DNA of 64,000 nt. It comes from Candidatus Kaiserbacteria bacterium (GTDB lineage Bacteria > Patescibacteriota > Minisyncoccia > Phycocordibacterales > UBA2100). The position numbers and the translations under genes are program-made. Location of the stretch: the NCBI GenBank assembly GCA_016186765.1, contig JACPLD010000002.1, forward strand, positions 110,386 through 174,385, given 5' to 3'. How positions within the stretch are numbered: the stretch's first letter is position 1; each line of letters begins with the position of its first letter. This document shows positions 1 to 64,000 of the stretch, piece after piece. A model generated the notes under the pieces. It ran no database searches. It was not told the origin of the DNA and saw only the letters and a program-made list of their open reading frames with translations.

Positions 1-6
1 CGAACC

Positions 7-702
7 TTGAAGTTGAAAACTCAAAACTATTACATGATCGCACTCCGCGCTTTTCTAAAGTATCTGCGCAAAATAAACGTCGAATCGCTCCAGCCGGAGC
101 GCATCGAGCTCGCGAAAGTCGGCGCGCGTGATTTGGATCTCATCACTGTCGAAGAGTTGAACCGGCTCATGAAAGGGCCAGCGGGAGATTCGCTAACGGC
201 TCTGCGCGACCGGGCGATGCTGGAGCTTTTGTTTTCCACGGGTCTTCGTGTTTCGGAACTCTGTTCCCTCGATTCTGACATCGATCTTTCACGCGACGGG
301 TTCTCGATCCGCGGGAAGGGCGACAAGGTGCGTGTCGTCTTCCTCTCACCCCCTGCAAAAAAAGCTATCGGTGAATACTTGAAGAAACGTGGTGATATGG
401 GCGAAGCGCTTTTCGTCTCGTACGGTCGTGCCGGCAAGGAATCGCAGCGGCTCACCTCGCGCTCTGTCGAGCGCATCGTGAAAGCGTATGCGATCAAGGC
501 CGGCATTACGCGCAAAGTGACCCCACATGTTATTCGTCACTCATTTGCGACCGATCTTCTTGAAAATGGCGCGGACCTCCGAAGTGTGCAGGCGCTCTTG
601 GGGCATGCAAACATCGCAACAACGCAAGTCTACACGCATGTCACCGATAAACATTTACAAGAAGTGCACAAAGCATTTCATGGAAGGCGAAGGAGCCGCT
701 AG
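7..702 (+). CDS. Tyrosine site-specific recombinase, XerC/XerD family; N-terminus probably truncated by the window edge
   Basis: C-terminal catalytic domain motifs ...HVIRHSFATDLLENGADLRSVQALLGHANIATTQVYTHV. Upstream core-binding domain is only partly present. Confidence 0.8.
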   Translation: MKLKTQNYYMIALRAFLKYLRKINVESLQPERIELAKVGARDLDLITVEELNRLMKGPAGDSLTALRDRAMLELLFSTGLRVSELCSLDSDIDLSRDGFSIRGKGDKVRVVFLSPPAKKAIGEYLKKRGDMGEALFVSYGRAGKESQRLTSRSVERIVKAYAIKAGITRKVTPHVIRHSFATDLLENGADLRSVQALLGHANIATTQVYTHVTDKHLQEVHKAFHGRRRSR

Positions 703-1112
703 GAGGTTGTGCTGCGAAGGAACCCTCCCTGCTGCGGATACACGATGCGCAAAACGTGGTGCGGCTCGCGCACGACAACGGGCCGGCGCGGCTTTTCGAC
801 GCGGTATGTGTCCACCCTATCTTCTCGGACAACATTAAACGCGCGCCATTCGAGACTTCCCTTTTCCTCTGGTTTCCCAAACAAACCTGCTTCCCGCTCT
901 GCGAGGATTTCTTTTATGTGTCTCATATGCACGCGACTGCTTAATAAATTCGCACACGTGAAGACGTTGCGCTCCGCCTTCCGTTACATCGTATGCCCCC
1001 AGTCTGATGATTTGATGAACCCCGTTAGAGAACGCCCCGCCGAAGGCGCGGCTTCAGCCGGTTAGGGCGGCTTTTCTCTAACGGGGTGAACGGCCGTGCT
1101 ATCGTATCGGAG

Positions 1113-1910
1113 ATGAAACTTATTTCTTGGAATGTCAATGGCATCCGAAGCATCCACAAGAAAGGTGCGCTCGTGCCGTTTCTCGAGAAAATGAAACCTG
1201 ATATCGCGTGCTTTCAGGAGACAAAGGCAGAGGAGCACCAATCGGAGGTTGATTTGCCCGACTACGAGGAATATTGGAATTCCTCAAAGGGGCGCAGGGG
1301 CTATGCAGGAACCGCGATATTCACAAAAAATAAGCCTTTGAGCCTTATTTTTGGTTTTCCAGAGGAGATTCTCGGGAAATATGAGCTTAAAGATGGCTAT
1401 GGCGACCCCAATGAGGAGGGACGTCTCATTACCGCAGAATTCGAAGATTTCTTTATCGCGAATGCTTACACGCCGAATGCTAAGCCTGATCTTTCCCGCC
1501 TCACACTGCGTCATACGCACTGGGATCCAGCATTTCTGGCTTTTCTTACGCATCTTGAGAAGAGAAAACCCGTTGTTTTTTGCGGAGATCTCAATGTCGC
1601 GCATACGCCGGAAGACCTTGCGAATCCAAAGGCGAACGAGGGAGAGCATGGGTTCACGAGAGAGGAGCGCGAAGGCATGGATCGCATTGTTGCCGCAGGG
1701 TTCGTCGATACGTTCCGTCTTTTTGCAGAGGGTAACGGACACTACACCTGGTGGAGTCATTTCTCGAATGCTCGCGCCCGAAACGTTGGCTGGAGAATAG
1801 ATTATTTTTTCGTGAGCAGGGAGCTTGTTTCGAGCGTACGTTCAGCCAAAATCCATCCTGATGTCTTTGGCTCCGATCACTGCCCAGTGTCCCTGGAGGT
1901 CAGTTTTTAA
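1113..1910 (+). CDS. xth: Exodeoxyribonuclease III (AP endonuclease)
   Basis: MKLISWNVNGIRS ... QETK ... SDHCP motifs of the ExoIII/APE1 family. ORF track 1086..1910; internal ATG at 1113 is preferred. Confidence 0.85.
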   Translation: MKLISWNVNGIRSIHKKGALVPFLEKMKPDIACFQETKAEEHQSEVDLPDYEEYWNSSKGRRGYAGTAIFTKNKPLSLIFGFPEEILGKYELKDGYGDPNEEGRLITAEFEDFFIANAYTPNAKPDLSRLTLRHTHWDPAFLAFLTHLEKRKPVVFCGDLNVAHTPEDLANPKANEGEHGFTREEREGMDRIVAAGFVDTFRLFAEGNGHYTWWSHFSNARARNVGWRIDYFFVSRELVSSVRSAKIHPDVFGSDHCPVSLEVSF

Positions 1911-2329
1911 GGCATATCTTATAGGACACCGGGAGGCGACAGGCTATCCACAGGCCGTCCTTTACAGCGTCCTTTAGCAATGTATCGTAATGGACAGGGA
2001 TCAGGACACGCTCCTGTATCCTATAAAGTTTTGCGTAAAAAATGTTCTTTCGTCTTGCGTTCAACCGCGGGGACTTCGTTCTTGCGATCAGAAACAGCAA
2101 GAGGGCTTCATGCCCAGGGGCCTACAGGTACACTCCACAACAAAGGTGACGCATAGCGTCCCAAACATTAGGAAAAAGTACCATCGTTCGACCCCTGAAA
2201 CCAACGCAAAACAGAAAGGCCGTCTCCAGGCTAGGGCACAGATCCCCAAAGAGAGCGATCCGTGTCCTTTAACTGGTGGCGGCCTTTTACTTTCTACGCA
2301 TTTTCCACGGTTAGGTGTGCCTTTTCGGA

Positions 2330-3826
2330 TTATTGAACGTGGTGTTTCTTTCTTAATTCCTGTATTTCTGCTTCTTCTTCGCCCTCTTTTCGTTCCTTGC
2401 CAGCTTCGCCGAGCGATTTGAGTTCCCTTTCGGAAAGCTTTGAGAGTTCTCTCGCACGTAATACGAGATACTCGTTCGTATTCTTCTTCGGGTCGTCCAA
2501 AACTTCTTCGAGTAGCGCATGTAAGATCCAGCCGATGCGGGGACCCGGCGCTTCCCCGAGCTCGATAATGTTTGTACCGTCGATCTCGAGCATCGAGACC
2601 GAAATCGGATCTCGCAGCGCCTCGTCAACCATCGACATGTACTTACGGAGACGGAACGGCTGCTCTTTTGGGCGGCCGGTACCGATACGGTCGCAAATGC
2701 GCAATGAGAGGAGGTCTTTGATGCGGTGTTGTCCGACGTTTCTGATCGTGCGGCGCACTGCAGAAAGTGTCACCTTATCGGGATCGGAGAAGAACATGTG
2801 CCATCGGATGAGCGCAACGATCGTCTCTGCGGTGTCGCTCGACATGCGGAGATCTGAAAGAATTTTTCTTGCCATCTTTGCACCCACGACTTCGTGTCCG
2901 TGGAACGTCCAGTCTGATTTTTCCTCCGACCAGCGTCTCGTCGCAGGCTTGCCGATGTCGTGGAGAAGCGCTGCGAGCCGCACCTGAACGGGCCAGCTTT
3001 TGTCGGCCGCATGCTGCAGCGCGCGAAGCGAATGCTCAAACACGTCGTATGCATGCGCCTGATTTTGCGCGACACCGATTCCCTCCTCGAGTTCCGGGAT
3101 GATGTGTACGAGGAGGCCGAGCTTTTGCGCGACAAAGAGGGCCTGCATAGGCCGAGCACTCTCGAGGATCCGGATAAACTCATCGCGCACGCGCTCGCGC
3201 GATATATGCGCAAGGAGCGGCGCATCGTTCGCTATTGCTCCGGCGGTCTTCGCTTCGATCGTGAAATCGAGCTCGGAGAGGAGCCGCACGGCGCGTAACA
3301 TCCGGAGCGCGTCTTCTTTGAATCGCTCATCGGGGTTGCCAACCGCGGCAATAGAGCGGCGTGCGATGTCTTCCCTTCCGCCGTGCTCATCCACGACTAC
3401 ATCGCGTGCTGGATCGTACGCGAGCGCATTTACCGTAAAATCGCGGCGCTTGAGGTCGTCAGAAAGCGTTTTTGCCCAGCGAATTTCGTCGGGATGGCGC
3501 ACGTTTGAATACTTCCCTTCCTCGCGATATGGCGTGATCTCGACGACCTTGAGACGCGGGTCTTCGGAGCTTGTGACGACGCCGACAGTACCGAATTTAT
3601 TTTCGTAGAACGTGTCCGCGAAAAGCTCTTGGATCTCTTCAGGCGTGGCGTTTGTTGTGATGTCCCAATCCTTCGGCTCGCGCTTGAGAAGGAGATCGCG
3701 AACGCACCCACCCACTAGGTATGCCTCGAAGCCAGCATTTCGCAGCGCTTCGCAAAGCGCTCCAACCGGCCGCGGCACCGGAAGTTTTATTGGCTCCATC
3801 TTTGTCATTGTATCGTGAGTGTGCAT
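2330..3826 (-). CDS. cca: CCA-adding tRNA nucleotidyltransferase with HD domain
   Basis: PolyA-polymerase head domain (LVGGCVRDLLL) plus HD motif (LLHDIGK). An alternative start MTKMEPIK at 3808 is possible. Confidence 0.75.
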   Translation of the reverse strand: MHTHDTMTKMEPIKLPVPRPVGALCEALRNAGFEAYLVGGCVRDLLLKREPKDWDITTNATPEEIQELFADTFYENKFGTVGVVTSSEDPRLKVVEITPYREEGKYSNVRHPDEIRWAKTLSDDLKRRDFTVNALAYDPARDVVVDEHGGREDIARRSIAAVGNPDERFKEDALRMLRAVRLLSELDFTIEAKTAGAIANDAPLLAHISRERVRDEFIRILESARPMQALFVAQKLGLLVHIIPELEEGIGVAQNQAHAYDVFEHSLRALQHAADKSWPVQVRLAALLHDIGKPATRRWSEEKSDWTFHGHEVVGAKMARKILSDLRMSSDTAETIVALIRWHMFFSDPDKVTLSAVRRTIRNVGQHRIKDLLSLRICDRIGTGRPKEQPFRLRKYMSMVDEALRDPISVSMLEIDGTNIIELGEAPGPRIGWILHALLEEVLDDPKKNTNEYLVLRARELSKLSERELKSLGEAGKERKEGEEEAEIQELRKKHHVQ

Positions 3827-3833
3827 CTCTTTT

Positions 3834-3906
3834 GCGCTCCCGCCAGGATTCGAACCTGGAACAGCGCTTCCGAAGAGCGCCGTGATATCCGTTTCACCAC
3901 GGGAGC
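3834..3906 (-). tRNA. tRNA-Arg (anticodon TCG)
   Basis: Reverse complement folds as a cloverleaf: acceptor GCTCCCG/CGGGAGC, T-arm CCAGG-TTCGAAT-CCTGG, anticodon loop CTTCGGA. Confidence 0.8.
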
Positions 3907-3936
3907 GTATGCCAAGTCTAACTCACTTTGATTTGT

Positions 3937-4006
3937 GCGGATACGGGGAATCGAACCCCGATCTCTACCTTGGCAAGGTAGCGTTCTACCACTAAACCAT
4001 ATCCGC
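3937..4006 (-). tRNA. tRNA-Gly (anticodon GCC)
   Basis: Reverse complement GCGGATATGGTTTAGTGGTAG...: anticodon stem-loop CTACC-TTGCCAA-GGTAG, T-arm GGGGTTCGATTCCCC. Confidence 0.85.
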
Positions 4007-4099
4007 CTTCGCCTCTAGCTCGGCTAGGACAGAAGTCCGTCAACACGAGCAAAAAGAAGCGGGTTGCGTGATTATACCTAAGGCTCGAATCGGAGCAAT

Positions 4100-5107
4100 T
4101 TATTTCTTTGCTCCCGGCGGCAAGTTGATGACGGTTTGCGCACCAGTTGTGCTTTTCGTACCGCGCTCCCAGAACGCGATCGCAAGACCAGCGAGTGCGA
4201 TGATGGTCGCAATGACCGGTACCCAAGGAGAAGTTCTGCAACTTTCAGCGAAGTACCAAAGTCCGAAGAGGAGTAGGAATGGCACCACGATAGCAGCTGC
4301 TGTCCACTCCTGTGTTCGCATGGCGGGAGGCATCTGTGACTGTCCGAAGACTGCGAATGCAACGATGGCGGCGAATAGTAGAAGGAGAATGAACCAGAGC
4401 CGATTCGCGCCCGCGCCGGCACAGATGTCCTTTAGGATATTCTGCGTTGTTGCGAACACTGAACTCGTCGCCGTGGTTGTACCTTTTGCCACGACAGTGC
4501 CGGTCGCGGGTTTGCTTACGGGAGATGGTGCCGGCGCGAGCGGAGGTTTCGGTTTAGGGGCGGTCGTGCTTACCGGAGGCCTGACCGGTGTGGGGGCTGG
4601 AACAGGGCTGGGAGGGGGGGCCGTGAGCGAGAGTTCTCCACTTGGTGTCACGTTCGTAGCTATGGTCGTGATACAGACGGGTTGATCGCTTCCCTTGGCA
4701 GAAAGCATGGTCACAAAGATCGGAAGGCCTCTCCCTATGGGGGTCGAGGGAAGATCGGCGTGGATGCGCACGGCACCTGCCGGCGCCCCCATCCGCGTCA
4801 TTTGATTAAAGGGAATGTTCACACTACCCACCGTAGCCGCGATAGCGACGTATGCGCTATCCCCTACCGTGAGCTCAAATGAATGGAGGGCCCCATTGTA
4901 TATATAAGGCGTGAATCCGGTAACACTCGCCGGCGCACAGGTATTGCTGCCGGGTGGAAGGAGCTGGGCTGTTTGGACGGCGACCTCGGCCGATGCAAAT
5001 GAGGGCACAATAATGATAAAGGAAACAAGGAGCGCGAAGACCGATACCGCAAGTACGTATCGAGTCCGTGTAATGGTACTCATGTCGGTTACGCTAGTAC
5101 GGTGCAC
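4100..5107 (-). CDS. Hypothetical surface/membrane protein with a Pro-rich linker
   Basis: N-terminal signal/anchor, Pro/Ala/Thr-rich low-complexity linker, C-terminal multi-TM segment. No recognisable enzymatic motif. Confidence 0.5.
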   Translation of the reverse strand: MHRTSVTDMSTITRTRYVLAVSVFALLVSFIIIVPSFASAEVAVQTAQLLPPGSNTCAPASVTGFTPYIYNGALHSFELTVGDSAYVAIAATVGSVNIPFNQMTRMGAPAGAVRIHADLPSTPIGRGLPIFVTMLSAKGSDQPVCITTIATNVTPSGELSLTAPPPSPVPAPTPVRPPVSTTAPKPKPPLAPAPSPVSKPATGTVVAKGTTTATSSVFATTQNILKDICAGAGANRLWFILLLLFAAIVAFAVFGQSQMPPAMRTQEWTAAAIVVPFLLLFGLWYFAESCRTSPWVPVIATIIALAGLAIAFWERGTKSTTGAQTVINLPPGAKK

Positions 5108-5140
5108 TTATTTCCGTCAAGCAAAAATCGTGTTGCAGTA

Positions 5141-5169
5141 TTGACATGTCCTTCAAGTTGTTTCATAAA
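5141..5169 (+). promoter_or_regulatory. Sigma70-like promoter candidate (TTGACA-N17-CATAAA) inside an 8-bp inverted repeat ATGTCCTT/AAGGACAT
   Basis: Read directly from sequence. Sits at the head of the 456-bp GC-rich structured intergenic region upstream of yraN. Confidence 0.35.
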
Positions 5170-5563
5170 GGACATTCAAACGGACTAATTCTTCGAAAAG
5201 CGGAGTTCGATAGGAGGAAAAAACCTAAGATTTACGGTCTCTTTTTAGCAGATGTGGAAAAGTCTGTGGATATGGGGATAAAGGACATAGGGCAGTCCTG
5301 TCCGTTTACTGGCGACGTAGGGCGAGGGAGATGGGAAAACCGCAGTTTTCGCATCTCCGAGCCGAGGAGCCAGAAACCGGTGCAAACGCCCTGCGCTTGT
5401 GCGCAGGGGCGTCCTTCGAGACCGTGGGTTCAACGCCCTGCGGTCTCGAAAGGGCCGGTTTACGGATGCATAGCCTCAAAGCCCTGGACGCGAACCTATG
5501 CCAAACTGTGCCTTAGTTACATATCTAGCTAAGTAACATGTTTGTGAGCTATTTTCACGTGAA

Positions 5564-5998
5564 ATGTCCAGCTTGCGGCTCGTGTATAATGCCTTTTTTA
5601 TGTTGCCTGATGATATTCGAAAGGGTGTCGGAAGGGGAGGAGAGGATATTGCGTGCCAATTCCTAATCCGTAAGGGATACTGGATTATTGGCAGAAACTA
5701 TCGAAAGAAGTGGGGAGAGATAGATATCGTTGCCGAAAAAGACGAGACCGTGCGCTTTATCGAGGTCAAGGCTGTCTCGGTCCGCGGGGGAGACTTTTCA
5801 CGTGAAATGCAGCGACTACCTGAAGAGCTTGTCCATAGGAGGAAACTAAGAAAGATAGCACGCACCGCAGCCCTCTATATGGAGGAGAAAAAGGATGCAA
5901 GGGAATACCAGATCGACGTAGTCGGCATAGTCATGAATCAGACAAGCCGAGTCGCGAGGTGTCGCCTCTTTGAGCAGGCTCTTGGTGAGGACTTGTAA
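5564..5998 (+). CDS. yraN: YraN/UPF0102 family endonuclease
   Basis: IACQFLIRKGYWIIGRNYRKKWGEIDIVAEKDETVRFIEVK matches the UPF0102 restriction-endonuclease-like fold family. Confidence 0.75.
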   Translation: MSSLRLVYNAFFMLPDDIRKGVGRGGEDIACQFLIRKGYWIIGRNYRKKWGEIDIVAEKDETVRFIEVKAVSVRGGDFSREMQRLPEELVHRRKLRKIARTAALYMEEKKDAREYQIDVVGIVMNQTSRVARCRLFEQALGEDL

Positions 5999-6069
5999 AC
6001 TTGGACATAAAGGACACACTGGCCCATTGATGTCTTTTATGTTTTATGTCCTATCTTTACCTTCACTTT

Positions 6070-6140
6070 TCGGGCTGCTGGGAATCGAACCCAGTCAACA
6101 TCCTCCCAAAGGATGCGTACTACCGGTATACGACAGCCCG
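6070..6140 (-). tRNA. tRNA-Pro (anticodon TGG)
   Basis: Reverse complement CGGGCTGTCGTATACCGGTAGTACGCATCCTTTGGGAGGATG...CTGGGTTCGATTCCCAGCAGCCCGA: anticodon loop TTTGGGA. Confidence 0.8.
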
Positions 6141-6159
6141 GCACCGGAATGCTAGCACA

Positions 6160-7341
6160 TTATCGGTTGTACCGTTTTTCGATCTCGGCAATAAGGAGCT
6201 CAACGAGGGTATTTTCATGCGTATTTTTGAAGCGCTCTGCGAGGGTTATCGTGTCTTCTCCGAGGAACTGGACTATACCTGCTCCTGACTGCGTGCGCAT
6301 GTCGCCGTCGATGTAGCTAAGTGTAAGCGCCCGCATCTCTCGCTCGGCAGTCGTTGAGCCTTCGCTTGTTGTCGTTATGATGCCGATGAGAAAGCCCCAT
6401 GCGTTCACGACGGCTCCACCCGAGGAGCCACTCTGCGCCTCCTGTACGCCAGCAAGCGAGAGAAGGTCGACACTGTTCTCAAATGTGAGGAGGCCTTTGA
6501 CAGAAGTAATAGAAGACGCTGGGTACAGGTTGAAGGCCGTAGCACGGGCACTGACAAATTCCGACGGGTAACTTGCCGCTAAAACCGAATCACCGGGGAA
6601 GCCGATCGCCTCACGCGTATCGATCGGAAGTGAGGGGAACGCACTCGGGAGCGTCGTGCGAGAGTCGGGCAGTTTTGTGATGCGCAGCAGCGCGTAATCG
6701 TGTTCTCCGGTCCCGAGAGGACTCTCTTCGGTAATCTCTGCAGCATGCTTCTCGATCCAGATGGGTGGGATGTAGAGCACATCGACGCTGCCGATTATCT
6801 GCGCCGGCGCACTGGCGCGAACCACGCACGAGAGATTGGTGCGCTCGCTTTGCGAAAGCAGCACGTACTGCGCCACGTGCGCGTTGGTAAGAATCACGCC
6901 GCGCGAATCGATGATGACGCCACTGCCGGAGGTTGCATGCAATCCGGCGTCTTCTGGAACGCAGAGAATATTGACGAGCGCGAGGCGAGTGTTCTCGTTG
7001 ATGGTGAGGAACGATTGCGGAGGAGTGGGGTAGGGGTTTTGTATTCGGATAACGGAGGAAACCGATGCGTCGGGAGTGGGAGAGGAAAGCGGAGCAACCG
7101 GCTCCTCACTCACCTTCGGGGTTTCCGGTGGGGGAGGGGGCGCTGGCGCTTGCTCGATCTCGGAGCGAGAGGCGTCTTCTTGCTGCGGCTCGTAGGTAGC
7201 GGCAATGTTCGCGACCTGCGAAGCCTCGGGCCTCTCTTGCGAAGGAGCGCCCTGCGGCTGCTCTGCGAGCAGCACGAGCACTGCCACGATGATGGCGAGT
7301 GCGCCGATGAGCAGGATGCGTGAAGATGAGGGAGCAGACAT
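6160..7341 (-). CDS. Membrane-anchored trypsin-like serine protease (S1/HtrA-like, no PDZ seen)
   Basis: N-terminal TM, Pro-rich linker, then GSGVIIDSRGVILTNAHV (His) and GSSGGAVVN (Ser) catalytic motifs. Confidence 0.75.
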   Translation of the reverse strand: MSAPSSSRILLIGALAIIVAVLVLLAEQPQGAPSQERPEASQVANIAATYEPQQEDASRSEIEQAPAPPPPPETPKVSEEPVAPLSSPTPDASVSSVIRIQNPYPTPPQSFLTINENTRLALVNILCVPEDAGLHATSGSGVIIDSRGVILTNAHVAQYVLLSQSERTNLSCVVRASAPAQIIGSVDVLYIPPIWIEKHAAEITEESPLGTGEHDYALLRITKLPDSRTTLPSAFPSLPIDTREAIGFPGDSVLAASYPSEFVSARATAFNLYPASSITSVKGLLTFENSVDLLSLAGVQEAQSGSSGGAVVNAWGFLIGIITTTSEGSTTAEREMRALTLSYIDGDMRTQSGAGIVQFLGEDTITLAERFKNTHENTLVELLIAEIEKRYNR

Positions 7342-7418
7342 GCGATTCGAATATACGCATTATCGTCGCTTCCTTCAAGTTTTTTGATGAGGCTTGTTCG
7401 ATGTATGATGCCAAAATT

Positions 7419-7489
7419 GCGGGATTAGTTTAGTGGCAGAACGTCTGCCTTCCAAGCAGAGGGCGCCGGTCCGATTCCGGCATCCCGCA
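7419..7489 (+). tRNA. tRNA-Gly (anticodon TCC)
   Basis: GCGGGAT...TCTGC-CTTCCAA-GCAGA...GGTCCGATTCCGGCATCCCGCA: cloverleaf with anticodon UCC. Confidence 0.8.
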
Positions 7490-7545
7490 CAAATGCAACG
7501 ACCCGCCGGGAGGCGGATCGTTGTCTCCAGGAACGAGAATGGCTT

Positions 7546-7821
7546 CTACTTGAGTGCGTCCTTTAGTGTCTTTGAAGCGCGGAATTTCGGGACCTTCATT
7601 GCTTTTATCTGGATCGTCGCTCCCGTGCGAGGGTTTCTGCCCATGCGCCCGGCGCGTGTCTTTGCCTCGAAGATGCCAAGGCCCGCAATCGAGACCTCCT
7701 CGCCCCTCTTGAGGCAGTCCGTGATCATGCCAATGACCGCCTCAACGGCGCGTTCGCCGTCGGCTTTCGTGCAGCCGATCGTTGCCGCTACCTTTTCGAC
7801 CAAGTTCATTTTGTTTGCCAT
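7546..7821 (-). CDS. hup: HU family DNA-binding protein
   Basis: 91 aa, MNKxxLVEKVA...GLGIFEAKTRAGRMGRNPRTG...KVPKF: canonical HU/IHF signature. Confidence 0.85.
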   Translation of the reverse strand: MANKMNLVEKVAATIGCTKADGERAVEAVIGMITDCLKRGEEVSIAGLGIFEAKTRAGRMGRNPRTGATIQIKAMKVPKFRASKTLKDALK

Positions 7822-7986
7822 AGGTTTGAAAAAGTTATTAAAAATATGCGCGTTTTCGACCTCGCGACCATTTTGAGCCGTATTTTAGGCATGTCAACCT
7901 AGCTCTCTATTTGAGATGAATCTTGCCAGCGCGTCAAAAATGGCTTGAAATAAAAGCTTCTTTGGCGCGCTGTCTTCCGCTTGGGA

Positions 7987-9516
7987 TTATCTCGCGTACT
8001 CGATGACGCGGGTTTCGCGAATGACAGACACTTTGATCTCTCCGGGATACTGGAGTTCCTTTTCTACGCGGTCAGCGATGTCGCGGGCGAGTTTGCGGGC
8101 ATCGAGATCGGTGATTTCTTCGGGCTTCACGATGACACGGATCTCGCGGCCAGCGGAAATCGCGTAGCTCTTCTCAACACCTGCTTGCTGGTTGGCGATG
8201 GCCTCGAGTTCCTCGAGACGCTTGATGTAGTTCTCAATGGAGTCGCGGCGAGCGCCAGGGCGGCCGCCAGAGATCGCGTCGGCAACCTGTACGATCATAC
8301 TCTCCGGTGTTTCGTACGGGTATTCTTCGTGGTGCGCTTGCATTGCTTTCACCACCGCTTCGTCCACGCCAAACTTTTGCAGGATGCGCCGTCCAATCTC
8401 GACGTGCGTCCCCGGCACTTCGTGGTCGACTGCCTTACCGATGTCGTGGAAGAGCGCTCCCGCGCGGGCGACTGCTTCGTTTGCGCCAAGCTCTGCTGCA
8501 AGCATTCCGGCGAGATGGGCAACCTCGACCGAGTGGTCCAAGACGTTTTGGCCGTAGCTCGTGCGGAAGTACAGGCGCCCGAGAATCATCAGGAGCTTTG
8601 GATCAAGGTTTTGCACTTTCGCGTTGTATGCCGCTTCGGCACCCTTCTTTTTGATGATGGTATTGATTTCCTCCTCCGCTTTTTTCACCATCTCTTCGAT
8701 CTTCGCGGGCTGTATCCGGCCGTCGAGGATGAGGTTTTCCAAAGCGATTCGCGCCACTTGCCTCCTGATGGGATCGAAGGATGAAAGGGTGATAGTGCCC
8801 GGCGTGTCGTCGATGATGACGTCGACGCCGGTTGCGCGCTCGAAGGCGCGGATGTTGCGGCCCTCTTTGCCGATGATCTTGCCCTTGATCTCGTCGGAGG
8901 GGAGCGAGATAGTTGTCGCGAGCACGTCGGAGACGACGGAGTTGCCGAGCCGGTGGACGGCCGTCGTGAGAATTTCTTTTGCCCGCTGCTCTAGGCGCTC
9001 GTTGCCTGCGATTTCGAGCTTGTGCATGCGGCTCTCCAAGTCGGACTCGTACTGTTTTTCGACCGATTTCACCAAATCGTTCTTCGCTTCCTCGGCCGAA
9101 AGGTGAGCAACCTTCTCGAGCTTTTCCTGTTGCGCTTTAGCGAGCTCTTCGGCCTTCTCCTTTGCACTCGCAAGCTCGGTGCTTCGCTTAGTGAGTGTTT
9201 CCTGCTCGGTATCGAGCATGTTTTGACGCTTGTCGAGGAGCTCCTCCTTGCGCACGAGGCGCTCTTCGGTCGCTTTCAGCTCGTTCGCACGCTCCTTCAG
9301 CTCGGAGCCGATCTGTCCCTCCTTTTCTTTGGCGCGCGCTTCGGCCTCTTCGACGATGCGCTTTGAGCGTTCCTCTGCGTCGAGACGCATCTTGCGGATC
9401 TCCAGCTCCATCGAGCCGCGTTTTCCTAAGCTAATGATCAGTCGAAGAAAATAACCGATCCCAATACCGGCGATCCCCGCAAGCGCGAGGAGCAGGAGAA
9501 TCGTTTGTATTGACAT
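7987..9516 (-). CDS. rny: Ribonuclease Y
   Basis: N-terminal TM, long coiled coil, KH domain (GKIIGKEGRNIRAFE) and HD domain (LFHDIGKAVDHE). Confidence 0.85.
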   Translation of the reverse strand: MSIQTILLLLALAGIAGIGIGYFLRLIISLGKRGSMELEIRKMRLDAEERSKRIVEEAEARAKEKEGQIGSELKERANELKATEERLVRKEELLDKRQNMLDTEQETLTKRSTELASAKEKAEELAKAQQEKLEKVAHLSAEEAKNDLVKSVEKQYESDLESRMHKLEIAGNERLEQRAKEILTTAVHRLGNSVVSDVLATTISLPSDEIKGKIIGKEGRNIRAFERATGVDVIIDDTPGTITLSSFDPIRRQVARIALENLILDGRIQPAKIEEMVKKAEEEINTIIKKKGAEAAYNAKVQNLDPKLLMILGRLYFRTSYGQNVLDHSVEVAHLAGMLAAELGANEAVARAGALFHDIGKAVDHEVPGTHVEIGRRILQKFGVDEAVVKAMQAHHEEYPYETPESMIVQVADAISGGRPGARRDSIENYIKRLEELEAIANQQAGVEKSYAISAGREIRVIVKPEEITDLDARKLARDIADRVEKELQYPGEIKVSVIRETRVIEYAR

Positions 9517-9764
9517 ACGCGTGGATCAATCCACGCGCGAGTGACTATGTACGGACTGCGAGCACTTTTGAGTGTACGGAAATAAGCTCTGGCGTGGCGT
9601 TGCCGTTCATGGATTCATTCGCACGCGGGAAATTGAAAGACATAAATGCTAAGGTGTACGGCGAATATACCACCACGGTATGCAATAGGCAATAGACACC
9701 CGGCAGCAGAAGACTTCACTTCACGCCCCTGTTGAGCCATTGCCTTTTGCCGCGTGCCTTCTCC

Positions 9765-10376
9765 CTACGTAAGGACTTTGTCGATAATGCCATACTTCAC
9801 GGCCTCCTCCGAGGTCATGAAGAAGTCGCGCTCCACGTCTTTTTCAATTCGCTCAAACTTTTGGCCGGTATTTTTCGCAAGTAGCTTGTTGAGGCGTTCG
9901 CGGAGCTTCAGGATTTGCTTTGCGGTAATCTCGATGTCTGTTGCCTGACCCTCCGCGCCGCCGTGTGGCTGATGGATCATGATCTCTGCATTCGGTAGCG
10001 CGAAGCGCTTGCCTTTCTCGCCGGCAGAAAGGAGGATGGCCGCGCCGGAAGCGGCAAGCCCGACGCAGTATGTGGCGACCGCCGGCTGGATGTGATTCAT
10101 CGTGTCGACCATCGCAAGCGTTGAGGTCACCGCGCCGCCAGGGGAGTTGATGTAGAGGGAAATCTCTTTCTTCGGGTCTTCTGACTGTAAGAAAAGCAGC
10201 TGCGCGATGATGAGGTTGGCGACTTCGTCGTTGATCGGCCCGCCGAGGAAGATGATGCGCTCTTTGAGGAGGCGCGAGTAGATGTCATACGCCCGCTCGC
10301 CGAAACTGGTTTTTTCGACGACCATCGGCACAAGCATTTGTGATCGGGATGTGTTCATATGCCGAGAGTGTATCAT
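9765..10376 (-). CDS. clpP: ATP-dependent Clp protease proteolytic subunit
   Basis: [25 protein letters not shown]...INSPGG. Conserved tig-clpP arrangement. Confidence 0.9.
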
Positions 10377-11440
10377 TTTTCCTGTTTTTCCAAAAATTCG
10401 AGGGTTGCTTCGTTCCGTAAAGCGTGCGCGATGTGGGCGCGAAGTGCCACAGGGTCGGCATTGGGGATGTGTTGGCGGGCGCGTTCGACTTCCTTTTCGA
10501 GTCGTTCCTGTGACGGATCTATATGTTCCCCGCGAGCGATCTCGGAGAGAATGAGACGCACCTTCGCTCGTTTGTCGGCGGCATTAAGCCACTCTGTGCG
10601 CAATTGCTCTCGTGTTTTTTTCGCTTGCGCGAGATACGCATCGAAGTTCGTACCCATTCTTTCAAGGTCGTGCTTGATGCGCGCTTCCATGTCGTCGAGC
10701 TCGTAGCCGCGGAGCACCGAGGGGTATTTGATCGTCGACTCTTTTACGAGATCGTCGAGGATCTCGGCACGCCGCTTCTCCCGCGCCTGCATTTCTTTTT
10801 CGGTTTTAATGTTTGAGCGTACAGTTTCAGAGAATTTCTCAACACTTTCTATACCGAGCGATTGCACGAATGCCTCGTCGAGCGCTGGCAGCTCATCCGT
10901 ATCAAGAGCTCGCGACTCTTCGTGCGCTTTTTGTGGCTCAAGGCCGGCTTCCATCTTGTTGATACGCGCCTTCTCACGCCGCAAGTGGGTGAGTGCTTGC
11001 GCGTGTTCCTCGTCCGTGACAGAGATATCTTCTTTTGTCGCGTTGATGTTCGCGGCTATTCTTTTGTAGTCGGGCAGTGTAATCTCGGGCGCAAGCGGCG
11101 CGCGGGACGAGAAGTGGAGCACTTTTCCCTCCTCGATCTTCTCGATAGTTACCTTGGGAGCCTCTACTATGAGAAGGTGTTCTGCGGCAAGCAGCTCAGG
11201 AAGTTCGTGCTGTATTGCGCGCTCGGCCGCTTCCCGCAATATGGTCGGCTCGCCGTAAATCTCTATGATTCGCTCGATCGGCGCATGGCCTTTGCGGAAG
11301 CCGTCGAGCTTTGCAGATTTTTGTATGTCGTTCAGCGCTTGTGTGCGATATGTTTGTATCACTTCGAGAGGTACCTCCGCGTACACCTCGACTTCCCACG
11401 CATTCTCGTCGCGTGAGATTTTCACGTTCTGCAAACTCAT
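10373..11440 (-). CDS. tig: Trigger factor (short form)
   Basis: Ribosome-binding N-domain-like start and charged C-terminal arm. Immediately upstream of clpP. 355 aa, shorter than canonical. Confidence 0.65.
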
Positions 11441-11454
11441 CGAACGAGTCTATC

Positions 11455-11709
11455 TCATCCTGTCTCTTGCGTCGAATCTCCAGGAATAAATGGGAGTTGA
11501 TCGACGGAATTCCTGCTATTCAAATATGCTCCCCAGAAGTACAGGGCCCCGAAGCCAAGGAGGATGACAATGATAGCAGTTCCGATCCAAGCGCCAGCGC
11601 CAGCTTTTTTTGGAGCCCGGTTGTGTTCGGTGAGCATGTGCCCGGTGTCTGCGGGCGCGTTTCGCATGTTCATTGCAGGCGGCATGACACTATTATAGTA
11701 ATGAGCCAC
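11455..11709 (-). CDS. Small hypothetical membrane protein
   Basis: 84-aa ORF with one TM helix. Its 5' end overlaps the AGCCACTAGGG repeat; true start uncertain. Confidence 0.3.
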   Translation of the reverse strand: MAHYYNSVMPPAMNMRNAPADTGHMLTEHNRAPKKAGAGAWIGTAIIVILLGFGALYFWGAYLNSRNSVDQLPFIPGDSTQETG

Positions 11710-11729
11710 TAGGGTTTAGCCACTAGGGG
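11704..11729. repeat. Tandem dimer AGCCACTAGGGTT-TAGCCACTAGGGG (copy A)
   Basis: Seen in sequence. A near-identical dimer occurs again at 12303..12330; the two copies flank ppa. Confidence 0.6.
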
Positions 11730-11758
11730 AAGGGGATATCTCCGATCTGCACGTTGGG

Positions 11759-12296
11759 CTACTTCGCGAACTTTTGTTTGTAGAGTTCTATTGAGCGCTT
11801 GAGGGCGGCGACGGCATCGCTACGCTTGAAGAAGCCGTGTACCACGATCTCAACAGGCTTATGCTTGAGTTTCTTGTTCATCTCGAAAAAGTGCTGCAAC
11901 TCTTTGAGTGTGTGCTTGTTTACATCTTTGAGCTCCTGTACATGATCGAAGCGAATATCTTCAGTGGGAACGGCGATGATCTTATCGTCCGATTGCCCAT
12001 CATCGGTCATTTGCATAAGGCCGACAGGACGCACCGAGACGAGAATGCCAGAAGGAATCGGATTGGTGGTAAGGATAATGACGTCGAGAGCATCGCCGTC
12101 GTCCCAGAGGGTCTGCGGCGCGAAGCCGTAGTCAGAGGGGTACGTGGCGGCGGAATAGTTCACGCGATCGAGTTTGATGAGCCCTGTCTCTTTGTCGATC
12201 TCGTACTTATTGTGCGATCCGCGTGGTATCTCGATGACCACATTGAATTCTTCGGGGGCTTTCTCTCCGAGCGGGATATCGTGCCACAAGTTCATA
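11759..12296 (-). CDS. ppa: Inorganic pyrophosphatase (family I)
   Basis: VVIEIPRGSHNKYEID...DGDALDVIIL signature. ORF track extends via a GTG start to 12322 through the repeat; ATG at 12296 is preferred. Confidence 0.85.
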
Positions 12297-12302
12297 GGAA
12301 TT

Positions 12303-12330
12303 AGCCACTGGGGTATAGCCACTAGGGTAG
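12303..12330. repeat. Tandem dimer AGCCACTGGGGTA-TAGCCACTAGGGTAG (copy B)
   Basis: Second copy of the AGCCACTAGGG dimer, immediately upstream of the ppa start. Confidence 0.6.
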
Positions 12331-12382
12331 CAGGTCGGCACTATTCTTCAAAGGGGTTTACGCCCGCGCAGACATCCTGCAC

Positions 12383-13687
12383 TTATTCGGTCTCTCTTTT
12401 TTCTTCCTGGGTTTCTTTCTCTTCAACAACTTCTGCCTCGGGATTCTCTTGCGGGACGTCACGGTCTTGCTCGCCCTCTTCTTCGATATCCTCATTAGTC
12501 TTCGGGAGGCTCGTCGTTGGCGACTCTCCGGGCGGGATTTCTCTCCGCTTGACTTCAACACCGCCCTCTTCGGTACCCGCGACCTGTTTGCCCTGCGTGG
12601 AACGGATGTCTATCTTCCATCCCGTAAGGCGCGCGGCGAGCCGGACGTTCTGCCCGCCACGGCCGATCGCAAGCGACTGCTGATCTTCCGCAACCTGCAC
12701 GACGGCACGATTTTCCTCTTCGAAAAGTTCGGTGCTCAAGACTTGCGCGGGTTTCAGCGCCTCTTTCACATACTCTGCCGGCTCTTCAGACCACTCGACG
12801 ACGTCGATCTTCTCGCCGCCCAGCTCCGAGGTGACAACCGCGACCCGCACGCCGCGCTGACCAACCAAGGCGCCAACGGGATCGACATGCTCGTCGTTCG
12901 ATTTCACGGCAATCTTCGCGCGGCTTCCGGGCTCGCGGACAATTCCCTTCACCTCGACGACGCCGCTTGCGAGCTCCGGCACTTCTGCTTCGAAGAGTTT
13001 GCTCAAAAAGCGCGGGTGCGAACGCGAAAGGCGGATGAAAGTGCCGCGCACGCCTTCGTCGACGCGCAAGAGGAGCGCGCGGAGGCGCTCCCCTTGGCGG
13101 TAGCGCTCGCCGGGGATCTGCTCGTCGTAAGGCAAGATGGCGGTCGCGCGGCCGAGATCGACGTAGAGGTTGCCGCGCTCGAAGCGCTGCACGTGCCCCG
13201 TCACAATGTCGCCCTCACGTTGTCCATATTCCGAGATGATCGAGGCGCGCTCCGCTTCGCGCACCTTCTGCATGACGACTTGCTTTGCGGCTTGGGCGGC
13301 GATGCGGCCGAAATCTTCGCGCGTCTCGAGCGGAAAGGAGATCTCCTCGTCGAGCTGCGCATCCTTCTTTATACGACGCGCGTCCTCGAGCATGATGTGC
13401 TGCTCGGGATTGAAGCGCGAGCGGTGGTCTTCATCACTTGTCGGCTCTTCGCCTTCCATGCGCACGAGCGAGTTGTCAACGACGATCTTCGCCTGACGGA
13501 ATTCCACCTCGCCGGTTGTAGGATTGAACGTGGCGCGGATAATCTGGCCGCGCTTGCCGTATTCGCGCCGATACGCCGCGGCGAGCGCTGTGGCGAGCGC
13601 GTCGATGACGCTTTTGCGCGAGATGCCGCGCTCTGCCTGAAGCTCGTCGAGCGCGCTGTTGAGGGATTTAAGGTCGAAGAGTGCCAT
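12383..13687 (-). CDS. nusA: Transcription termination/antitermination factor NusA
   Basis: NusA N-terminal domain, S1 and tandem KH domains (GQNVRLAARLTGWKIDI), acidic C-terminal tail. Confidence 0.85.
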   Translation of the reverse strand: MALFDLKSLNSALDELQAERGISRKSVIDALATALAAAYRREYGKRGQIIRATFNPTTGEVEFRQAKIVVDNSLVRMEGEEPTSDEDHRSRFNPEQHIMLEDARRIKKDAQLDEEISFPLETREDFGRIAAQAAKQVVMQKVREAERASIISEYGQREGDIVTGHVQRFERGNLYVDLGRATAILPYDEQIPGERYRQGERLRALLLRVDEGVRGTFIRLSRSHPRFLSKLFEAEVPELASGVVEVKGIVREPGSRAKIAVKSNDEHVDPVGALVGQRGVRVAVVTSELGGEKIDVVEWSEEPAEYVKEALKPAQVLSTELFEEENRAVVQVAEDQQSLAIGRGGQNVRLAARLTGWKIDIRSTQGKQVAGTEEGGVEVKRREIPPGESPTTSLPKTNEDIEEEGEQDRDVPQENPEAEVVEEKETQEEKRETE

Positions 13688-13799
13688 ATGGGTTGTGTTG
13701 TCCTTTCAAAAAAACGTCCGCCAAGAGGCGGTACTAATGCGGGCAGTATAGTCGACAGCTATCAGAAGTCAACAGCTCTCGTGTTATATAATTGTAGGG

Positions 13800-15530
13800 A
13801 TGTATATTTCGGATACTCATTTGAAATCATTCCTTGCCGATGCGGGGTTGATTTCACAGAAAGATTTCGACGCGGCAGAGTCGGAAGCAAAAGAAACAGG
13901 ACGGCCAGTGGGAGAGATACTTACATCGCACAACACGATTGGTGAGGACGAGCTGCGACGCACGTATGCATATATCTTGGGCATCCCGTTCGTCTCGCTC
14001 ACAGGCACGAAGATCAAATACGAAGTGCTCTCCCTCATACCCGAGCCGGTCGCGCGCCGCAACAACATCATTGCCTACAACCACCGTGGCGACGAACTTG
14101 AAGTCGCGATGCTCGACACCGACGACCTTGCCGCGATCGACTTCATCAAGAAGAAAACGCACCTAAAAATTCTCCCGCGTCTTACCGACGTTGCGTCTAT
14201 CAAGGCGGCGCTGAAGCAGTACCAACGAGGTCTCAAAGACAATTTAGGGGAGGTCATCCGCCGTGAGACCGAAGTCTTGGAGAAAGGGGAAGAAGACAAA
14301 GACTTGAAACAGGTTGCCGAAGGTGTGCCTGCAGTGCGCATCGTCGACACGCTGCTTCGCCACGCGAACGCACAGAACGCTTCCGACATTCACATCGAAC
14401 CGATGGAGGGGACGCTCCTCATTCGCTACCGCATCGACGGCATCTTGCACGATGCGATGGAGCTGCCAAAGACCGCGGCGCCGGCCATCACCGCGCGCAT
14501 CAAGGTTCTCTCAAATCTCCGTCTTGACGAGCATCGTCTTCCGCAGGACGGCCGCTTCGGCGCGGAGTACGGAGGCGAAAAGATATCGTTCCGCGTCTCC
14601 GTGCTGCCGACGTATTACGGCGAAAAGATCGTGATGCGCCTCTTGCGCGATTCGATCTCCGGCTTCACGCTCGAGTCGGTTGGCTTTCATGGGCTCGCGC
14701 TCGAGCGCATGCATGAGGCGATCCGCGCAACGACCGGCATGATCCTCGCGTGCGGCCCCACCGGTGCCGGCAAATCGACGACACTCTATACGCTCCTCGA
14801 TCTCTTGAATACACCGCACGTCAATATCTCCACGATCGAAGATCCGATCGAGTACCAAATGAAGCGCGTGAACCAAACACAGGTACGGCCCGAGATCGGC
14901 TTTACCTTTGCCAATGGGCTGCGCTCGCTCGTGAGACAAGACCCGGACATCATCATGGTCGGTGAGATCCGCGACAAGGAGACTGCCTCGCTTGCGATCA
15001 ACGCGGCACTCACCGGCCACCTCGTGCTCTCGACACTGCATACGAACTCCGCCGCGGGCGCCATTCCGCGCCTCTTGGACATGGGCGTGGAGCCGTTCCT
15101 TCTCGTCTCGACACTTCGCGTGTGCATAGGCCAGCGGCTCGTACGTGTTTTGACCGCTACCAAAGAGAAGTATGAGCTCTCGCGCGACGAGCAGACGCAT
15201 CTCGAAAAGAACATCGATGCTGGGGCGGTTTTGAAGTCGCTCAAAGAGGAGAGGGTCGTGCCGAACAATATGACGTGGAAGGACCTTCCCTTCTACCGGC
15301 CCAAAGACGGCCCGGCATCGCCGACAGCTTTCTCCGGACGCAAAGGTATTTATGAAGTACTTCCCGTTACGGCGACGGTGAAGGAGCTCGTCATGAAAGA
15401 CGCGACCTCTGACGACATCGAGAAGCAAGCGCGGAGTGAAGGCATGCTCACGATGGTCGAGGACGGCATTTTCAAAGCAGCACAAGGTCTCACCACGATC
15501 GAAGAAGTTTTGCGCGTCGTCACCGAGTAG
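13800..15530 (+). CDS. pilB: Type IV pilus assembly ATPase PilB (GspE family)
   Basis: Walker A GPTGAGKST, Asp/His boxes, T2SS-E N-terminal domain. Confidence 0.85.
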   Translation: MYISDTHLKSFLADAGLISQKDFDAAESEAKETGRPVGEILTSHNTIGEDELRRTYAYILGIPFVSLTGTKIKYEVLSLIPEPVARRNNIIAYNHRGDELEVAMLDTDDLAAIDFIKKKTHLKILPRLTDVASIKAALKQYQRGLKDNLGEVIRRETEVLEKGEEDKDLKQVAEGVPAVRIVDTLLRHANAQNASDIHIEPMEGTLLIRYRIDGILHDAMELPKTAAPAITARIKVLSNLRLDEHRLPQDGRFGAEYGGEKISFRVSVLPTYYGEKIVMRLLRDSISGFTLESVGFHGLALERMHEAIRATTGMILACGPTGAGKSTTLYTLLDLLNTPHVNISTIEDPIEYQMKRVNQTQVRPEIGFTFANGLRSLVRQDPDIIMVGEIRDKETASLAINAALTGHLVLSTLHTNSAAGAIPRLLDMGVEPFLLVSTLRVCIGQRLVRVLTATKEKYELSRDEQTHLEKNIDAGAVLKSLKEERVVPNNMTWKDLPFYRPKDGPASPTAFSGRKGIYEVLPVTATVKELVMKDATSDDIEKQARSEGMLTMVEDGIFKAAQGLTTIEEVLRVVTE

Positions 15531-15608
15531 CAGCGAGGCTTAGCCTGCCTGTCGGTAGGCAGGTGGAAAATCACGTTTTTCGTCGTTTTTGCCGCTATAC
15601 TTAGTTGA

Positions 15609-16829
15609 ATGGTTCGTTTTCATTACACTGCCGAGAGAGGGGGCGGCGAGACGTATACCGGTGTGGCGGAGGCACAGGACCGTTTTGAGATCTACGGGAT
15701 CGTGCGGCGTGAGGGCGGGAGGATCGTTTCGCTCTCTGAAGAGGGCGCAGGGAGCTGGCTCTCGCTGAAGTCACTCAACGGAATGATCACCGCGGTCAGA
15801 GAGTACGACAAAGTAGTCTTCGCACGCAATCTCGGTGCAATGCTTAGCGCCGGCCTATCGCTCTCCCGAGCGCTCTTAGTAATGGAGCGGCAAACGAAGA
15901 ATGCCAAACTCATGGCGATCGTCGTGGGGATCGCGAGCGACATTCGACGCGGCTCGAGCCTGCACGAGGCGCTCGCAAAGTTTCCCCGACACTTTTCGAA
16001 TCTCTTCGTTTCGATGGTTCGTGCGGGCGAGGAGGGCGGAAGCCTGCCGGAGGCGCTCTCTGCTATCTCCGAGCAGATGGAGCGGATGTATCAGCTCAAA
16101 AAAAAGATACGTGGCGCCTTGATTTATCCGGCGATCATCGTTGTTGCGATCATTGGCATCGGCACGTTGATGATGATCTACGTCGTGCCTACGCTCGCGC
16201 AAACCTTTGAGGAGATGAACGCACAGCTCCCGCTCTCGACACGTGCCATCATTGCGATCAGCGATTTCCTCGTCGAATACACGATGCTCGTGCTCGGTGG
16301 CGCACTCGGACTCTTCGCGCTCCTTTGGGTCGCGGCGCGCACCGCTCTCGGGAAGCGCATGCTTGACCTCTTCTTCATCCGTTTGCCCTTGATCGGGAGG
16401 ATGGTGCGCGAGGTCAACTCCGCCCGCACGGCGCGCACGCTCTCCTCACTCCTTTCTTCCGGGGTCGATGTTCTCGCCTCGCTCGAGATTACAAAGCAGG
16501 TTGTGCAGAATTCGTACTTCCGCGATGTCATCAAGGATGCCGGGATCAGTGTCGGCAAGGGAGAGCCGCTCTCCGCGGCATTTTCGCGGCGAGGCGATCT
16601 CTACCCGGCGTTTGTTCCCGAGATGATGGCGGTGGGGGAGGAGACTGGGGCGCTCTCGGAAATGCTGAAGCGCCTCGCCGCCTTCTACGAAGAGGAGGTG
16701 GATCGCAAGACGAAGGACATGTCCACGATCGTGGAGCCCTTCCTTATGATCGTGATCGGCGGCGCGGTGGGATTCTTTGCGGTTTCGATGATTACGCCCA
16801 TCTACTCACTTTCGCAGAATATAGGATGA
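15609..16829 (+). CDS. pilC: Type IV pilus platform protein PilC (GspF family)
   Basis: Two GspF repeats and polytopic membrane topology. Directly downstream of pilB. Confidence 0.85.
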   Translation: MVRFHYTAERGGGETYTGVAEAQDRFEIYGIVRREGGRIVSLSEEGAGSWLSLKSLNGMITAVREYDKVVFARNLGAMLSAGLSLSRALLVMERQTKNAKLMAIVVGIASDIRRGSSLHEALAKFPRHFSNLFVSMVRAGEEGGSLPEALSAISEQMERMYQLKKKIRGALIYPAIIVVAIIGIGTLMMIYVVPTLAQTFEEMNAQLPLSTRAIIAISDFLVEYTMLVLGGALGLFALLWVAARTALGKRMLDLFFIRLPLIGRMVREVNSARTARTLSSLLSSGVDVLASLEITKQVVQNSYFRDVIKDAGISVGKGEPLSAAFSRRGDLYPAFVPEMMAVGEETGALSEMLKRLAAFYEEEVDRKTKDMSTIVEPFLMIVIGGAVGFFAVSMITPIYSLSQNIG

Positions 16830-16841
16830 CGCTCCACGCGT

Positions 16842-18653
16842 ATGCATTTTCGGGGCACGCATAATTTTCTGGTGAAAATTTGCTCCCGCTCGCGCCGTCG
16901 CGCTGCGCAAGTCCCCAAAAACGCACACGCGCGTCGCTTGGATGGGCAGCGCGGCGTGACGCTCCTCGACACGCTTATTGGAAGTGCCTTGATGCTCGTA
17001 ATTTTTTTAGGCATCGTTGGCGTGTTCCAGCTATCTATCGACGTCATCGTAAACAACAAAGCCCGGGGGGGCGCGATCGCGCTCGGTAACGAGCGTATGG
17101 AGTACCTCCGCTCGCTTTCCTATCCGCAGATCGGCGTCATCGGCGGTATTCCTGCGGGAATCGTCCCGCAAGAAGAAACGGTGGTGAGCAATGGGATTCC
17201 GTATACACGTAGAACAATGGTGCTCTACAGCGATGATCCGGGCGACGGCCTCGGTGCATCGGACACGAATGGCATTATCGCCGACTACAAGACGATTCGA
17301 GTCGAGGTCAACTGGCAATCTGGAGGTAACGAGCGTGGCGTCACCTTGGTCGGGCGTGTCTCACCCTTCGGGGTCGAAACAGCAGTAGCCGGCGGGACGC
17401 TCACGATCAATGTGGTAAATGAGGCGGCATCTCCCGTTTCGAACGCGCAGGTCGACATCGTGAACGCGAGCACAACGCCGCCGATCAACATCCGCACGTA
17501 CACCAATATAGATGGCATTGTCACCTTCATTGGTGCTCCCGCAGCAAGCGACTACCGGATTACCGTATCGAAGCCGGGATACTCAAGCGCGCAGACATAT
17601 TCGGTGACGGCTGAGAACCCGAACCCAACGCCCCGACACCTCACGGTTGTGGACAATCAAACAACCTCAGCAAGTTTTACGATCGATTACGTGGCGAACA
17701 AAACGGTTGAGACGTTCATGCACATACGTGAAAATTCCTGGAGCGATACGTTCTCTGATACGAGCAAAATAGACACGATGTCTTCGACTACCGTTGCCGG
17801 GGGCGTGGTGCGGCTTACCGGGGTCCCCGGAAATTATCAGTCGCCCGGAACGCTACGCTCGATATCGATTGCACCTTCGTCACTGTATCGGTGGAAGCGT
17901 TTTTCGGCATCGACAAGCACACCGTCGCAAACAGGGATTCTCTTTCACTTCTATGATGCTGGAAGCATGCTCATTCCAGAGTCGCAGCTTCCGGGAAACG
18001 CAGCAGGGTTTGCGACCTCGAGTGTCGATCTCTCAAGCATTTCCACGACGACGTATCCGCAGCTTCGTGTCGATACAACACTTACCTCGATAGATGCGGC
18101 TTCGACACCGTCCGTCGGGGAGTACTCGCTCCTCTACGACTATGGGCCCGACCCACTGCTGAATTTCTCATTTACAATGCGCGGCGCAAAAACCATCGGA
18201 AACAATCCAACCGTCTACAAGTATGATCAAACCAACACAACTGGCTCAGACGCGCGTCTCACACTCTCGAGCATCGAGGCAGATACCTACACACTTGGCG
18301 TTGCAACAACCTCCGGCTACGTGCTCGCCGAAAGTTGCAATCCCCAACCCGAAGTGCTCGCGCCCGCCTCTTCGCAAACAACTCGGCTGTATGTCCTTCC
18401 CTCCACGCCGCACTCGCTCCTGATTGACGTGCGTTCGAGTGCAGGTGCTCTCTTGCAGGATGCATCCGTGCGTCTCACAGAGACCAGCTACGACGTCACA
18501 AAACCAACGAGCTCCTGCGGCCAAAGCTTCTTCGGTTCTCTCGAGAATGCGAGCTATACAGCGACGATAAGTAAGAGCGGCTATCAACAGTACTCGACCA
18601 GCGTGAGCGTGAATGGCGTAACTCGTCTTTCTGTCACACTCAATCCTCAATGA
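16842..18653 (+). CDS. Large prepilin-type (pseudopilin-like) protein with a carboxypeptidase-regulatory-like/Ig-like beta domain
   Basis: Prepilin-like leader ...QRG|VTLLDTLIGSALMLVIFLGIV. A likely TTG/GTG start is near 16938. CarbopepD_reg-like segment TLTINVVNEAASPVSNAQVDIVN...YRITVSKPGY. Confidence 0.6.
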   Translation: MHFRGTHNFLVKICSRSRRRAAQVPKNAHARRLDGQRGVTLLDTLIGSALMLVIFLGIVGVFQLSIDVIVNNKARGGAIALGNERMEYLRSLSYPQIGVIGGIPAGIVPQEETVVSNGIPYTRRTMVLYSDDPGDGLGASDTNGIIADYKTIRVEVNWQSGGNERGVTLVGRVSPFGVETAVAGGTLTINVVNEAASPVSNAQVDIVNASTTPPINIRTYTNIDGIVTFIGAPAASDYRITVSKPGYSSAQTYSVTAENPNPTPRHLTVVDNQTTSASFTIDYVANKTVETFMHIRENSWSDTFSDTSKIDTMSSTTVAGGVVRLTGVPGNYQSPGTLRSISIAPSSLYRWKRFSASTSTPSQTGILFHFYDAGSMLIPESQLPGNAAGFATSSVDLSSISTTTYPQLRVDTTLTSIDAASTPSVGEYSLLYDYGPDPLLNFSFTMRGAKTIGNNPTVYKYDQTNTTGSDARLTLSSIEADTYTLGVATTSGYVLAESCNPQPEVLAPASSQTTRLYVLPSTPHSLLIDVRSSAGALLQDASVRLTETSYDVTKPTSSCGQSFFGSLENASYTATISKSGYQQYSTSVSVNGVTRLSVTLNPQ

Positions 18654-19246
18654 GTATGAAAAACAAACGAGGCCTCACGATGATCGAAACGGTGGTATGG
18701 ATCGCGGTGTTTATTGCAGCGATGACCGCAGTTGTCGTGACACTCATTTATTTCTACCGCACGAACGCCTACTCGATCGAGCAAGCGAGCGCTGTCACTT
18801 CGGCGCAGCGCGGGCTCGAGCAAATCGTGCGTACGATCCGCGAGGGCGCCTATTCAAGCGAGGGCGCCTTTCCGATAGTTTCGATCGCTGCGAACGATTT
18901 CATCTTTTACGCCGACATCGATGAGGACACGCTCATCGAGCGTGTGCACTACTACATTTCGGGTACTAATCTCGTGCGCGGAGTAATCGAGCCGACGGGA
19001 AATCCGCCGGCGTACACAGCTCTCGAGGCAACCTCTACGATCGCTGAGTATGTCCGCAATGCTGAGCAAGGAATCACGACATTCCGCTACTATGACGAGC
19101 TCGGCAGTGAGATCACAAACTACGCGAACTGGACAGCCGTGCGTTTTGTGAAAGTGACGCTCACGATCGATGTGAATACTGCGAAACTTCCTGATCGAGT
19201 GACGTTTGAGTCTTCGGCAGCGATCCGCAACCTCATCGGCAAATGA
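18650..19246 (+). CDS. Prepilin-type N-terminal cleavage/methylation domain protein (pseudopilin)
   Basis: Classic class-III signal KRG|LTMIETVVWIAVFIAA. ATGA overlap with the upstream gene. Confidence 0.65.
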   Translation: MSMKNKRGLTMIETVVWIAVFIAAMTAVVVTLIYFYRTNAYSIEQASAVTSAQRGLEQIVRTIREGAYSSEGAFPIVSIAANDFIFYADIDEDTLIERVHYYISGTNLVRGVIEPTGNPPAYTALEATSTIAEYVRNAEQGITTFRYYDELGSEITNYANWTAVRFVKVTLTIDVNTAKLPDRVTFESSAAIRNLIGK

Positions 19247-19277
19247 AGTATGGAGTATAGAGTATGGAGTATGGAGG
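19245..19277. repeat. Heptanucleotide tandem repeat (GRAGTAT)x4: GAAGTAT GGAGTAT AGAGTAT GGAGTAT GGAGG
   Basis: Seen in sequence. The same repeat family recurs at 27155..27182 and, reverse-complemented, at 60144..60178. Confidence 0.6.
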
Positions 19278-20752
19278 ATGAGAAAGCGAGTGAATTTTCC
19301 CTCTATAGCCTATACGCCATACGCGATACGCTTGGCCTCGCGAAGCCGCGCGCGGCTTCGCGAGGCGTCACTGTTTTCCTCATTCTCGGTTTTATGGGAG
19401 TCTTCGCCATCATTCTTGGAACCATCTCGAGCTACGTGCTCACCCAAGGGCGCTACGGTCGCGCACTCTACGCGCGCGAGGTTGCCCTCAACGTCGCGGA
19501 GTCCGGCCTCGAGTACTACCGCTGGTTCCTCGCACACAACCCCTCGATCATGGATAGCGGTATAGGGCTCGTAAGTCCGTACACCTATGCCGTGAACGAC
19601 CCCGAGGGCGGCTCACTCGGCTCTGCCGAAGTAACGGCATCGGTAAATCTCCAGTGCGGAGCCGTACAGTGGGCGGATATTGTTTCAAAGGGAACCGCGA
19701 GTGCCGATCCCGTCTTACCGCGCACACTGTCCGTGCGATACATGCAGCCTTCTGTTGCGGAATATTCGTATGTGGTGAACACGAACGTGTGGGCGGGCTC
19801 GAGCAGAACCATTCGTGGCCCATACCACGGGAACGGTGGCGTTAGAATGGATGCAACCCACAATGCCGACGTGACGAGTGCCGTTTCGACATGGAACTGC
19901 ACGTCGAGCTACAACTGCAACCCGTCGCAACCAAATGCGCCGGGAGTCGTCGGCACGGGCTCGAATCCCGCACTCTGGACGTATCCCGTTCCAAACATCA
20001 ACTTCGCCGCGATCGCGATCGATTTCACGGATCTCCAGACAAAAGCACAGACGCAAGGCGGCATCTACTACGGCCCTGCAAGCGGCAGTGTGAACAACCG
20101 CGGCTACCATCTCATTTTTAATGCAGCAGGCACGGTGACGATATACCGAGTGACGGAGACTGACGGCTTCGACAGCTACTCGACTCAGTACAACTGGGGA
20201 ACGGAGTACAGCGAGATCGACAACCAGACCTTGCTCGGGACATTTGCTATACCCTCAAGCTGCAGCCTCATGTTCTTCCAAGATCGGGTGTGGGTAGAAG
20301 GTACCGTCAATGGGAAGGTCACCGTTGTCGCAGCAACGCCTTCCGACGGCGCTACGGCGCCGGACGCGTATCTCAATAACAATATTCTTTACGCCGCCTA
20401 CGATGGCACCGATGGGCTCACGATCGTCGCCGAGCGAAATGTCCTCATACCGCTTGTCGTGCCCAATGTCATGGAGATCCATGGCATCTTTATCGCGCAA
20501 AGCGGGCACTACGGTCGCGACTACTTCTCGACGAGCGATCTTTCTTCGCAGTACGATCCGTACGTGACGCGCAGTCAGCTCACGACGGTGGGCACTGTCG
20601 TTTCAAACGGACGCACGGGCACCGCATGGAGCGACGGCACCGGATTCACGACGCGTCTCGATTACTATGACCAGCAGCTCGCCTTCTCACCGCCACCCTT
20701 TACGCCGGTTGCCTCAACTGACTACAAATACGCGCTGTGGCGCGAGCAATGA
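19250..20752 (+). CDS. Large hypothetical pilus-associated membrane-anchored protein
   Basis: N-terminal hydrophobic anchor (VTVFLILGFMGVFAIILG), ~450-aa extracellular part, co-oriented with the pilin genes. Start lies within the heptamer repeats; the ATG at 19271 is an alternative. Confidence 0.45.
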   Translation: MEYRVWSMEDEKASEFSLYSLYAIRDTLGLAKPRAASRGVTVFLILGFMGVFAIILGTISSYVLTQGRYGRALYAREVALNVAESGLEYYRWFLAHNPSIMDSGIGLVSPYTYAVNDPEGGSLGSAEVTASVNLQCGAVQWADIVSKGTASADPVLPRTLSVRYMQPSVAEYSYVVNTNVWAGSSRTIRGPYHGNGGVRMDATHNADVTSAVSTWNCTSSYNCNPSQPNAPGVVGTGSNPALWTYPVPNINFAAIAIDFTDLQTKAQTQGGIYYGPASGSVNNRGYHLIFNAAGTVTIYRVTETDGFDSYSTQYNWGTEYSEIDNQTLLGTFAIPSSCSLMFFQDRVWVEGTVNGKVTVVAATPSDGATAPDAYLNNNILYAAYDGTDGLTIVAERNVLIPLVVPNVMEIHGIFIAQSGHYGRDYFSTSDLSSQYDPYVTRSQLTTVGTVVSNGRTGTAWSDGTGFTTRLDYYDQQLAFSPPPFTPVASTDYKYALWREQ

Positions 20753-20789
20753 CGCTCGCTTGAGAGTTAAGGAGTGGTACAATCCGCGC

Positions 20790-21584
20790 ATGAAATCTAT
20801 CGTCGTCGCGAATTGGAAAATGAACCCCGCCTCTTTCAGAGAGGCGAAAAAGTTATTTGATGCGGAACGAAAAGCTGCGGAGAAGGCCCGTGGCGTGAGC
20901 GTTGTCGTTGCGCCACCCGCGATTTTTTTGCGTGAGCTATCTTCCCTGTATCGTGGCTCAAAGATTGCCTTTTCGGCGCAAAACGCGCACTTCGACGTGG
21001 ATGGCGCGCACACCGGCGAGATCTCGCTTTTGCAGGTAAAAGACGCGCGCGCAAAATTTGTTTTGGTAGGCCATGCCGAGCGGAGAGCGGAAGGCGAGAC
21101 AGATGATGACACTCGAAAGAAAGTGGCAGCGGCGCTTTCGCTGAAACTCGCGCCGATTCTTTGTGTTGGGGAAGCGCGTCGCACCGATGAAGGGGAACAG
21201 TTTGAGGCAGTGCGCGAGCAGTTGAGAGCAGGCCTTGCCGATGTTGCCGCCTCCGCTCTCTCGCGCGTGCTTCTCGTGTACGAGCCGCTCTGGACGATCG
21301 GGAAAGAGGAGACAATGGATCCCCACGAGATGCATCAGATGGCGATATTCATGCGCAAGTGTGTCGTGGAATCGCATGGCGAAGCGGGCCTCCGCCACGC
21401 CAAAGCGGGCTCCGGCCTCGCGCAGGCGGGCCGCAACATGAAGATCCTCTACGGCGGCTCGATCGAGGAGAGGAACGCCGCCGCGATGCTTCGCGACGGC
21501 GACATTCACGGCTTCCTCGTCGGCCGCGCGAGCGCGAATGCTATCGAATTCGCAAAACTCCTTCGCGCCATCGAAATAGCATGA
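20790..21584 (+). CDS. tpiA: Triosephosphate isomerase
   Basis: MKSIVVANWKMNP ... GHAERR ... YEPLWTIG signatures. ORF track starts at 20667; ATG at 20790 is preferred. Confidence 0.85.
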   Translation: MKSIVVANWKMNPASFREAKKLFDAERKAAEKARGVSVVVAPPAIFLRELSSLYRGSKIAFSAQNAHFDVDGAHTGEISLLQVKDARAKFVLVGHAERRAEGETDDDTRKKVAAALSLKLAPILCVGEARRTDEGEQFEAVREQLRAGLADVAASALSRVLLVYEPLWTIGKEETMDPHEMHQMAIFMRKCVVESHGEAGLRHAKAGSGLAQAGRNMKILYGGSIEERNAAAMLRDGDIHGFLVGRASANAIEFAKLLRAIEIA

Positions 21585-22708
21585 AATGCATTGATGAGGT
21601 GCCGGATTCAGAGCTCAAAGGAAAGCGCGTGCTCGTGCGGAGCGATTTCAACGTGCCGATAGGGAAAGGCGGAGAAGTTGCCGATCGATACCGTATTGAG
21701 CGGGGCTGGAAGACGCTGCAATACTTGCGAAAGCGCGGTGCAAAGGTTGTCATCATTTCACACATCGGACGCGAGAGAGAGGAGAGCCTCGAGCCTGTCG
21801 CGAGAGTGCTCAAAGAGTTCGGTCCCGTTGTCTTTATTGCCGACATCGTCGGACCAGCGGCGCGAGGTGCGGTATCCGCGATGCGCAAAGGCGACATGCT
21901 GATGCTCGAGAATCTTCGGCGCGATCTGCGCGAGACGGAAAACGATCCATCGTTCGCGAAGGAACTCGCCTCGTTTGCGGACATATACGTGGATGATGCT
22001 TTTGCTGCTGCGCATCGCGCGCATGCCTCGATCGTCGGCGTCGCGAAACTGCTTCCTTCCTATGCTGGATTACTCGTCTGCGATGAGGTGCGCGAGATCG
22101 ACGCCGCGCGCGAGCCGGAACATCCTTCTTTTGCGATCCTTGGTGGCGCGAAATTCGAGACGAAGGCGCCCTTGATTAAACTCTTGCTCGAGAAGTATGA
22201 CAACGTGTTCATCACCGGCGCACTTGCCAATGATGTTTTCAAGGCACGCGGACTTCCGGTCGGCCACTCGCTCATCTCAAAGGAGCTTCCGAGCGAGGAT
22301 ATTCATACGAGCCCGCGTTTCCTCGCGCCGATCGACGTGACGGCCGAAGACAAAAGCGGCCACGCGAAGGTAAAGAAGCCCGAAGAGGTTGGTGATGACG
22401 AACGCATTGTTGACGCAGGGCCCGATACCGTCGCGATGCTCGTGCCCTTGATCGCGCAGGCAAAATTTATTCTCTGGAACGGCCCGACCGGCATTTACGA
22501 AGAGGGCTACAACCACTACACGCAGCAGATCGCCGAGCTCGCTGCGGGAAGCAAAGCGAAGATCGTTATTGGCGGAGGAGACACGATCGCCGCGATCGAG
22601 GCAACGGGCGTCCCGAAAGAAAAACTCGGGTTTCTCTCCACCGGCGGCGGCGCTATGCTCGAGTATTTGCTCAAGGGCACGCTTCCTGGCATAGAGGTGC
22701 TGAAGTAA
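21581..22708 (+). CDS. pgk: Phosphoglycerate kinase
   Basis: RVLVRSDFNVPI... and C-terminal GGGAMLEYL motifs. ATGA overlap with the tpiA stop. Confidence 0.9.
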   Translation: MKCIDEVPDSELKGKRVLVRSDFNVPIGKGGEVADRYRIERGWKTLQYLRKRGAKVVIISHIGREREESLEPVARVLKEFGPVVFIADIVGPAARGAVSAMRKGDMLMLENLRRDLRETENDPSFAKELASFADIYVDDAFAAAHRAHASIVGVAKLLPSYAGLLVCDEVREIDAAREPEHPSFAILGGAKFETKAPLIKLLLEKYDNVFITGALANDVFKARGLPVGHSLISKELPSEDIHTSPRFLAPIDVTAEDKSGHAKVKKPEEVGDDERIVDAGPDTVAMLVPLIAQAKFILWNGPTGIYEEGYNHYTQQIAELAAGSKAKIVIGGGDTIAAIEATGVPKEKLGFLSTGGGAMLEYLLKGTLPGIEVLK

Positions 22709-22745
22709 GGTTGGATCGTTACCAGCGTCAACACTGCTGAAACAT

Positions 22746-23870
22746 ATGAATAGAGCCCGAAATGCAAGTATTGTGGCGTTTTTTGTCCTCGTTCTGATGG
22801 TGGGCTCCGCACAACCGACTTCCGCGCTTACCGTTGCCGAAATGGAAGCCCAGATCCAATCTCTCCTTTCAAGAATTGTGTCTCTCTCAGGTGGCGCTTC
22901 TGTGCAGACAGATGGTTCTGTGGTTGCTTCGCCGGTGGCTCAACATCGTGTCTGCACCGTTTTATATCGCAACCTCTCGCAAGGTGCGCGGGGAGATGAT
23001 GTGCTTGTGCTTCAGGAATTTCTCCGCGCACAGGGGTACTTCTATGCAAATGCAACAGGCTACTTTGGCCCGCTGACAGCGCAGGCGGTCGCCCGCTGGC
23101 AGGCTTCTCAAGGAATTGCCGCAGTGGGTGCGGTGGGACCTCTCACACGCGAACGCATCAGGCTCTGGTGCGGCGGAGGCGGCGGTGGCGGCGGTGGCGT
23201 CATTCCAACGGACCCGTCGGCCGATCCCCGTTGCCGCGCGTGGTACGACGGCTGCAACGACTGCTCGCGCGACTATCCCGGCGGCCCCGCAATGTGCACG
23301 CTTCGGGCATGCATCTGGCAGGCGTCCGCCTACTGCAAAGAGTATTTCGATTCGAGCACGAACAGACCGCCTGTGATCTCATCTTTTTCGGGGCCGACAA
23401 TGTTGAACATCAATCAAACTGGCACGTGGACTATACAAGCAAGCGATCCAGAGAGTGGTCCCTTGAGCTACTCGCTAAGGTGGGGAGACGAATATCTCGT
23501 CGCACCTATGGCAGGGTACGCAGCCGAGGCGTTCGTACAAACAACCACCTTCACTCACGCATACAGCGCAGCTGGCACCTATACGGTCACGGTCATCGTT
23601 CGTGACTCCGCGGGAAAGGAAGCAAAAACCTCAACGACAGTCGCTGTAGGAGTGAGCAAGGACCCGTATTCTTCATGTCCGCAGTACATGCCTGCAGAGT
23701 GCATTGGCGGTACATATGTCTCTCAGGGAGTTGGCGTAGATGGCTGTCCGCTCGCTCCGAAATGTGTTCTGAACAATGTATGCACAGCGGATGCGATGCA
23801 GTGTCCCGACGGCTCGTATGTCGGGCGCACGGGGCCCAGTTGTGAGTTCGTGTGTCCATCCATTTACTAA
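22746..23870 (+). CDS. Secreted protein with peptidoglycan-binding domain and PKD-like domain
   Basis: Signal peptide, coiled-coil segment, PG_binding_1-like motif (DDVLVLQEFLRAQGYF...GYFGPLTAQAV), Gly9 linker, PKD-like beta domain, Cys-rich C-terminus. Confidence 0.55.
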   Translation: MNRARNASIVAFFVLVLMVGSAQPTSALTVAEMEAQIQSLLSRIVSLSGGASVQTDGSVVASPVAQHRVCTVLYRNLSQGARGDDVLVLQEFLRAQGYFYANATGYFGPLTAQAVARWQASQGIAAVGAVGPLTRERIRLWCGGGGGGGGGVIPTDPSADPRCRAWYDGCNDCSRDYPGGPAMCTLRACIWQASAYCKEYFDSSTNRPPVISSFSGPTMLNINQTGTWTIQASDPESGPLSYSLRWGDEYLVAPMAGYAAEAFVQTTTFTHAYSAAGTYTVTVIVRDSAGKEAKTSTTVAVGVSKDPYSSCPQYMPAECIGGTYVSQGVGVDGCPLAPKCVLNNVCTADAMQCPDGSYVGRTGPSCEFVCPSIY

Positions 23871-23929
23871 GCCCACCTATTCATAGTCGCAGCTTGCTCT
23901 TGTAAACCATCACTGGGTATACTTTCAGC

Positions 23930-26749
23930 ATGAGGAAGGCATTTGTCGTGGGTGTCCTTGTATCCCTTTGTTTTGTCGTTGCTCCCTTCACTCACGCGCA
24001 AACGGCGAGTCAGCTGCAAGCCGAAGTCAACGCGCTTCTCCAGCAACTTGCCGCGCTCCAGGCTCAGCTTCAGGCGCAACTTGGCGGCGCGGGCGTCCCT
24101 AGTGTTCTCCCGTCCGGCGTCTATGGTCAATGCCCCTCGCTCAGTCGCGCGCTCCGACAGGGGATGTCGGGTGCTGATGTCACGGCACTGCAGGCATTTC
24201 TCGCGGCAGACCCGCGGATCTATCCGGAAGGGACGATCAGCGGCTATTTCGGTGCCCTGACGCAAGCTGCAGTGCAGCGATTCCAGGCACGCGCCGGCAT
24301 CGTTTCGTCGGGAACTCCTGATACGACCGGCTATGGTTCTATCGGCCCTATGACGCGTGCGGTCATCGCAAAAGTTTGCAGCGGGGCGTATTCACCGATA
24401 CCCGGTACGTCAATTCCCCCACCGATACCGGCTATCCCGCAAGCGCAGTGTTCGTTCGCCGGCACGACGCTTGCGTCCGGAGCCGCGATCCAGATGTATT
24501 CGGTCCCGCAAGCGCCGGTCGGAGCTAGTTGCGCTTCCTACGCGCAAACGCGCCAGTGCATAAACGGAGCGATGTTAGGAAATCCAAGCTTTCAGTACAC
24601 GTCATGCAGCGATACCATCGGACAGGCATGTTTCGTAAACGGAACCATAGTGCCGCACGGCAGCAGCCGCACATTTTATACACAGTCATTGGTGCCTTTC
24701 GGGTCAGCGTGCTCGTCCATCTCCCAACAACGCACCTGCAATAATGGATCGATTTCCGGCTCGAATATTTATCAATACGCATCGTGTTCAACGGCCGCTG
24801 CAAACACCTGTGTGGTGGGCGACACGACAGTCTCCCACGGGACGGGCAGGACGTTTTATCTCAAGAGTCTCGTTCCATACGGCGAGAGCTGCACGACGTC
24901 GGCTAATTCGCAGTTGCGCACCTGCACGAACGGCACGTTGAGCGGGAGCAGTACGTTTGACAAACCGACGTGTTCGGCCGCAACATCGCCGACGTGTGTG
25001 CTCGACGGCAAGAGCGTGAATACCGGAGCTTCGGGCGACTTCTACAATACCCGCACGGTTCCGTACATGTCTGGAACGGCATGCCCGGCGGCCAACAAGC
25101 TCTCGCGCAAATGCACCAATGGGATTTTTGACGGCGACGAGAATTACCAATACGCAACGTGCTCAATATCCCCGCCGTCGTCATGTTCTCTCGCGGGACA
25201 AAACGTTTCTCATAACTCGTCGTATACATTCTTTAGGCAATCGTCCGTGCCGTTCGGAACGACGAACGGCTGTAGTTCAGTGGCGCAATCACGCAAATGC
25301 ACCAATGGCGTATTCAACGGAGAAGACATCTATAATCTGGCAAGCTGCACGGTCGGTGCGGCGAGTGCATGCACCTCACTGGATAACCTCACTATACCCC
25401 ATGGCTCTACGTCGCCGATGTACAACACACCGTCGGTTCCTTTCGGCTCGACGTGCTCGAGAGTAAATCGAACCTGCACGAACGGGAGTCTGGGCACAAC
25501 CAACACAGCCTACGGCTACAAGGTTTGCACGGTAGGGAGCGCGCCAGCGCCCACGTGCGTCTTGCAAGCCGCCAAATCCGTGTACCTCCCGAATCAGCTC
25601 GTAGCGTTTAATTGGACAACTCAAAATGTGATCAGCGGGTCCTTGCTTGGGACAGCGATCCCGAGCGCGAGTCTTGCAAGCGGATCGCGTGCAAATGCGA
25701 TCTCCTACAGCACCGTCGGCGATAAAACGGTAACCATGTCAGTAACTGGTAATCAGTCGACCGCAGGACAGTGTTCAACAATAGTAAAAGTTCAGGATAT
25801 TCTTCCGCCAACTTGCACGCTTACCATCAAAAAATCTACTGCGACGACGGCGGGCAGTGCGGTCACCTTGAATTACGCCGACACCGCGGTTATTACATGG
25901 GCGAGTGCTGGGGCGACGGATTATTCGTCCTCGACTCCTTCTTCTATGTCTGCAACCACAAGCGTTGGTGTTGCAAGCGGCTCAATGACCTTGAAGCCGC
26001 GCGAGCGTTCCTACACATACACATTCAATAATGCGGGTGGCTCGACGCAATGCGCGGTCTCGGTGAACTTCAACCCGCCGACATGCGCGACACCGACGAC
26101 CGACAAGGCGACCTATATCTATGGAGACTCTGCGACGCTGACGTGGTCTAGCACGAACGCAGATTACGCGACCGCAACTTCTTCCGACCATATTTCGCCG
26201 AGTGGGTCTGCCACATTCAATAATTTTATTGGGACCTCACCGTTCACCTTTACTTTCGTCGGGCTTGGAGGGCAGACGAGTTGTTCAAAGACTATTACAA
26301 TTCCGACGCCGATGACGATGAGCGGTCCTTCAAATAACATCTATCAACCCGGCAATGAACTTACAGTTTCGTGGTCCTACCCCGGGGCGGTAAGTACCGC
26401 AGGTGTGTATCTCATGCTTGTTGATACAGCCGGCAACAAAATTGGTACATCGAACATCGTGGCGCAACTTCCATCATCAAGCAGTTACGGATGGGTCGTG
26501 CCAATATCAATCGGCACAACTACGCTCGCGAACGGACAGTATGCTGTTCGCGCCGTCGCCTACACGCCAAAAAGCGCTTGCACGACGAGTGGCTGCGGGA
26601 CGCATACGGTGCTCGCCCGTATGGACAGCAACTTCTTTTCGATTAGCGTTCCGATCGCGACGCTTTTCGCAAATCAATTCGCCGCGGCACTCGCCGCGCT
26701 TGAGGCCGTGCTCCAATCACTTCTCGATCAGTGGGATTTATTGTTTTAA
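23930..26749 (+). CDS. Large (939 aa) secreted protein: PG-binding domain, about 7 tandem Cys-containing ~50-aa repeats, Ig-like domains
   Basis: Signal peptide; LQAQLQAQL coiled coil; PG_binding_1-like motif; repeated Q.R.CTNG..G...Y.YA.CS units; Thr/Ser-rich beta domains. Confidence 0.55.
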   Translation: MRKAFVVGVLVSLCFVVAPFTHAQTASQLQAEVNALLQQLAALQAQLQAQLGGAGVPSVLPSGVYGQCPSLSRALRQGMSGADVTALQAFLAADPRIYPEGTISGYFGALTQAAVQRFQARAGIVSSGTPDTTGYGSIGPMTRAVIAKVCSGAYSPIPGTSIPPPIPAIPQAQCSFAGTTLASGAAIQMYSVPQAPVGASCASYAQTRQCINGAMLGNPSFQYTSCSDTIGQACFVNGTIVPHGSSRTFYTQSLVPFGSACSSISQQRTCNNGSISGSNIYQYASCSTAAANTCVVGDTTVSHGTGRTFYLKSLVPYGESCTTSANSQLRTCTNGTLSGSSTFDKPTCSAATSPTCVLDGKSVNTGASGDFYNTRTVPYMSGTACPAANKLSRKCTNGIFDGDENYQYATCSISPPSSCSLAGQNVSHNSSYTFFRQSSVPFGTTNGCSSVAQSRKCTNGVFNGEDIYNLASCTVGAASACTSLDNLTIPHGSTSPMYNTPSVPFGSTCSRVNRTCTNGSLGTTNTAYGYKVCTVGSAPAPTCVLQAAKSVYLPNQLVAFNWTTQNVISGSLLGTAIPSASLASGSRANAISYSTVGDKTVTMSVTGNQSTAGQCSTIVKVQDILPPTCTLTIKKSTATTAGSAVTLNYADTAVITWASAGATDYSSSTPSSMSATTSVGVASGSMTLKPRERSYTYTFNNAGGSTQCAVSVNFNPPTCATPTTDKATYIYGDSATLTWSSTNADYATATSSDHISPSGSATFNNFIGTSPFTFTFVGLGGQTSCSKTITIPTPMTMSGPSNNIYQPGNELTVSWSYPGAVSTAGVYLMLVDTAGNKIGTSNIVAQLPSSSSYGWVVPISIGTTTLANGQYAVRAVAYTPKSACTTSGCGTHTVLARMDSNFFSISVPIATLFANQFAAALAALEAVLQSLLDQWDLLF

Positions 26750-27152
26750 GGCGTCCCGGATTTTTTGAGCCGATTCTTCCGCCTCTCTTTCTTTGTAGGT
26801 CCTTTGCGGCATGAGCTTGAGGCCGTCGCCTTTGAAGCGCGGAATAATATGCACGTGCGGGTGATGCACGACTTGCCCCGCATGCTCGCGGTTGTTCATT
26901 GCGATGTTGACGCCGTCTGCGGCAATGCCCTTTTCTATTGCAATCGTAAGTTTCCGTACGGTTTCTGAAACGGCTGCCCAATCCTCGGGAGAGATATCGA
27001 AAATGTTGTTCGCGTGCGTTTTCGGAACGACAAGCGTATGGCCGGCATTGACTGGACGGATGTCGAGGAACGCGATGGTTTTGTCATCCTCGTAGACTTT
27101 GTAGCTTGGCAGCTCGCCGCGGACGATCTTGCAGAAGATACAGTCAGGCATA
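26738..27152 (-). CDS. HIT family (histidine triad) protein
   Basis: HPHVHIIPR histidine-triad motif and zinc-binding CxxC (CIFCKI) at the N-terminus. ORF track extends to 27199 through the repeat. Confidence 0.8.
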
Positions 27153-27154
27153 TG

Positions 27155-27182
27155 TGAAGTATGGAGTATGAAGTATGGAGTA
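27155..27182. repeat. Heptanucleotide tandem repeat GAAGTAT GGAGTAT GAAGTAT GGAGTAT
   Basis: Fills the 47-bp divergent spacer between the HIT gene and the recJ start. Confidence 0.6.
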
Positions 27183-27198
27183 TCAAGCATGAGATACA

Positions 27199-28875
27199 AT
27201 GGAGCCGATGCAACTTTCAGAACTCGTAAGGTCGCTTCTCGAAAAACGAGGTATCACGGATCCCGCCAGTATTTCAACGTTTCTCAATCCCGATTATGAA
27301 CGTGATACGCACTCACCGTTTCTGCTTGCGGGGATGGAGCGGACGGTTGCCCGTGTTCTCTCTGCTATTCGCAACGGCGAGCGAATAGCGATCTATGCGG
27401 ATTTCGATTGTGACGGCATCCCGGGTGCGGCGCTTATCTCGGATTTTTTCAAAAAGGTAGGATACTCGAATTTCGAGGTATACATCCCGCACCGCGACCG
27501 CGAGGGCTACGGGTTTCATACAGAGGCGATTGAGGAACTCACGCAAAGCGGTGTCTCCCTCATTATCACGGTCGATGTCGGGACGAATGCACTAGAAAGT
27601 GTTTCATTTGCAAAAGAGAAAGGTATCGATGTGATTGTTACCGATCACCATGAGCCGACGGGAGCGCTGCCAGATTGCATTGCAGTGCTCAACCCGAAAT
27701 TAGGCGAGTACCCATTTCGTGATCTCTGCGGTGCAGGGGTTGCTTTCAAGCTTGTTCAAGCACTCCTCCTCGAGGGAAAGAAACAGGGGCTCGAAGCTTT
27801 TGTGAAGGTTCCCGACGGCTGGGAGAAATGGCTTTTGGATCTCGTGGCGATCGCAACGGTCGCGGATCTCGTGCCGCTCGTCGGCGAAAATCGAACACTC
27901 GTGCACTTCGGTCTCAAAGTGCTTCGCAAATCGCCGCGAGCCGGGATCTCTGCGCTCTGCAATGCGCTCCGTATGCGAAAGAGCGACCTCACGGAGGAAG
28001 TGATCGCGTTCTCGATCGCGCCGCGCATTAATGCCGCTTCGCGTATGGACGAGCCCGAGTTTGCCTTCAGACTTCTTGTCACGACCGATCACCGCGAAGC
28101 GGAGAGAATCACGGCGCACCTCGAGGAGCTGAACGCTCGGAGAAAAACAGCAGTGGCGAGTGTTGTGAAGGCAGCAAAGCGCACGGCACGAACACGCTTT
28201 CGCTCCGACGAGCGCATTATCGTTCTGGGCTCTCCGGAGTGGAAACCGGCGTTATTGGGTCTTGCCGCGAATTCACTTGTGGAGGAGCGCGGGGGCGTTG
28301 TATGTCTCTGGGGGCGTGATGCAAGGGGGCGCATCAAGGGTTCGTGCCGCTCTGACGGCTCCATCTCGGTCGTGCAACTTTTCTCGAATGCACGGGACGC
28401 GTTCATCGAATTTGGTGGGCACGAGAGATCTGGGGGCTTTACGATTTCACATGAGCGCATACACACGCTCCACGAATCGCTCGCATCCGCAAGCAGCGCG
28501 CTCGCAGAGGCTCCACGTATGGAGGAGCAAACACATGATGCGCTCATTTCACTCCCCGAACTCACTGGATCGCTCTTTGAAGAAGTTTCGAAGCTCGCGC
28601 CATTCGGCGTCGGCAATCCAAAACCGCGTTTTCTCGTTTCTTCCATCACTGTTTCCTCTGTGCGCAAGTTTGGCCGCGAGAGCAACCATGTTGAGGTTCT
28701 TGTTTCATGTGAGCGGACCGGTATTTCCGCGCGAGCGTTCGATTTCTTCAATTCACCTGAAGATTTTATGCACGTTCCCAAGATCGGGAACTCCGTGCGT
28801 CTCCTCGCCACGGTAGAGAAAGACAATTTTCGTGGTGGCATTGCGCTCAGGCTCGTGGATGTTCTCGGTGCCTAG
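27199..28875 (+). CDS. recJ: Single-stranded-DNA-specific exonuclease RecJ
   Basis: DHH motifs (DFDCDGI, DHHEP) and DHHA1 region. Confidence 0.85.
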   Translation: MEPMQLSELVRSLLEKRGITDPASISTFLNPDYERDTHSPFLLAGMERTVARVLSAIRNGERIAIYADFDCDGIPGAALISDFFKKVGYSNFEVYIPHRDREGYGFHTEAIEELTQSGVSLIITVDVGTNALESVSFAKEKGIDVIVTDHHEPTGALPDCIAVLNPKLGEYPFRDLCGAGVAFKLVQALLLEGKKQGLEAFVKVPDGWEKWLLDLVAIATVADLVPLVGENRTLVHFGLKVLRKSPRAGISALCNALRMRKSDLTEEVIAFSIAPRINAASRMDEPEFAFRLLVTTDHREAERITAHLEELNARRKTAVASVVKAAKRTARTRFRSDERIIVLGSPEWKPALLGLAANSLVEERGGVVCLWGRDARGRIKGSCRSDGSISVVQLFSNARDAFIEFGGHERSGGFTISHERIHTLHESLASASSALAEAPRMEEQTHDALISLPELTGSLFEEVSKLAPFGVGNPKPRFLVSSITVSSVRKFGRESNHVEVLVSCERTGISARAFDFFNSPEDFMHVPKIGNSVRLLATVEKDNFRGGIALRLVDVLGA

Positions 28876-28894
28876 GCATGATACGATTAAATGC

Positions 28895-29518
28895 ATGAAT
28901 ATGTTTTCCGCAACCAAGTGTATTCGGTTCGGATGGACGAGTTTTCAGAAACGACCATGGTTCTTGGCCGGCATGACCGCTCTGATGCTCATTCTTTCGT
29001 GGGTGATCGGTGCTTTGATTGGAGGCATGTTCGGAAGTGGGAAAGGATTGGGGTTTCTGGGATTTCTCGCAAACGTTGCGCTCTCTACACTTCTCTCCAT
29101 GGGCTTTACGGCAGTCATGCTTCATTCGCACGATGCCCTCGAGAGTGTCACGATCGGTGAGCTTTGGCATCCGAAGCCGTTCTGGAAATTTCTTGGGGCA
29201 CAGTTTCTTGTCGGGCTCGTCGTATTGGTTGGCCTCCTGCTCCTCATCGTGCCAGGTGTGGTCGCGGCGCTTGCATTCATGTTTGTTCTCTACCTTGTTA
29301 TCGATAAGGAGCTTGGTCCGATCAAGGCAATGAAGGAAAGTGTGCGGATCACGCGCGGAAACCGCTTGCAGCTCTTGCTCCTTGCGCTCCTCGTATTTGT
29401 GCTCAACATCGTCGGCCTTGTCGCGCTTCTCGTTGGGCTTTTTGTTTCGATCCCCGTGACAACGCTTGCGATCGTGCACGCATATCGCGTTCTCCGGCAA
29501 CAAAAGGTTTCTGTCTAA
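28895..29518 (+). CDS. Hypothetical polytopic membrane protein (DUF975-like)
   Basis: 4-5 TM helices; no catalytic motif recognised. Confidence 0.45.
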   Translation: MNMFSATKCIRFGWTSFQKRPWFLAGMTALMLILSWVIGALIGGMFGSGKGLGFLGFLANVALSTLLSMGFTAVMLHSHDALESVTIGELWHPKPFWKFLGAQFLVGLVVLVGLLLLIVPGVVAALAFMFVLYLVIDKELGPIKAMKESVRITRGNRLQLLLLALLVFVLNIVGLVALLVGLFVSIPVTTLAIVHAYRVLRQQKVSV

Positions 29519-29925
29519 TGCAGAGCATAATCATTTATACCGATGGGGGTGCAAGAAATAATCCTGGCCCTGCTGGCGTGGGCATTGTAATTATTGATGG
29601 TTCAAAAAAAGTCGAACTCAAAAAGTACATCGGCGAACGAACGAACAACTGGGCTGAATACGAGGCGGTAATTATCGCGCTGACGGAGGCAAAGAAGCAG
29701 GGCTTGGCAAAGCGCGAGATCGAGATGCGAATGGATAGCGAGCTTATTCAGCGTCAATTGACCGACGAATACCAAGTGAAAGAAGAGAGCCTATGGCCGC
29801 AGTACATGAAAGTGCACAATCTCTTAGTAGTGCACTTTCCGAACATCCGGTTCGTGCATGTGCGGCGCGAAGAGAACAGCGAGGCAGACCGGCTTGTGAA
29901 CGAGGCGATAGACGAGCCCCGTTAG
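29518..29925 (+). CDS. rnhA: Ribonuclease HI
   Basis: IYTDGGARNNPGPAGVGIVI...NNWAEYEAVIIAL: RNase H catalytic DEDD signature. Confidence 0.85.
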   Translation: MQSIIIYTDGGARNNPGPAGVGIVIIDGSKKVELKKYIGERTNNWAEYEAVIIALTEAKKQGLAKREIEMRMDSELIQRQLTDEYQVKEESLWPQYMKVHNLLVVHFPNIRFVHVRREENSEADRLVNEAIDEPR

Positions 29926-29998
29926 AAAATACGCATCGTGCACCTACGGATAGGAACGTCTTTCGATTTCTAACGGGGCGAGGCATAATACGAGACGC

Positions 29999-30316
29999 AT
30001 GGTACGCGAGCAGATTAGAGGCACGCTTGTGGGATTCCTTGACTTCATTCGCGAGCGCGGGGTCATGGGTCTCGCCATCGGCTTTGTCTTGGGTGGCGCC
30101 GTCTCGCGCGTGACGACATCGTTTTCCGCCGACATCGTAAATCCGGCTCTCGCGTACCTCTTCGGCGGCACGGAGCGGCTCGGGGACATATTCATCGGGG
30201 AGGTCGCGGTAGGAAGGTTCCTCGCTGCCCTTCTCGATTTTCTCGTGCTTGCGCTCGTGGTGTACCTTATTTTTAGAGTGCTTAAGTTGGACAGCCTTGA
30301 TAAGAAGAGGGGATGA
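29999..30316 (+). CDS. mscL: Large-conductance mechanosensitive channel
   Basis: FLDFIRERGVMGLAIGFVLGGAVSRVTTSFSADIVNP matches the MscL TM1 signature. Confidence 0.85.
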   Translation: MVREQIRGTLVGFLDFIRERGVMGLAIGFVLGGAVSRVTTSFSADIVNPALAYLFGGTERLGDIFIGEVAVGRFLAALLDFLVLALVVYLIFRVLKLDSLDKKRG

Positions 30317-31806
30317 TGAGCACGCACGTTCTGTGGGCCATCGTTCTCGGATTTCTCGCCGGCATTTTTCTTCGATCGTTCGTACCGCTTGGGGTCTCGT
30401 TCGTGTCACTTCTCTCGTTGAGCGCCGTTGCAGTGCTCATACTTTCCGCTAGACAGAGGGCAATTCGAGGAGTTTTCGTAGCTGTTGCTCTGCTTGCGTG
30501 CGGTGCCGGGGTGCTTCGCATGGATGCTGCCGTGCTCGTTTCCGATCCTGCACTCGCATCGCGCGTCGGAGAAAAAGTGACGCTCGAAGGTGTCGTCTTC
30601 AACGAACCCGACGCTCGGGAGGCAAGTGTGCGAATTCCGCTTCGTCTCGAGACCGGAACGGGAATACTTGTCGTTGCTCCCGCGCATGCCGCTGTTCGCT
30701 ACGGCGATCATGTGCGAGCGGAGGGAGTGTTGCGCCTTCCTTCAGGCTTTGAGACTGGCTTGGGTCGGGAATTCAACTATCCCGCATATCTCGCCAAAGA
30801 CGGGATCGGCTACGAGCTTTCGTTCGCGGGGGTCGAGGTGGTCGGTCGGGGCGGCGCGAATCCCCTCAAGACATTCGCGATCGAGACAAAACGTTTATTC
30901 CTCGAGGGCCTTGGCCGCGCGCTTCCCGAGCCGGCGGCCGGTCTTGCGGGCGGAATAACGGCAGGAGACAAGCGAGGCTTGGGCGCGGAGCTTTCCGACG
31001 TATTCAGAACCGTTGGCTTGACGCACATCATCGTCCTCTCCGGCTACAACATCATGATTGTAGTTCTTGGGCTCGGCTGGCTCTTGCAGAAGCTGTACGC
31101 GCCTCGCGCGTGGAAGGTTCTTCTCGGTATCGGCATTGCGGTTCTCTTCGCGCTCATCACGGGGCTTGCCTCTGCCTCGGTGCGTGCCGCCGCAATGGCC
31201 TCGATCGCGCTCGTCGGAGCGTACACGGGCCGTCTCTACGTCGCAGCGCGCGCGCTTGGCGCAGTCGCCCTCGCGATGGTTGTGTGGAATCCCTATGTGC
31301 TCGCATTCGATCCCGGATTCCAACTCTCGGTCATCGCGACCGTCGGCCTCATTGCCTTCACGCCGCGTATCGCGCCGCGTCTCTCGTTCGTGACGACGAA
31401 GGGGAACCTCCGCGAGATTTTCGCGACGACCCTCTCCGCGCAGATCGCCGTGCTGCCGCTCCTTCTCTATCAGACCGGACAGGTCCCGCTCTATTCGCTG
31501 CCGGTGAATCTCCTCGCGCTCGTTGCGGTGCCGTGGGCGATGCTTTTCTCGGCAATTGCCGCACTCGGCGGGATCATCTTAGGGCCGCTTGCAACGTTCA
31601 TTAGTCTTCCCGCGTACGTACTCCTTTCGTACCTTGTCGATGTTGCGCAATTTTTCTCCGCGCTCCCGTATGCCTCGCTCGCGCTTCCTACCTTCAGCGC
31701 ATGGTGGCTCGTTCTTCTGTACGGAGGAATGCTGCTGTGGGTGCTGCGAAGAGAGAAGTTCAATGGGACCGAGATGAGAGTAAGCAGGGCAGCAGCAAGA
31801 GGTTGA
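30313..31806 (+). CDS. comEC: ComEC/Rec2 DNA internalization channel, N-terminal (DUF4131 + competence) part only
   Basis: Polytopic; GLTHIIVLSGYNIMIV competence-domain motif. No MBL domain in this ORF. Confidence 0.75.
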   Translation: MMSTHVLWAIVLGFLAGIFLRSFVPLGVSFVSLLSLSAVAVLILSARQRAIRGVFVAVALLACGAGVLRMDAAVLVSDPALASRVGEKVTLEGVVFNEPDAREASVRIPLRLETGTGILVVAPAHAAVRYGDHVRAEGVLRLPSGFETGLGREFNYPAYLAKDGIGYELSFAGVEVVGRGGANPLKTFAIETKRLFLEGLGRALPEPAAGLAGGITAGDKRGLGAELSDVFRTVGLTHIIVLSGYNIMIVVLGLGWLLQKLYAPRAWKVLLGIGIAVLFALITGLASASVRAAAMASIALVGAYTGRLYVAARALGAVALAMVVWNPYVLAFDPGFQLSVIATVGLIAFTPRIAPRLSFVTTKGNLREIFATTLSAQIAVLPLLLYQTGQVPLYSLPVNLLALVAVPWAMLFSAIAALGGIILGPLATFISLPAYVLLSYLVDVAQFFSALPYASLALPTFSAWWLVLLYGGMLLWVLRREKFNGTEMRVSRAAARG

Positions 31807-31854
31807 CGTCGGTGTTCGTAGGTGTACATTTTTGCTCTTTTGTTCTTCGCAACT

Positions 31855-31907
31855 CTCTGCCACAGCGAATAGCGCTTTCCTATAGAGCATTGTTCGCTGT
31901 GGCAGAG
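31855..31907. promoter_or_regulatory. Perfect 15-bp inverted repeat CTCTGCCACAGCGAA-N23-TTCGCTGTGGCAGAG
   Basis: Seen in sequence; 50 bp downstream of the comEC stop and upstream of a small SD-preceded ORF. Confidence 0.5.
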
Positions 31908-31951
31908 GAGGTCACAGTGTTCACTCACTAGAGCTAGAGAGAGGTGCTGAC

Positions 31952-32164
31952 ATGGCTAGAGATCACGCAGCTGATGATGTTCGACGACGACGTCGGATCG
32001 CCAGCGTCAAGAAGTCTCCTTCGAGGCCAACACCCGGCGAGGGGCTCAAGGGCTCCGAGCTTCCTAGAGGGGAGTTTAAGGGCCCCTATAGACAGGCTGA
32101 TGACGAGGAGAAGCTGTTCATTTCCCGCCGAGATGCCTACCCTGACGGCTACGGCAGCGAGTAA
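31952..32164 (+). CDS. Small basic hypothetical protein (70 aa)
   Basis: SD-like GAGAGAGG 7 nt upstream of the ATG. Followed by hairpin CGGCGCG-TTTCCA-CGCGCCG plus a T-tract at 32213..32240. Confidence 0.3.
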   Translation: MARDHAADDVRRRRRIASVKKSPSRPTPGEGLKGSELPRGEFKGPYRQADDEEKLFISRRDAYPDGYGSE

Positions 32165-32212
32165 CTGACCCGTCCGTCTACGGAAGTCTCACGTTGGGGA
32201 TCTCCCTACCTG

Positions 32213-32240
32213 CGGCGCGTTTCCACGCGCCGTTCTTTTA
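32213..32240 (+). terminator. Rho-independent terminator-like hairpin + T-tract (bidirectional position between the small ORF and sodA)
   Basis: CGGCGCGTTTCCACGCGCCG followed by TTCTTTTA. Confidence 0.45.
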
Positions 32241-32831
32241 TGCAATTTCTTCAAAGCGCTTCTCGATCACGCCCCAATTGAGATTTTTGAAGAACGCGTC
32301 GATGTATTTCCCTTTGCCTAGAGCTCCGTAATCAAGAATGAACGCGTGCTCCCACACATCGAGCGCAAGGATGATGGGGAGCGTCACGAAGTGTCCTTGA
32401 TGTTGCTCGCCAGTGAAACCGGTGAGAAGTTCACTCGCATTGGGATCGTAATAGAGAATGGCCCAGCCCGGTCCTCTCATATTGCCGATCATTGTCATGA
32501 CTTTCTCTGCTGTGTACGGGCGATAGGTACTCTCAAGTGCTTTCGCAAGAGCTCCCTCTGTGGTGAGCGGAATCGAACCGCCCTCAAACTGCGAGAAGTA
32601 ATACTCATGCAGGCGCATCCCGTCGAATTCAAAGCTGCGCCTGCGCATGAGCTCGGCAATCGCGTGCGCATATTTTTCTGAGTCTTCCGTTGCGAGTTTT
32701 GCGAGGAGTTTCGATATGGCATTGAAGTTTTTCACGTACCCTTCATACAGTCCAAGGTGTTGTTTCACCGACTCATCAGAGATTCCATCGAGTTTCGGGA
32801 GATCGAACCTTTTCGCTTCGTAGGTGTGCAT
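32238..32831 (-). CDS. sodA: Fe/Mn superoxide dismutase
   Basis: C-terminal DVWEHAFILDYG metal-ligand motif. ORF track extends to 33140; ATG (MHTYEAKRFDLPKL) at 32831 is preferred. Confidence 0.85.
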   Translation of the reverse strand: MHTYEAKRFDLPKLDGISDESVKQHLGLYEGYVKNFNAISKLLAKLATEDSEKYAHAIAELMRRRSFEFDGMRLHEYYFSQFEGGSIPLTTEGALAKALESTYRPYTAEKVMTMIGNMRGPGWAILYYDPNASELLTGFTGEQHQGHFVTLPIILALDVWEHAFILDYGALGKGKYIDAFFKNLNWGVIEKRFEEIA

Positions 32832-32874
32832 GCGCGCAGTATAGCATCGCGGTTCATGAAGGTAGAATGACGCA

Positions 32875-33729
32875 ATGCGAAGGAGCATGGTTGTCATCGG
32901 CACAACGCTCGCCGCCCTCGTGATCGCCACTACCCTGATCTGGTTCGCTATTTTTTGGGAGGAGAGACGTGGTCTTCTCGCTGTTTCGTTTCTCGATGTT
33001 GGGCAAGGCGATGCGATTTTCATCGAGAGCCCAAGCGGGCGACAAGCACTCGTCGATGGTGGTCCTGATAGAAGTGTTCTGCGCGAGCTTGGGCAAGTGA
33101 TGCCATGGTACGACCGCTCGATCGATGTCGTTATCGCCACTCATCCGGACGCCGATCACATAAGCGGACTCGTCGACGTACTTCAGCGTTACCGTGTCGA
33201 TTACATTTTTCAGCCAGGTGTCGAAAAAAATACTGGCCCTGCCGAATCCATGCTGCTTTCTGTCGCGAAGGAAGGAGCAGAAGAAATATATGCACGGCGC
33301 GCCCAGATACTTGACCTTGGCGAAGGTGCGTACCTCGAAATCCTGTTTCCGGATAGAGATGTATCGGGTGTCGAAACGAATACGGCTTCCATCGTTACTC
33401 GGCTCGTCTACGGCAATACTGCCTTCATGCTCACCGGCGATGCGCCAGAGGCCATCGAGAACTATCTTGTGCAGCTTGATGGAGAGGACCTGAGGGCAAA
33501 CGTCTTGAAAGTCGGCCATCACGGCTCCGATACATCCTCATCTGAGTTATTCGTTGGATTTGTATCCCCCGAATATGCCGTGTTTTCGCGTGGGTGTGAC
33601 AACCGCTATGGTCATCCTCACGAAGAAGTTGTCGCGCTCTTTAATCGCTTCGAGATTCAAACTTTTGATACGTGCGAGGATGGCACGATAACGTTCATGT
33701 CCGACGGAGCAAAAGTGGAAAAGCGCTAG
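32875..33729 (+). CDS. MBL-fold metallo-hydrolase, ComEC C-terminal-domain-like, with N-terminal TM
   Basis: VSFLDVGQGDAIFIE...VVIATHPDADHISGL...KVGHHGSDTSS, typical of the ComEC beta-lactamase domain. Confidence 0.7.
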   Translation: MRRSMVVIGTTLAALVIATTLIWFAIFWEERRGLLAVSFLDVGQGDAIFIESPSGRQALVDGGPDRSVLRELGQVMPWYDRSIDVVIATHPDADHISGLVDVLQRYRVDYIFQPGVEKNTGPAESMLLSVAKEGAEEIYARRAQILDLGEGAYLEILFPDRDVSGVETNTASIVTRLVYGNTAFMLTGDAPEAIENYLVQLDGEDLRANVLKVGHHGSDTSSSELFVGFVSPEYAVFSRGCDNRYGHPHEEVVALFNRFEIQTFDTCEDGTITFMSDGAKVEKR

Positions 33730-33968
33730 ACCAAACCGGCTGCTTTCAGTGTCTTGTACGCGCCTCGCTTTTTCATCGTCTTGAGGCCTTTTGCGGAAAC
33801 GTTGATGGTGATTTTCTTGCCGAGCTCAGGGATGAAAAGCGTCTTCTTCTGAAGATTCACCTGGCGGCGGCGCGTGCCGGTAGGATTGAACTTCGTCGCG
33901 CGCGTGCGATTCGAATAGCCGCCTCCCACGCGGCTCTTCTTCCCTGTGATTACACACTCTCTAGCCAT
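33726..33968 (-). CDS. rpmB: 50S ribosomal protein L28
   Basis: MARECVITGKKSRVGGGYSNRTRATKFNPTGTRRRQVNLQKK. Confidence 0.85.
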   Translation of the reverse strand: MARECVITGKKSRVGGGYSNRTRATKFNPTGTRRRQVNLQKKTLFIPELGKKITINVSAKGLKTMKKRGAYKTLKAAGLV

Positions 33969-34024
33969 AGTTGCGTCATAGTACACGGATGACTTCGGTT
34001 CGGCAAATCGGCTATACTCTAGAC

Positions 34025-34585
34025 ATGGGGAATCCGGAACAGCCCAAAAGTCCGTGGGCCCGTGGCGACTGGGCGGAAAGGGTCCTCAAAGAGAAGGACG
34101 GAGAGGGAACGGTTGAAGCATTGCGCGATGAGCACCGCCGCCGCACTTTGATCGACGAAGACAGAAAGGAACACCACAACGACATGAGAGCCGCGGCTGT
34201 TGCTGCTAGAGAGAATCCTGAGCAAGGCACGCGCCTTGTTCTTGAAGCGGGTAAGAAACACTCCCGTAGAATAATTGATATACACGGTGGGACGATTTGC
34301 GAGACATTCCGAGTGGAAAGAGACGCAGGCTTGATTCGCGTTGGTGGGAGAGAGTACTTTACGCACGCTGGGGCAAGAGATGAAGATTACATACGGCCGC
34401 GTTTTCTACAGTGCGTCTTGCCCAAGGAGGCAGTGGACGACGAAGGGTACGTGGTTGCTTTTACTCCCGATGACATACGGCGCGCCGCCAGAGAATTTCA
34501 AGAGAGGTGGCCTGAAGTCGTGTTCTCGTTCGACGAGGATCGTCAGCGCGGTCTATTTTCCTATACAGCGACCGTGGCCTCGTGA
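34025..34585 (+). CDS. Hypothetical protein
   Basis: Charged soluble protein with no recognised motifs. An alternative start at 33971 exists. Confidence 0.35.
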   Translation: MGNPEQPKSPWARGDWAERVLKEKDGEGTVEALRDEHRRRTLIDEDRKEHHNDMRAAAVAARENPEQGTRLVLEAGKKHSRRIIDIHGGTICETFRVERDAGLIRVGGREYFTHAGARDEDYIRPRFLQCVLPKEAVDDEGYVVAFTPDDIRRAAREFQERWPEVVFSFDEDRQRGLFSYTATVAS

Positions 34586-34622
34586 ATGATGTGGGGCATG
34601 CTCGACGTGCTAGGATATCGCA

Positions 34623-35246
34623 ATGACTCTCGTAGATGGGATCTTCATCGTCGCTGTCATTATCATGTCGGCCGTCATTCACGAAGTGATGCACGGCGTT
34701 GCGGCAGAGCAACTCGGCGACCCTACAGCGCGTCTGCAAGGACGCATTACTCTGAATCCAATTTCGCACCTCGACCCGATCGGAAGCGTTTTGCTGCCGC
34801 TCATTCTTGTGCTAACCAATTCATCGATCCTTTTCGGCTGGGCAAAGCCCGTGCCTTACAACCCCTACAACCTCCGACCCGGGCGCTTTAGCGAGGCCAT
34901 CGTCGCCGGAGCTGGACCAGTTTCAAATCTCGCGATAGCACTCGTCGGCGGATTGGTTATCCGCTCCGGCGTTCTCGCCGGCATGGAGAGCGCCATTTTC
35001 ATCGTTGTCTTAGTGAACGTCATGCTCTTCCTCTTCAACCTCATCCCCATTCCGCCTCTTGATGGCTCAAAAGTGCTGGAATCGCTCTTGCCCCGAGCTT
35101 TGTCGAGGGGCTACACCGAATGGAGAATGCGCATGGAATTCAATCCGCTTCTCGGCATCGGATTGGTCGTTCTCTTCATCGTGCTCCTTGGGGGCACATT
35201 CGGCCGTTTCATCTACCAAATTGCGCAGATGATTGCGGGGATGTGA
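34623..35246 (+). CDS. Site-2 protease family (peptidase M50) membrane metalloprotease
   Basis: HEVMHG zinc motif and NLIPIPPLDGSKV motif, polytopic. Confidence 0.75.
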   Translation: MTLVDGIFIVAVIIMSAVIHEVMHGVAAEQLGDPTARLQGRITLNPISHLDPIGSVLLPLILVLTNSSILFGWAKPVPYNPYNLRPGRFSEAIVAGAGPVSNLAIALVGGLVIRSGVLAGMESAIFIVVLVNVMLFLFNLIPIPPLDGSKVLESLLPRALSRGYTEWRMRMEFNPLLGIGLVVLFIVLLGGTFGRFIYQIAQMIAGM

Positions 35247-35299
35247 CCGCTGTACACAATCGCACAGGAAGGCGTCTTGGAAAGTGGTAGGCTTAGCGC

Positions 35300-36463
35300 A
35301 TGGGAAGGAGGAGGCGCTCGAAGGTGAGGCGCGCCAAATGGTCTCGCTCGCAGATGTTCGTGCTCGGCCTCGCACTGGTATCCGCTGTTGCATTCGGCAC
35401 GCTCGGCATTTCTGCAGAGTCGCGAATGAGCCAGCTTGCCGCAACGGAAGCCACGGTTACGACTACTTCGCCGAAGGACTGTACGACCGCCATTAAAAAA
35501 GCGTTGCGAGGTATGGCCGACAATGACGGTCCGGCAACTGATACGGTGAGCGGCACGGGAACGGGTGGAGCTAGTGGGATCACCTCCAGTGAGTGCTTCG
35601 GAGCGGTTATTACGGAACAGGGGAAGCAGAAAAGGACCAGAATACTTTCGGGTAATCCGTACGGAGAGAAACTTACCGAACAAGATTACCGGTGCACGGG
35701 ACGGTCGGGCACGTCGCACGTGTCGTCGGAGGGCACGGTTTCTAATACAACCGCGAAGGACGGCGTGCCGCCACGTAAATGTGATACAGAAGTAACGAGT
35801 GAGAAACCCGGCGGTCAAGGGGGCAAGCCGGAGGGCAGCCAGGACGATAAGTGCCAGCAGAATCCTCAAGACCCGTCCTGCCAGGGAGGCGAGGGGAAGC
35901 CGCCCGAGCTCCCGAAGCCACCTGAGAAGAAGCCAGAGGAGCAGAAGCCCCAGGAGCAGCCGCAGCAGCAGGACTGTAATACCCTTACCGAAGAAGAAAA
36001 GAAGAAAAAGCCGGAGTGCCGAGGGCTGGAGGGGCAAGAACAGCTCAATCAGGCATTACAGGAGAAAGAGAATCAAAACTTACTTAGTGACGTCGCTTCT
36101 TTCGGCAAGGGCGCCTTGAGATACTTTGGTTCTTTGATGGGGGTTCGACCAGAAGCACCGGAAGCACTAACGGATGACAGACCCACAGCACCCCGTGCAG
36201 ACGCATCCTCATTGACAGAAGATGTCCAGCAAGCGCAGGTCAGAGCAGAGGCGAAAGCAGGGCCTGAAACTACGGTCGCACAGAACTCTTCTGGGCAGAG
36301 TGGTTATCAGGCGCCATCAACTGGATTTGCTGCTCCCAAAACCGCTGCTCCCGAAACGTCGCGCGTAGTAGGAGCATCGATGATTCCTCCAGCGGTCATT
36401 AGCGGCCTTCAGAGCGCGCTCTCGGGTATCGCCGGGTGGCTTCGCAGCACGTTTGGGCTCTGA
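35300..36463 (+). CDS. Hypothetical secreted/anchored low-complexity protein (P/E/Q/K-rich)
   Basis: N-terminal signal anchor, Cys pairs, PEQK-rich repeats. The antisense ORF 35213..36037 is judged a shadow. Confidence 0.45.
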   Translation: MGRRRRSKVRRAKWSRSQMFVLGLALVSAVAFGTLGISAESRMSQLAATEATVTTTSPKDCTTAIKKALRGMADNDGPATDTVSGTGTGGASGITSSECFGAVITEQGKQKRTRILSGNPYGEKLTEQDYRCTGRSGTSHVSSEGTVSNTTAKDGVPPRKCDTEVTSEKPGGQGGKPEGSQDDKCQQNPQDPSCQGGEGKPPELPKPPEKKPEEQKPQEQPQQQDCNTLTEEEKKKKPECRGLEGQEQLNQALQEKENQNLLSDVASFGKGALRYFGSLMGVRPEAPEALTDDRPTAPRADASSLTEDVQQAQVRAEAKAGPETTVAQNSSGQSGYQAPSTGFAAPKTAAPETSRVVGASMIPPAVISGLQSALSGIAGWLRSTFGL

Positions 36464-36536
36464 CAAATCGGAAATATTTGCGCGGGCGCGCCACTTATAG
36501 TACATTTTGCATGCGCGCGCGGCGCGCATAACTTAT

Positions 36537-36953
36537 ATGTCCACAATCAATCAGCTCGTGAAGCGTGGCCGGAAAGCAAAGAGCTGGCGCACGAAGACGA
36601 TCGCGCTTTCGCGCGGCTTCAACACGCTTAAAAATCGTCCAACGCATTTCTCCTCGCCGTTCAAGCGCGGCGTTTGCACACGCGTCACGACGAAGACGCC
36701 GCGCAAACCAAACTCCGCGATTCGGAAGATCGCCCGCGTGCGGCTTAGTAACGGCATGGAGATCACCGCATACATTCCCGGCGAAGGGCACAACTTGCAG
36801 GAACACTCACTTGTACTGGTGCGCGGTGGTCGTGTGAAGGACATCGGTCTTCGCTACACGATCGTGCGCGGTAAGCTCGACACTGCCGGTATCGAAAAGC
36901 GCCGTCGCGGCCGTTCGCTCTACGGTGCCAAGAAACCGAAGGGAGAAAAATAA
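36537..36953 (+). CDS. rpsL: 30S ribosomal protein S12
   Basis: [12 protein letters not shown]...[10 protein letters not shown]... near-universal S12 sequence. Confidence 0.95.
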
Positions 36954-36984
36954 CCAATGACCAAGAAACAATAACCAAAAATCC

Positions 36985-37446
36985 ATGCGAAGACCGATAA
37001 AGAGGAGGAATATTCTGCAGCCGGACGAGATGTACGGCTCTCTCAAAGTGGCGAAGCTCATCAACTACGTGATGGAGCGCGGCAAGAAGGACACTGCGCG
37101 CAAGATCGTCTACAAGGTGATGGATGAACTGAAAAAGGAGGGTGACCCTGTTGTAATTCTTGAAGATGCGCTCGAGAAAGCGAGCCCGAACGTCGAAGTG
37201 CGCTCGCGCCGCGTCGGCGGAGCCAACTATCAGGTGCCGCGCGAGGTAAATCCGAATCGTAAGCTTGCCCTTGGCTTGCGCTGGATCGTGGAGGCGGCCG
37301 AAGGCACGAAGGGCGTCCCTATGGCAGACGCACTTTTGAAAGAGATCAAAGCTGCGCACAAAGGTGAGGGGGCCGCCGTTACCAAGAAAGAGACGACACA
37401 CCGAATGGCAGAAGCAAATAAAGCTTTCGCTCACTTTGCGTGGTAA
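36985..37446 (+). CDS. rpsG: 30S ribosomal protein S7
   Basis: Canonical S7 (KFINYVMERGKK..., GGANYQVP). Confidence 0.9.
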   Translation: MRRPIKRRNILQPDEMYGSLKVAKLINYVMERGKKDTARKIVYKVMDELKKEGDPVVILEDALEKASPNVEVRSRRVGGANYQVPREVNPNRKLALGLRWIVEAAEGTKGVPMADALLKEIKAAHKGEGAAVTKKETTHRMAEANKAFAHFAW

Positions 37447-37465
37447 GTTCCCCCCGTGTCGTTAC

Positions 37466-37807
37466 ATGATGCACCTCGAAGGTGCATCGTTTTGTGTCAA
37501 GGATGATACACTCACCATTATGGAGCATGTACCACATGAGCATCAGCGTAAACCAGAGAGAGCTGTTCCGGCTGAATCGGCGGAAGCGGAAGAAATACAA
37601 ATGGCGGCAGAGGAGGTTGCAGCACTTGTGAGAGACCGGCTCGCATATAAGAAGACGGACGCAGAAAACGTTTGGGAGGATGAGCTCAAGAACGTGGATC
37701 ACGAGATCGTGGAGACTATGGATCGGTACGGTCTGCCGGAGGATAAGCGCGATGCCATCCTTTCGCTCGCGCGAAAGAAGTGGGAAGCTGCAATACGTCC
37801 GCACTGA
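37466..37807 (+). CDS. Small hypothetical acidic protein
   Basis: ORF only; sits between rpsG and a HAD hydrolase where fusA would normally follow. Confidence 0.3.
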   Translation: MMHLEGASFCVKDDTLTIMEHVPHEHQRKPERAVPAESAEAEEIQMAAEEVAALVRDRLAYKKTDAENVWEDELKNVDHEIVETMDRYGLPEDKRDAILSLARKKWEAAIRPH

Positions 37808-37902
37808 GTGCGCACATCATCGGCTCGCTTCTTGAAATGGGCTACCGCGTATGGGTGCGATCAATCCGATTTGCTCTGGCGCGTGCGTGGTAGCATTAGC
37901 GC

Positions 37903-38643
37903 ATGAGCAGTGAAGGCGGCTCGGAGAAAATTCCTAAACCGATTGTCGCAAAATCCGTCGAAAAACCTAAGCCAGCGCTCGCGTTCGACCTAGAGGGAAC
38001 GCTCGTTGACCTCGAGAGATTCCACCAGATGGCATTCGAGCACGTTGCTGCACAACTGGGGTTGCAATTCGGACAGGGGGAATTTCACGCATTTGTCGGC
38101 GCGGGGGATGAGGCGATTGCGAAAGAGATCGCACGTCTTGGAGATTTGAGTAATTTCAAACTCGATCCAAAAGCGATTCGTACTGCAAAGACGGAAGTCT
38201 ATCGAGATATGTTGCATGCGCACCCTATCGTGCCACGGGAAGGCGCGGGGGAATATTTGGAGCGCGCGAAAATCATCGGTGGCAATTTGGTGCTTGCGAG
38301 CCTTACGCCCGACAAAGACGCCGAGCGCATACTCACCGGTTCTCACCTCAAACCCTTTTTCACATTTATTTTGACAGAAAGCGACGTGCAGAAGAAAAAG
38401 CCGGATCCGGAAGTCTATCAAAAAGCTGCGAAGCTTCGCGGAGTCGTAAATCCAAACATGTTGGTACACGAAGACTCACCGGTGGGGGTCGCTTCAGGCA
38501 AAGCCGCAGGAAGTCCTGTCGCCGCTTTTCCGGTACACGAAAACCTCAAATTCGAGCCCAAACCCGATGCAATCTATATGGGATGGAAAAATCTCGCGCC
38601 AGAAGAAGTGATCGACGAAATTTTCAAGTCCAGAACGCCTTGA
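37903..38643 (+). CDS. HAD-superfamily hydrolase (subfamily IA, beta-phosphoglucomutase-like)
   Basis: LAFDLEGTLVD motif I, downstream K and D motifs. Confidence 0.75.
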   Translation: MSSEGGSEKIPKPIVAKSVEKPKPALAFDLEGTLVDLERFHQMAFEHVAAQLGLQFGQGEFHAFVGAGDEAIAKEIARLGDLSNFKLDPKAIRTAKTEVYRDMLHAHPIVPREGAGEYLERAKIIGGNLVLASLTPDKDAERILTGSHLKPFFTFILTESDVQKKKPDPEVYQKAAKLRGVVNPNMLVHEDSPVGVASGKAAGSPVAAFPVHENLKFEPKPDAIYMGWKNLAPEEVIDEIFKSRTP

Positions 38644-38778
38644 TTCTAGTTCTCGCGGCAATGGTCACGTGAGATTGACGGTCTCCATTTTGTATTGTAG
38701 AATCTCAATCAAGATCTTTCACTCCGGTTATGAATATCGGCCCCGAGTTGCGCGGGTAGCGCGACAGAAAGCAAATGT

Positions 38779-39045
38779 GTGATGACGCGAGAAAAGGTCG
38801 AAGTCATCGTGGGCTGGGTAGCGGTGGCGGCGGGAGTCGCCATGTACGCGAGCTTCATTGATCAGATCCAACTGAACCTTGCTGGCCAAAAGGGCTCGTG
38901 GATCCTGGCGACTTGCGCCCTCGCGAATAGCACCCTGTGGTTTTTCTACGGGATCCTGAAAAGGCCCGTGGATTGGTGTCTCGCAGTGGTGAATCCGCCG
39001 GGGATCTTTTTGGCAGCAACCGCCATCGTGACGACGTTCTGGTGA
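38779..39045 (+). CDS. SemiSWEET/PQ-loop-like small membrane transporter (3 TM)
   Basis: 88 aa, three TM helices, PQ-loop-like ...ASFIDQIQLN... and conserved W/N positions. Tentative. Confidence 0.4.
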   Translation: MMTREKVEVIVGWVAVAAGVAMYASFIDQIQLNLAGQKGSWILATCALANSTLWFFYGILKRPVDWCLAVVNPPGIFLAATAIVTTFW

Positions 39046-39076
39046 TCGAGGGCTGCTCTGAACTTTTCATTGAAAA

Positions 39077-39125
39077 GCGCCGCGCAGGGAAGCTTCCTGC
39101 GCGGCGCATCGTTTTAATTGTTTTG
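39077..39125 (+). terminator. Rho-independent terminator (12-bp perfect stem GCGCCGCGCAGG/CCTGCGCGGCGC + T-tract)
   Basis: Seen in sequence, directly after the SemiSWEET-like gene. Confidence 0.7.
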
Positions 39126-39214
39126 CGCCTGAAAGCAGCATTTCTTGCGTTTCCGCTGATTTCAGCTACATTACTGGAACGCCTTCGGGCTCCGCCAGCT
39201 GGCGGATTATTTAT

Positions 39215-41356
39215 ATGGCACGAGACTACCCACTAGAGAAAGTTAGAAATTTTGGGATTATTGCGCACATTGATGCGGGGAAAACAACCACGTCGGAGCG
39301 GATCCTTTTTTACACGGGGATGTCACACAAAATCGGCGAAGTGCACGAGGGCGACACGGTGACCGACTGGATGGAGCAGGAGCGCGAGCGCGGCATCACG
39401 ATTACCGCCGCCGCCATCACGTGTTTCTGGAACCCCACGTACATGCTAGAGGACACCTCGTACAAACACCGCTTCAATATTATCGATACTCCCGGCCACA
39501 TCGACTTTACCTCGGAAGTGAAGAGAAGTATGCGCGTTCTTGACGGCGCAGTCGTCGTCTTCGACGGCGTTGCGGGTGTCGAGCCGCAAAGCGAAACCAA
39601 CTGGCGTTACGCCGAGGAGGCGAACGTGCCCCGCATCTGCTACATCAACAAGCTCGACCGCACGGGTGCCTCTTTCGAAAAATCGTTTGCAAGTATCTTG
39701 GAGCGGCTTTCAACGAAAGCCGTGCGTTTCCAGATCCCCGTCGGCGCAGAAGGAGATTTCTCCGGCGTTGTAGACCTTCTCACGATGAAAGCATACGAAT
39801 TCGAGGGTGAGATGGGCAAAGACGTCATCGCCTATGATGTGCCGAAGAATTTGAAGGCCGAGGCCGAAAAATATCGCCACGAGCTTATCGAAAAGATCGT
39901 CGAGCATGACGATGCGGTGATGCACGATTACTTGGAAGGAAAAGAAATCCCGCTTGAGACGCTAAAAAAGACACTCCGCAAAGCGGTCATCGCGAACAAA
40001 ATTTTCCCTGTCTTGACCGGCTCGTCGCTCAAGAACAAAGGCGTGCAGCTCGTCTTGGATGCTGTCGTTGATTATCTACCGAGTCCGCTCGATGTGCCTC
40101 CGGCGAAGGGCACGAATACAGACACGGGCGCCGAGGAGGAGCGCCCGGCTTCCGACGACGCTCCATTCGCAGCGCTCGTGTTTAAACTCCAAGTCGATCC
40201 ATTCGTAGGCGCGCTTTCCTTCTTCCGCGTCTATTCAGGAAGTATCGAAGCTGGTACCTTCGTCTACGATTCTGCGAACAATAAGAAAGAGCGGCTCGGC
40301 CGCATCGTGCGGCTCCAGGCCGACAAGCGCGAAGATGTGAAGATCGTCTACGCAGGCGAGATCGCAGCAGCGGTGGGTCTCAAGGAAGTGAAGATCGGTC
40401 ACACGCTCTGTGATCCGGATCATCCGATTGCACTCGAAGCAATAGTCTTTCCCGAGCCGGTCGTTTCGATGCGTATCGAGCCGAAAACAAAGGCCGATCA
40501 GGAAAAAATGGGTATCGCGCTCTCGCGCCTCTCCGACGAAGACCCGACATTCCGTGTCGCCTCTGATCCGGAGACGATGGAAACCATCGTCTCCGGCATG
40601 GGAGAGCTGCACCTCGAAATCATCGTCGATCGCATGAAGCGCGAGTTTGGCGTGGAAGCCTCGACAGGAAAACCGCAGGTCGCCTACCGCGAAACGGTGC
40701 AGGGCACGAGTGATGTCGAGTACAAGCACATCAAGCAAACAGGTGGTCGCGGCCAATATGGCCACGTGAAGATCCGCGTGAAGCCGCTTGAACCACTTGT
40801 CGCAGGGAAGAAGGTGAAGAACAACGTCGAGCGCGAGGAACACTTCGAGTTCATCAACAGCATCAAAGGAGGCGTCATCCCGCAGGAATATATCACTCCC
40901 ATCAAAAAGGGCCTCAAAGAGGCGATGGACCGCGGGGTGCTCGCGGGCTTTCCGGTCGTCGATGTGTCCGTCGATCTCTACGACGGCAGCTATCACGAAG
41001 TTGATTCATCCGAAATCGCATTCAAACTCGCAGCGATTAATGCGATGCAGGAAGCCGTGCAAAAAGCAAAGCCCGTGCTTCTCGAGCCGATCATGAAATT
41101 GGAAGTCGTGACGCCCGAGAAATTCATGGGCGACGTGACGGGCATGATCAACAGCAAGCGCGGCGCGATCGAGAGCTTGAGCGAGCGCGGGCAGGTGAAA
41201 GTTATCACCGCCAAAGTGCCACTCTCGGAGCTCTTTGGCTTCACAACGCAGCTTCGCTCACTAACCGAAGGCCGCGGCGTGCCCAACGTCGAGTTCAGCC
41301 ATTACGCTGTTGTACCTCGAAATGTTCAGGAAGAAATCATAGTGTCACGCAAGTAA
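39215..41356 (+). CDS. fusA: Elongation factor G
   Basis: AHIDAGKTTTSERIL...DTPGHIDF G-domain, full-length EF-G. Confidence 0.95.
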   Translation: MARDYPLEKVRNFGIIAHIDAGKTTTSERILFYTGMSHKIGEVHEGDTVTDWMEQERERGITITAAAITCFWNPTYMLEDTSYKHRFNIIDTPGHIDFTSEVKRSMRVLDGAVVVFDGVAGVEPQSETNWRYAEEANVPRICYINKLDRTGASFEKSFASILERLSTKAVRFQIPVGAEGDFSGVVDLLTMKAYEFEGEMGKDVIAYDVPKNLKAEAEKYRHELIEKIVEHDDAVMHDYLEGKEIPLETLKKTLRKAVIANKIFPVLTGSSLKNKGVQLVLDAVVDYLPSPLDVPPAKGTNTDTGAEEERPASDDAPFAALVFKLQVDPFVGALSFFRVYSGSIEAGTFVYDSANNKKERLGRIVRLQADKREDVKIVYAGEIAAAVGLKEVKIGHTLCDPDHPIALEAIVFPEPVVSMRIEPKTKADQEKMGIALSRLSDEDPTFRVASDPETMETIVSGMGELHLEIIVDRMKREFGVEASTGKPQVAYRETVQGTSDVEYKHIKQTGGRGQYGHVKIRVKPLEPLVAGKKVKNNVEREEHFEFINSIKGGVIPQEYITPIKKGLKEAMDRGVLAGFPVVDVSVDLYDGSYHEVDSSEIAFKLAAINAMQEAVQKAKPVLLEPIMKLEVVTPEKFMGDVTGMINSKRGAIESLSERGQVKVITAKVPLSELFGFTTQLRSLTEGRGVPNVEFSHYAVVPRNVQEEIIVSRK

Positions 41357-41576
41357 GAGTACCAAAGAACGCCTGCCCCGTAGCCAACGCGAAGCGTTGT
41401 GGTACCGGGGTCGCAGATGAGGTTATCGCCGCGAGGAAATAATCCCCAAAAGTCAGAAAAACGCTCTCGACAAAGGTAAAAAATGTGCCACGATTGAGAC
41501 ATTATCGGAGGTCAATGCCGAGAACTTCTTTGGGCCCAGTGCTCTCTCTGGTCATCCCTGAAGGGGGTTTAATCGT

Positions 41577-41684
41577 ATGAGTTTTACGCACGATGAGTAT
41601 GTGCTCGCGATATTGCAACTTAGCTTTAGCGCAGAGCAGTACCTAGAAGCAATTCTCCGCCTCGAGGCGGAGTTTTGCTTTTGA
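41577..41684 (+). CDS. Mini-ORF (35 aa) with strong SD, ending inside an intrinsic terminator; leader-peptide/attenuator candidate
   Basis: GAAGGGGG SD 7 nt upstream of the ATG. Palindrome CTCCGCCTCGAGGCGGAG + TTTTGCTTTT overlaps the stop codon. Confidence 0.3.
   Translation: MSFTHDEYVLAILQLSFSAEQYLEAILRLEAEFCF
41655..41684 (+). terminator. Intrinsic terminator-like hairpin + T-tract in the fusA-tuf spacer
   Basis: 18-bp perfect palindrome followed by TTTTGCTTTT. Confidence 0.5.
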
Positions 41685-41808
41685 CAGGCGCTTTTCCACA
41701 TGCGTTGCGCGAGCTCGAAGCCGCGTGTGCACAAACGGCATGCTCTCGGGAGACGCCCAGTATACGTATGCCGTCTGCTCTGTGACGGCGCCCTAGACTA
41801 GGCGAGAC

Positions 41809-41838
41809 TTGACGGATTCACGGCATTTTTGTTAGTAT
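41809..41838 (+). promoter_or_regulatory. Sigma70-like promoter candidate for tuf (TTGACG-N18-TAGTAT)
   Basis: Seen in sequence, ~115 bp upstream of the tuf start. Confidence 0.45.
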
Positions 41839-41954
41839 GCGCGGACGCTAGAGAGGCGGTATTTTTTTGCCCAGCTCAGCCGTAGATGCGGCGGCGAAGG
41901 CAGCCCTTCACTTTTGCGTTGGTATTAAAAAGGTAACAGTCATTTAGTAATTGT

Positions 41955-43154
41955 ATGGCAGCAGAATTTGCACGAACGAAGCCGCACATCAATGTCGGCA
42001 CGATCGGACACGTCGACCACGGCAAGACCACCTTGACCGCGGCGATTTTGAGCGTCCTCTCGAAAGCAGGGAACGGCTACACGGCGACCGTGAAAGGCGT
42101 CGACGACATCGACAAAGCACCTGAAGAAAAAGCGCGCGGCATCACCATTTCACTTTCGCACTCTGAATACGAAACGCCAAAGCGCCACTACGCACACGTC
42201 GACGCTCCTGGGCACGCCGACTACATCAAGAACATGATCACCGGTGCCGCGCAAATGGATGGTGCCATTCTTGTGGTCGCTGCTACCGACGGCGTGATGC
42301 CTCAGACACGCGAGCACATTCTCCTTGCGCGGCAGGTGGGTGTACCCAAGATCGTCGTCTTTTTGAACAAGGTTGATCAGGTGGACGACAAAGACCTTGT
42401 GGATCTCGTCGAGGAAGAGGTGCGCGAGCTTCTCACCAAGTATGAATTCGACGGCAAGAACACCCCCGTCATCCGCGGAAGCGGTCTCAAGGCGCTTGAA
42501 AACCCTGCGCCGGGCAACGAGTGGAGCGACAAGGTGATGGAGCTGGTAAAAGCAATCGATGAGTATATCCCCGAGCCGGTGCGTGAGCTCGACAAGCCCT
42601 TCCTCATGGCTATCGAAGACGTCTTCTCCATCGAAGGACGCGGTACTGTCGTTACAGGCCGTATCGACCGCGGAATCATCAAAGTCGGTGAGGAAGTCGA
42701 GATAATCGGCATCAAAGACACGCAGAAGACGATCGTCACCGGCGTCGAAATGTTCAACAAATCGCTGCAACAGGGACAAGCAGGTGATAATGCGGGCGTC
42801 CTCTTGCGAGGCACGAAGAAAGAAGACGTGCACCGCGGCCAAGTGCTCGCAAAGCCGGGCACGGTGAAGCCGCACACGGACTTCGAATCGGAGGTCTACA
42901 TTCTCACCAAGGAGGAAGGAGGTCGCCACACGCCATTCTTCTCCGGCTACAAGCCGCAGTTCTACATCCGCACCACAGATGTGACCGGCGAGGTGACGCT
43001 CAAAGAAGGAGTGGAAATGGTGATGCCGGGCGACACCGTGACATTCAAGGTGAAACTCGTCGGCCCGATCGCCATGGAAGAGCAGATGCGCTTCGCCATC
43101 CGCGAAGGCGGCAAGACCGTCGGAGCTGGCGTCGTTACGAAGATAGTTGCTTAA
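41955..43154 (+). CDS. tuf: Elongation factor Tu
   Basis: [10 protein letters not shown]...DAPGHADY, canonical EF-Tu. Confidence 0.95.
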
Positions 43155-43175
43155 TTCGCTCTCGAACTAAGCTAG

Positions 43176-43203
43176 CAAAACCCCGCGAAAGCGGGGTTTT
43201 GCT
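43176..43203 (+). terminator. Rho-independent terminator after tuf
   Basis: AAAACCCCGCGAAAGCGGGGTTTTGCTAT. Confidence 0.8.
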
Positions 43204-43239
43204 ATACTGGGGCACTACTAGTTTCTAATTACAAAACGT

Positions 43240-43578
43240 ATGAAAAAATTCTTAGTCTTGTACCGGATGGACATGGCAGCGATGCAAAAAATGATGCAAG
43301 AGACCAGTGCAGAGGATAGGAAGAAGAGCATGGGGGAGTGGGCAGAGTGGATGAAAAAGCACATGGCGAATTTCGCCGACGCCGGTGCGCCCGTCGGGAA
43401 GACCACACATGTCACATCGAGCGGAGCTACTGATACCAGCAATGATATTGGCGGCTACTCGATAGTGCAGGCAGAGTCGAAGGAGGCCGCTGCAGCGCTC
43501 TTCGCAGACAACCCGCACCTACAGATGCCCGGAGCAATCGTTGAGCTGATGGAGATAGTGCCGATGCCGGGGATGTAA
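43240..43578 (+). CDS. Hypothetical small protein (possibly YciI/Dabb-like fold)
   Basis: 112 aa, Met/Lys-rich N-terminus; weak resemblance to YciI-related proteins. Confidence 0.4.
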   Translation: MKKFLVLYRMDMAAMQKMMQETSAEDRKKSMGEWAEWMKKHMANFADAGAPVGKTTHVTSSGATDTSNDIGGYSIVQAESKEAAAALFADNPHLQMPGAIVELMEIVPMPGM

Positions 43579-43891
43579 CCAAAACTTGTCCCGTTAGATG
43601 CGCTAGCTATCTAATGGGATCGTTGCCTAATGTGGGAGTTTCCGTTGAGACTTCTGGAATGACGCTGGCTTTACAGACGGAACAGATTATTATTATGATT
43701 ATTACTATCAATTATGGTTCTTATGGACGAAGAGTTTTGCGATTGCGGTCCGCACACTACTTGCAAGCCAGGCGATGAAACCTGTACTGGCTGCGGCAAG
43801 AAGTGTCGCCCGAATGCCTCAAAAATAGAGGAGAGAGAGGAATAAGAAATGTTGCGTTCTGCTCATAGATAGTGCATACTCGGCAGGTTCT

Positions 43892-44317
43892 ATGACAGCG
43901 GAAGAGAAAGTAAAAAAGGCGCGGAAGCCCCGCGCGAAGAAGGTTAGTAAACCTGTCGATGCTTCTTCCGTTGCACCCGCTCCAGCTCCCCGCGTAAAGA
44001 AGGCCGAAACCGCACATCGTCTGCGCATCAAGGTGCGCGCCTACGAGCATGGTGTTTTGGATAATTCCGTAAAGCAGATCATCGATACTGCCGCTCGCTA
44101 CAATGCAGAGATCATCGGTCCGGTGCCGCTTCCTATCGATATCAAAAAATATACGGTGAACCGCGCTGCATTCATCGACAAAGATTCTCGCGAGCAGTTC
44201 GAGATGCGCATCCACAAGCGCATGATCGACATTTTGAATCCTGCCCCGAAGGTCATCGAAGCGTTGACGAATATTGATCTCCCATCCGGCGTCAGTATTG
44301 ATGTGAAAATGATGTAA
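43892..44317 (+). CDS. rpsJ: 30S ribosomal protein S10 with a ~40-aa Lys/Ala/Pro-rich N-terminal extension
   Basis: RLRIKVRAYEHGVLDNSVKQIIDTAARYNAEIIGPVPLP... canonical S10 core. Confidence 0.9.
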   Translation: MTAEEKVKKARKPRAKKVSKPVDASSVAPAPAPRVKKAETAHRLRIKVRAYEHGVLDNSVKQIIDTAARYNAEIIGPVPLPIDIKKYTVNRAAFIDKDSREQFEMRIHKRMIDILNPAPKVIEALTNIDLPSGVSIDVKMM

Positions 44318-44406
44318 AAATCGGCAGTGTCTCTTCGAGCGTACGCTCACGCATAAAGACGGCCTCGCCGGTGAGCGACGAGGCCGATTCTGGTGTTCCG
44401 CGCATG

Positions 44407-44898
44407 TTAGCGGAACGAGACACTTGGCGACTGGCCGCTGCCTACATAGTAGAAAGTGAGCCGTGCCTGCTCGTCGTCCCACGTCGTACCGACTGATGCG
44501 CAGCGATTTCTCGCAAAAATCGGCGCGGCTCCCTCCAGGACAATAGTAGCGCCTGGAGCGATCATCCCGCTCACTGCATACTCCAAGGTGCACGTCAAAC
44601 TGCCGTATCGCTTGAAGCGTCGCGCCTTGCCCGCGAACCATCCGCCGACGATGCTCCCGGTAATGAGAGGCGTTCCCGCCTCGATGCCGATGCTCGCAAG
44701 GCCTGGTCGCGGACGCGAATACGCGATGATGAACTCGCCGGAATCCATAAATCCGGCGGACATCAGCGAGCATTCCTGTGGCACCAGGTTGCACGGCTTG
44801 CTGCCACTGTGCAGGTACCAGTCACCAGCTGTGGCTGCGCCAGGGAACAGCATAGCCACGAAAGCAATCAGAACAGTTCTCATGTGTCGTCTCCTCAA
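44407..44898 (-). CDS. Hypothetical secreted protein
   Basis: Signal peptide MRTVLIAFVAMLFPGAATA; the mature part has no recognised motif. Located in the insertion between rpsJ and rplC. Confidence 0.4.
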   Translation of the reverse strand: MRRRHMRTVLIAFVAMLFPGAATAGDWYLHSGSKPCNLVPQECSLMSAGFMDSGEFIIAYSRPRPGLASIGIEAGTPLITGSIVGGWFAGKARRFKRYGSLTCTLEYAVSGMIAPGATIVLEGAAPIFARNRCASVGTTWDDEQARLTFYYVGSGQSPSVSFR

Positions 44899-45032
44899 GA
44901 TTCACTCGGACTCGCAACAGGCGAGCCGAGGCTGCGTGAACTATAGCCCTGTGTCTACGGCGTGTCGAGAAGCGGGACGTTGGAAAAAAGCAGCCCGCTC
45001 GAAAGCGGGCCGTATCGGCAGAGGTCGCACAT

Positions 45033-45812
45033 TCATTGCAGGCTTGCGGCCGTGGCTTTCATCAGCATCCCGTGGATGTCACGGACCATCTGCCATTGTA
45101 CGTCGCGTTTCCCAAGAAGCGTCTCGACGTTTATGTAGGACTTTCCGTCCTTCCCATACCGGTACGAGAGGCTTCCGTCGTTGATGTCGTGCGCAGGGTC
45201 CTGATACACGACGCTCACATTCTGCTTCGTAAACTTCGCGAAAAGGTCCTCGGTGGTGACGATCACGAAGTTGTACGCGCCGCCCGCGCCGATGTGCACG
45301 AACGTCTTTCCATTCCCGCGGTAGTACAAACCAACCTTCGCATACGAAAGGATGCCGTAGCCGCGTCCCGCGTTGTTGTGCAGTGCGACGAGCGGCATAC
45401 TGCTCGCGCACAGCGCAAGGATGCGATCCGCCAGGCTCTGTACCGCCACATATGCCTTCGGGTCTATGGGCCCGCTCGCGCGCAGCGTGCGCACGATTCC
45501 TTCGTGAGTGAAGATGCGGTTGGGATCGAATTCGTGCTCAATGGTGCCCAGTCGGAAGGAAACCATCCTCCCGCGCGCGTGTATGAGGTCGATAAAACGC
45601 CCGCCGAGTTCCGCAACAAGACGTTCGCCAACGACGCCGGCGTCGATTTCGTTGTGATGAACCCTGATGAACGTCGGCCCTTCGCCGCGATGGAATTCGC
45701 GCAGCGTTACCGTGGTGTCACCCATGTGCACTATATGATCGGTTCTGACCGTGTCCGTCTGTGCAGGCGTGGCAAAGAGAAGTGCGAACGCGATGACGAT
45801 GTGAAAGAACAT
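45033..45812 (-). CDS. Secreted zinc-peptidase/amidohydrolase-like protein (M14 or AstE/AspA-like; tentative)
   Basis: Signal peptide; HxxE-type candidate zinc motif (RVHHNEIDAG) and a second His (LVALHNN). Family assignment is tentative. Confidence 0.35.
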   Translation of the reverse strand: MFFHIVIAFALLFATPAQTDTVRTDHIVHMGDTTVTLREFHRGEGPTFIRVHHNEIDAGVVGERLVAELGGRFIDLIHARGRMVSFRLGTIEHEFDPNRIFTHEGIVRTLRASGPIDPKAYVAVQSLADRILALCASSMPLVALHNNAGRGYGILSYAKVGLYYRGNGKTFVHIGAGGAYNFVIVTTEDLFAKFTKQNVSVVYQDPAHDINDGSLSYRYGKDGKSYINVETLLGKRDVQWQMVRDIHGMLMKATAASLQ

Positions 45813-45902
45813 CTCATGCCCTCCTTCGCTTGAGTGGGGATGATAGTGTAATTAAAGCACGCGGGGCGCGGAGTCGGAAGCACTTTTTCCGATCCGCGGT
45901 AT

Positions 45903-45962
45903 GCAGCACTCACCAATATTGATTTGCCGTCAGGAGTTTCGATAGACGTAAAAATGATGTAG
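45903..45962 (+). pseudogene. Orphan recoded copy of the rpsJ 3' end (encodes AALTNIDLPSGVSIDVKMM*)
   Basis: In-frame translation matches the last 18-19 residues of rpsJ (44261..44317), with almost every synonymous position changed. Upstream sequence does not match S10. Confidence 0.6.
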
Positions 45963-46059
45963 TTGTTTGGGTCTCCCGCCGCCGAATCCTCTAGAGCATT
46001 GTCAACACGCCCGGCTACCTTACGCGCGTGTTCGGCTTTGCGCGCAGTATACTGGTGTC

Positions 46060-46518
46060 ATGCAGGCGATGATGGTGCGTACGGGTGCGGCACTTTTGGG
46101 CGCTCTTTTTCTCGTTGGGACAATGGCAACGTTCGTGTGGGCGCAGAGTGATACGGAGCTCGAGGCAACGATCCGCACGGCTATCCTTTCGGACCCGCGT
46201 TCGTCGCAGATGTCGGAAGCGGAGATTGACGCAATGGTCGCGGTGCTTGCTGAAGGAGCCAAGGCAGAGGGAATCACCTCTGAAGACATTCTCTGGCGGC
46301 CGCAAGAGATAGCTTCGGAGACGGAATCGAGCGAGGCGTGCGGCTATGCCGCATTTCTCTGCGCTTTGAACGATGCATTCGGCCTCACTGGCTCCGCGGT
46401 TCTCATCCCGCTCCTCCTGGGAATTACCTCGGCGCTCTTGCTTTTTGTCATCGGCTCAATTCTTCTGCATAGCCACGGCCGCCATCCGTTTGTCGGAAGC
46501 TTGCGTACGGAGGAGTAA
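46060..46518 (+). CDS. Hypothetical membrane protein (N-terminal signal/TM, C-terminal TM)
   Basis: ORF with hydrophobic termini, located between the rpsJ remnant and rplC. Confidence 0.4.
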   Translation: MQAMMVRTGAALLGALFLVGTMATFVWAQSDTELEATIRTAILSDPRSSQMSEAEIDAMVAVLAEGAKAEGITSEDILWRPQEIASETESSEACGYAAFLCALNDAFGLTGSAVLIPLLLGITSALLLFVIGSILLHSHGRHPFVGSLRTEE

Positions 46519-46626
46519 GTGTATATAGTGCGCCCACGCCTTTGGAGGCGTTCCATGTCCCCATAAGGGACCAATGGTTGGGCTCGACGCTCGCCATTGC
46601 GAGCGTTTTGCATTGAAGGCGACACA

Positions 46627-47223
46627 ATGAAATACATGCTCGGCACGAAGGGAAGAATGACACAAGTCTTCGACGACGAGGGCACCGTTCATGCCGCGAC
46701 GATCGTGAGCGCGGGGCCTCTAACCGTCACCCAGCTGAAGGCGCCCGAGAAAGACGGCTACAGCAGCGTGCAGGTTGGCTACGGTGCCGCGAAGAGCTCG
46801 CGCGTGAACAAAGCCCAAGGCGAGAAGCCATTCCGGCACTTTCGAGAGTTTGCAAGCGACACGCTCCCCGAAGTAGGCGCAACAATCGACGTTTCTGTGT
46901 TTTCTCCCGGCGATGTTGTTGCCGTTTCCGCCGTTTCAAAAGGGAAAGGGTTCCAAGGTGTCGTGAAGCGACACGGCTTCCACGGCGGTCCGCGCTCTCA
47001 CGGTCAGAAGAACAAGGAGCGCGCGCCCGGCTCGATAGGAGGCGGGGGTAGAGCAGGGGCGCGCGTCATTAGGGGAATGCGCATGGCGGGTCGCATGGGA
47101 GGAATGCGCGTCACGGTGAAGAATCTGCGGGTGCTGCAGGTGGACACGGCTCATAACACTCTTCTCATTTCTGGGGCAATACCGGGCTCTCCGGGAACGC
47201 TTGTCGAAATCAGGGGATCCTAG
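46627..47223 (+). CDS. rplC: 50S ribosomal protein L3
   Basis: MLGTKGRMTQVFDDEGTVHAATIV... canonical L3. Confidence 0.9.
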   Translation: MKYMLGTKGRMTQVFDDEGTVHAATIVSAGPLTVTQLKAPEKDGYSSVQVGYGAAKSSRVNKAQGEKPFRHFREFASDTLPEVGATIDVSVFSPGDVVAVSAVSKGKGFQGVVKRHGFHGGPRSHGQKNKERAPGSIGGGGRAGARVIRGMRMAGRMGGMRVTVKNLRVLQVDTAHNTLLISGAIPGSPGTLVEIRGS

Positions 47224-47245
47224 TTAGTACAATCTTCGATTTGGT

Positions 47246-47905
47246 ATGGAAGCAATCGTTTACAACAAGGAAGGAAAGAAAAGCGGCTCCGTGAATTTGC
47301 CGGAGAACGTTTTTGGTGTGCAGTGGAACGACGCCTTGATGCATCAAGTGGTGACCTCAATGCAAAGCAACGCGCGTCAACGCATCGCACACACGAAGGG
47401 GCGTGGCGACGTGCGAGGAGGCGGCCGAAAACCATGGCGGCAAAAAGGGACCGGACGCGCTCGTCACGGCTCCATTCGCTCTCCTATCTGGCGAGGTGGC
47501 GGCGTAACCCACGGCCCTCGCAGAGAGAAAAACTACACACGCACGATCCCGAAGGGCATACGCGCAAAGGCGCTTTTTATGGCGCTCTCGCAGAAACTGA
47601 AAGATAACGAGGTGATTTTTGTCGATTCCTTTGGAATTTCAGCGCCGAAGACGGCGCTTGCGAAAAAGACGCTCACAGCGCTCTCGAAGGCGGGCTTTCC
47701 GCGCATGGGCAAGCAAAAAAACGCAGCGCTCGTCGCGATTCCTGCGAAAGAGAACGCTGTAACGAAGAGCTTTCGAAACATCGGCAACGTCTCGTGCATG
47801 CTGGTCTCGGATCTCAATCCTCTCGCGGTTCTCTCGAATTCGTACGTGGTGATCGAAAATCCAGATGTGGCACTCCCGGTATTGGGTGCCCGCGGCAAAA
47901 AATAA
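47246..47905 (+). CDS. rplD: 50S ribosomal protein L4
   Basis: Sequence and operon position. Confidence 0.9.
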   Translation: MEAIVYNKEGKKSGSVNLPENVFGVQWNDALMHQVVTSMQSNARQRIAHTKGRGDVRGGGRKPWRQKGTGRARHGSIRSPIWRGGGVTHGPRREKNYTRTIPKGIRAKALFMALSQKLKDNEVIFVDSFGISAPKTALAKKTLTALSKAGFPRMGKQKNAALVAIPAKENAVTKSFRNIGNVSCMLVSDLNPLAVLSNSYVVIENPDVALPVLGARGKK

Positions 47906-47907
47906 GT

Positions 47908-48288
47908 ATGGCGCTATTCCAACGAAAGAAAAAGGACGAAGTAGTGGTGGAGAAAAAGGTGGAGAAACCAGCACCGAAGGTCTCTGTACGCGATACATAC
48001 CTGGCAGCGGATCTCGCCGACGTTTTGCGTAATCCGCGGATCACCGAGAAGGCAACGGCTCAAGGGCAGCTTGGTGTGTACACGTTTGATGTTTCAGAGA
48101 GTGCCACGAAACGCTCCGTCGCCGCAGCTGTCGCGATGCTCTATAAGGTATCACCAAGAAAGATCCACATCGTGCCCGTGCCTTCTAAGGTGAGACGGTC
48201 CGTGCGCACTGGCGCGCGCGGTATCTCGCGCGGAGGCAAGAAAGCGTATGTCTACCTCAAGCGAGGTGATTCCATCACACTCGCTTGA
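47908..48288 (+). CDS. rplW: 50S ribosomal protein L23
   Basis: Sequence and position. ORF track starts at 47794; ATG at 47908 is preferred. Confidence 0.85.
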   Translation: MALFQRKKKDEVVVEKKVEKPAPKVSVRDTYLAADLADVLRNPRITEKATAQGQLGVYTFDVSESATKRSVAAAVAMLYKVSPRKIHIVPVPSKVRRSVRTGARGISRGGKKAYVYLKRGDSITLA

Positions 48289-48325
48289 AGTCAAAGGGCA
48301 AAGGGCAAAAGTTAGAAGTAATGCT

Positions 48326-49168
48326 ATGAAAACGTACAAACCCACAACAAAAAGCTCTCGTCAGATGACGCGCGTCGAGTTCCGCAAGCTCTTGAGCGGC
48401 GGAAAACGCCACAAAGCACTCACGAAGGGGAGAAAGCATTCGGGCGGCCGCAACGCATTTGGCCGAATCACGATGCGTCACAAGGGTGGTGGGCACAAGC
48501 GCGCCTATCGGCTCGTTGATTTCTACTTCGACAAGAAAAACATTCCTGCACGCATCACCTCGATCGAGTATGATCCATTTCGCTCCGCGTTTATCGGGCT
48601 TGCGATCTACCAAGACGGTGAGAAGCGATACGTCGTGGTGCCGAGAGCCATAAAGGTCGGCGACTCGTTCGTCGTCTCTGAAAATGCACCGGTACAGCTC
48701 GGCAACCGTCTTCCTCTTTCGAAGATTCCCGTCGGAACGTTTGTCTACAACATCGAGTTGAAGCCGGGAGGGGGTGCGCGCCTCGCACGTGCCGCGGGCA
48801 ACTATTGCGAGGTCGTCGCGCAGGATGCCCCCTACACACATCTGCGCCTGCCGAGTATGGAAGTGCGTCGCGTAATCGGCAGCGCATGGGCATCGATCGG
48901 TGAGGTTTCCAACGAAGAGCATCGTCTCGTGAATATCGGCAAGGCGGGCCGCTCGCGCTGGATGGGTAGGCGTCCCACGGTTCGCGGAAGCGCGATGAAT
49001 CCTGTCGATCACCCGCACGGCGGTGGCGAAGGGAGAGCCGGGCGCGGCCACAGGCGGCAGCGCACCCTCTGGGGCAAGCCCGTGGGCAAGGGGCAAAAGA
49101 CGCGCCGGCCCAAAAAGTATTCCAACGTTTTCATCGTGTCGCGAAGAAAGGTTGGAAAACGCTCATAA
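48326..49168 (+). CDS. rplB: 50S ribosomal protein L2
   Basis: MKTYKPTTKSSRQM... and GGGEGR motif. ORF track starts at 48248. Confidence 0.9.
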   Translation: MKTYKPTTKSSRQMTRVEFRKLLSGGKRHKALTKGRKHSGGRNAFGRITMRHKGGGHKRAYRLVDFYFDKKNIPARITSIEYDPFRSAFIGLAIYQDGEKRYVVVPRAIKVGDSFVVSENAPVQLGNRLPLSKIPVGTFVYNIELKPGGGARLARAAGNYCEVVAQDAPYTHLRLPSMEVRRVIGSAWASIGEVSNEEHRLVNIGKAGRSRWMGRRPTVRGSAMNPVDHPHGGGEGRAGRGHRRQRTLWGKPVGKGQKTRRPKKYSNVFIVSRRKVGKRS

Positions 49169-49191
49169 TTTTTGTATAGTAGCTCACCTGT

Positions 49192-49551
49192 ATGGCTCGA
49201 TCACTCAAAAAAGGTCCGTACATCGACGAGAAGCTGATGAAAAAGATCAGCGCTCGCAAGCCAAGTACTGGCGCGATCAAAACATGGGCACGTGCCTCGC
49301 AGATTCCGCCGGAATTTGTCGGCTACACGTTTGCCGTGCACACAGGGAAGAACTTTGAGGAGATATTTGTGACGGAGGACATGGTGGGGCATCGCCTTGG
49401 CGAATTCGCGCCGACGACGAAGTTCATCAAGCACGGCGGCCGCATGCAGAAGGAAGCCGAGATGGCCGCAAAAGCCGCCGAGATCGCAGCCGCTCAAGCT
49501 GCAAAAGCAACCGAAGAATCGGCCAAACCCGCAGCGGGTTCTAAACAATAG
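49192..49551 (+). CDS. rpsS: 30S ribosomal protein S19 with an Ala/Lys-rich C-terminal extension
   Basis: [12 protein letters not shown]... canonical S19 core plus ~27 extra residues. Confidence 0.9.
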
Positions 49552-49553
49552 GT

Positions 49554-49925
49554 ATGCGTGCAACTCTCAGTAATTACCATCAGTCGCCGCGCAAGGTTCG
49601 CCTCGTCGCCGATCTCATTCGTGGGAAGAGCGTGCGGGATGCGCGTTTGGCGCTCCAGTATTTGCCGAAAAAGTCTTCACCCGTGATCGTGAAGCTTCTC
49701 GACTCTGCTGTCGCGAATGCGCGAAGCCGTGGCGCGACAGCGGATACTTTGTTCGTCAAGAAAATAACTGTCGACAAGGGCGCGGTGCTTCGGCGCTATC
49801 GCCCGTTTGCCCGCGGCCGTGCTGGCTCAGTCCGAAAGACCATGAGCATCGTTAATCTCGAACTTGGAACTATAGCTCCGAAAGCACCAAAGCGTGCCCG
49901 CAGTTCGAATTCTCCTAAAACCTAA
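49554..49925 (+). CDS. rplV: 50S ribosomal protein L22
   Basis: Sequence and position. Confidence 0.9.
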   Translation: MRATLSNYHQSPRKVRLVADLIRGKSVRDARLALQYLPKKSSPVIVKLLDSAVANARSRGATADTLFVKKITVDKGAVLRRYRPFARGRAGSVRKTMSIVNLELGTIAPKAPKRARSSNSPKT

Positions 49926-49950
49926 TCCCTAGCACCTAGTTCCTATTCCT

Positions 49951-50643
<693 letters not shown>

Positions 50644-50645
50644 GT

Positions 50646-51068
50646 ATGCTCGCTCCTAAGAAGGCAAAATTCCGAAAATGGCAGACAGGCCGCCGTCACG
50701 AGCGGAAGTTGCATGTGCCCGAGACCCGCGGCGTCACTGTCGCATTCGGGGCGTATGGCTTGCGCGCTATGACGCCGGCTCGACTCACCTCGAACCAAAT
50801 AGAGTCGGCGCGTCGCGTGCTGGTTCGAGCGGGAGGAAAGACCGCCAAGGTCTGGGTCCGCGTGTTTCCCGACAGACCTTTCACGCAAAAAGCGGCGGAG
50901 GTTGGAATGGGGAGCGGAAAAGGAGATGTTGCGGGATATGTTGTTGAGGTGCATCCCGGGCGGGTAATCTTTGAGATCGATGGCGCTCCCGAAGAGATGG
51001 CACGCGAAGCTCTGCGAAAAGCTGGAACCAAACTGCCTTTGAAGGCGCGTGTTGTCGCCCGTCAGTAG
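50646..51068 (+). CDS. rplP: 50S ribosomal protein L16
   Basis: Sequence and position. Confidence 0.9.
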   Translation: MLAPKKAKFRKWQTGRRHERKLHVPETRGVTVAFGAYGLRAMTPARLTSNQIESARRVLVRAGGKTAKVWVRVFPDRPFTQKAAEVGMGSGKGDVAGYVVEVHPGRVIFEIDGAPEEMAREALRKAGTKLPLKARVVARQ

Positions 51069-51071
51069 CCT

Positions 51072-51275
51072 ATGGCCGATATAAAACAGTACAGTGTTGA
51101 AGATCTAAAAAAAGAGATCGCCGATAAGCGGGAAGCGCTTCGAGCGTTTCGCTTCGGCGGGGCTGGCAGCCGCACGCGAAACGTGCGAGAAGGGCGCAAC
51201 CTTCGTAAAGAAATCGCGTGGATGCTCACCGAACTTCGCGCCCGGGAATTGGCCTCGAAGAAGAAAACAACGTAA
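51072..51275 (+). CDS. rpmC: 50S ribosomal protein L29
   Basis: Sequence and position. Confidence 0.85.
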   Translation: MADIKQYSVEDLKKEIADKREALRAFRFGGAGSRTRNVREGRNLRKEIAWMLTELRARELASKKKTT

Positions 51276-51288
51276 GATACGTCGCCGT

Positions 51289-51561
51289 ATGGAACAACCT
51301 ATGCGTGCAGGGAAAGAGCTGCGAGGGGTCGTCGTGAAGACGGCCATGAAGGACACGGCGACCGTGCTCGTCGAGCGCTTCGTCCCACATCCGAAATACA
51401 AGAAGTATCTCCGCCGGGGCAAGAAGTATCTCGTGCACGATCCCGGCAATACGCTGCGGGTGGGGGAAAAGGTCACGATCAGAGAATCGAGACCGATTTC
51501 GAAGCGGAAGCACTTCACGCTAATCTCCGCCGAAGGCGGATCCGCCTCAGGCGGAAAATAA
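51289..51561 (+). CDS. rpsQ: 30S ribosomal protein S17
   Basis: Sequence and position. Confidence 0.85.
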   Translation: MEQPMRAGKELRGVVVKTAMKDTATVLVERFVPHPKYKKYLRRGKKYLVHDPGNTLRVGEKVTIRESRPISKRKHFTLISAEGGSASGGK

Positions 51562-51564
51562 TAT

Positions 51565-51945
51565 ATGTTACAGGACAGAAGTATCGTAAAAATAGCAGAC
51601 AACTCCGGCGGCATCATAGGTCGGATCTTCAAGATTTTGGGTGGCTCGAAAAAGCGTGCAGCGGAGATCGGAGACGAAGTCGTCATCTCGATCCAGACGG
51701 CGCAACCGCGCAAGCTCGTCAAGAAAAAAGAAGTGCACCGCGCTGTCGTCGTACGCCAGAGCAAGCCGTACCGTCGTTCAGACGGCTCATACGTACGTTT
51801 TGACGAGAATGCCGTGGTCCTTGTCGTGGGCAGCGGCAAGGAGCCGAAAGAACCGAAGGCAAACCGCGTGTTCGGTCCCATCCCACGAGAGCTCGTGACT
51901 CGCGGCTACCAAAAGATCGCCTCGCTTGCGCCTGAAATCGTATAA
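51565..51945 (+). CDS. rplN: 50S ribosomal protein L14
   Basis: MLQDRSIVKIADNSGG... with a small internal insertion. Confidence 0.9.
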   Translation: MLQDRSIVKIADNSGGIIGRIFKILGGSKKRAAEIGDEVVISIQTAQPRKLVKKKEVHRAVVVRQSKPYRRSDGSYVRFDENAVVLVVGSGKEPKEPKANRVFGPIPRELVTRGYQKIASLAPEIV

Positions 51946-52030
51946 CGTCTATGAAATTGAAAAAAGGAGACCCCGCTACCACAAATCCTTCGGATTTGGC
52001 TACGGGGCAAGGCAAAACGTACTAATCAAT

Positions 52031-52342
52031 ATGAAATTACGCAAAGGTGACAAAGTTGTTGTTATCGCAGGCAAGGAACGAGGGAAGACCTCTACCATCG
52101 TTCGCGTGCTTCCTCGGGAGGACTTGGTCATTCTCGACGGGCTCAATCTCGCGAAGCGCCATCGCCGTCCTTCGGCCAGAAATCGTAAGGGCCAAATCAT
52201 CGAGCGCGCAATGCCGATGCACGCTTCCAATGTGATGGTTGTCGATCCAAAAACAGGCAAGCCCACGCGCGTGAAGATTGTTCGAGGCAAAGACGGATCG
52301 CGCGAGCGCTTCGCGGTCAAAAGCGGCCAGTCCATCAAATAA
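52031..52342 (+). CDS. rplX: 50S ribosomal protein L24
   Basis: MKLRKGDKVVVIAGKERGK KOW motif. ORF track starts at 51926. Confidence 0.85.
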   Translation: MKLRKGDKVVVIAGKERGKTSTIVRVLPREDLVILDGLNLAKRHRRPSARNRKGQIIERAMPMHASNVMVVDPKTGKPTRVKIVRGKDGSRERFAVKSGQSIK

Positions 52343-52344
52343 CT

Positions 52345-52878
52345 ATGAAGGCAAAGACGCAGCAACGAGCGTTCGCCGCACTCAAAGCAGAGTTCGGCTA
52401 CACGAACATCATGCAAGTACCGAAGATCGTTAAAATCGTGATTTCGAGTGGCGTGGGTGGCGTGAAAGACCAGAAGCGACGAGAGCTCATCGTCGATCGA
52501 CTTAAGCGCATCGCGGGCCAGGCACCCGCACCGCGCGGCGCCAAAAAGTCCATCGCAAATTTCAAGAGTCGCAAGGGCGAAACGATAGGCTACCAGATGA
52601 CGCTTCGAGGTGAGCGCGCAGAGGCTTTCTTGCAGAAGCTCATCCACATCGCGCTGCCGCGCACCAAAGACTTTCGCGGCATTTCGCCGACCTCGATCGA
52701 CGAAATGGGTAACATTACGATCGGCATCAAGGAGCATACGGTGTTTCCAGAAACTGCGGATGAAGACTCAAAGGACATCTTTGGCCTTGCCGTTACCATT
52801 GCGACGACTGCAAAAAATAAGAAGGAGGCCGAATCATTCCTCCGCCATATCGGTCTCCCGCTACGCGCAGAGAAATAG
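52345..52878 (+). CDS. rplE: 50S ribosomal protein L5
   Basis: Sequence and position. Confidence 0.9.
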   Translation: MKAKTQQRAFAALKAEFGYTNIMQVPKIVKIVISSGVGGVKDQKRRELIVDRLKRIAGQAPAPRGAKKSIANFKSRKGETIGYQMTLRGERAEAFLQKLIHIALPRTKDFRGISPTSIDEMGNITIGIKEHTVFPETADEDSKDIFGLAVTIATTAKNKKEAESFLRHIGLPLRAEK

Positions 52879-52879
52879 G

Positions 52880-52908
52880 TTGACTTTGGTTCACCTCTCG
52901 CCTATAGT
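52880..52908 (+). promoter_or_regulatory. Consensus-like internal promoter candidate TTGACT-N17-TATAGT in the 170-bp rplE-rpsN spacer
   Basis: Seen in sequence. Confidence 0.4.
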
Positions 52909-53048
52909 GTGCGGGCCTCGCAGGGGGCTTTGTTTTTAAGTGATCCTCCGGGATATCGTGAGAACAAGGTCACGCACCGAGCTCTCGTAACCTAGGGACC
53001 GTAAGGTCAGGTGCAGAAGCTCGAGTTTCTCCTTCGCGGCACTATTCC

Positions 53049-53234
53049 ATGGCAAAGAAATCACTCATCGTGAAGGCAAATCGAAAGCCGAAATATACCA
53101 GCCGAACTATTCGTCGCTGTTTTAAGTGCGGTCGGCCACGCGGCTTTATGCGCGATTTCAACCTCTGCCGCATCTGCTTCCGCGAAGAGGCACTCGAAGG
53201 CAATATCCCGGGCATAAAGAAAAGCTCATGGTAA
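53049..53234 (+). CDS. rpsN: 30S ribosomal protein S14, zinc-binding type Z
   Basis: 61 aa, CxxC...CxxC; KANRKPKY... signature. Confidence 0.9.
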
Positions 53235-53623
53235 ACGACCCCGTAGCAGATCTGATCGTTCGGCTCCAAAATGCCGCAGCCGTACACAAGCCGTCTGTCT
53301 CGGTGCCGTTTTCGAATTTCAAAATGGCGGTTGCGGAGGCCCTGAAAGGCGCGGGTTACGTGAAAGCAGTGGAGAAGAGAGGAAAGAAAGTAAAAAGAGT
53401 GCTCGATATCATGCTTAGCTATGACGAGGCGGGGAGACCCGCGATTTCCGGCGTGAAGCGGATTTCAAAACCGGGGCGTCGAGTCTATCGCGGCGCGCGC
53501 GAGCTCTACGCTATTCGCTACGGCCATGGCATGCTTGTTCTCTCGACACCAAAGGGCGTGATGACGAACGCGGATGCTCGCAAGCACAAGGTCGGTGGAG
53601 AAGCACTCTTCGAAGTCTGGTAA
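53228..53623 (+). CDS. rpsH: 30S ribosomal protein S8
   Basis: [16 protein letters not shown]... ORF track starts at 53126; ATG at 53228 is preferred. Confidence 0.9.
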
Positions 53624-53628
53624 TCCAT

Positions 53629-54174
53629 ATGTCACGCATCGGCAAAAAACCAATTTCTATTCCCCCGGGCACCGAAGTCTCCGTCGTTCCTCACGAGCTG
53701 ACGGTGAAGGGAAAGGGCGGTACGCTGAAGCGCTCTCTCCACCCGGCCGTCGCAATATCGGTCACAAACGGGGAAGTCACCGTCGCGCCTGCTCTCGACA
53801 CACGTCTTGCGCGAGCACTCTGGGGCACGTATGCCGCGCACGTGCGAAACATGATCGAGGGTGTGAACACGCCGTTTTCGAAAAAACTCATTGTGGAAGG
53901 TATCGGATATCGCGCCGAGGTCGCGGGCAAGGAACTCAAGCTCTCGGTCGGTTTTTCGCACCCCGTTCTTATACCAGTGCCCGAGGGAGTCACCGTGTCG
54001 GTCGACAAGGGAGTGATAACGATTGCAGGTGCAGACAAGGAGAAGGTGGGGCAGTTCGCCGCGGCGGTGCGTGCGACGCGCAAGCCCGAGCCGTACAAAG
54101 GTAAGGGCATCCGGTATGAAGATGAGGTCGTGCGTCGCAAGCAGGGCAAGAAAGCGGCTACTGCAGCAGCGTAA
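53629..54174 (+). CDS. rplF: 50S ribosomal protein L6
   Basis: MSRIGKKPISIP... Confidence 0.9.
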   Translation: MSRIGKKPISIPPGTEVSVVPHELTVKGKGGTLKRSLHPAVAISVTNGEVTVAPALDTRLARALWGTYAAHVRNMIEGVNTPFSKKLIVEGIGYRAEVAGKELKLSVGFSHPVLIPVPEGVTVSVDKGVITIAGADKEKVGQFAAAVRATRKPEPYKGKGIRYEDEVVRRKQGKKAATAAA

Positions 54175-54186
54175 TAGAAAAACCGT

Positions 54187-54534
54187 ATGACACTCGCGAT
54201 AAAACTACAGAAGAGGCAGCAGCGGCATAAAAGGGTGCGGGCGAAAGTCTCCGGAAGCGCCGAGAGACCGCGTCTTTCGATCTATAAATCCAACACCGCG
54301 CTCCACGCCCAGATCATCGACGATGTGAAGGGAATGACTCTCGCATCGGTTTCCTCCTCGAGCGAAAAGGGGAAGACGCCGCGGGAGCGGGCCGAGGCCG
54401 CAGCTTCTACGCTTGCAAAGCGTGCTGCCGAAAAGGGCATCAAGGCAGTCGTCTTTGATCGTGGCGGTTTCCAGTACGTGGGATCGATCAAGGCATTTGC
54501 CGATGTAGCACGAGCCGCAGGACTGAAGTTTTAA
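54187..54534 (+). CDS. rplR: 50S ribosomal protein L18
   Basis: Sequence and position. Confidence 0.85.
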
Positions 54535-54540
54535 ATTCAT

Positions 54541-55149
54541 ATGACTACGGAACGAACAATCGAGGAGGAGCAGGTTAAGCCTGAGGCAGGTGTTGAGACA
54601 CCGGGAGATGTACCTGCGCCGGAGACACTGCCGGAGGAACGCAGGCGTTTTACACGCGGAGGGAGAAGGGGAGGCGGCCGCCGCGACCGGGGCGGCAGAG
54701 GCCGCGACGAACGCCGCAGCGAATTCGTGCAGAAACTTATCGGAATCCGCCGCGTTGCGCGCGTGATGGCCGGCGGACGCAGGTTTAATTTCTCTGCCGC
54801 GCTCGTCTTGGGAGACAAAAAGGGACGTGTCGGCGTCGGTGTTGGAAAAGCTGCAGATACTGCGCTTGCGATCGAGAAAGCGACGCGTGCAGCGAAACGT
54901 TCCATGATAACTCTCAATTTGCGAGAGAATGGAAGTATTCCGCGCAACGTCGATGCAAAGTACTGTGCATCGCGTGTCGAAATCCGTCCCTCGCCGGGGC
55001 GAGGACTCGTTGCAGGCTCCTCGGTGCGTACCGTTCTCGAGCTCGGTGGTGTATCGGACGTCACGGCAAAGATTCTCTCGCGAAGTCACAATCCTATAAA
55101 CAATGCACGCGCCGCGATCGAGGCGTTGCGTCAAGTCGCCAAGAAGTAA
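54541..55149 (+). CDS. rpsE: 30S ribosomal protein S5 with an RGG-rich N-terminal extension
   Basis: Canonical S5 dsRBD + C-domain preceded by a ~60-aa Arg/Gly-rich extension. Confidence 0.9.
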   Translation: MTTERTIEEEQVKPEAGVETPGDVPAPETLPEERRRFTRGGRRGGGRRDRGGRGRDERRSEFVQKLIGIRRVARVMAGGRRFNFSAALVLGDKKGRVGVGVGKAADTALAIEKATRAAKRSMITLNLRENGSIPRNVDAKYCASRVEIRPSPGRGLVAGSSVRTVLELGGVSDVTAKILSRSHNPINNARAAIEALRQVAKK

Positions 55150-55152
55150 GGT

Positions 55153-55605
55153 ATGGCTTCACTCAATCAACTGCAGAGACCCATTGGCTTGAAGCGCCCG
55201 ATGCAGAGGGTCGGAAGAGGACAATCGAGCGGCCGAGGCAAGCAGTCTGGCCGAGGCGGCAAGGGGCAAACCGCGCGCGCGGGAGCGAAGATCCGCCCGG
55301 CGTGGCGCGATATCGTCAAGAGGCTTCCCAAGCGACGCGGTTTTGGAAAGAACCGCGGGCGCACCGTCGTCGGTACGCGTCTTGATGCGCGTGCTATTGC
55401 CGTCGGTCGCCTCAACAAACTCTTCGAATCCGACTCGACTGTTTCTTTGTCCACGCTCGCAGAGCGCGGTATCACGGGTAGAAAGTTGCAGGGAGTGAAG
55501 ATCGTTGGCGGAGGGGAGCTTACTAAAAAACTTATCGTCAAGGGCATTCAGGTCTCCGCCTCCGCACAAACCGCGATCGAAAAAGTTGGCGGAATTGTTT
55601 CCTAA
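55153..55605 (+). CDS. rplO: 50S ribosomal protein L15 (directly after rpsE; no rpmD/L30 gene present)
   Basis: Sequence and position. Confidence 0.9.
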   Translation: MASLNQLQRPIGLKRPMQRVGRGQSSGRGKQSGRGGKGQTARAGAKIRPAWRDIVKRLPKRRGFGKNRGRTVVGTRLDARAIAVGRLNKLFESDSTVSLSTLAERGITGRKLQGVKIVGGGELTKKLIVKGIQVSASAQTAIEKVGGIVS

Positions 55606-55609
55606 ATCT

Positions 55610-56884
55610 ATGTTTGAAACATTCTGGCGGAAGGTTCGACTTATTATCGAAGACGAGACGTTGCGCAATCGCGTGCTTTTTGTACTCGGGGCGCTGATCG
55701 TCTTTCGTATTCTTGCTGCTATCCCGATCCCGGGCATTGATGCAGCGGCTCTAGCAAACTACCTCGGAAACAATCAGTTTCTTGGCCTTCTCAACATTTT
55801 TTCCGGCGGCGGTTTCTCGACACTCTCTATCATGATGATTGGCGTTTCGCCCTACATCACCGCTTCGATCGTCATGCAGCTCTCGACCGTTCTCTCTCCG
55901 CGCCTGAAGGCGCTCTACCAGGAGGAGGGCGACGCAGGTCGGCAGCGCTTCATGCAATATTCTCGCTACCTCACGGTTCCCCTCTCCTTCATTCAGGCGT
56001 TCGGCTTTCTCATTCTGCTGCAGCAGAACAACATCGTGCCGGCGCTCGACTCTCTCCACATGCTCGCGAACGTGATTGTCATCGCTGCAGGCGCGATGCT
56101 GCTCATGTGGATCGGGGAGCTCATTACCGAGTACGGCGTGGGAAATGGCGTTTCTCTCATCATCTTCGCCGGCATCGTTGCGGGCATTCCCTCGGCGCTC
56201 TCACAATTTGTATTCACCTTTGACGTTGCGCAGGTACCGGCATACCTCGGATTTGTCATTGCGGCCGTGGTTATCACTGCTGGCGTCGTCTTTATCACGG
56301 AAGCGGAGCGTCCGATACCAGTTACCTATGCGCGTCGCGTGCGTGGGATGAAGGTTTTGGGGGGCATTTCGACCTACCTGCCGCTTCGCGTCAATCAAGC
56401 AGGCGTAATCCCTATTATCTTTGCGCTCTCGATTCTCCTCTTTCCGCAGATGATCGCCTCCTTTCTCGCGCAGAGTCCGGTACCGTTCGTCGCGTCTGCT
56501 GCCTCTGTAGTCGTCTCATGGCTCGCGAACAATTGGATATACGGCGCGCTCTACTTCCTCTTGGTGTTCGTGTTCACCTACTTCTACACGGCGATCACGT
56601 TTGAACCTCATCAGGTCGCGAAGAACCTCCAGAAAAACGGCGCATTCATTCCCGGCGTTCGCCCCGGGAGCACGACATCAGACTACCTTGGCACGATCAT
56701 CACGCGTGTTACGCTTGTCGGCGCACTTTTCTTAGGCATTCTCGCGGTGCTCCCCATAATTCTGCAGGGCATCACAGGCATCGCTGCACTCACCATTGGT
56801 GGTACTGCACTCTTGATTGTCGTGTCAGTCGTGCTCGATGTGGTGAAGAAGATTGACGCTCAGACCTCGATACGGGAATATTAG
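55610..56884 (+). CDS. secY: Preprotein translocase subunit SecY
   Basis: 10-TM SecY signature. ORF track starts at 55505; ATG (MFETFWRKV) at 55610 is preferred. Confidence 0.9.
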   Translation: MFETFWRKVRLIIEDETLRNRVLFVLGALIVFRILAAIPIPGIDAAALANYLGNNQFLGLLNIFSGGGFSTLSIMMIGVSPYITASIVMQLSTVLSPRLKALYQEEGDAGRQRFMQYSRYLTVPLSFIQAFGFLILLQQNNIVPALDSLHMLANVIVIAAGAMLLMWIGELITEYGVGNGVSLIIFAGIVAGIPSALSQFVFTFDVAQVPAYLGFVIAAVVITAGVVFITEAERPIPVTYARRVRGMKVLGGISTYLPLRVNQAGVIPIIFALSILLFPQMIASFLAQSPVPFVASAASVVVSWLANNWIYGALYFLLVFVFTYFYTAITFEPHQVAKNLQKNGAFIPGVRPGSTTSDYLGTIITRVTLVGALFLGILAVLPIILQGITGIAALTIGGTALLIVVSVVLDVVKKIDAQTSIREY

Positions 56885-56886
56885 AC

Positions 56887-57474
56887 ATGAGCAAAAAGCA
56901 GGTTGTCGTGATCGCCGGTCCCTCGGGGAGCGGCGAGAGCACGGTCACCGAGCGTGTTGTCGAACGGTATCCGGATCGCGCGCAGCGGCTCGTGACCGCC
57001 ACAACGCGCGCGCCGCGCGTGGGTGAAAAGAACGGCATAGACTACTACTTCTTTACCAAGGACGAATTCGCGCGCGAACGAAAGAAAGGGCATATCCTCG
57101 AATCTACCTACATCAAGAATCGAGATACGTACTATGGCACCTATGCGCCCGATCTTGAGAAGAAGATTGCATCGGGATGTATCGTGATCGTAAATCCCGA
57201 CCTTGTCGGCGCGCGCTACTATAAGGACCACTACGGCGCTGCCACGATTTTTATCGTGCCAGAAAGTGTCGAGGCGCTCGAGCGAAGAATCCGTGAACGC
57301 TCGCCCGAATTGAGTGAGGAAGAGATTGCGCATCGCAAGGAAAATGCCGTGCGCGAGATGCAGAAGGAGCAATCGTTTTACGATCACATGGTCGTGAACG
57401 CAGACGGCAAGTTGGAAGAGGCGGTCGATAAGGTCGTGGCCATTCTCAAGAAACAAGGCTACAATCTTGATTAA
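56887..57474 (+). CDS. gmk: Guanylate kinase
   Basis: P-loop GPSGSGES plus TTRAPRVGEKNGIDYYF guanylate-kinase signature. Confidence 0.8.
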   Translation: MSKKQVVVIAGPSGSGESTVTERVVERYPDRAQRLVTATTRAPRVGEKNGIDYYFFTKDEFARERKKGHILESTYIKNRDTYYGTYAPDLEKKIASGCIVIVNPDLVGARYYKDHYGAATIFIVPESVEALERRIRERSPELSEEEIAHRKENAVREMQKEQSFYDHMVVNADGKLEEAVDKVVAILKKQGYNLD

Positions 57475-57476
57475 TT

Positions 57477-58067
57477 ATGGAGCCTCACACACTTTTATTT
57501 TTCGGCTCGCAAGGTGCGGGGAAAGGCACCCAGGTGAAAATGCTTGTCGACTACCTGCGAGCGAAGTCTGAACGGGCGGTGGTGCATATCGACATGGGAC
57601 AAGAGTTGCGGGATCTTCGCGATACCCGGACATACGCGGGCAAGCTGACTGGTGAGATCATCGATAATGGCATACGGATTTATGATTTTATGGCGATTTA
57701 TCTGCAGACGAAGAAGCTGGTGGACGCTTTTACGGGCAAGGAACACATCATTGCCGACGGACTGGCGCGAGGCGACGATCAGACGCGAGCGTTCGATGAC
57801 ATGATGCAGTTCTTCAAGCGCGACACCTCTTTCCAAATTATCAATCTTGTCATCTCTGACGACACCGCCGTTAAGCGTCTTCTCGCGCGCGGGAGAAATG
57901 ATGATACAGAAGAGGCAATACGCAGACGTCTTGCATGGACAAAAACTGACGTGTTGCCGCAACTCGAACTTCTGCGAAACCGCGGTCGTGTGGTCCATGA
58001 GATCGATGGAGAGCCCGACGTCCAAACAATTCACAAAAGTATTCTCTCGGCACTCGGTCTTGCATGA
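57477..58067 (+). CDS. adk: Adenylate kinase (short LID form)
   Basis: FGSQGAGKGTQ P-loop; expected position after secY. Confidence 0.85.
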   Translation: MEPHTLLFFGSQGAGKGTQVKMLVDYLRAKSERAVVHIDMGQELRDLRDTRTYAGKLTGEIIDNGIRIYDFMAIYLQTKKLVDAFTGKEHIIADGLARGDDQTRAFDDMMQFFKRDTSFQIINLVISDDTAVKRLLARGRNDDTEEAIRRRLAWTKTDVLPQLELLRNRGRVVHEIDGEPDVQTIHKSILSALGLA

Positions 58068-58834
58068 TAGCGAAGACGCCGGAAGAGATCATGGTTCTGC
58101 GTGAGGGAGGTCATAGACTTGCGCGGCACGTGCGAATGTTAAAGGAGATGGTGGCACCTGGTGTATCCTCATCGTTTCTTGAGACTAGGGCCCGCGAAAT
58201 GGTCGCGCGAGACGGGGATGAAATGGCGTTTTTGGGATACAAGGGGAAGAAGGATAAAAAAGGATTCCCGTCGGGCTTGTGCGTTTCAGTCAACGACATC
58301 ATTGTCCACTCTCCTGCGGGGCAGAATGGAAAAGTGATCGAAGAGGGCGATGTTGTCTGTCTCGATTTCGGCATCCGGCACCAAGGACTCTACACGGATC
58401 ATGCAGTAACAGTGATTGCCGGAAAGGCGAAGAATCCTGACGATGAAAAATTAGTGCACGGGACTCAAGAGGCACTCGCCGCGGGGGTTGCAAAGGCGCG
58501 CGTTGGGAATACAACGGGCGACATCGGTTATGCTGTCGAGAAGGTAGCCGAGAAATATGGGTTCGGTTTTCCTCGGAATCTCTCGGGCCATGGTGTTGGC
58601 AAGCGGGTGCACGAGGAGCCGCACGTCCCTAATTTCGGCAAGCCCGGGGAAGGAGAGAAGTTGGTAGATGGAATGGTAATCGCTATCGAGCCGATGATGA
58701 CACTCGGAAGTGGCGAGCTCTATGTTGATGCTGACGGCCACTCGTATCGCACCAGAGACGGCTCTCGTACCGCACATTTCGAACATACGATTTTGATAAC
58801 GAAAGACGGTCCCGAAATCCTCACGAAGGAGTAG
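58064..58834 (+). CDS. map: Methionine aminopeptidase type I
   Basis: Pita-bread fold metal ligands (D, D, H, E, E) and expected operon position. Confidence 0.9.
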   Translation: MIAKTPEEIMVLREGGHRLARHVRMLKEMVAPGVSSSFLETRAREMVARDGDEMAFLGYKGKKDKKGFPSGLCVSVNDIIVHSPAGQNGKVIEEGDVVCLDFGIRHQGLYTDHAVTVIAGKAKNPDDEKLVHGTQEALAAGVAKARVGNTTGDIGYAVEKVAEKYGFGFPRNLSGHGVGKRVHEEPHVPNFGKPGEGEKLVDGMVIAIEPMMTLGSGELYVDADGHSYRTRDGSRTAHFEHTILITKDGPEILTKE

Positions 58835-58848
58835 GGTAGAATACGTCC

Positions 58849-60123
58849 ATGACAGTGGACGTTTTGCTCGTTGGCGGCGGCGGAAGAGAGCACGCGCTGG
58901 CGTGGAAAATCGCTCAATCGCCGCGGCTAGGGAAGCTCTACATCGCGCCGGGGAACGGCGGGACGAGACTCGTGGGCGAGAACATTTCAATCGGCGTGAT
59001 GGAATTCGAGAAAATTGCGCAATTTGTAGAAGAAAAGAAGATCGGTCTTACCATCTGCAGTATGGATAATCCGCTCGTTAGTGGCATCGTCGATTTTTTT
59101 CAAGCGCGCGGACTTCGCATCTGGGGGCCGACAAAAGTGGCGGCGCAGATAGAAGGCTCGAAAGCGTTCGCAAAACAACTCATGCGCGAGGCGAGCATTC
59201 CAACGGCCGACTTTGCGGTATTCACGAATCACGACGAGGCTCTGCGATATGTGCATGAAAAGGGCGTGCCCGTCGTCGTAAAAGCAAGTGGTCTTGCGCT
59301 CGGAAAAGGTGTTTCCATATGCCGCACATTGAGCGAAGCTGAAAGCGCGCTCAAAGAAATAATGTTAGACAGAGTTTTTAAGGACTCCGGCACGGAAGTT
59401 GTGATCGAGGAATATCTTGATGGAGAGGAGTTATCGATCCATGCGCTCTCGGATGGAAAGACGCATGTGCTCTTTCCCGTCTCGCAAGATCACAAGACGA
59501 TAGGAGAGGGAGACACAGGGAAAAACACCGGCGGCATCGGTACTATTGTGCCTGTGCCATGGGTTTCCGCCGATACACTAAAAGATCTCGACGCACGAGT
59601 CGTGAAGCCCACGCTCGAGGCGCTTGCCGCGCGGGGGGCCTCATTTGCCGGCATTCTCTATCCCGGGCTCAAAATGTCATCGCAGGGTCCGAAAGTTCTC
59701 GAATTCAACGCCCGCTTCGGCGATCCCGAAGCGCAGGTGTACATGCGACTCCTGAAAACCGATATTCTCGATCTTTTCGAAGCATGCGTCGATGGCACGC
59801 TCCAGCGGCAAACAATCGAATGGGAGACAGGCTTCACGATCAACATCGTCCTTTGCTCTGGCGGCTATCCTGATGAATACAAAAAAGGATTTCCTATCAC
59901 GGGCATCGAAGAAGCAGAAAAGCTTCCTGGTGTTGTCGTCTTTCACGCGGGAACTACATTCGATGGCACACTTAAAACATCCGGCGGACGCGTTCTCGGC
60001 GTATCTGCCGTTGGTGCGACGCTCAAAGAAGCACTCGACCGTGCGTACGAAGCAGTCGAAAAAATCAATTTTGAAGGCAAATACTTCCGCCGCGACATCG
60101 GCGCGAAAGCACTTGCCGCTTAA
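58849..60123 (+). CDS. purD: Phosphoribosylamine--glycine ligase
   Basis: MxVLLVGGGGREHALAWKIAQSP... ATP-grasp PurD signature. Confidence 0.85.
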   Translation: MTVDVLLVGGGGREHALAWKIAQSPRLGKLYIAPGNGGTRLVGENISIGVMEFEKIAQFVEEKKIGLTICSMDNPLVSGIVDFFQARGLRIWGPTKVAAQIEGSKAFAKQLMREASIPTADFAVFTNHDEALRYVHEKGVPVVVKASGLALGKGVSICRTLSEAESALKEIMLDRVFKDSGTEVVIEEYLDGEELSIHALSDGKTHVLFPVSQDHKTIGEGDTGKNTGGIGTIVPVPWVSADTLKDLDARVVKPTLEALAARGASFAGILYPGLKMSSQGPKVLEFNARFGDPEAQVYMRLLKTDILDLFEACVDGTLQRQTIEWETGFTINIVLCSGGYPDEYKKGFPITGIEEAEKLPGVVVFHAGTTFDGTLKTSGGRVLGVSAVGATLKEALDRAYEAVEKINFEGKYFRRDIGAKALAA

Positions 60124-60143
60124 GCATTTCGCGCCAGTCCCGC

Positions 60144-60178
60144 CATACTGCATACTTCATACGCTATACTTATTCCAT
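60144..60178. repeat. Heptanucleotide repeat family, reverse orientation (revcomp AAGTAT AGCGTAT GAAGTAT GCAGTAT GG)
   Basis: Immediately upstream of the ATG of the 956-aa ATPase gene. Confidence 0.5.
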
Positions 60179-63047
60179 GCCTCCAATGTCAATGGAGCAA
60201 AAAGCCCGTGTCCCGCTGGAGTCGCTGCAAAAATTCAAATCTCCCGAGGAGGAGCTGAAATATTTGCGTGAGCGGGTGAAGGAGAAAGAGGCAGAGCTTG
60301 AGGCCACACCGAATCGTTTTGAGAGCGATCGCATCGCGAAGCGCGAGGTCGCGGAGTACGCGCAAGTGCCGCAGGCAACCATTCTTCACGAGGCGTATGC
60401 AATGCCAGAGCATGAGACAGTGCGCCACATGTTGAAACTCGAACCCGAAACGCACGACGTACAGATAGATGAACTTTTAAAGATCGTTTCGGAGCGGGGC
60501 ATCAGAAATGCGCTCGCCGTGTGCGCAAAACTGAAAAATGCCCACCTCGAAGACGATTTTCACCGAACACTCGTTGCCTACATCGCCGAAGGACTTCCTG
60601 AGAAGGGGACACCCCCACCGCAGAAAATCCGCCGCGCGCTCGACCTCGTACTTTTTATGATAGATCCGCAGGCGCACGGCGAGCGCGAGAAGCAAGACAG
60701 TAGTCAGCACCGCCTCGAACAGATCCTTTCCTCGTCAGAACAACTCTACGCGGGGCTTGTCTCACTCATTTCCTCGCACGAAGGATTCTCCCTTGAGATC
60801 GCGGTGCCCGAGGGCACAGAAGCTGCGATCCTCTACCTCGCGGTGCCACGGCAAAAGAAAGATCTCGCCGAGCGGCTCGTAGCCTCTGTGTTCCCCAACG
60901 CGCGCATCGAAGAAGAGCGCGGTGACTACAACATTTTCAACTATGAGGGCTACCACGCGGCTGCCGTAGCGACTCTTGCAGATACACCCGCGTACCCGCT
61001 CAAAACTCCCGAGATGTTCGAGCACGACCCTATGAACGTGCTGCTCGCGGCGTTCGCGAAGATCGCGAAACACGGCGAGGGTGCCGCGCTCCAGATCCTG
61101 GTTGGTACTGAGGGTGAGCGCTACAACCTGCACTACAAGAAGATGATCCGGCGGCTCGAGAAGGGAAAGATGCTCCATCGTGCGCTCGGCGTGCCGGAAA
61201 CCGCGATTGGCGAGATGCTCTACGATTTTTCGCACATGGCGTTCAAGTCGGAAAAACAGCTCCAAGCGGAGAAGGACCGCGCCTTCAGGCGGCAAGCAGA
61301 CAAGGTCGCCTCCGAGGAGATAGAACGGAAGATCAAGAGCCGTATTTGTCCTACTATCATCCGTCTTGCCGCTTCTGCTGCGACAAAAGAGCGCGCGAAC
61401 GCCATTTTGGAAAACCTCATCGCGCCGTTTAATCAGTACGACGATCCGAAGGGAAACCATCTCGTATTCAAGAAGGTGTCGAACTGGCACTCGAACTCGT
61501 TCCTGCGCGATTTTACGTACCGAATTTTTGATCATTCTCTCGCGATACCGCTTTCGCTTGCCGAGATAACCTCTATCTTCCACTTCACGGCCGAGCGCGT
61601 GCACACCTCACGCGAGCTCAAACGAAGCTTCGCAAAGCAAGCGCCCGCGCCGGTGGAGATGCCTCTCGGTGGCATCGTGCTCGGCGTCAATCGCTACGGC
61701 GCAGAGGAGCGGCCGGTGCACTTTGGGGCGACTGATCGTCTCCGCCATTGCTATGTGATAGGGCAGACCGGCACCGGAAAGACGGGACTTTTGAAGAACA
61801 TGATCATTCAGGACATCAAAAACGGAGAAGGCGTCGCCTTTGTCGATCCGCACGGCAACGACATCGAGGATGTACTCGCAGCAGTTCCGGCGGAGCGCGC
61901 ACAAGATGTCATCTACTTCGATCCTGCCTACACCGCGCGCCCGATGGGCCTCAACATGCTCGAGTACGACAGGAGTCGGCCCGAGATGAAAACCTTTGTT
62001 GTTGACGAAGTGTACGGCATCTTCCGGAAGCTCTACGCGGACGTGCCGGAGGCCTTTGGTCCCATGTTCGAGCAGTACTATAGGAACGCCGTGCAGCTTG
62101 TGGTCGAGGATCCCGATACCGGCAGCACGTTCGTAGAGATCCCGCGGGTGTTTGCCGATACCGCGTTCCGCAACCTTAAGCTCTCGCGCTGCCAGAATCC
62201 AATTATCGTGCAGTTCTGGAAGAAAATCGCTGAAGCTGCGCAGGGAGATCCTAGCTTAGAGAACGTTGCGCCCTACATCACCTCGAAATTCGACGTCTTT
62301 CTCACCAATGACATCATGCGGCCGGTCGTATCGCAGGAGAAATCGGCATTCGACTTCCGCAATATCATGGACGAACGGAAGATTTTTCTCGCGAATCTCT
62401 CAAAGGGTCGCCTCGGCGACAGGAACACTTCACTTCTTGGCCTCATCCTCGTCTCGAAGTTTCTGCAAGCCGCATTCTCGCGCGTCGATACGAAGGGCGA
62501 GCTTCCGGTTTTCTATCTCTATATCGACGAGTTCCAAAACTTCGCCACACCCTCGATCGGCACCATTCTCTCCGAGGCCCGCAAATACAAGCTCTCTCTT
62601 ACGATAGCGCACCAATTCATCGCGCAGCTCGATGAAAAGATCCGTGACGCTGTGGTGGGGAACGTCGGCACGAAGGCGGCGTTTCGCGTCGGCACGACCG
62701 ACGCCGAGTTCCTCGAAAAGCAGTTCCAGCCGATTTTTAGTCAGCAGGATCTTGAAAATCTTCCGAATCGCCATGCCGTCTTGGCGCTTCTTGTAAACGG
62801 TGTCCCTGCGCGGCCGTTCTCGATTCAAACCGAGAATCTGCCGCCCTTTGACTACAGCAAAGTTCCCCCGCTCAAAGAGCTCTCCTATCAAACCTATGGC
62901 CGCGATCGCGAGGAGGTGGAAGCCGAGATGCGCAAGAAGTTCGAGGCAAGCTATGGTTCGACGAGCTCACCACAAGTGGCCGTGCCCGCCTCGGATCTCG
63001 GCGGTGCGCTCGCTGGTCTCCCCGACCCCACGTCGCTGTACCAGTGA
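60177..63047 (+). CDS. Large (956 aa) FtsK/HerA/VirD4(TraD)-like P-loop ATPase with a ~500-aa N-terminal domain of unknown function
   Basis: Walker A CYVIGQTGTGKTG, Walker B FYLYIDEFQNF, C-terminal TraD/VirD4-like region. N-terminal half has a coiled coil and no recognised domain. Confidence 0.6.
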   Translation: MPPMSMEQKARVPLESLQKFKSPEEELKYLRERVKEKEAELEATPNRFESDRIAKREVAEYAQVPQATILHEAYAMPEHETVRHMLKLEPETHDVQIDELLKIVSERGIRNALAVCAKLKNAHLEDDFHRTLVAYIAEGLPEKGTPPPQKIRRALDLVLFMIDPQAHGEREKQDSSQHRLEQILSSSEQLYAGLVSLISSHEGFSLEIAVPEGTEAAILYLAVPRQKKDLAERLVASVFPNARIEEERGDYNIFNYEGYHAAAVATLADTPAYPLKTPEMFEHDPMNVLLAAFAKIAKHGEGAALQILVGTEGERYNLHYKKMIRRLEKGKMLHRALGVPETAIGEMLYDFSHMAFKSEKQLQAEKDRAFRRQADKVASEEIERKIKSRICPTIIRLAASAATKERANAILENLIAPFNQYDDPKGNHLVFKKVSNWHSNSFLRDFTYRIFDHSLAIPLSLAEITSIFHFTAERVHTSRELKRSFAKQAPAPVEMPLGGIVLGVNRYGAEERPVHFGATDRLRHCYVIGQTGTGKTGLLKNMIIQDIKNGEGVAFVDPHGNDIEDVLAAVPAERAQDVIYFDPAYTARPMGLNMLEYDRSRPEMKTFVVDEVYGIFRKLYADVPEAFGPMFEQYYRNAVQLVVEDPDTGSTFVEIPRVFADTAFRNLKLSRCQNPIIVQFWKKIAEAAQGDPSLENVAPYITSKFDVFLTNDIMRPVVSQEKSAFDFRNIMDERKIFLANLSKGRLGDRNTSLLGLILVSKFLQAAFSRVDTKGELPVFYLYIDEFQNFATPSIGTILSEARKYKLSLTIAHQFIAQLDEKIRDAVVGNVGTKAAFRVGTTDAEFLEKQFQPIFSQQDLENLPNRHAVLALLVNGVPARPFSIQTENLPPFDYSKVPPLKELSYQTYGRDREEVEAEMRKKFEASYGSTSSPQVAVPASDLGGALAGLPDPTSLYQ

Positions 63048-63496
63048 GTATGAGTAAATATAGAAGTCTCGATGAACAGTACATTCAATTCATTGTCAAA
63101 GAATACAAACACTGGACGTTGCTTCTTCACGATGATCAGCGCTATCTCGGCCGTGCCTACGCATGGCTAGTACGGGAGGGCAACATGCAGCGACTGTCGG
63201 GGGTTAAGGACGACGAGATGACGGAACTAAGAATTCTTATGCGCGAATATGAGGGTATGCTTCGGAAACTTTCCCAACCGGATTTTATGAACTACTCTTG
63301 GCTGGCGAATATGTTTCAACAACATGGCGGCCATGGACACATGCACCTCATTCCGCGATACGAAGAGTCAAGAACGTTTGCAGGCATAGAATTTGTCGAT
63401 CAACGATGGGGAAAGAATCCATTGCCCTCTGAAGAGTTCAAACTCCCAGAGGAGATTCTTTTTCAACTTAGGGATACTATTCGCGCCGGGATATAA
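63044..63496 (+). CDS. HIT-like (histidine triad) nucleotide hydrolase/transferase-family protein
   Basis: HGGHGHMHLIPRY histidine-triad-like motif. ATGA overlap with the ATPase stop suggests translational coupling. Confidence 0.5.
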   Translation: MSMSKYRSLDEQYIQFIVKEYKHWTLLLHDDQRYLGRAYAWLVREGNMQRLSGVKDDEMTELRILMREYEGMLRKLSQPDFMNYSWLANMFQQHGGHGHMHLIPRYEESRTFAGIEFVDQRWGKNPLPSEEFKLPEEILFQLRDTIRAGI

Positions 63497-63527
63497 AATC
63501 CCGGAGGTTTGACCTCCAGATACAACT

Positions 63528-63737
63528 TTGGCGCGGTATGATATAGTGCTTCTTATGACTACTACGCAGATACAAAAGATACAGAAAATCGCGACAGAGA
63601 GTGCTTCGCTCGCGAAGAGGGCACTCCGAAAGAGCAATGAGCTCGAGGCATATTTGAGCTTGCTTGAGTACAGGGCGGGCACCACAAGAGCGTACAAGTC
63701 AGTACGGGAGTTGTTCAGAAAGATCAAGAGGACATGA
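63528..63737 (+). CDS. Putative type II antitoxin (small helical protein)
   Basis: 69 aa; 4-nt ATGA overlap with the downstream RelE/ParE-like toxin. Confidence 0.45.
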   Translation: MARYDIVLLMTTTQIQKIQKIATESASLAKRALRKSNELEAYLSLLEYRAGTTRAYKSVRELFRKIKRT

Positions 63738-64000
63738 GGAAAATCCTTGCCACTCCGCGCTTTGAGCGCAGATTGGAACGGTTTCTTGAACACCATCCTG
63801 ATTTGGAACAAGCAGTCGAAGAAGCGATGATGCTTATTGTTTCGGATGACGCAGATTCATTGCGGGTCCATGGGCTTAAGGGAGTTCTTAAGGGCTGTCG
63901 CGCTGCGCGTATCTCATACGAGTATCGGATCGTGTTCGTGCTAAAGAGAAAAGCAGTCTGCTTTGTCGATATTGGGATGCATGACGATGTGTACCGTTAG
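63734..64000 (+). CDS. RelE/ParE-superfamily type II toxin (mRNA interferase-like)
   Basis: 88 aa; C-terminal ...YRIVFVLKRKAVCFVDIGMHDDVYR, typical of RelE/YoeB-fold toxins. Stop codon at the window end. Confidence 0.6.
   Translation: MRKILATPRFERRLERFLEHHPDLEQAVEEAMMLIVSDDADSLRVHGLKGVLKGCRAARISYEYRIVFVLKRKAVCFVDIGMHDDVYR

What the first reader, a model, noticed from the sequence alone, without database searches (positions are those of the whole stretch)
5108..5563. 456-bp GC-rich, ORF-poor intergenic region with three consecutive strong hairpins and its own promoter: candidate structured ncRNA or long riboregulatory leader
The region between the surface-protein gene (ending 5107) and yraN (5564) has a TTGACA-N17-CATAAA promoter at 5141..5169 sitting within an 8-bp inverted repeat ATGTCCTT/AAGGACAT. 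Downstream are three hairpins:
- 5327..5358: GGAGATGG-GAAAAC-CGCA-GTTTTC-GCATCTCC.
- 5386..5412: ACGCCCTGCGC-TTGT-GCGCAGGGGCGT.
- 5416..5449: TCGAGACCG-N16-CGGTCTCGA.
All three frames are open but give low-complexity, non-protein-like translations, the usual sign of a structured RNA. Short matches to RNase P conserved regions (AUAGGGCAG; CAGAAACCGG) are present but in the wrong order and spacing, so the class is unclear. It could be a novel sRNA, or a cis-regulatory leader for yraN.
Basis: seen in the sequence. Interest (0 to 1): 0.55.

Follow-up and report, generated by a model that had tools for sequence, protein, structure and literature searches.

The report
Small mobile structured element upstream of yraN
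The three hairpins are real, but they are one copy of a small, highly structured, non-coding mobile DNA element that is scattered through the genomes of tiny groundwater bacteria (Parcubacteria), and they do not form an RNA dedicated to controlling the neighbouring yraN gene.

Summary
The hairpin block folds far better than chance (z = -8.2).

The region is not GC-rich overall (48.9% against 55.4% for the window). Only one frame is open. No Rfam family matches, RNase P included.

The window comes from a Kaiserbacteria-like (CPR) genome. In about 42 related species, the DNA upstream of yraN keeps short DNA motifs: a promoter, three tandem DnaA boxes and two palindromes. It lacks the hairpin block.

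The block (5310-5463, after a TTAC at 5306-5309) belongs to a family with about 80 distinct members in groundwater metagenomes. The family shows strong covariation: 94.5% of cells paired, and 27 of 29 pairs with compensatory changes.

- Core: 5' ...TTAC|UGGCGACGUAGAGCGAG-[hairpin]-CGAGCCGAGGAGCCAGAAA-[hairpin]-UUUAC.
Hairpins 2 and 3 are an optional insert.

Members sit next to unrelated housekeeping genes, and some contigs carry two. Two filled-versus-empty site comparisons and one tandem copy show insertion 3' of (T/C)TAC. The element itself ends in TTAC or TTAT and has no inverted ends.

Best reading: a non-autonomous element moved in the style of IS200/IS605 elements. How it moves, and whether it acts as an RNA, remains open.

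The parts
5141..5169 (+). Sigma-70-like promoter TTGACA-N17-CATAAA, part of the ancestral yraN-upstream region and not part of the mobile element
   Evidence: The sequence shows it directly. The block AATGTGTTGCAGTATTGACA-N17-TnTAAAGGACA is conserved in L004, L005, L008, L014, L015 and L021. The consensus scan did not call it.
5146..5175 (.). Inverted repeat ATGTCCTT / AAGGACAT overlapping the promoter spacer and second hexamer
   Evidence: pair I11. The left arm is present only in the window and L004.
5253..5281 (+). Three tandem DnaA-box-like 9-mers (TGTGGAAAA, TGTGGATAT, TGGGGATAA), each one mismatch from TGTGGATAA
   Evidence: This is the only such cluster in the 64-kb window. The block TGTGGAAAACTCTGTGGATATGTGGATAAAGGACA lies 80-350 nt upstream of yraN in about 42 related species.
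5277..5307 (+). GATAAAGGACAT followed by its inverted partner TGTCCGTTT. This is a copy of the TAAAGGACA / TGTCCTTTA motif that recurs in intergenic DNA of this clade.
   Evidence: AAAGGAC occurs 321 times in 513 kb of the window plus related loci, about 5 times the ~63 that I calculate for a uniform base composition. The partner TGTCC(G/T)TTT follows 10-20 nt later in relatives.
5306..5309 (+). TTAC target tetranucleotide on the left flank of the inserted element
   Evidence: Across 67 members the left flank is T-rich and ends in TAC: T at 94%, 85% and 60% of the three positions before AC. Empty sites carry a single TTAC or CTAY.
5310..5463 (+). One 154-nt copy (long form) of the dispersed, structured, non-coding mobile element. 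It is the only copy in the window.
   Evidence: Family model R1 scores 64 bits and R2 scores 75 bits. No other hit in the window scores above 16 bits with filters off. z = -8.2. Family covariation is shown.
5309..5373 (+). Closing helix P1 (CUGGC 5309-5313 with GCCAG 5369-5373). It encloses conserved purine-rich internal loops (GA/GA, CGUA/GAG, GA/GA) and hairpin H1.
   Evidence: P1 changes on both sides in diverged copies: CGGGC/GCCCG in L090, CUGUC/GACAG in L039 and CUGCC/GGCAG in L104.
5327..5358 (+). Its sequence varies between members and its pairing is conserved.
   Evidence: All 16 pairs of this helix show changes on both sides, and 96.9% of cells are paired.
5374..5461 (+). Helix H2 (AAACCGG 5374-5380 with CCGGUUU 5455-5461). 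In short-form members it closes a small loop. Here it encloses the optional insert.
   Evidence: All 7 pairs covary.
5386..5449 (+). It carries the direct repeat AACGCCCTGCG at 5385-5395 and 5432-5442.
   Evidence: The insert is present in 18 of 68 distinct members. The outer stem of hairpin 3 covaries. Members of about 110 nt look like deletions between the two direct repeats.
5460..5463 (+). Terminal TTAC of the element
   Evidence: Nearly all members end in TTTAC. In 16 loci this end supplies the TAA stop codon of a convergent gene.
5516..5537 (.). Palindrome GTTAC-N12-GTAAC, an expanded form of the GTTWC-TTAA-GWAAC palindrome conserved upstream of yraN
   Evidence: The strict, short-spacer form is found in 18 of 42 relatives.
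5553..5564 (.). Palindrome TTTCACGTGAAA abutting the annotated yraN start. A second copy lies inside yraN at 5796-5807.
   Evidence: family D2, pair I1. The 8-mer core (TTCACGTG / CACGTGAA) lies upstream of yraN in 33 of 42 relatives and inside yraN in 39 of 42. That is 197 hits against about 15 expected.

Best explanation
The 456-bp gap is a composite.

**Outer parts.** Positions 5108-5305 and 5464-5563 are the ancestral control region of yraN. They hold a promoter, three tandem DnaA boxes that overlap a promoter-like GATAAAGGACA motif, and two palindromes.

**Central part.** Positions 5310-5463 are a 154-nt copy of a non-coding, non-autonomous mobile element that inserted 3' of a TTAC.

- The element belongs to a family spread through Parcubacteria (CPR) genomes. 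By my rough estimate, there is about one copy per 50-65 kb.
- One strand, the purine-rich strand that is the plus strand here, folds into a near-continuous rod. The rod consists of a closing helix, conserved G·A-rich internal loops, a long hairpin of variable sequence and a second helix. The second helix may carry an optional two-hairpin insert.
- The element has no inverted ends, inserts after (T/C)TAC and itself ends in TTAC or TTAT. A gene whose stop codon lay in the target therefore keeps a stop codon.

**Shown.** Family membership, the structure with covariation, the dispersed and diverged copies, and the insertion polymorphism with its target.

**Inferred.** The element is moved in trans as single-stranded DNA by an IS200/IS605-type (Y1/HUH) transposase, like a palindrome-associated transposable element (PATE). 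Its internal GAAA may pair with either the flanking or the terminal TTTAC to mark the cleavage sites. In this organism it is probably co-transcribed in the yraN leader.

I put about 0.85 on the 'mobile structured repeat' reading and about 0.45 on the IS200/IS605-type mechanism.
For: **Absent from the same site in relatives**
- Only window 5253-5288 is conserved across about 55 loci, and in the closest relatives the left part of the gap as well.
- The block-to-yraN distance is 77-353 nt in relatives and 275 nt in the window.

**Family**
- The first homologue appeared in L017, downstream of yraN.
- The metagenome scan found 105 stretches, giving 68 distinct curated members.
- The model search gave 109 hits, 81 of them distinct.
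- A further 8-12 diverged hits lie in 449 kb of yraN loci.

**Structure**
- 94.5% of cells are paired, against 28-47% when partners are slid.
- 27 of 29 pairs change on both sides, and 0 of 500 shuffles reach the observed values.
- G·U plus U·G pairs number 39 and A·C plus C·A pairs number 14, which picks the plus strand as the folding strand.

**Dispersal**
- Two diverged copies occur per contig in L117, L090, L183, L135/L182, L113 and L104/L140, and L132 carries a tandem pair.
- The neighbouring genes are functionally unrelated.

**Mobility**
- The empty site in L158 reads ...ATC TTAC CCTTTT.... The filled site in L183 reads ...ATC TTAC[102 nt ...GGTTTAC]CTCTTTT....
- L039 is filled between tRNA-Gly and the HU gene. 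Eleven relatives match across that junction, and the three aligned, plus the window, show the empty CTAY site.
- The tandem in L132 corresponds to a single copy in L089 and L154.

**Target and ends**
- The left flank ends in TAC and is T-rich.
- The element's end supplies a TAA stop codon to 16 convergent genes.
- The two ends are not inverted repeats of each other.

**Literature**
- IS608 inserts 3' of TTAC without duplication. PATEs are minimal IS200/IS605 derivatives without protein-coding genes (PMC5027513, PMC10055086).

**Strand bias**
- The element's top strand lies on the G-rich strand in 34 of 53 loci, p about 0.04-0.05. [quoted passage not shown]
Against: **Against the IS200/IS605-type mechanism**
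- No Y1 transposase motif was found in about 1.2 Mb of window plus loci, and no transposase appears among 20 window proteins.
- The hairpins near the two ends (H1 and H2) are unlike each other, whereas IS608-type ends carry similar hairpins.
- The data cannot separate 'no duplication, element ends in TTAC' from a 4-bp TTAC target duplication.

**Pointing to a function beyond transposition**
- Copies within one genome are diverged rather than near-identical.
- The unpaired purine-rich loops are almost invariant across many species. Both suggest long-term selection on a function, for example as an RNA.

**Weak or missing evidence**
- The strand bias is weak.
- The family was collected with an exact 21-base pattern, so the invariance of those positions is partly built in.
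- No expression data exist.
Confidence: 0.8

Rival explanations
1. It is a family of small trans-acting RNA genes (an RNA-protein particle RNA, or a guide scaffold such as the omega-RNAs that some PATEs carry for TnpB/IscB nucleases). Its genes happen to be mobile or often relocated, and the conserved purine-rich loops are protein-binding sites.
For: - Covariation is deep, and the G·A-rich internal loops are invariant across many species.
- G·U pairs are tolerated on one strand only.
- Paralogues within a genome are diverged.
- One copy (L104, 6833-6918) has the internal-loop motif swapped between strands while keeping the fold.
- Terminator-like hairpins follow several members.
- PATEs 'often encode omega-RNAs' acted on in trans (PMC10055086).
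Against: - No conserved promoter lies at a fixed distance upstream.
- Some members begin 11-23 nt from a divergent gene's putative start.
- In the commonest arrangement the folding strand is antisense to both neighbouring genes.
- No tnpB-like or iscB-like gene, and no other recurrent partner protein, lies nearby.
- No Rfam match.
- No expression data.
- The same structure is equally stable as single-stranded DNA.
Confidence: 0.25
2. It is a cis-regulatory leader (riboswitch, attenuator or protein-binding leader) that controls yraN.
For: - It lies between a promoter-like block and yraN on the same strand.
- It is very stably folded.
- Several members elsewhere end 6-26 nt before a co-oriented gene.
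Against: - It is absent upstream of yraN in all ~42 related species examined, and it lies downstream of yraN in L017.
- The adjacent genes are unrelated in function, and about half are convergent.
- Insertion polymorphism exists between near-identical flanks.
Confidence: 0.05
3. It is a highly diverged copy of a known universal RNA (RNase P RNA, 5S rRNA, SRP RNA, tmRNA or a ZTP-type riboswitch).
For: Short resemblances recalled from memory:
- CCAGAAACCGG...CCGGUUUAC against the RNase P CR-V sequence ACAGAAnCCGGCUUA.
- ACUGGCGACGUAGAGCG / GCCAG against 5S helix I (CCUGGCGGCCGUAGCGCGG / GCCAGG).
- ACUGGCG is also found in ZTP riboswitches.
Against: - No Rfam hit at gathering threshold, or at E <= 10, for the window copy or for nine other members.
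- ARAGORN finds no tmRNA.
- Its size (80-165 nt), multiple copies and mobility do not fit.
Confidence: 0.02
4. The gap is the chromosomal replication origin (oriC). The DnaA-box trio would be its core and the hairpins an accessory or unwinding structure.
For: - Three tandem DnaA-box-like sites are conserved across a class-level clade.
- The left part of the gap is AT-rich at 40% GC.
- Cumulative GC skew in the window is lowest near 2-4 kb and rises to the right.
- Third-codon-position skew is stronger to the right of the block than to the left.
Against: - The cluster holds only 2-3 boxes within 29 bp, with no further boxes within ±400 bp in most loci.
- The third box overlaps a promoter-like motif directly upstream of a gene, which fits a DnaA-regulated promoter better.
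- No dnaA gene lies in the 64-kb window.
- In the complete genome CP066682 the locus is at 147 kb. This is uninformative unless the record starts at the origin.
- The left flank is too short for a skew test.
- The hairpins are a lineage-specific insertion and cannot be part of a conserved origin.
Confidence: 0.08

Closest known systems
IS200/IS605-family non-autonomous derivatives (palindrome-associated transposable elements, PATEs); IS608 as the reference for the mechanism
   Same: - No protein-coding capacity and no terminal inverted repeats.
- Hairpins close to the ends.
- Insertion immediately 3' of a specific tetranucleotide. For IS608 that is also TTAC (PMC5027513).
- The element's own end carries a cleavage-site-like motif.
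- One strand is the structured one.
- A weak bias towards the strand expected for lagging-strand-template insertion.
   Different: - The two end hairpins are unlike each other.
- The whole element folds into one rod, with a covarying helix joining its 5' end to a site just before the 3' hairpin.
- The left-flank motif and the right-end motif are the same (TTAC), whereas IS608 has TTAC and TCAA.
- The purine-rich internal loops are invariant.
- No cognate Y1 transposase was seen in the DNA available.
- Copies within a genome are old and diverged.
REP / REPIN elements mobilised by RAYT (Y1/HUH) transposases
   Same: - Short extragenic repeats forming imperfect hairpins.
- Often sit at gene ends.
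- An invariant GTAG lies a few bases 5' of the main hairpin (GUAG at 5317-5320). This resembles the GTAG tetranucleotide of REPs as I recall it from the literature.
   Different: - Copy density is far lower, about 1 per 50 kb rather than hundreds per genome.
- The element is about 80-165 nt with two different helices and a defined TTAC insertion site.
- No RAYT gene was seen.
- No paired inverted REP arrangement.
Bacterial MITEs and other structured intergenic repeats (Correia elements, RUP, BOX, Rickettsia palindromic elements)
   Same: - Small non-coding dispersed insertions with a stable predicted fold.
- Can be co-transcribed with neighbouring genes, and may overlap their ends.
   Different: - MITEs have terminal inverted repeats and duplicate their target through a DDE transposase. 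This element has no inverted ends.
- Its conservation pattern, with invariant loops and covarying stems, is more RNA-like than is usual for MITEs.
Omega-RNAs (reRNAs) of TnpB/IscB encoded at the right end of IS200/IS605 elements
   Same: - A structured scaffold of about 100-200 nt that ends exactly at the transposon's right boundary.
- The motif next to the left end (here TTAC) would serve as the nuclease's target-adjacent motif.
- PATEs carrying only such RNAs are reported (PMC10055086).
   Different: - No tnpB or iscB gene is adjacent or recurrent in about 0.7 Mb of member loci.
- No match to any Rfam family.
- Transcription across the right end has not been shown.

Membership tests
IS200/IS605-type non-autonomous element (PATE) | No terminal inverted repeats | tested here: met
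   The left end TGGCGACGTAG... and the right end ...CCGGTTTAC are not reverse complements of each other in any member.
IS200/IS605-type non-autonomous element (PATE) | Insertion 3' of a specific 4-5-nt target, without target duplication | tested here: inconclusive
   Empty sites hold one TTAC or CTAY. Filled sites hold TTAC/CTAC, then the element, which ends in TTAC or TTAT. The left flank ends in TAC in 94% of members. A 4-bp TTAC duplication would look the same.
IS200/IS605-type non-autonomous element (PATE) | Similar imperfect hairpins near both ends, bound by the same transposase | tested here: not met
   H1 (about 12 bp, 17 nt from the left end) and H2 (4-10 bp, abutting the right end) differ in length and sequence. 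The two more similar hairpins of the optional insert are absent from most members.
IS200/IS605-type non-autonomous element (PATE) | A cognate Y1 (HUH) transposase in the same genome | tested here: inconclusive
   A motif scan for the Y1 signature found nothing in about 1.2 Mb of window plus loci. Complete host genomes could not be scanned.
IS200/IS605-type non-autonomous element (PATE) | [quoted passage not shown] | tested here: inconclusive
   The top strand is on the G-rich strand in 34 of 53 loci (Wilcoxon p = 0.036, binomial p = 0.053). The flanks are short.
MITE (DDE-transposase derived) | Terminal inverted repeats flanked by a target-site duplication | tested here: not met
   No inverted termini. 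A TTAC duplication cannot be excluded.
REP/REPIN-RAYT | High-copy extragenic palindromes with a 5' GTAG, and a RAYT gene flanked by REPs | tested here: inconclusive
   An invariant GUAG lies 5' of H1. Density is only about 1 per 50-65 kb. No RAYT-like motif was found.
Known RNA families (Rfam 15: RNase P, 5S, SRP, tmRNA, 6S, riboswitches, ribozymes) | Covariance-model score at or above the family's gathering threshold | tested here: not met
   The window yields only four tRNAs. Positions 5000-5700 at E <= 10 give only weak chance hits of 15-17 bits. Nine other members give nothing at the element. ARAGORN finds no tmRNA.
cis-regulatory leader of yraN | Conserved association with the regulated gene across species | tested here: not met
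   Absent upstream of yraN in ~42 related species. Present next to unrelated genes elsewhere.
TnpB/IscB omega-RNA | Encoded at the right end of an element that carries, or can borrow, a tnpB or iscB gene, and transcribed across the right boundary into the flank | not testable with these tools
   No recurrent neighbouring nuclease gene. Whole genomes and transcript data are unavailable.
oriC (applies to the DnaA-box block 5253-5281 only) | A cluster of DnaA boxes with an unwinding element, at the GC-skew switch | tested here: inconclusive
   Three boxes lie within 29 bp and are conserved. No wider cluster exists. Skew evidence is weak because only 5 kb lies to the left. No dnaA gene is in the window.

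The most novel reading that the evidence does not exclude
The element is more than a passive transposon remnant. On this reading it is a mobile gene for a functional RNA in CPR bacteria. Either it is an omega-RNA-like guide scaffold that uses TTAC as the target-adjacent motif and the right-flank DNA as its guide, helping it home back to emptied sites. Or it is a small RNA-protein particle RNA whose invariant G·A and bulged-G loops bind a CPR protein. In both cases the whole ~85-nt body would be the functional unit and would fold into a rod, closed head to tail once excised.
Probability: 0.2. Interest if true: 0.75.

Novelty: new variant of a known kind. Interest (0 to 1): 0.45.

Why it matters
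CPR/Patescibacteria genomes are tiny and compact, and little is known about their mobile DNA or non-coding RNAs.

- **A new family.** This is a widespread, strongly structured element absent from Rfam 15. A literature search by sequence also found nothing.
- **A way to insert into compact genomes.** It inserts at TTAC/CTAC, the reverse complement of a G plus a TAA or TAG stop codon. Because it rebuilds the stop codon with its own end, it can land in genomes that have almost no spacer DNA without damaging genes.
- **A practical warning.** It explains a class of 'GC-rich structured intergenic regions' that genome scans and ncRNA finders will keep flagging in these organisms.
- **A useful tool.** The covariance model lets such regions be recognised and masked.
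- **If it also works as an RNA.** A guide scaffold or a protein-bound RNA would be a new small mobile RNA gene, and a possible lead to RNA-guided systems in CPR bacteria.

Tried and rejected
- **RNase P and other known RNAs.** Rfam at gathering threshold and at E <= 10, plus ARAGORN, found nothing.
- **tRNA-like or two-piece tmRNA reading of GGGUUCAACGCCC.** Rejected: the stem is only 3-4 bp, ARAGORN finds nothing, and the sequence sits in the optional insert.
- **Protein-coding.** The 128-codon ORF at 5146-5532 has no Pfam hit. ORFs that 'recur' at members are translations of the element itself, giving YWRRRASE.
- **Hammerhead-like core (CUGGCGA...GAAA).** Rejected: two essential adenines are replaced, and CUGGC pairs with GCCAG with covariation.
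- **5S-rRNA-derived or ZTP-like.** These are resemblances from memory only, with no model hit.
- **Integron attC site.** The end motifs do not fit, and the neighbours are housekeeping genes.
- **Housekeeping single-copy RNA.** First suggested by one exact-pattern match per contig. Rejected once the model found second, diverged copies and insertion polymorphisms.
- **Conserved partner gene.** Clustering 607 neighbouring ORFs found no recurrent partner.
- **Conserved promoter upstream of members.** None found.
- **Viral contigs.** Two pattern matches, neither a real member.
- **oriC test by third-codon-position skew in 42 loci.** Suggestive on the right flank, uninformative on the left, and confounded by conserved gene order.
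- **Y1 transposase motif scan.** Negative.
- **Literature searches.** Nothing was found on CPR replication origins or CPR RNA motifs.
Full report
**1. What is in the sequence**

The gap 5108-5563 lies between a minus-strand membrane-protein gene with no Pfam hit (4100-5107) and a UPF0102/YraN gene.
- TTGACA at 5141-5146, a 17-nt spacer, and CATAAA at 5164-5169.
- The inverted repeat ATGTCCTT/AAGGACAT.
- Three hairpins at 5327-5358, 5386-5412 and 5416-5449.

Folding is far better than in shuffled controls. For 5170-5563, z = -5.66 on the plus strand. For 5306-5463, z = -8.2 as RNA and -8.3 as DNA.

Two descriptive claims fail:
- The gap is 48.9% GC against 55.4% for the window. Only 5310-5463 is GC-rich, at 63.6%.
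- Only one of the three plus-strand frames is open, and that ORF has no Pfam match.

Rfam finds four tRNAs in the window and nothing in the gap, even at E <= 10. ARAGORN finds no tmRNA. The RNase P idea is therefore not supported.

**2. Where the window comes from, and what relatives have at this site**

YraN homologues place the window in Candidatus Kaiserbacteria / Paceibacteria, part of the CPR. I fetched 80 yraN loci from species-representative genomes.

Only one short block of the gap is widely conserved: window 5253-5288. Its family consensus is TGTGGAAAACTCTGTGGATATGTGGATAAAGGACA, and it lies 77-353 nt upstream of yraN in about 42 species.

The block reads as three tandem DnaA boxes (TGTGGATAA is the reverse complement of TTATCCACA) running into a TAAAGGACA motif. 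It is the only DnaA-box cluster in the window. In relatives it is not part of a wider cluster.

Reading the upstream regions side by side shows further ordered DNA motifs:
- An inverted partner TGTCC(G/T)TTT just after the DnaA block.
- A GTTWC-TTAA-GWAAC palindrome.
- A TTTCACGTGAAA palindrome next to the yraN start (quantified).

None of the relatives has anything like the hairpin block.

**3. The hairpin block is a member of a large family**

A weak BLAST hit led to L017. There a homologous sequence sits downstream of yraN, convergent with a tRNA gene.

I scanned the metagenome collection once with two shared strings, ACTGGCGACGTAG-N40-70-GCCAGAAA. It returned 105 stretches, mostly from Rifle and Hainich groundwater. 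After I removed a few chance matches and duplicates, 68 distinct members remained.

The common plan is:

(T)TTAC | UGGCGACGUAGAGCGAG - hairpin H1 (about 12 bp, sequence free) - CGAGCCGAGGAGCCAGAAA - helix H2 - UUUAC

- Short forms are 80-98 nt long.
- In 18 members, the window among them, H2 encloses two extra hairpins.
Hairpins 2 and 3 are the optional insert.
- A third optional hairpin can sit between CGAGCC and GAGGAGCC (L017, L084, L117).
- Members of about 110 nt look like deletions between the direct repeat AACGCCCTGCG, which lies at window 5385-5395 and 5432-5442.

**4. Structure**

RNAalifold on 36 short members predicts four features, and 14 pairs show compensatory changes:
- a closing helix P1 (CUGGC/GCCAG);
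- two tandem G·A steps;
- a CGUA/GAG loop resembling a bulged-G motif;
- hairpin H1.

I built a covariance model (R1) and searched the loci. It gave 109 hits, 81 of them distinct. On that alignment:
- 94.5% of cells form standard pairs, against 28-47% when partners are slid by 1-3 columns.
- 27 of 29 pairs change on both sides.
- No shuffle reaches the observed values.

The alignment is fitted to the model, so these numbers lean towards the structure. The independent MAFFT/RNAalifold results agree.

P1 looked invariant because my search pattern fixed it. Diverged copies show that it covaries too: CGGGC/GCCCG, CUGUC/GACAG and CUGCC/GGCAG.

G·U pairs outnumber A·C pairs 39 to 14. The purine-rich strand, which is the window's plus strand, is therefore the one that folds.

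No member matches any Rfam family. A literature search with the conserved strings found nothing relevant.

**5. It is dispersed and mobile**

Neighbouring genes are unrelated: obg, metG, recG, a DNA ligase, a sigma factor, glyA, rnc, ndk, pyrF, dnaK and a secretion ATPase. Clustering 607 neighbouring ORFs found no recurrent partner. No promoter is conserved at a fixed distance upstream. Only a T-rich run ending in TAC is conserved.

Several contigs carry two diverged copies, and L132 carries a tandem pair sharing one TTAC. With the broader model R2:
- the window holds exactly one copy;
- 449 kb of yraN loci hold roughly 8-12.

From those numbers I estimate about one copy per 50-65 kb.

In 16 of 31 loci with a convergent gene on the right, that gene's TAA stop codon is the TTA of the element's terminal TTAC.

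Direct evidence of insertion:
- **L158 and L183.** Their flanks are about 90% identical. L158 reads ...ATC TTAC CCTTTT.... L183 reads ...ATC TTAC[102 nt ending GGTTTAC]CTCTTTT....
- **L039.** It carries an 88-nt diverged copy between tRNA-Gly and the HU gene. Eleven relatives match across that junction. The three I aligned, and the window, show an empty CTAY that contains HU's TAG stop codon. In L039 the stop codon is supplied by the element's TTAT end.
- **L132.** Its tandem corresponds to a single copy in L089 and L154.

The ends are not inverted repeats.

**6. How it most likely works**

Four traits match the IS200/IS605 way of moving (single-strand 'peel and paste' by a Y1/HUH transposase) and its gene-less derivatives, the PATEs:
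- insertion 3' of a fixed tetranucleotide;
- no inverted ends;
- a structured single strand;
- an element end that repeats the target.

IS608 itself targets TTAC (PMC5027513). PATEs are described in PMC10055086.

A weak strand bias goes the expected way: the top strand is on the G-rich strand in 34 of 53 loci.

One inference from the sequence is that the internal GAAA (5373-5376) can pair with either the left-flank TTTAC or the terminal TTTAC. It would then mark both cleavage sites with one guide. That would also explain why the left flank is T-rich.

The target (T/C)TAC is the reverse complement of G plus TAA or TAG. In a genome with almost no spacer DNA, the insertions that survive would therefore be those at stop codons of genes on the other strand.

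Points against this mechanism:
- The two end hairpins are unlike each other.
- No Y1 transposase motif was found in about 1.2 Mb or among 20 window proteins.
- A 4-bp duplication cannot be excluded.
- Copies are old and diverged, yet their loops are invariant. That hints at a function beyond transposition, possibly as an RNA. One such function would be an omega-RNA-like scaffold, which some PATEs carry.

I therefore put about 0.85 on 'mobile structured repeat', about 0.45 on the IS200/IS605-type mechanism, and about 0.2-0.25 on an additional RNA function.

**7. What it means for this locus**

In the window the element sits between the DnaA-box/promoter block and the conserved palindromes just before yraN. 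If yraN is transcribed from that block, its leader here is about 150 nt longer and much more structured than in relatives. That is a side effect of the insertion. The conserved regulatory design of yraN lies in the flanking DNA motifs.

**8. Verdict**

The interpretation needs changing. This is not a yraN leader, an RNase P relative or a single-copy sRNA. It is a copy of an undescribed, TTAC-targeting, rod-folding miniature mobile element of CPR bacteria.

It is a new variant of a known kind. Interest is moderate, and would be higher if an RNA function is shown.

Noticed in passing
window 5253-5281; L004-L053 about 80-350 nt upstream of yraN: Three tandem, same-orientation DnaA-box-like 9-mers spaced 12 and 8 nt apart. 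They are conserved upstream of yraN across about 42 Paceibacteria species. The third box overlaps a promoter-like GATAAAGGACA. This could be a DnaA-controlled promoter, a DnaA titration site or a minimal origin. In E. coli, yraN is the neighbour of diaA (from my own knowledge).
   Followed up: partly
window 5165-5175, 5278-5288, 6003-6051, 2263-2270, 13699-13706; many sites in L004-L083: The motif (TA)TAAAGGACA and its inverted partner TGTCCTTTA occur 321 times in 513 kb, about 5 times the number I calculate for a uniform base composition. Most lie in intergenic DNA. Some sit at the second-hexamer position after a TTGACA. Others form A-tract/GGACA...TGTCC/T-tract hairpins after yraN and before tRNA genes. 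This is a clade-wide promoter, terminator or operator signal of unknown meaning.
   Followed up: partly
window 5553-5564 and 5796-5807; the same two positions in relatives: The palindrome TTTCACGTGAAA lies just upstream of yraN in 33 of 42 loci and again inside yraN in 39 of 42 loci, where it encodes the conserved DFSREM motif. Its 8-mer core gives 197 hits against about 15 expected. The two copies are self-complementary and about 240 nt apart. That suggests an operator pair, or pairing between the leader and the coding region.
   Followed up: partly
window 5516-5537; relatives 20-120 nt upstream of yraN: A conserved palindrome GTTAC/GTTTC-TTAA-GTAAC/GAAAC shows symmetric (compensatory-looking) changes between species. 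In the window, L004 and L005 it is expanded to CTTAG...CTAAGTAAC.
   Followed up: no
window 1910-2330: A 420-bp gap lies between convergent genes (an Exo_endo_phos nuclease and the CCA-adding enzyme). It carries a DnaA-box-like CTATCCACA followed by GTCCTTTACAGCGTCCTTTA (1944-1975). There is no Rfam hit and no copy of the mobile element.
   Followed up: no
window 5564-5600: Homologues of YraN align from residue ~13 of the predicted protein. The true start may be the ATG at 5600, which would lengthen the non-coding region by 36 nt.
   Followed up: no
L104 6833-6918 (also L140 2101-2186): A diverged paralogue of the element has its two conserved internal-loop strands exchanged: GCCGAGGAUAGCGAG...CGAGCGUCGUAGGC. 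The helices are kept. The loop motif therefore appears to be a self-contained structural module.
   Followed up: no
L132 2879-3048; L183 938-1206; L117 3155-4129; L090 5294-6380: Copies occur in tandem or close together on the same contig. The L132 pair shares one TTAC, as expected if a copy's own TTAC end serves as a new target.
   Followed up: yes
window 5385-5395 and 5432-5442; L088, L094, L138, L139: The 11-nt direct repeat AACGCCCTGCG inside the optional insert seems to drive deletions. These yield members of about 110 nt that have lost both extra hairpins.
   Followed up: partly
window 6070-6140 compared with L021, L015, L014 and others at about 3490-3600: The tRNA gene that follows yraN is on the opposite strand in the window, L004, L017 and L033. 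It is on the same strand as yraN in most relatives. This points to a small local inversion next to the TAAAGGACA palindromes.
   Followed up: no

What the first reader, a model, noticed from the sequence alone, without database searches (positions are those of the whole stretch)
19245..19277. Heptanucleotide (GRAGTAT)n tandem repeats at three gene starts: possible slipped-strand phase-variation or a translation-initiation element
Four tandem 7-nt units (GAAGTAT GGAGTAT AGAGTAT GGAGTAT) sit exactly at the start of the large pilus-associated gene (19250). Near-identical four-unit tracts occur at 27155..27182, in the divergent HIT/recJ spacer, and in reverse orientation at 60144..60178, just upstream of the giant ATPase.

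A unit length of 7 is not a multiple of 3, so any copy-number change shifts the frame or the spacing of the downstream ATGGAG start, the classic mechanism of microsatellite phase variation of surface and accessory genes. The unit also contains the AAGTATG context that precedes many start codons in this genome (for example rplW, rplP, rplB), so the tracts may instead act as multi-start or ribosome-loading enhancers.
Basis: seen in the sequence. Interest (0 to 1): 0.55.

Follow-up and report, generated by a model that had tools for sequence, protein, structure and literature searches.

The report
Stuttered promoter-box heptad repeats at gene starts
Three short runs of a 7-base repeat in a Kaiserbacteria (candidate phyla radiation) genome are tandem re-copies of the promoter box or start-codon context that sits just before a gene; they belong to a repeat class that is common in this lineage, and nothing indicates that they act as on/off switches.

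Summary
The three tracts are real: 8 pattern matches against 0.02 expected by chance. The organism is a Candidatus Kaiserbacteria. It is poor in Shine-Dalgarno sites, and many of its genes have a TAnnnT -10 box 6-7 nt before the ATG, which is the leaderless-mRNA layout.

Each tract keeps one unit in exactly that register:
- Site 1: TAGAGT-N7-ATG19271.
- Site 2: CATACT-N6-ATG of the HIT gene on the minus strand.
- Site 3: TATACT-N6-ATG60177.

Orthologous loci in relatives carry a single copy of the same box, or of the stop/start junction, at the same place. The tracts are therefore lineage-specific 7-bp tandem reiterations of that box or junction.

In about 1 Mb of related loci chosen by protein, period-7 arrays number 90, against 15 or fewer for any other period from 4 to 12. 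Of the 95 arrays found before duplicates were removed, 89 lie at gene 5' ends.

Phase variation is not supported. The tracts have 4-5 imperfect units, the spacing from the proximal unit to the ATG does not depend on copy number, and the tracts are identical in every independent sample assembly recovered.

Site 1 also pairs with an inverted heptad array and a GC palindrome inside a long prepilin-type leader. Relatives carry the same kind of 5' hairpin module. Its function, the sharp 31-32 nt array length and the non-phylogenetic distribution of arm families remain unexplained.

The parts
19245..19279 (+). Site 1, heptad array 1: GAAGTAT GGAGTAT AGAGTAT GGAGTAT GGAGGAT. It begins inside the TGA stop (19244-19246) of the 198-aa prepilin-like gene and holds ATGs at 19250, 19264, 19271 and 19278, which together cover all three frames.
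   Evidence: It is identical in 3 sample assemblies. Relatives carry a single-copy T(G/A)AGTATGG junction at this place.
19258..19263 (+). TAGAGT, a -10-like TAnnnT hexamer created by the variant unit AGAGTAT. It lies 7 nt before ATG 19271.
   Evidence: TAnnnT with an N6/N7 spacer occurs at 15 of 60 genes, against 0.38 expected per offset. Its use as a promoter is inferred.
19271..19273 (+). Most likely start codon of the ~490-aa pilus-cluster protein. ATG 19250 is the in-frame alternative. No canonical start codon lies between 19271 and the conserved RG|VT.
   Evidence: Inferred from the sequence.
19303..19330 (+). Site 1, heptad array 2 (CTATAGC CTATACG CCATACG CGATACG). It is the imperfect inverted partner of array 1 and lies in the leader-peptide coding region.
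   Evidence: hairpin; MFE -67.6 kcal/mol, z = -4.4; best ungapped complementarity between the two arms 0.80.
19335..19366 (.). Perfect 32-nt palindrome GCCTCGCGAAGCCGCG|CGCGGCTTCGCGAGGC. Its last codon, GGC (19364-19366), is the Gly at position -1 of the predicted prepilin cleavage motif SRG|VTVF.
   Evidence: The Logan contigs end inside this palindrome. Analogous GC palindromes occur in relatives.
27156..27190 (-). Site 2 array. On the HIT-gene (minus) strand it reads ATGCTTG ATACTCC ATACTTC ATACTCC ATACTTC.
   Evidence: It is identical in 5 sample assemblies.
27158..27163 (-). CATACT, the proximal unit. It acts as a -10-like box 6 nt (TCACAT) before the HIT ATG (27151-27149, minus strand). 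Relatives have a single TATACT at this position.
27181..27186 (-). TTGATA, a -35-like hexamer 17 bp upstream of CATACT.
   Evidence: 9 of 12 matches. Such matches are about as frequent as in shuffled sequence, so this evidence is weak.
27195..27210 (+). recJ promoter and start: TACAAT (27195-27200), a 7-nt spacer, then ATG 27208.
   Evidence: TACAAT or TAGAAT at N6-N7 is conserved in 15 or more orthologous spacers.
60144..60171 (+). Site 3 array: CATACTG CATACTT CATACGC TATACTT.
   Evidence: An independent sample assembly has the same sequence.
60165..60179 (+). TATACT -10 box (60165-60170), 6-nt spacer TATTCC, then ATG 60177 of the 956-aa TraG/VirD4-like ATPase.
   Evidence: Orthologs L210 and L211 have a single TATACT-N6-ATG and L212 has TATAAT-N6-ATG; none has an array.
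12302..12329 (-). A heptad array of a different family (TACCCTA GTGGCTA TACCCCA GTGGCTA), ending 6 nt before the pyrophosphatase ATG (12295-12293).
11698..11725 (-). Heptad array TAGTGGC TAAACCC TAGTGGC TCATTAC, lying directly against TATAAT (11697-11692), a 6-nt spacer and ATG 11685.
48292..48319 (+). Heptad array CAAAGGG CAAAGGG CAAAAGT TAGAAGT in the rplW-rplB intercistronic spacer, ending 6 nt before ATG 48326.

Best explanation
The tracts are short heptanucleotide tandem arrays of the 'long simple sequence repeat' / STRR type. They arose in place by 7-bp tandem duplication (replication slippage) of the sequence that sits immediately 5' of a start codon.

This Kaiserbacterium rarely uses Shine-Dalgarno sites. 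It starts many transcripts at the A of the ATG, with a TAnnnT -10 box 6-7 nt upstream. The duplicated heptad is that -10 box plus one base: TATACT(N) on the gene's strand, which reads AGTATR on the other strand. At site 1 the duplicated heptad is the stop/start junction TGA-AGT-ATG-G. The three tracts look alike because their seeds look alike, not because one tract was copied to the other places.

In each tract the copy nearest the gene keeps the functional register. It presumably serves as the -10 box for the HIT gene (site 2), the TraG-like ATPase gene (site 3) and probably the pilus-cluster gene (site 1, where the array also supplies the ATG). The distal copies are degenerating duplicates (TATACT to CATACT or CATACG). 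They are tolerated because the DNA upstream of the -10 box, and the cleaved prepilin-type leader peptide, are weakly constrained. The tracts are not contingency switches.

Shown here:
- The tracts exist and are not due to chance.
- The genome has the leaderless -10 geometry.
- Relatives have a single copy at the same places.
- Period 7 dominates the tandem repeats of the lineage, and the arrays lie at gene 5' ends.
- The tracts are invariant across samples.

Inferred:
- Slippage as the mechanism of origin.
- Promoter use of the proximal unit.
- Neutrality of the distal units.
For: Leaderless geometry. A TAnnnT hexamer lies N6 (11 genes) or N7 (4 genes) before the start codon in 15 of 60 genes, against 0.38 expected per offset. 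Ten of the 15 use start codons I never revised, and 3 of the 5 revised starts match independent gene calls.

Site 3. Orthologs with 84-91% identical ATPase have ...gcTATACTttttgcATG (L210, L211) or TATAATtctcggATG (L212) and no array. The window has CATACTG CATACTT CATACGC TATACTt attcc ATG.

Site 2. Six orthologous HIT-recJ spacers are only 14-38 nt long and read GGTAGTATACAAT or CCAGTATACAAT. These are overlapping face-to-face -10 boxes, TATACT for HIT and TACAAT for recJ; each is about N6 from its ATG wherever the start can be read. In the window, L127 and L151, an array starts exactly at the HIT -10 box and repeats it with its own unit: AGTATG(G/A) or AGTATAC/AGTCTAC. L168 has an ATAGCGT array at the same place but in a less clean register.

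Site 1. Of 70 orthologous junctions, 31 are 19-67 nt long with shuffle z-scores between -1.2 and +1.4. Several of the short ones read T(G/A)AGTATGG once (L140, L176, L170), as does the longer, array-free L143. L126 has 4 units and the window has 5.

pilC promoter. The window has TATACT-N7-ATG. L142 and L167 have the same box preceded by CGGTATA or CGCCATA arrays whose last unit is that box.

Lineage-wide pattern. There are 90 dereplicated period-7 arrays, against 15 or fewer for any other period from 4 to 12, in 1.02 Mb of loci chosen by a protein and not by a repeat. Of the 95 arrays found before dereplication, 89 lie in intergenic DNA or in the first 150 nt of an ORF, which together make up 22.6% of the sequence.

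Wider distribution. I estimate about 1 match by chance.

Literature. Heptanucleotides are the most abundant long-SSR class in many prokaryotes, and polymerase slippage has been proposed as the cause (Mrazek 2007, as summarised in PMC4679880). TAACTGA heptamer repeats end within a few nt of start codons in SD-poor contexts.

Invariance. Site 1 is identical in 3 samples, site 2 in 5 and site 3 in 1.
Against: - Array length is sharply peaked at 31-32 nt (30 of 90 arrays, none above 41). A simple slippage equilibrium does not predict this.
- Many arrays come as complementary inverted pairs that bracket a start codon. The median within-locus arm complementarity is 0.80, against 0.56 between loci. 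Site 1 folds far better than shuffled sequence (z = -4.4 and -7.5).
- Arm sequences can be nearly identical between genomes whose flanking protein is only 49-53% identical, while the loops are unrelated. Close relatives (92.6% identical) can carry different families. This suggests selection on the arms or exchange of them, not neutral decay.
- At site 1 the TAGAGT box is not conserved in relatives, so its use as a promoter is a guess.
- No transcription start sites or read-level data could be examined.
Confidence: 0.6

Rival explanations
1. The heptad arrays are functional cis-elements read by a trans-acting factor or needed as structure. At site 1 and at similar 5' modules, array, start codon, inverted array and GC palindrome form an mRNA (or DNA) stem-loop that controls translation initiation, mRNA stability or processing of pilus-cluster cistrons. 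Single arrays would act as multi-site platforms, about five 7-nt sites each, for an RNA- or DNA-binding protein such as a cold-shock protein, ribosomal protein S1, or a ribbon-helix-helix repressor of the omega type.
For: - Array length is quantised at 31-32 nt, which is five copies of a 3-4 nt core at 7-nt spacing.
- The arms are complementary within a genome but differ between genomes, and at least 8 distinct arm pairs occur.
- The same module sits at the 5' ends of three successive prepilin-like genes in L151, L203/L167 and L134.
- Arm 1 matches at 29 of 32 nt between L138 and L167, although the proteins are 49% identical and the loops are unrelated.
- GC palindromes co-vary with the R-G codons of the cleavage site.
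- Variant units such as CTTAAAA appear to avoid in-frame stops in arm 2.
- Long-form junctions have z-scores down to -7.5, while short forms lie near 0.
- From my own knowledge: the omega repressor of plasmid pSM19035 binds contiguous 7-bp heptads at promoters, and cold-shock domains bind about 7 nt.
Against: - One genome carries several unrelated heptad families. The window alone has GRAGTAT, TAGTGGC/TACCCTA and CAAAGGG. A genome of about 1 Mb with few regulators would then need many specific readers.
- About half of the orthologs lack the module and have short, unstructured leaders, so the module is dispensable.
- Sites 2 and 3 have no partner array and fold worse than shuffled sequence.
- Single-copy ancestral states explain the unit sequences without any reader.
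- No Rfam family matches the region.
- No binding protein was identified.
Confidence: 0.2
2. The tracts are slipped-strand phase-variation (contingency) loci. Gain or loss of a 7-nt unit switches the downstream gene by shifting the reading frame (site 1) or by changing promoter spacing (sites 2 and 3).
For: - The unit length is not a multiple of 3.
- Site 1 precedes a pilus-cluster (surface) gene.
- At site 2 the array fills the 17-bp spacer between a -35-like TTGATA and the CATACT box, so a 7-bp step would destroy that spacing.
- Unit number and array presence differ between species.
Against: - The tracts have only 4-5 imperfect units, and no perfect run is longer than 14 nt.
- Whole-unit changes leave the last ATG (19271) in frame and leave the spacing from the proximal -10 box to the ATG unchanged. 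This follows directly from the sequence.
- The tracts are identical in all independent sample assemblies of this strain.
- Arrays across the lineage cluster at one length instead of spreading.
- Two of the three genes are housekeeping-type (a HIT hydrolase and a conserved ATPase).
- The -35-like match is no better than chance.
Confidence: 0.07
3. The paired arrays at site 1 and related loci are small non-autonomous mobile hairpin elements (REPIN- or MITE-like) that insert at gene boundaries. The single arrays are their remnants.
For: - The architecture is an inverted pair: arms of about 31 nt, a spacer of 28-76 nt and a total length of about 95-130 nt.
- One genome can hold several copies of one family.
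- Family distribution does not follow phylogeny.
- In L167/L203, inverted GTATGGC/GCCATAC arrays flank an inserted four-helix-bundle gene between pilB and pilC.
- In L094 the same GRAGTAT two-arm module sits upstream of rplI.
Against: - Loops differ in length and sequence between copies within one genome, and they contain each gene's own start codon and N-terminal codons. The arms therefore bracket host sequence and do not travel as one unit.
- Arm 1 typically begins at the true stop codon of the upstream gene.
- Sites 2 and 3 are explained by local duplication of a resident -10 box.
- No transposase or RAYT gene was seen near the arrays, although I made no systematic search.
Confidence: 0.08

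Closest known systems
Heptanucleotide long simple sequence repeats (Mrazek, Guo and Shah 2007) and cyanobacterial STRR heptamer repeats (Mazel et al. 1990; cited from my own knowledge)
   Same: - Head-to-tail copies of a 7-nt unit lie in non-coding DNA.
- Heptamers are the dominant tandem-repeat period of the lineage (90 arrays, against 15 or fewer for other periods).
- Such repeats occur across many phyla.
- The proposed origin is polymerase slippage.
   Different: - These arrays are short (4-5 units) and sharply length-limited at 31-32 nt, unlike long variable tracts.
- The unit can be traced to a resident -10 box or start junction that is single-copy in relatives.
- Many arrays occur as inverted pairs that bracket start codons.
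- I found no description of such repeats in Patescibacteria.
TAACTGA heptamer direct repeats of marine Beggiatoaceae, cyanobacteria and Bacteroidetes (MacGregor 2015, PMC4679880)
   Same: - Sets of 2-6 heptamer copies end within a few nt of start codons.
- They lie in SD-poor intergenic regions, including ribosomal-protein operons.
- A link to leaderless or S1-dependent initiation has been discussed. In the window, compare the rplW-rplB spacer array at 48292-48319.
   Different: - There, one unit (TAACTGA) is used genome-wide and always in forward orientation. Here there are many unit families per genome, in either orientation, with the unit equal to the local -10 box or start context.
- Inverted pairs are almost absent there: one case is reported.
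Simple-sequence contingency loci for phase variation (Haemophilus, Neisseria, Moraxella)
   Same: A tandem repeat with a unit that is not a multiple of three sits at a gene start or inside a promoter. One of the three genes belongs to a pilus cluster.
   Different: - The tracts are too short and too imperfect.
- Their geometry makes reading frame and -10 spacing independent of copy number.
- No variation was seen between sample assemblies.
REP/REPIN extragenic palindromic doublets
   Same: Two inverted arms of about 30 nt, separated by a short spacer, form a long imperfect hairpin between genes. Families are genome-specific, and one genome can hold several copies.
   Different: - The arms are built from heptad tandem repeats.
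- The spacer holds the host gene's start codon, and one arm is translated as part of a leader peptide.
- No RAYT transposase was seen.
- Genome-wide copy number is unknown.
Leaderless-mRNA promoters (-10 box about 6-7 nt before the ATG), as in Actinobacteria and Deinococcus
   Same: TAnnnT lies at N6/N7 before the start codon in 15 of 60 genes. The box is conserved at orthologous promoters.
   Different: Here the -10 box is reiterated 3-4 times at 7-bp spacing upstream of the functional copy. I know of no description of such stuttered -10 boxes.

Membership tests
Heptanucleotide LSSR / STRR-type tandem repeat | Head-to-tail copies of a 7-nt unit, more frequent than chance | tested here: met
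   8 matches against 0.02 expected. Tandem Repeats Finder reports period 7 at all three sites.
Heptanucleotide LSSR / STRR-type tandem repeat | Period 7 is the prevailing tandem-repeat class of the genome or lineage | tested here: met
   90 dereplicated period-7 arrays against 1-15 for each other period from 4 to 12, in 1.02 Mb of Kaiserbacteria-related loci plus the window.
Heptanucleotide LSSR / STRR-type tandem repeat | Preference for non-coding DNA | tested here: met
   89 of 95 arrays lie in intergenic DNA or in the first 150 nt of the longest ORF, which together make up 22.6% of the sequence.
Heptanucleotide LSSR / STRR-type tandem repeat | 'Long' tracts, meaning many copies that vary between strains | tested here: not met
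   The tracts have 4-5 units. Length peaks at 31-32 nt and none exceeds 41 nt. The tracts are identical across samples.
SSR contingency locus (phase variation) | A perfect or near-perfect tract long enough to be hypermutable | tested here: not met
   Neighbouring units differ (GAAGTAT, GGAGTAT, AGAGTAT; CATACTG, CATACTT, CATACGC, TATACTT). The longest exact repeat is 14 nt.
SSR contingency locus (phase variation) | A change of one unit alters the reading frame or a critical promoter spacing | tested here: inconclusive
   Frame from the last ATG (19271) and the spacing from the proximal -10 box to the ATG do not depend on copy number; this follows from the sequence. Only the TTGATA-17-CATACT spacing at site 2 would change, and that match is at chance level.
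SSR contingency locus (phase variation) | Copy-number polymorphism within a population | tested here: not met
   Consensus assemblies from 3 samples (site 1), 5 samples (site 2) and 1 sample (site 3) are identical. Read-level minor variants could not be tested with these tools.
TAACTGA-type start-proximal heptamer repeats | Direct heptamer repeats that end within a few nt of a start codon in an SD-poor genome | tested here: met
   The gap from array end to ATG is 0-9 nt in most non-pilin cases. The window's upstream regions are SD-poor.
TAACTGA-type start-proximal heptamer repeats | Unit TAACTGA, used genome-wide in forward orientation | tested here: not met
   The units are GRAGTAT/CATACTN and several other families, in both orientations.
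Leaderless-mRNA -10 promoter element | A TAnnnT-like hexamer 6-7 nt upstream of the start codon | tested here: met
   Site 3 has TATACT-N6 and site 1 has TAGAGT-N7. Site 2 has CATACT-N6, which keeps A2 and T6 but has C at position 1.
Leaderless-mRNA -10 promoter element | Conservation of the box at orthologous promoters | tested here: met
   Site 3: L210, L211 and L212. Site 2: L132, L134, L139, L143, L144, L150 and L151. The box is not conserved at site 1.
Leaderless-mRNA -10 promoter element | Transcription start at the A of the ATG | not testable with these tools
   This needs 5'-end mapping from metatranscriptomes or cultures.
REP/REPIN mobile palindromic doublet | An inverted pair of arms that forms a hairpin in extragenic DNA | tested here: met
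   At site 1, arrays 19245-19279 and 19303-19330 pair. 19 adjacent array pairs occur in related loci.
REP/REPIN mobile palindromic doublet | Many dispersed near-identical full-length copies and an associated RAYT transposase | not tested
   Only windows of up to 22 kb per genome were available. Loops differ between copies within one genome, which argues against this.
Prepilin-type (class III) signal peptide on the site 1 gene | A leader that ends in Gly, followed by a hydrophobic segment (G|F/V/L-T-L-I-E type) | tested here: inconclusive
   The motifs are KRG|LTMIE (198 aa), QRG|VTLLD (603 aa) and SRG|VTVFL (500 aa), conserved in homologs. No Pfam or NCBIfam model reaches its cut-off, and the best hit is ComGE at E = 0.037.

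The most novel reading that the evidence does not exclude
Kaiserbacteria and other Patescibacteria may carry a previously undescribed class of 5' gene-boundary module. It consists of a roughly 31-nt array of 4.5 heptads, a short loop that holds or abuts the start codon, and an inverted copy of the array. A GC palindrome that ends at the prepilin cleavage codons often follows.

The arm families are conserved between genomes whose flanking protein is only about 50% identical, and they are swapped between close relatives. The fixed length would reflect a dedicated reader of five 7-nt sites, either a protein or an RNA duplex. On this reading, window site 1 is a member of the class, and sites 2 and 3 are half-modules.
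Probability: 0.2. Interest if true: 0.75.

Novelty: new variant of a known kind. Interest (0 to 1): 0.45.

Why it matters
The finding would otherwise be filed as a candidate phase-variation switch, and that reading does not hold.

What is there is informative for candidate phyla radiation biology in three ways:
- It documents leaderless-type promoters (a -10 box 6-7 nt from the ATG) and a GTATG start context in a Kaiserbacterium.
- It shows that the lineage's dominant tandem repeat arises by reiterating exactly these core elements.
- It shows that gene callers extend ORFs through such arrays, which produces spurious or inflated N-termini (MEYRVWS..., SGYWLVA...).

The paired-array hairpins at prepilin-like gene starts have a fixed length and arm families that do not follow phylogeny. 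They may be a lead to how SD-less internal cistrons are expressed in these uncultivated bacteria, and that question is testable.

Tried and rejected
- **Known RNA families.** An Rfam scan of the whole window at gathering thresholds found only four tRNAs. A permissive scan of 19150-19450 found only a meaningless miRNA hit on the palindrome. Four related loci gave nothing.
- **Intrinsic terminator at site 1.** The scan calls no terminator at the palindrome.
- **Shine-Dalgarno role for the GGAG in the unit.** Rejected, because very few genes in the window have an SD-like sequence at the right distance and arrays in relatives lack GGAG.
- **A single origin for the three tracts, spread by copying.** Rejected in favour of local seeding, because relatives have single-copy seeds at all three places.
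- **Assembly artefact as the cause of the 31-32 nt length mode.** Considered and rejected. The arrays are imperfect, both arms share the length, the contigs come from several assemblers, and much longer heptad arrays are assembled in other phyla.
- **Inversion switch (inverton).** Rejected, because the loops of 28-76 nt are too short for recombinase-mediated inversion. This rests on my own knowledge.
- **Literature on heptamer repeats in Patescibacteria.** The search found nothing. The search on leaderless genes in the candidate phyla radiation found nothing relevant. The Mrazek 2007 paper is not held and is cited through PMC4679880.
- **Exact-protein look-ups.** Look-ups for the 198-aa and 500-aa products found no record. 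Site 1 was reached through the T2SSF protein instead.
- **Prepilin motif near AGTAT-type arrays in other Patescibacteria loci.** My strict filter found none.
Full report
**Observation.**
- Site 1 is 19245-19279: GAAGTAT GGAGTAT AGAGTAT GGAGTAT GGAGGAT. It starts inside the TGA stop of the preceding 198-aa gene.
- Site 2 is 27156-27183: GAAGTAT GGAGTAT GAAGTAT GGAGTAT, followed by a degenerate CAAGCAT.
- Site 3 is 60144-60171 and reads CATACTG CATACTT CATACGC TATACTT on the + strand.

A two-unit pattern allowing one mismatch hits 8 times, against 0.02 expected by chance. Tandem Repeats Finder reports period 7 at all three sites.

**Organism and gene context.**
- Homologs of the flanking proteins are named Candidatus Kaiserbacteria or Parcubacteria.
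- Site 1 lies in a type IV pilus cluster of T2SSE, T2SSF and then genes of 603, 198 and about 500 aa.
- The N-termini of these three genes carry prepilin-like motifs: QRG|VTLLD, KRG|LTMIE and SRG|VTVFL. No curated model reaches its cut-off; the best hit is ComGE at E = 0.037.
- Site 2 lies between a HIT hydrolase gene on the minus strand and recJ.
- Site 3 lies between purD and a conserved 956-aa TraG/VirD4-like ATPase gene.

**The genome uses leaderless-type promoters.** Upstream regions rarely contain a Shine-Dalgarno sequence. A TAnnnT hexamer lies 6 nt (11 genes) or 7 nt (4 genes) before the start codon in 15 of 60 genes. The expectation is 0.38 per offset. Ten of these 15 use start codons I never revised. 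Three of the five revised starts match independent gene calls on Logan contigs. GT occupies positions -2/-1 of 13 of 53 ATG starts, against 6% of all ATGs.

**Each tract holds one unit in the functional register.**
- Site 3: TATACT (60165-60170), TATTCC, ATG 60177.
- Site 2, minus strand: CATACT (27163-27158), TCACAT, ATG 27151. recJ has its own TACAAT (27195-27200), a 7-nt spacer and ATG 27208. That start aligns with the ortholog in L127, which reads TAGAAT-N6-ATG.
- Site 1: the variant unit creates TAGAGT (19258-19263), which lies 7 nt before ATG 19271.

**Relatives have one copy where the window has four or five.**
- Site 3: three orthologous loci with 84-91% identical ATPase read gcTATACTttttgcATG (twice) and TATAATtctcggATG. 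None has an array.
- Site 2: six orthologous HIT-recJ spacers are only 14-38 nt long and read GGTAGTATACAAT or CCAGTATACAAT. These are two overlapping face-to-face -10 boxes. Wherever the start codons can be read, each box lies about 6 nt from its ATG. In the window, L127 and L151, a heptad array begins exactly at the HIT box and repeats it, each with its own unit. L168 has an ATAGCGT array at the same place, but its register relative to the HIT ATG is unclear.
- Site 1: of 70 orthologous junctions, 31 are 19-67 nt long with shuffle z-scores between -1.2 and +1.4. Several short ones read T(G/A)AGTATGG once, as does the longer, array-free L143. L126 has four units.
- pilC promoter: the pattern is the same. 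The window has TATACT-N7-ATG. L142 and L167 have the same box as the last unit of a CGGTATA or CGCCATA array.

I conclude that the tracts arose in place by 7-bp tandem duplication of the -10 box or the start junction. They resemble one another because TATACT is the reverse complement of the AGTATR start context.

**The lineage is rich in such arrays.** I fetched 80 orthologous loci by protein and not by repeat. A lag-p self-match scan found 90 dereplicated period-7 arrays in 1.02 Mb of these loci plus the others fetched and the window. Every other period from 4 to 12 gave between 1 and 15. Of the 95 arrays found before dereplication, 89 lie in intergenic DNA or in the first 150 nt of the longest ORF, which together make up 22.6% of the sequence. 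Outside the pilin genes, arrays usually end 0-9 nt before a start codon. In the window, other families occur at 12302-12329, at 11698-11725 (lying directly against a TATAAT-N6-ATG) and in the rplW-rplB spacer at 48292-48319. Tandem AGTATNN x4 occurs in at least 120 stretches of the species-representative genomes and in at least 120 viral contigs. I estimate about one chance match in the genome collection.

**Phase variation.** The evidence is against it.
- The tracts are short and imperfect.
- Loss or gain of a whole unit leaves the last ATG of site 1 in frame. It also leaves the spacing from the proximal -10 box to the ATG at sites 2 and 3 untouched.
- Contigs assembled independently from different sequencing runs are identical to the window through site 1 (3 samples), site 2 (5 samples) and site 3.

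These contigs are 100% identical to the window over many kilobases, so they represent one clone. Consensus assemblies also hide minor alleles, so this test is weak. The one geometry that a 7-bp step would break is TTGATA-17-CATACT at site 2, and that match is at chance level.

**Site 1 has more to it.**
- Array 1 pairs with an inverted array at 19303-19330.
- A perfect 32-nt palindrome follows at 19335-19366. Its last codon is the Gly before the predicted cleavage site.
- The region folds at -67.6 kcal/mol (z = -4.4). The stop-to-Gly segment has z = -7.5. Sites 2 and 3 fold worse than shuffled sequence.
- Homolog N-termini are conserved only from RG|VT onward. The extensions upstream look like translated heptads.

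Across relatives the long-form junctions (85-185 nt) share one layout. Arm 1 is often (TAG N4)n and starts at the true stop codon of the upstream gene. The start codon lies in the loop or just before arm 1. Arm 2 lies inside the leader-peptide coding region. A GC palindrome often ends at the R-G codons. In L151, L203/L167 and L134 the same module precedes all three prepilin-like genes.

Median arm complementarity is 0.80 within a locus and 0.56 between loci. Array length peaks sharply at 31-32 nt (30 of 90 arrays, none above 41).

Arm families do not follow phylogeny. The window and L127 have 92.6% identical mature proteins but carry different families. L138 and L167 have 49% identical proteins but share arm 1 at 29 of 32 nt, with unrelated loops. 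The same GRAGTAT two-arm module precedes rplI in L094. Inverted GTATGGC/GCCATAC arrays flank an inserted four-helix-bundle gene in L167/L203. No Rfam family matches.

**Interpretation.** The best-supported account is local slippage-type reiteration of core initiation elements. This makes the tracts a new variant of the known heptanucleotide LSSR/STRR class. They are closest in position to the TAACTGA repeats of Beggiatoaceae.

That account explains the unit sequences, the positions and the single-copy ancestral states. It does not explain three things: the fixed array length, the paired hairpins, and the conservation and swapping of arm families.

These unexplained points keep two further readings open. 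One is a functional 5' module read by a protein or acting as RNA structure. The other, less likely, is a REPIN-like mobile element. I give the local-reiteration account 0.6, a functional heptad module 0.2, phase variation 0.07 and a mobile hairpin element 0.08.

**What I could not do.** I had no read-level data, no transcription start sites and no whole genomes. The site 1 promoter, the neutrality of the distal units and the prepilin assignment are inferences.

Noticed in passing
window 19335-19366: A perfect 32-nt GC-rich palindrome lies inside the 5' coding region and ends at the Gly codon of the predicted prepilin cleavage site. Logan contigs from several samples end inside it. Similar palindromes co-vary with the R-G codons in relatives (L151, L159, L154, L169, L157, L146).
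   Followed up: partly
window, 15 gene starts (for example 13800, 15609, 23930, 32875, 34623, 35300, 37903, 58849, 60177): A TAnnnT -10 box lies 6-7 nt before the ATG, with almost no Shine-Dalgarno sites. This suggests that first genes of operons are transcribed as leaderless mRNAs. Internal cistrons favour GT at positions -2/-1 and a stop-GT-ATG junction.
   Followed up: yes
window 27199 vs 27208; 20667 vs 20790; 11709 vs 11685; 12322 vs 12295: Longest-ORF start codons are probably wrong for recJ, tpiA, an 84-aa membrane protein and the pyrophosphatase. The shorter starts fit the -10/N6 geometry or an array ending 6 nt upstream. Ortholog evidence supports only the recJ start, and an independent Logan gene call supports only tpiA.
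   Followed up: partly
window 11698-11725 and 12302-12329 (minus strand): A second heptad family (TAGTGGC / TACCCTA, 14-nt super-period) sits directly upstream of two neighbouring minus-strand genes. The same family forms the site 1 hairpin arms in L127, L139, L141 and L157.
   Followed up: partly
window 48292-48319: The heptads CAAAGGG CAAAGGG CAAAAGT TAGAAGT lie in the rplW-rplB intercistronic spacer, 6 nt before the likely rplB start at 48326. This parallels the heptamer repeats reported in ribosomal-protein operons of Beggiatoaceae.
   Followed up: no
L167 4034-4488 and L203 5706-6160: A 123-aa four-helix-bundle (23S rRNA IVS-type) gene is inserted between pilB and pilC. It is flanked by inverted GTATGGC and GCCATAC heptad arrays, and the right-hand array supplies the pilC TATACT box.
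   Followed up: no
L094 6580-6650: A Patescibacteria MAG carries AGTATGG x4 right after the stop of a peptidase S41 gene. The inverted partner CCATACACGATACGCGCC sits just before the rplI start. This is the same two-arm family as window site 1, at an unrelated gene.
   Followed up: partly
L127 12487-12496 and ~2128-2137: The closest public relative (93% identical protein) has runs of N in its assembly. One lies inside the HIT-recJ heptad array and the other just upstream of the site 1 junction. Assemblers appear to struggle in and near these arrays.
   Followed up: no
L006-L125 and L218-L297: Tandem AGTATNN arrays of 4 or more units are widespread in Bacteroidota, Ignavibacteria, Atribacterota, Anaerolineae, Planctomycetota, cyanobacteria, Patescibacteria and viral (including giant-virus) contigs. 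In several Patescibacteria loci (L007, L044, L045, L087, L124) they occur as inverted pairs.
   Followed up: partly
L212 2942-3020 and 3600-3618: Heptad arrays (AGTCAAC/AGTTTAC, TTCACTA, ACAGTTT) fill the rpsH-rplF and rplF-rplR spacers in one Kaiserbacteria relative. L210 and L211 have almost no arrays in 22 kb, so array load differs strongly between genomes.
   Followed up: no

What the first reader, a model, noticed from the sequence alone, without database searches (positions are those of the whole stretch)
22746..26749. Two adjacent paralogous secreted proteins with PG-binding domains; the larger carries about 7 tandem Cys-pair repeats
Both proteins start with a signal peptide, a coiled coil and a PG_binding_1-like domain, which is a shared module. 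The 939-aa protein then has about 7 tandem ~50-aa units of the form Q.R.C[TN]NG...G....Y.YA.CS, each with a conserved Cys pair, followed by Thr/Ser-rich Ig-like domains and a terminal coiled coil. The 374-aa protein has a (Gly)9 linker, a PKD-like domain and a Cys-rich tail.

This looks like a cell-wall-anchored adhesin family. For a putative episymbiont it would be a prime candidate for host attachment, and no characterised homolog is evident.
Basis: partly seen in the sequence, partly recalled or inferred. Interest (0 to 1): 0.5.

Follow-up and report, generated by a model that had tools for sequence, protein, structure and literature searches.

The report
Wall-anchored surface proteins with unnamed repeat
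Two neighbouring genes of an uncultured Kaiserbacteria (CPR) genome encode secreted, non-enzymatic proteins with a shared peptidoglycan-binding base; the larger one is built from six copies of a 60-residue, four-cysteine module that is widespread in public data but has no family name or solved structure, and its function (adhesion or wall architecture) remains untested.

Summary
Both ORFs exist exactly as given (A 22746-23870, 374 aa; B 23930-26749, 939 aa) and share an N-terminal module of signal peptide, heptad helix and Cys-bracketed PG_binding_1. The repeat description needs correcting: six units of 60-63 aa with four invariant Cys each, not about seven units of 50 aa with a Cys pair.

After the repeats, B has four Ig-like domains (rare in the family) and a conserved amphipathic C-terminal helix found almost only with the PG-binding base. 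A also carries a Gly9 hinge, a pacifastin-like knot, a PKD domain and a degenerate Kazal-like tail. The A-type/B-type gene pairing is conserved across Kaiserbacteria.

Best reading: a non-covalently wall-anchored pair of surface fibre proteins. An adhesin or host-attachment role is plausible but unsupported by direct evidence. Both proteins are already deposited as 'peptidoglycan-binding protein'. What is new is the unnamed module and the architecture. Moderate interest.

The parts
22746..23870 (+). ORF A, 374 aa. 100 % identical to an NCBI 'peptidoglycan-binding protein [Candidatus Kaiserbacteria bacterium]'.
22746..22889 (+). A: predicted Sec signal peptide (aa 1-27) and amphipathic N-terminal helix (aa 28-48).
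   Evidence: Read from the sequence; hydrophobicity and moment; aligns with B's N-terminus.
22953..23171 (+). A: PG_binding_1 domain bracketed by C70 and C142.
   Evidence: E = 1.6e-12, 47.8 bits against cut-off 23; Cys positions.
23172..23198 (+). A: (Gly)9 hinge, aa 143-151.
   Evidence: the codon run is the only DNA tandem repeat in the region.
23232..23336 (+). A: 6-Cys pacifastin-like knot, aa 163-197 (CRAWYDGCNDCS...CTLRAC...C). Sub-threshold match.
   Evidence: Pacifastin_I E = 0.0064, 16.6 bits against cut-off 27.9; conserved in orthologues P0248 and P0256.
23361..23639 (+). A: PKD domain, aa 206-298.
   Evidence: PKD_4 E = 1.9e-10, PKD E = 8.1e-7, both above cut-off.
23676..23855 (+). 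A: Cys-rich tail, aa 311-370. Contains a divergent remnant of the Kazal-like module seen in orthologues, plus the conserved terminal mini-module CTADAxQCPDGSxVGRTGPxCxFVCP.
   Evidence: 31 of 120 listed orthologues carry a Kazal_1 hit.
23930..26749 (+). ORF B, 939 aa. Equals NCBI MBI2610692.1, 'peptidoglycan-binding protein [Candidatus Kaiserbacteria bacterium]'.
23930..24085 (+). B: predicted signal peptide (aa 1-23, ...THA|Q) and heptad-patterned N-terminal helix (aa 24-52).
   Evidence: Sequence; (hydrophobic residues at 29, 33, 36/37, 40, 43, 47, 51).
24131..24379 (+). B: PG_binding_1 domain bracketed by C68 and C150. The most conserved part of the protein (77 % identity to P0148).
24380..24448 (+). 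B: Pro-rich linker, aa 151-173.
   Evidence: Sequence; poorly conserved.
24449..25555 (+). B: six tandem 60-63-aa four-Cys beta-modules, R1-R6. Nucleotide ranges: 24449-24628, 24629-24808, 24809-24994, 24995-25183, 25184-25369, 25370-25555. Family consensus: C.fnG.tvahG.s.tay..ssvp.g..C.s..q.RtC.nG.LsGs..y.yasC.
   Evidence: AF2 model of R2-R3 with pLDDT 97.2; no family or significant fold match.
25556..26644 (+). B: four Ig/FnIII-like beta-sandwich domains. Ig1 25556-25813, Ig2 25814-26083, Ig3 26084-26305 (each Cys-bracketed and joined by PPTC linkers), and Ig4 26306-26644 (Kre9/KNH-like in orthologues).
   Evidence: AF2 pLDDT 84.5; Foldseek PDB; Kre9_KNH hits in P0148 and P0122; alignment A3.
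26645..26746 (+). B: conserved amphipathic C-terminal helix (model helix = aa 909-938), ending ...LLDQWDLLF. Orthologues typically end ...LDSWF.
   Evidence: 34 of 35 helix-positive family members also carry the PG-binding N-module; Fisher p = 6e-17.

Best explanation
A and B are a conserved, same-strand pair of Sec-exported, non-catalytic envelope proteins of a Candidatus Kaiserbacteria bacterium.

Shared base. Each starts with an amphipathic heptad helix followed by a disulfide-clamped PG_binding_1 three-helix bundle. I infer that this base tethers the protein non-covalently to the bacterium's own peptidoglycan.

Protein B. From the base, B projects a semi-rigid shaft of six disulfide-stapled 60-aa beta-modules (an undescribed domain family). 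Four Ig-like domains follow, and the protein ends in a conserved amphipathic helix. I infer that this helix mediates oligomerisation or docking, possibly with the N-terminal helices of A and/or B.

Protein A. A projects a shorter, hinged arm: Gly9, a pacifastin-like knot, a PKD domain and a degenerate Kazal-like tail.

Function. Together they would form a wall-anchored surface fibre layer whose distal, less conserved domains contact whatever lies outside the cell, such as a host surface or another envelope layer.

What is shown and what is inferred. Shown: the domain anatomy, the folds, the family distribution and the gene pairing. Inferred: self-wall anchoring, shaft rigidity, helix-mediated assembly and any adhesive role.
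For: Anatomy:
- PG_binding_1 is above threshold in both proteins, and the N-modules share 34 % identity.
- B has six four-Cys units that fold as confident all-beta modules (pLDDT 97.2).
- The C-terminal region is four beta-sandwiches plus a helix, with tandem Ig/FnIII matches that include the Ig-like shaft of the Aureispira grappling-hook protein GhpA.

Anchor logic:
- In family members without PG_binding_1, a lipoprotein signal (FQNC-type lipobox) sits directly before the repeats. This applies to 35 of 124 representatives, including Bdellovibrio and Pseudobdellovibrio proteins. PG_binding_1 therefore occupies the position of a membrane anchor.
- The PG-binding module is the most conserved region (77 % against 41-45 % for the distal Ig3-Ig4 in the closest orthologue), as expected for a fixed base with a more variable tip.
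- There is no LPXTG motif, TM segment or enzyme domain.

Module as spacer or binding unit: across the family it is combined with many different extracellular heads, including BNR, NHL and RCC1 propellers, SASA esterase, beta-helix and PKD.

Pairing:
- One or two [PG_binding_1+PKD] genes lie immediately upstream of the [PG_binding_1+Cys-repeat] gene in two other Kaiserbacteria assemblies.
- A shorter PG_binding_1 paralogue is also upstream in a distant lineage where all other synteny is lost.

C-terminal helix: strictly linked to the PG-binding form (34 of 35; p = 6e-17).

Context from the literature: secreted proteins with PG-binding, Ig-like and PKD domains are among the most highly expressed unknown-function genes in archaeon-parasitising Paceibacteria (PMC10936435). 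Homology of those proteins to A or B could not be tested.
Against: - No experiment or expression data exist for these proteins or any homologue.
- PG_binding_1 could bind host rather than self peptidoglycan.
- No recognised adhesive or lectin domain is present.
- The Ig-like extension is rare: only five proteins among those fetched, one GTDB species genome and one JGI metagenome locus. Most orthologues go straight from the repeats to the helix, so the Ig domains cannot be the core function.
- Co-transcription of A and B is not demonstrated. The promoter/terminator scan was at chance level.
- The disulfide pairing and the geometry of the shaft could not be read out, because model coordinates are not exposed and there is no Cys co-loss signal.
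- No PG-synthesis genes lie in this window, so the presence of a wall in this organism rests on general knowledge of Parcubacteria.
Confidence: 0.55

Rival explanations
1. Host-directed tether. The PG_binding_1 module binds the cell wall of the host or prey cell. The protein is held on the symbiont by its C-terminal amphipathic helix (inserted into, or docked onto, the symbiont's membrane or S-layer). The repeats and Ig domains act as the spacer of an intercellular bridge.
For: - The conserved C-terminal helix is found only together with the PG-binding module, which would make sense if one end is the grip and the other the handle.
- The family is shared with predatory or epibiotic Bdellovibrionota, including Pseudobdellovibrio exovorus.
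- The authors of PMC10936435 propose host attachment for PG-binding secreted proteins of Paceibacteria.
Against: - The helix contains E, D and Q, and its best 19-residue mean hydrophobicity is 0.58, so it is amphipathic rather than a membrane anchor.
- In the lipoprotein relatives the anchor is N-terminal, the same position as PG_binding_1.
- Known Paceibacteria hosts include archaea that lack murein (PMC10936435).
- The PG-binding end emerges first from the Sec channel, next to the cell's own wall.
Confidence: 0.15
2. Envelope architecture rather than adhesion. A and B are structural components of the Kaiserbacteria cell envelope, for example wall-to-S-layer struts or spacers that set envelope thickness, with no role in host recognition.
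For: - The genes are single-copy, syntenic and sit among housekeeping genes (tpiA, pgk, HIT, recJ, comEC) across Kaiserbacteria.
- The repeats are old and diverged with no DNA-level repetition.
- Conservation is moderate and even along the protein.
- No adhesive domain was found.
- The Nealsonbacteria preprint speculates that PG-binding proteins contribute to the complex envelope seen by cryo-EM.
Against: - Internal units are shuffled, and unit number varies from 3 to 12 among PG-binding-type members, which is unusual for a precise structural ruler.
- The C-terminal heads are variable or optional.
- The same module is attached to many different extracellular heads in other taxa.
Confidence: 0.2
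3. Wall-anchored protease inhibitors (mainly protein A). The Kazal-like and pacifastin-like Cys knots of the A family inhibit serine proteases at the cell surface, protecting the symbiont or modulating host proteases.
For: - Pacifastin_I matches A residues 166-190 at E = 0.0064, with the CN.C...CTLRAC signature.
- 31 of 120 listed A orthologues carry Kazal_1 hits and 2 carry Pacifastin_I.
- Orthologues show clear C..EY.PVCG...TYGNRC...G.C modules.
- A secreted trypsin-like protease is encoded in the same window (6160-7341).
Against: - In A itself both hits are below Pfam's cut-off, the fourth pacifastin Cys is missing, and the post-PKD Kazal module is degenerate.
- The Kazal hits in orthologues cover only profile positions 8-19 of 49.
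- This explanation says nothing about B's repeats.
Confidence: 0.08

Closest known systems
Non-covalently wall-anchored modular surface proteins of monoderm bacteria (an anchor such as PG_binding_1, LysM or SH3b followed by tandem stalk domains), and 'fibrillar adhesin-like' proteins in general
   Same: Signal peptide, a wall-binding module, a long array of small tandem beta-domains, Ig-like domains, and no catalytic domain.
   Different: The stalk module is an undescribed four-Cys domain. No recognisable adhesive tip is present. Heptad helices sit at both ends. There is no LPXTG/sortase signal. The organism is a CPR bacterium whose envelope is poorly characterised.
Eukaryotic disulfide-rich extracellular beta-modules: fibronectin type I (PF00039), CCP/Sushi (PF00084) and vWC
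GhpA grappling-hook protein of Aureispira (PDB 9flu, 9flv and related entries) and other tandem Ig/FnIII shafts such as complement C3 MG domains and PTP-delta Ig-Fn
   Same: B's residues 543-905 fold as four consecutive beta-sandwich domains that match these arrays (Foldseek E down to 1.6e-11).
   Different: Sequence identity is only 10-17 % and the global TM-score about 0.2. This is a generic fold-class match, not homology to a specific system. B has four such domains, not hundreds, and no hook.
Kazal (PF00050) and pacifastin (PF05375) serine-protease-inhibitor knots (relevant to protein A)
   Same: Cys spacing and short signatures (CN.C, CTL+AC; in orthologues EY.PVCG...TYGNRC).
   Different: Below the family thresholds in A. 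One canonical Cys is missing. No reactive-site loop can be assigned. The knots are embedded in a PG-anchored PKD protein.

Membership tests
PG_binding_1 (PF01471) | Pfam HMM score above the gathering threshold (23 bits). | tested here: met
   A 47.8 bits (residues 82-137); B 35.2 bits (residues 80-132).
PG_binding_1 (PF01471) | Actual binding to peptidoglycan. | not testable with these tools
   Needs a pull-down with purified sacculi.
PKD domain (PF18911 / PF00801) | Pfam HMM score above the gathering threshold. | tested here: met
   A residues 206-298: PKD_4 41 bits against 27; PKD 29.4 bits against 23.5.
CCP / Sushi (PF00084) | A module of about 60 aa with four conserved Cys. | tested here: met
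   Units of 60-63 aa; four Cys invariant in 1,240 of 1,243 units.
CCP / Sushi (PF00084) | Match to the family HMM. | tested here: not met
   No Sushi hit in B at E <= 1. Among 82 unit pairs only Sushi_2 appears, in 2 of them and below threshold.
CCP / Sushi (PF00084) | Conserved Trp between Cys3 and Cys4. | tested here: not met
   The family consensus between C3 and C4 is C.nG.LsGs..y.yasC, with no conserved W.
CCP / Sushi (PF00084) | Significant structural superposition on solved CCP modules. | tested here: not met
CCP / Sushi and FnI | Disulfide pattern C1-C3, C2-C4. | not testable with these tools
   Model coordinates are not exposed, and the invariant Cys give no co-loss signal.
Fibronectin type I (PF00039) | HMM match and significant fold match. 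| tested here: not met
Pacifastin inhibitor (PF05375) | HMM above the gathering threshold (27.9 bits) and six Cys in the canonical pattern. | tested here: not met
   A residues 166-190 score 16.6 bits, E = 0.0064. The position of canonical Cys4 is Ser (CNDCSRD).
Kazal (PF00050) | HMM match in protein A. | tested here: not met
   No Kazal hit in A at E <= 1. Orthologues have hits of 24.8-30.8 bits, but these cover only profile positions 7-19.
Sortase-anchored (LPXTG) surface proteins | C-terminal LPXTG motif followed by a hydrophobic segment and a basic tail. | tested here: not met
   No LPxTG anywhere in A or B; the C-termini are ...FVCPSIY and ...DQWDLLF.
Fibrillar adhesin-like proteins (operational class: anchor + tandem stalk domains + adhesive domain) | Anchor and tandem stalk domains. 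| tested here: met
   PG_binding_1 plus six Cys units plus four Ig-like domains.
Fibrillar adhesin-like proteins | A recognisable adhesive or ligand-binding domain. | tested here: not met
   No such Pfam or NCBIfam domain in A or B. Ig4 is only Kre9/KNH-like, and only in orthologues.
CPR pilus accessory protein PamR (NF058578) | NCBIfam equivalog score of at least 300 bits. | tested here: not met
   A residues 222-293 score 24.9 bits. This is a generic Ig-like resemblance confined to the PKD domain.

The most novel reading that the evidence does not exclude
The four-Cys 60-aa unit is a previously unrecognised bacterial extracellular module class, a prokaryotic analogue of CCP/FnI 'beads'. It forms the shaft of contact fibres specific to bacteria that live on or prey upon other cells (Patescibacteria and Bdellovibrionota). 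In Kaiserbacteria, the heptad helices at the N-termini of A and B and at the C-terminus of B assemble the two gene products into a hetero-oligomeric, peptidoglycan-rooted fibre that mediates host contact.
Probability: 0.12. Interest if true: 0.65.

Novelty: new variant of a known kind. Interest (0 to 1): 0.4.

Why it matters
How CPR/Patescibacteria hold on to their hosts, and how their envelopes are built, is largely unknown outside a few cultured Saccharibacteria.

This locus gives a concrete, conserved and easily expressed pair of candidate surface proteins for the very large and uncultured Paceibacteria/Kaiserbacteria branch. It also defines a widespread domain (more than 2,300 clusters at 50 % identity, up to 43 copies per protein) that current family and structure databases do not name.

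Defining that domain would improve the annotation of thousands of 'hypothetical' or 'peptidoglycan-binding' proteins. A named family would also let proteomics and cryo-ET studies recognise these proteins. If the adhesion hypothesis fails, the proteins are still useful markers of envelope architecture. The finding is useful but not transformative without functional data.

Tried and rejected
1. Assigning the repeat to a known family failed. This covered Pfam and NCBIfam scans of the whole proteins at E <= 1, individual scans of 82 diverse unit pairs (which returned only scattered Cys-spacing noise such as zf-CCCH, Paramecium_SA, Sushi_2 and TSP1_CCN) and a profile search of PDB sequences with 0 hits at E <= 10.
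3. The word-index homologue search with B's C-terminal 397 aa was swamped by low-complexity Ser/Thr words and returned nothing, not even the protein itself. It is uninformative and should not be read as absence.
4. Genome and metagenome scans for the long form each found one locus. The AF2 alignment for the C-terminus therefore stayed shallow, at 5 sequences.
5. Reading the disulfide pairing from the model was not possible because no coordinates are available. Inferring it from correlated Cys loss also failed because the Cys are invariant.
6. The promoter/terminator scan meant to test co-transcription gave counts at chance level.
7. Neighbourhoods of lipoprotein-type relatives in Bdellovibrio-like genomes showed no recurring partner.
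8. A link to the upstream type IV pilus genes was rejected as evidence. tpiA and pgk intervene, and the shared order in close relatives is ordinary synteny.
9. The weak NCBIfam hit to the CPR pilus protein PamR is a generic Ig-like similarity restricted to the PKD domain.
10. Literature searches by accession and by keywords found no description of these proteins or of the repeat.
11. Relating A and B to the highly expressed PG-binding proteins of PMC10936435 was not possible, because that paper's supplement holds no sequences.

Full report
**1. What is in the sequence**

- ORF A (22746-23870, +, 374 aa) and ORF B (23930-26749, +, 939 aa) are intact ORFs at exactly the coordinates given. They are separated by 59 bp and follow pgk by 37 bp.
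- B's stop overlaps the end of a convergent HIT-family gene (26738-27199, -) by 12 nt.
- A is 100 % identical to an NCBI protein named 'peptidoglycan-binding protein [Candidatus Kaiserbacteria bacterium]'. B is MBI2610692.1 with the same name.
- The window is therefore a piece of a Kaiserbacteria (Patescibacteria/CPR) genome. It is a housekeeping stretch: CCA-adding enzyme, trypsin-like protease, RNase Y, trigger factor, NusA, PilB/PilC, TpiA, Pgk, HIT, RecJ, ComEC, SOD, EF-G, EF-Tu, L2, SecY and PurD.

**2. The shared N-terminal module**

- Both proteins have PG_binding_1 above Pfam's gathering score.
- Their first ~170 residues align at 34 % identity, E = 5e-19.
- No other ORF in any frame of the window contains this module or the repeat.
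- In both, the PG-binding domain is bracketed by a Cys pair (A C70/C142; B C68/C150). It is preceded by a typical Sec signal peptide and an amphipathic helix whose hydrophobic residues follow a 3-4 spacing.
- The signal peptides and the 'coiled coil' are read from the sequence. No dedicated predictor was available.

**3. The repeats, corrected**

- The cysteines of B fall in groups of four. Cutting at the first Cys gives six units of 60-63 aa (residues 174-542) with 29-52 % pairwise identity. Nine columns are invariant, including all four Cys, plus R, N-G, P and G.
- At DNA level there is no tandem repeat in B. The only Tandem Repeats Finder hit in the region is the Gly-codon run of A. The array is therefore ancient and diverged, not a slippage-prone contingency repeat.

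**4. The unit is a real, widespread and unnamed domain**

- A profile made only from B's six units retrieves 2,349 50 %-identity cluster representatives at E <= 1e-3 from 1.84 billion proteins (1,259 at <= 1e-10 and 434 at <= 1e-30). One 2,688-aa protein carries up to 43 copies.
- Over 686 units from 120 homologues the consensus is C.fnG.tvahG.s.tay..ssvp.g..C.s..q.RtC.nG.LsGs..y.yasC.
- The four Cys are present in 1,240 of 1,243 full-length units of 244 members.
- Nothing in Pfam-A, NCBIfam or PDB sequences matches the unit. This holds for the whole protein at E <= 1, for 82 diverse unit pairs scanned one by one and for the profile.
- AlphaFold2 on units R2-R3, with an 82-sequence alignment of unit pairs, gives a very confident all-beta model (mean pLDDT 97.2).
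- The weak neighbours are consistently small disulfide-rich extracellular modules of eukaryotes: fibronectin type I, CCP/Sushi and vWC. This is a resemblance in style only. The unit fails the CCP and FnI membership tests (no HMM match, no conserved Trp, insignificant Z).
- The disulfide pairing could not be determined.

**5. Who has the unit, and in what company**

- Named sources among the hits are Patescibacteria (Kaiserbacteria, 'Patescibacteria group') and Bdellovibrionota. The latter include Bdellovibrio spp., Pseudobdellovibrionaceae and a 998-aa, 15-unit protein of the cultured epibiotic predator Pseudobdellovibrio exovorus JSS, WP_015469866.1.
- In the Patescibacteria form the units follow the helix + PG_binding_1 module. 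Among 86 such proteins the median is 6 units, mostly 6 or 7, with a range of 3-12.
- In the Bdellovibrio-type form the units follow a lipoprotein signal with an FQNC-type lipobox (35 of 124 representatives).
- Larger members combine the units with many different extracellular domains: PG_binding_1 in 13 of 42, otherwise BNR, NHL, RCC1 or SBBP propellers, SASA esterase, beta-helix, PKD, DUF285 and cytochrome c.
- The unit thus behaves as a general-purpose extracellular spacer or binding module placed next to an anchor.
- Neighbourhoods of two lipoprotein-type members show no recurring partner.

**6. The rest of B**

- Residues 543-939 were modelled with a five-sequence alignment (pLDDT 84.5). 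They form four beta-sandwich domains and a single helix at residues 909-938.
- The first three domains are each bracketed by Cys and joined by PPTC linkers. The fourth corresponds to the weak Kre9/KNH Ig-like hits seen in orthologues.
- Foldseek finds 213 PDB matches at E <= 1e-3, all tandem Ig/FnIII arrays: GhpA grappling-hook shaft fragments, complement C3 MG domains and PTP-delta. This confirms 'Ig-like' but points to no specific system.
- The extension is rare. Only P0148 (53 % identity over the full length), P0143 (40 %), P0192 and P0183 share it among the proteins fetched. Pattern scans found one species-representative genome and one JGI metagenome locus.
- Most orthologues pass directly from the last unit to the C-terminal helix.
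- That helix (...LAAALxALExxLxxLLxxLDSWF) is amphipathic and not hydrophobic enough for a membrane span. It occurs in 34 of 86 PG-binding-type members against 1 of 158 others (Fisher p = 6e-17).

**7. Protein A in more detail**

- After the PG-binding domain come a Gly9 hinge (residues 143-151), a 6-Cys knot (163-197), the PKD domain and an 8-Cys tail.
- The 6-Cys knot matches Pacifastin_I weakly (E = 0.0064) and has the CN.C...CTLRAC signature, but it lacks the fourth canonical Cys.
- A's family is large: 627 hits, nearly all PG_binding_1 + PKD.
- Many orthologues carry clear Kazal-like modules (C..EY.PVCG...TYGNRC...G.C) before and/or after the PKD domain. A has lost the first and retains a degenerate second, plus the conserved terminal CTADAxQCPDGSxVGRTGPxCxFVCP mini-module.
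- The weak NCBIfam hit to the CPR pilus protein PamR (24.9 bits against a cut-off of 300) is confined to the PKD domain and is a generic Ig-like similarity.

**8. Gene pairing**

- In two other Kaiserbacteria assemblies (GCA_001781475.1 and GCA_022842645.1) the order is TIM - PGK - ... - one or two [PG_binding_1+PKD] genes - [PG_binding_1+Cys-repeat] - HIT(-) - RecJ - DUF975 - RNase H - MscL - ComEC. This matches the window.
- That alone could be ordinary synteny. However, in the distant P0143/L008 lineage every other neighbour differs, and a 262-282-aa PG_binding_1 protein still lies just upstream. Its N-module is 39 % identical to A's.
- In L007 the upstream ORFs have no Pfam hit and a PKD protein lies downstream, so the pairing is frequent but not universal.
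- Co-transcription is not shown.

**9. Conservation pattern**

- Against the closest orthologue, identity is 77 % for the PG-binding domain, 53-65 % for five of the six units (R5 is only 26 %), then 66, 53, 45 and 41 % for Ig1-Ig4 and 44 % for the helix. This is a gentle base-to-tip gradient.
- R1 nearly always, and R3 and R6 usually, keep their positional identity across orthologues. R2, R4 and R5 do not, which indicates internal duplication or replacement over evolutionary time.

**10. Interpretation**

- The best-supported reading (confidence about 0.55) is a pair of Sec-exported, non-enzymatic surface proteins rooted non-covalently in the cell's own peptidoglycan through the shared N-module. 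B forms a beaded shaft of disulfide-stapled modules.
- The strongest argument for the anchor role is positional: a lipid anchor replaces PG_binding_1 in diderm relatives.
- The terminal heptad helices suggest oligomerisation or A-B assembly. This is inference only.
For A, a protease-inhibitor role is a minor possibility.
- The literature contains only general statements. PG-binding, Ig-like and PKD secreted proteins are among the most highly expressed unknown-function genes in archaeon-parasitising Paceibacteria and were proposed to mediate attachment (PMC10936435). PG-binding proteins were speculated to contribute to the complex envelope of Nealsonbacteria (bioRxiv 10.1101/2022.04.20.488981).
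- Neither paper describes the four-Cys repeat, and accession searches found nothing.

**11. Verdict**

- The adhesin interpretation is plausible but unproven.
- The proteins themselves are already deposited under an automatic name.
- What is new is the recognition of an unnamed, very widespread four-Cys extracellular module, the conserved A/B pairing, and the helix-PG_binding_1-repeat-helix architecture.
- I rate this a new variant of a known kind (wall-anchored modular surface proteins), with interest about 0.4.

Noticed in passing
window 13800-20752 (+): A type IV pilus block: PilB (T2SSE + MshEN, 13800-15530) and PilC (T2SSF, 15609-16829). Three ORFs follow (16842-18653, 603 aa, with CarboxypepD_reg repeats; 18650-19246, 198 aa; 19250-20752, 500 aa) that match no Pfam or NCBIfam family. 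Counterparts of the last two also precede tpiA-pgk in GCA_001781475.1. They are possibly minor pilins or tip proteins of a CPR pilus.
   Followed up: partly
window 60177-63047 (+): A 956-aa ORF whose only hit is TraG-D_C (E = 1.2e-6). It may be a type IV secretion coupling protein, of interest given recent work on a Patescibacteria T4SS.
   Followed up: no
window 6160-7341 (-): A trypsin-like (Trypsin_2) peptidase of 393 aa is encoded in the same window as the Kazal/pacifastin-like protein A. No link between them was tested.
   Followed up: no
window 26738-26749: The 3' end of ORF B overlaps the 3' end of the convergent HIT-family gene (26738-27199, -) by 12 nt. The same tail-to-tail arrangement is seen in GCA_001781475.1 and GCA_022842645.1.
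   Followed up: partly
P0124 (2,465 aa), P0128 (1,499 aa), P0121 (2,688 aa); metagenomic proteins, not in the window: Extreme architectures built on the same four-Cys unit. P0124 has 10 units, a SASA carbohydrate esterase and two C-terminal PG_binding_1 domains. P0128 has 12 units and BNR/sortilin-type propellers. P0121 has 43 units in one lipoprotein-like protein.
   Followed up: partly
L007 (CAYGKV010000006.1) 4516-7149: The only GTDB species-representative genome carrying the long form of B is titled 'uncultured Candidatus Saccharibacteria bacterium'. Here the upstream ORFs lack PG_binding_1, and a 1,447-aa PKD protein lies downstream. Either the family crosses CPR classes or the record's label is loose.
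   Followed up: no
window 32238-33140 (-): The ORF as listed is 300 aa, but the Fe/Mn superoxide dismutase match covers only residues ~120-299. The true start is probably internal, or there is an N-terminal extension. An SOD is a notable feature in a CPR genome.
   Followed up: no
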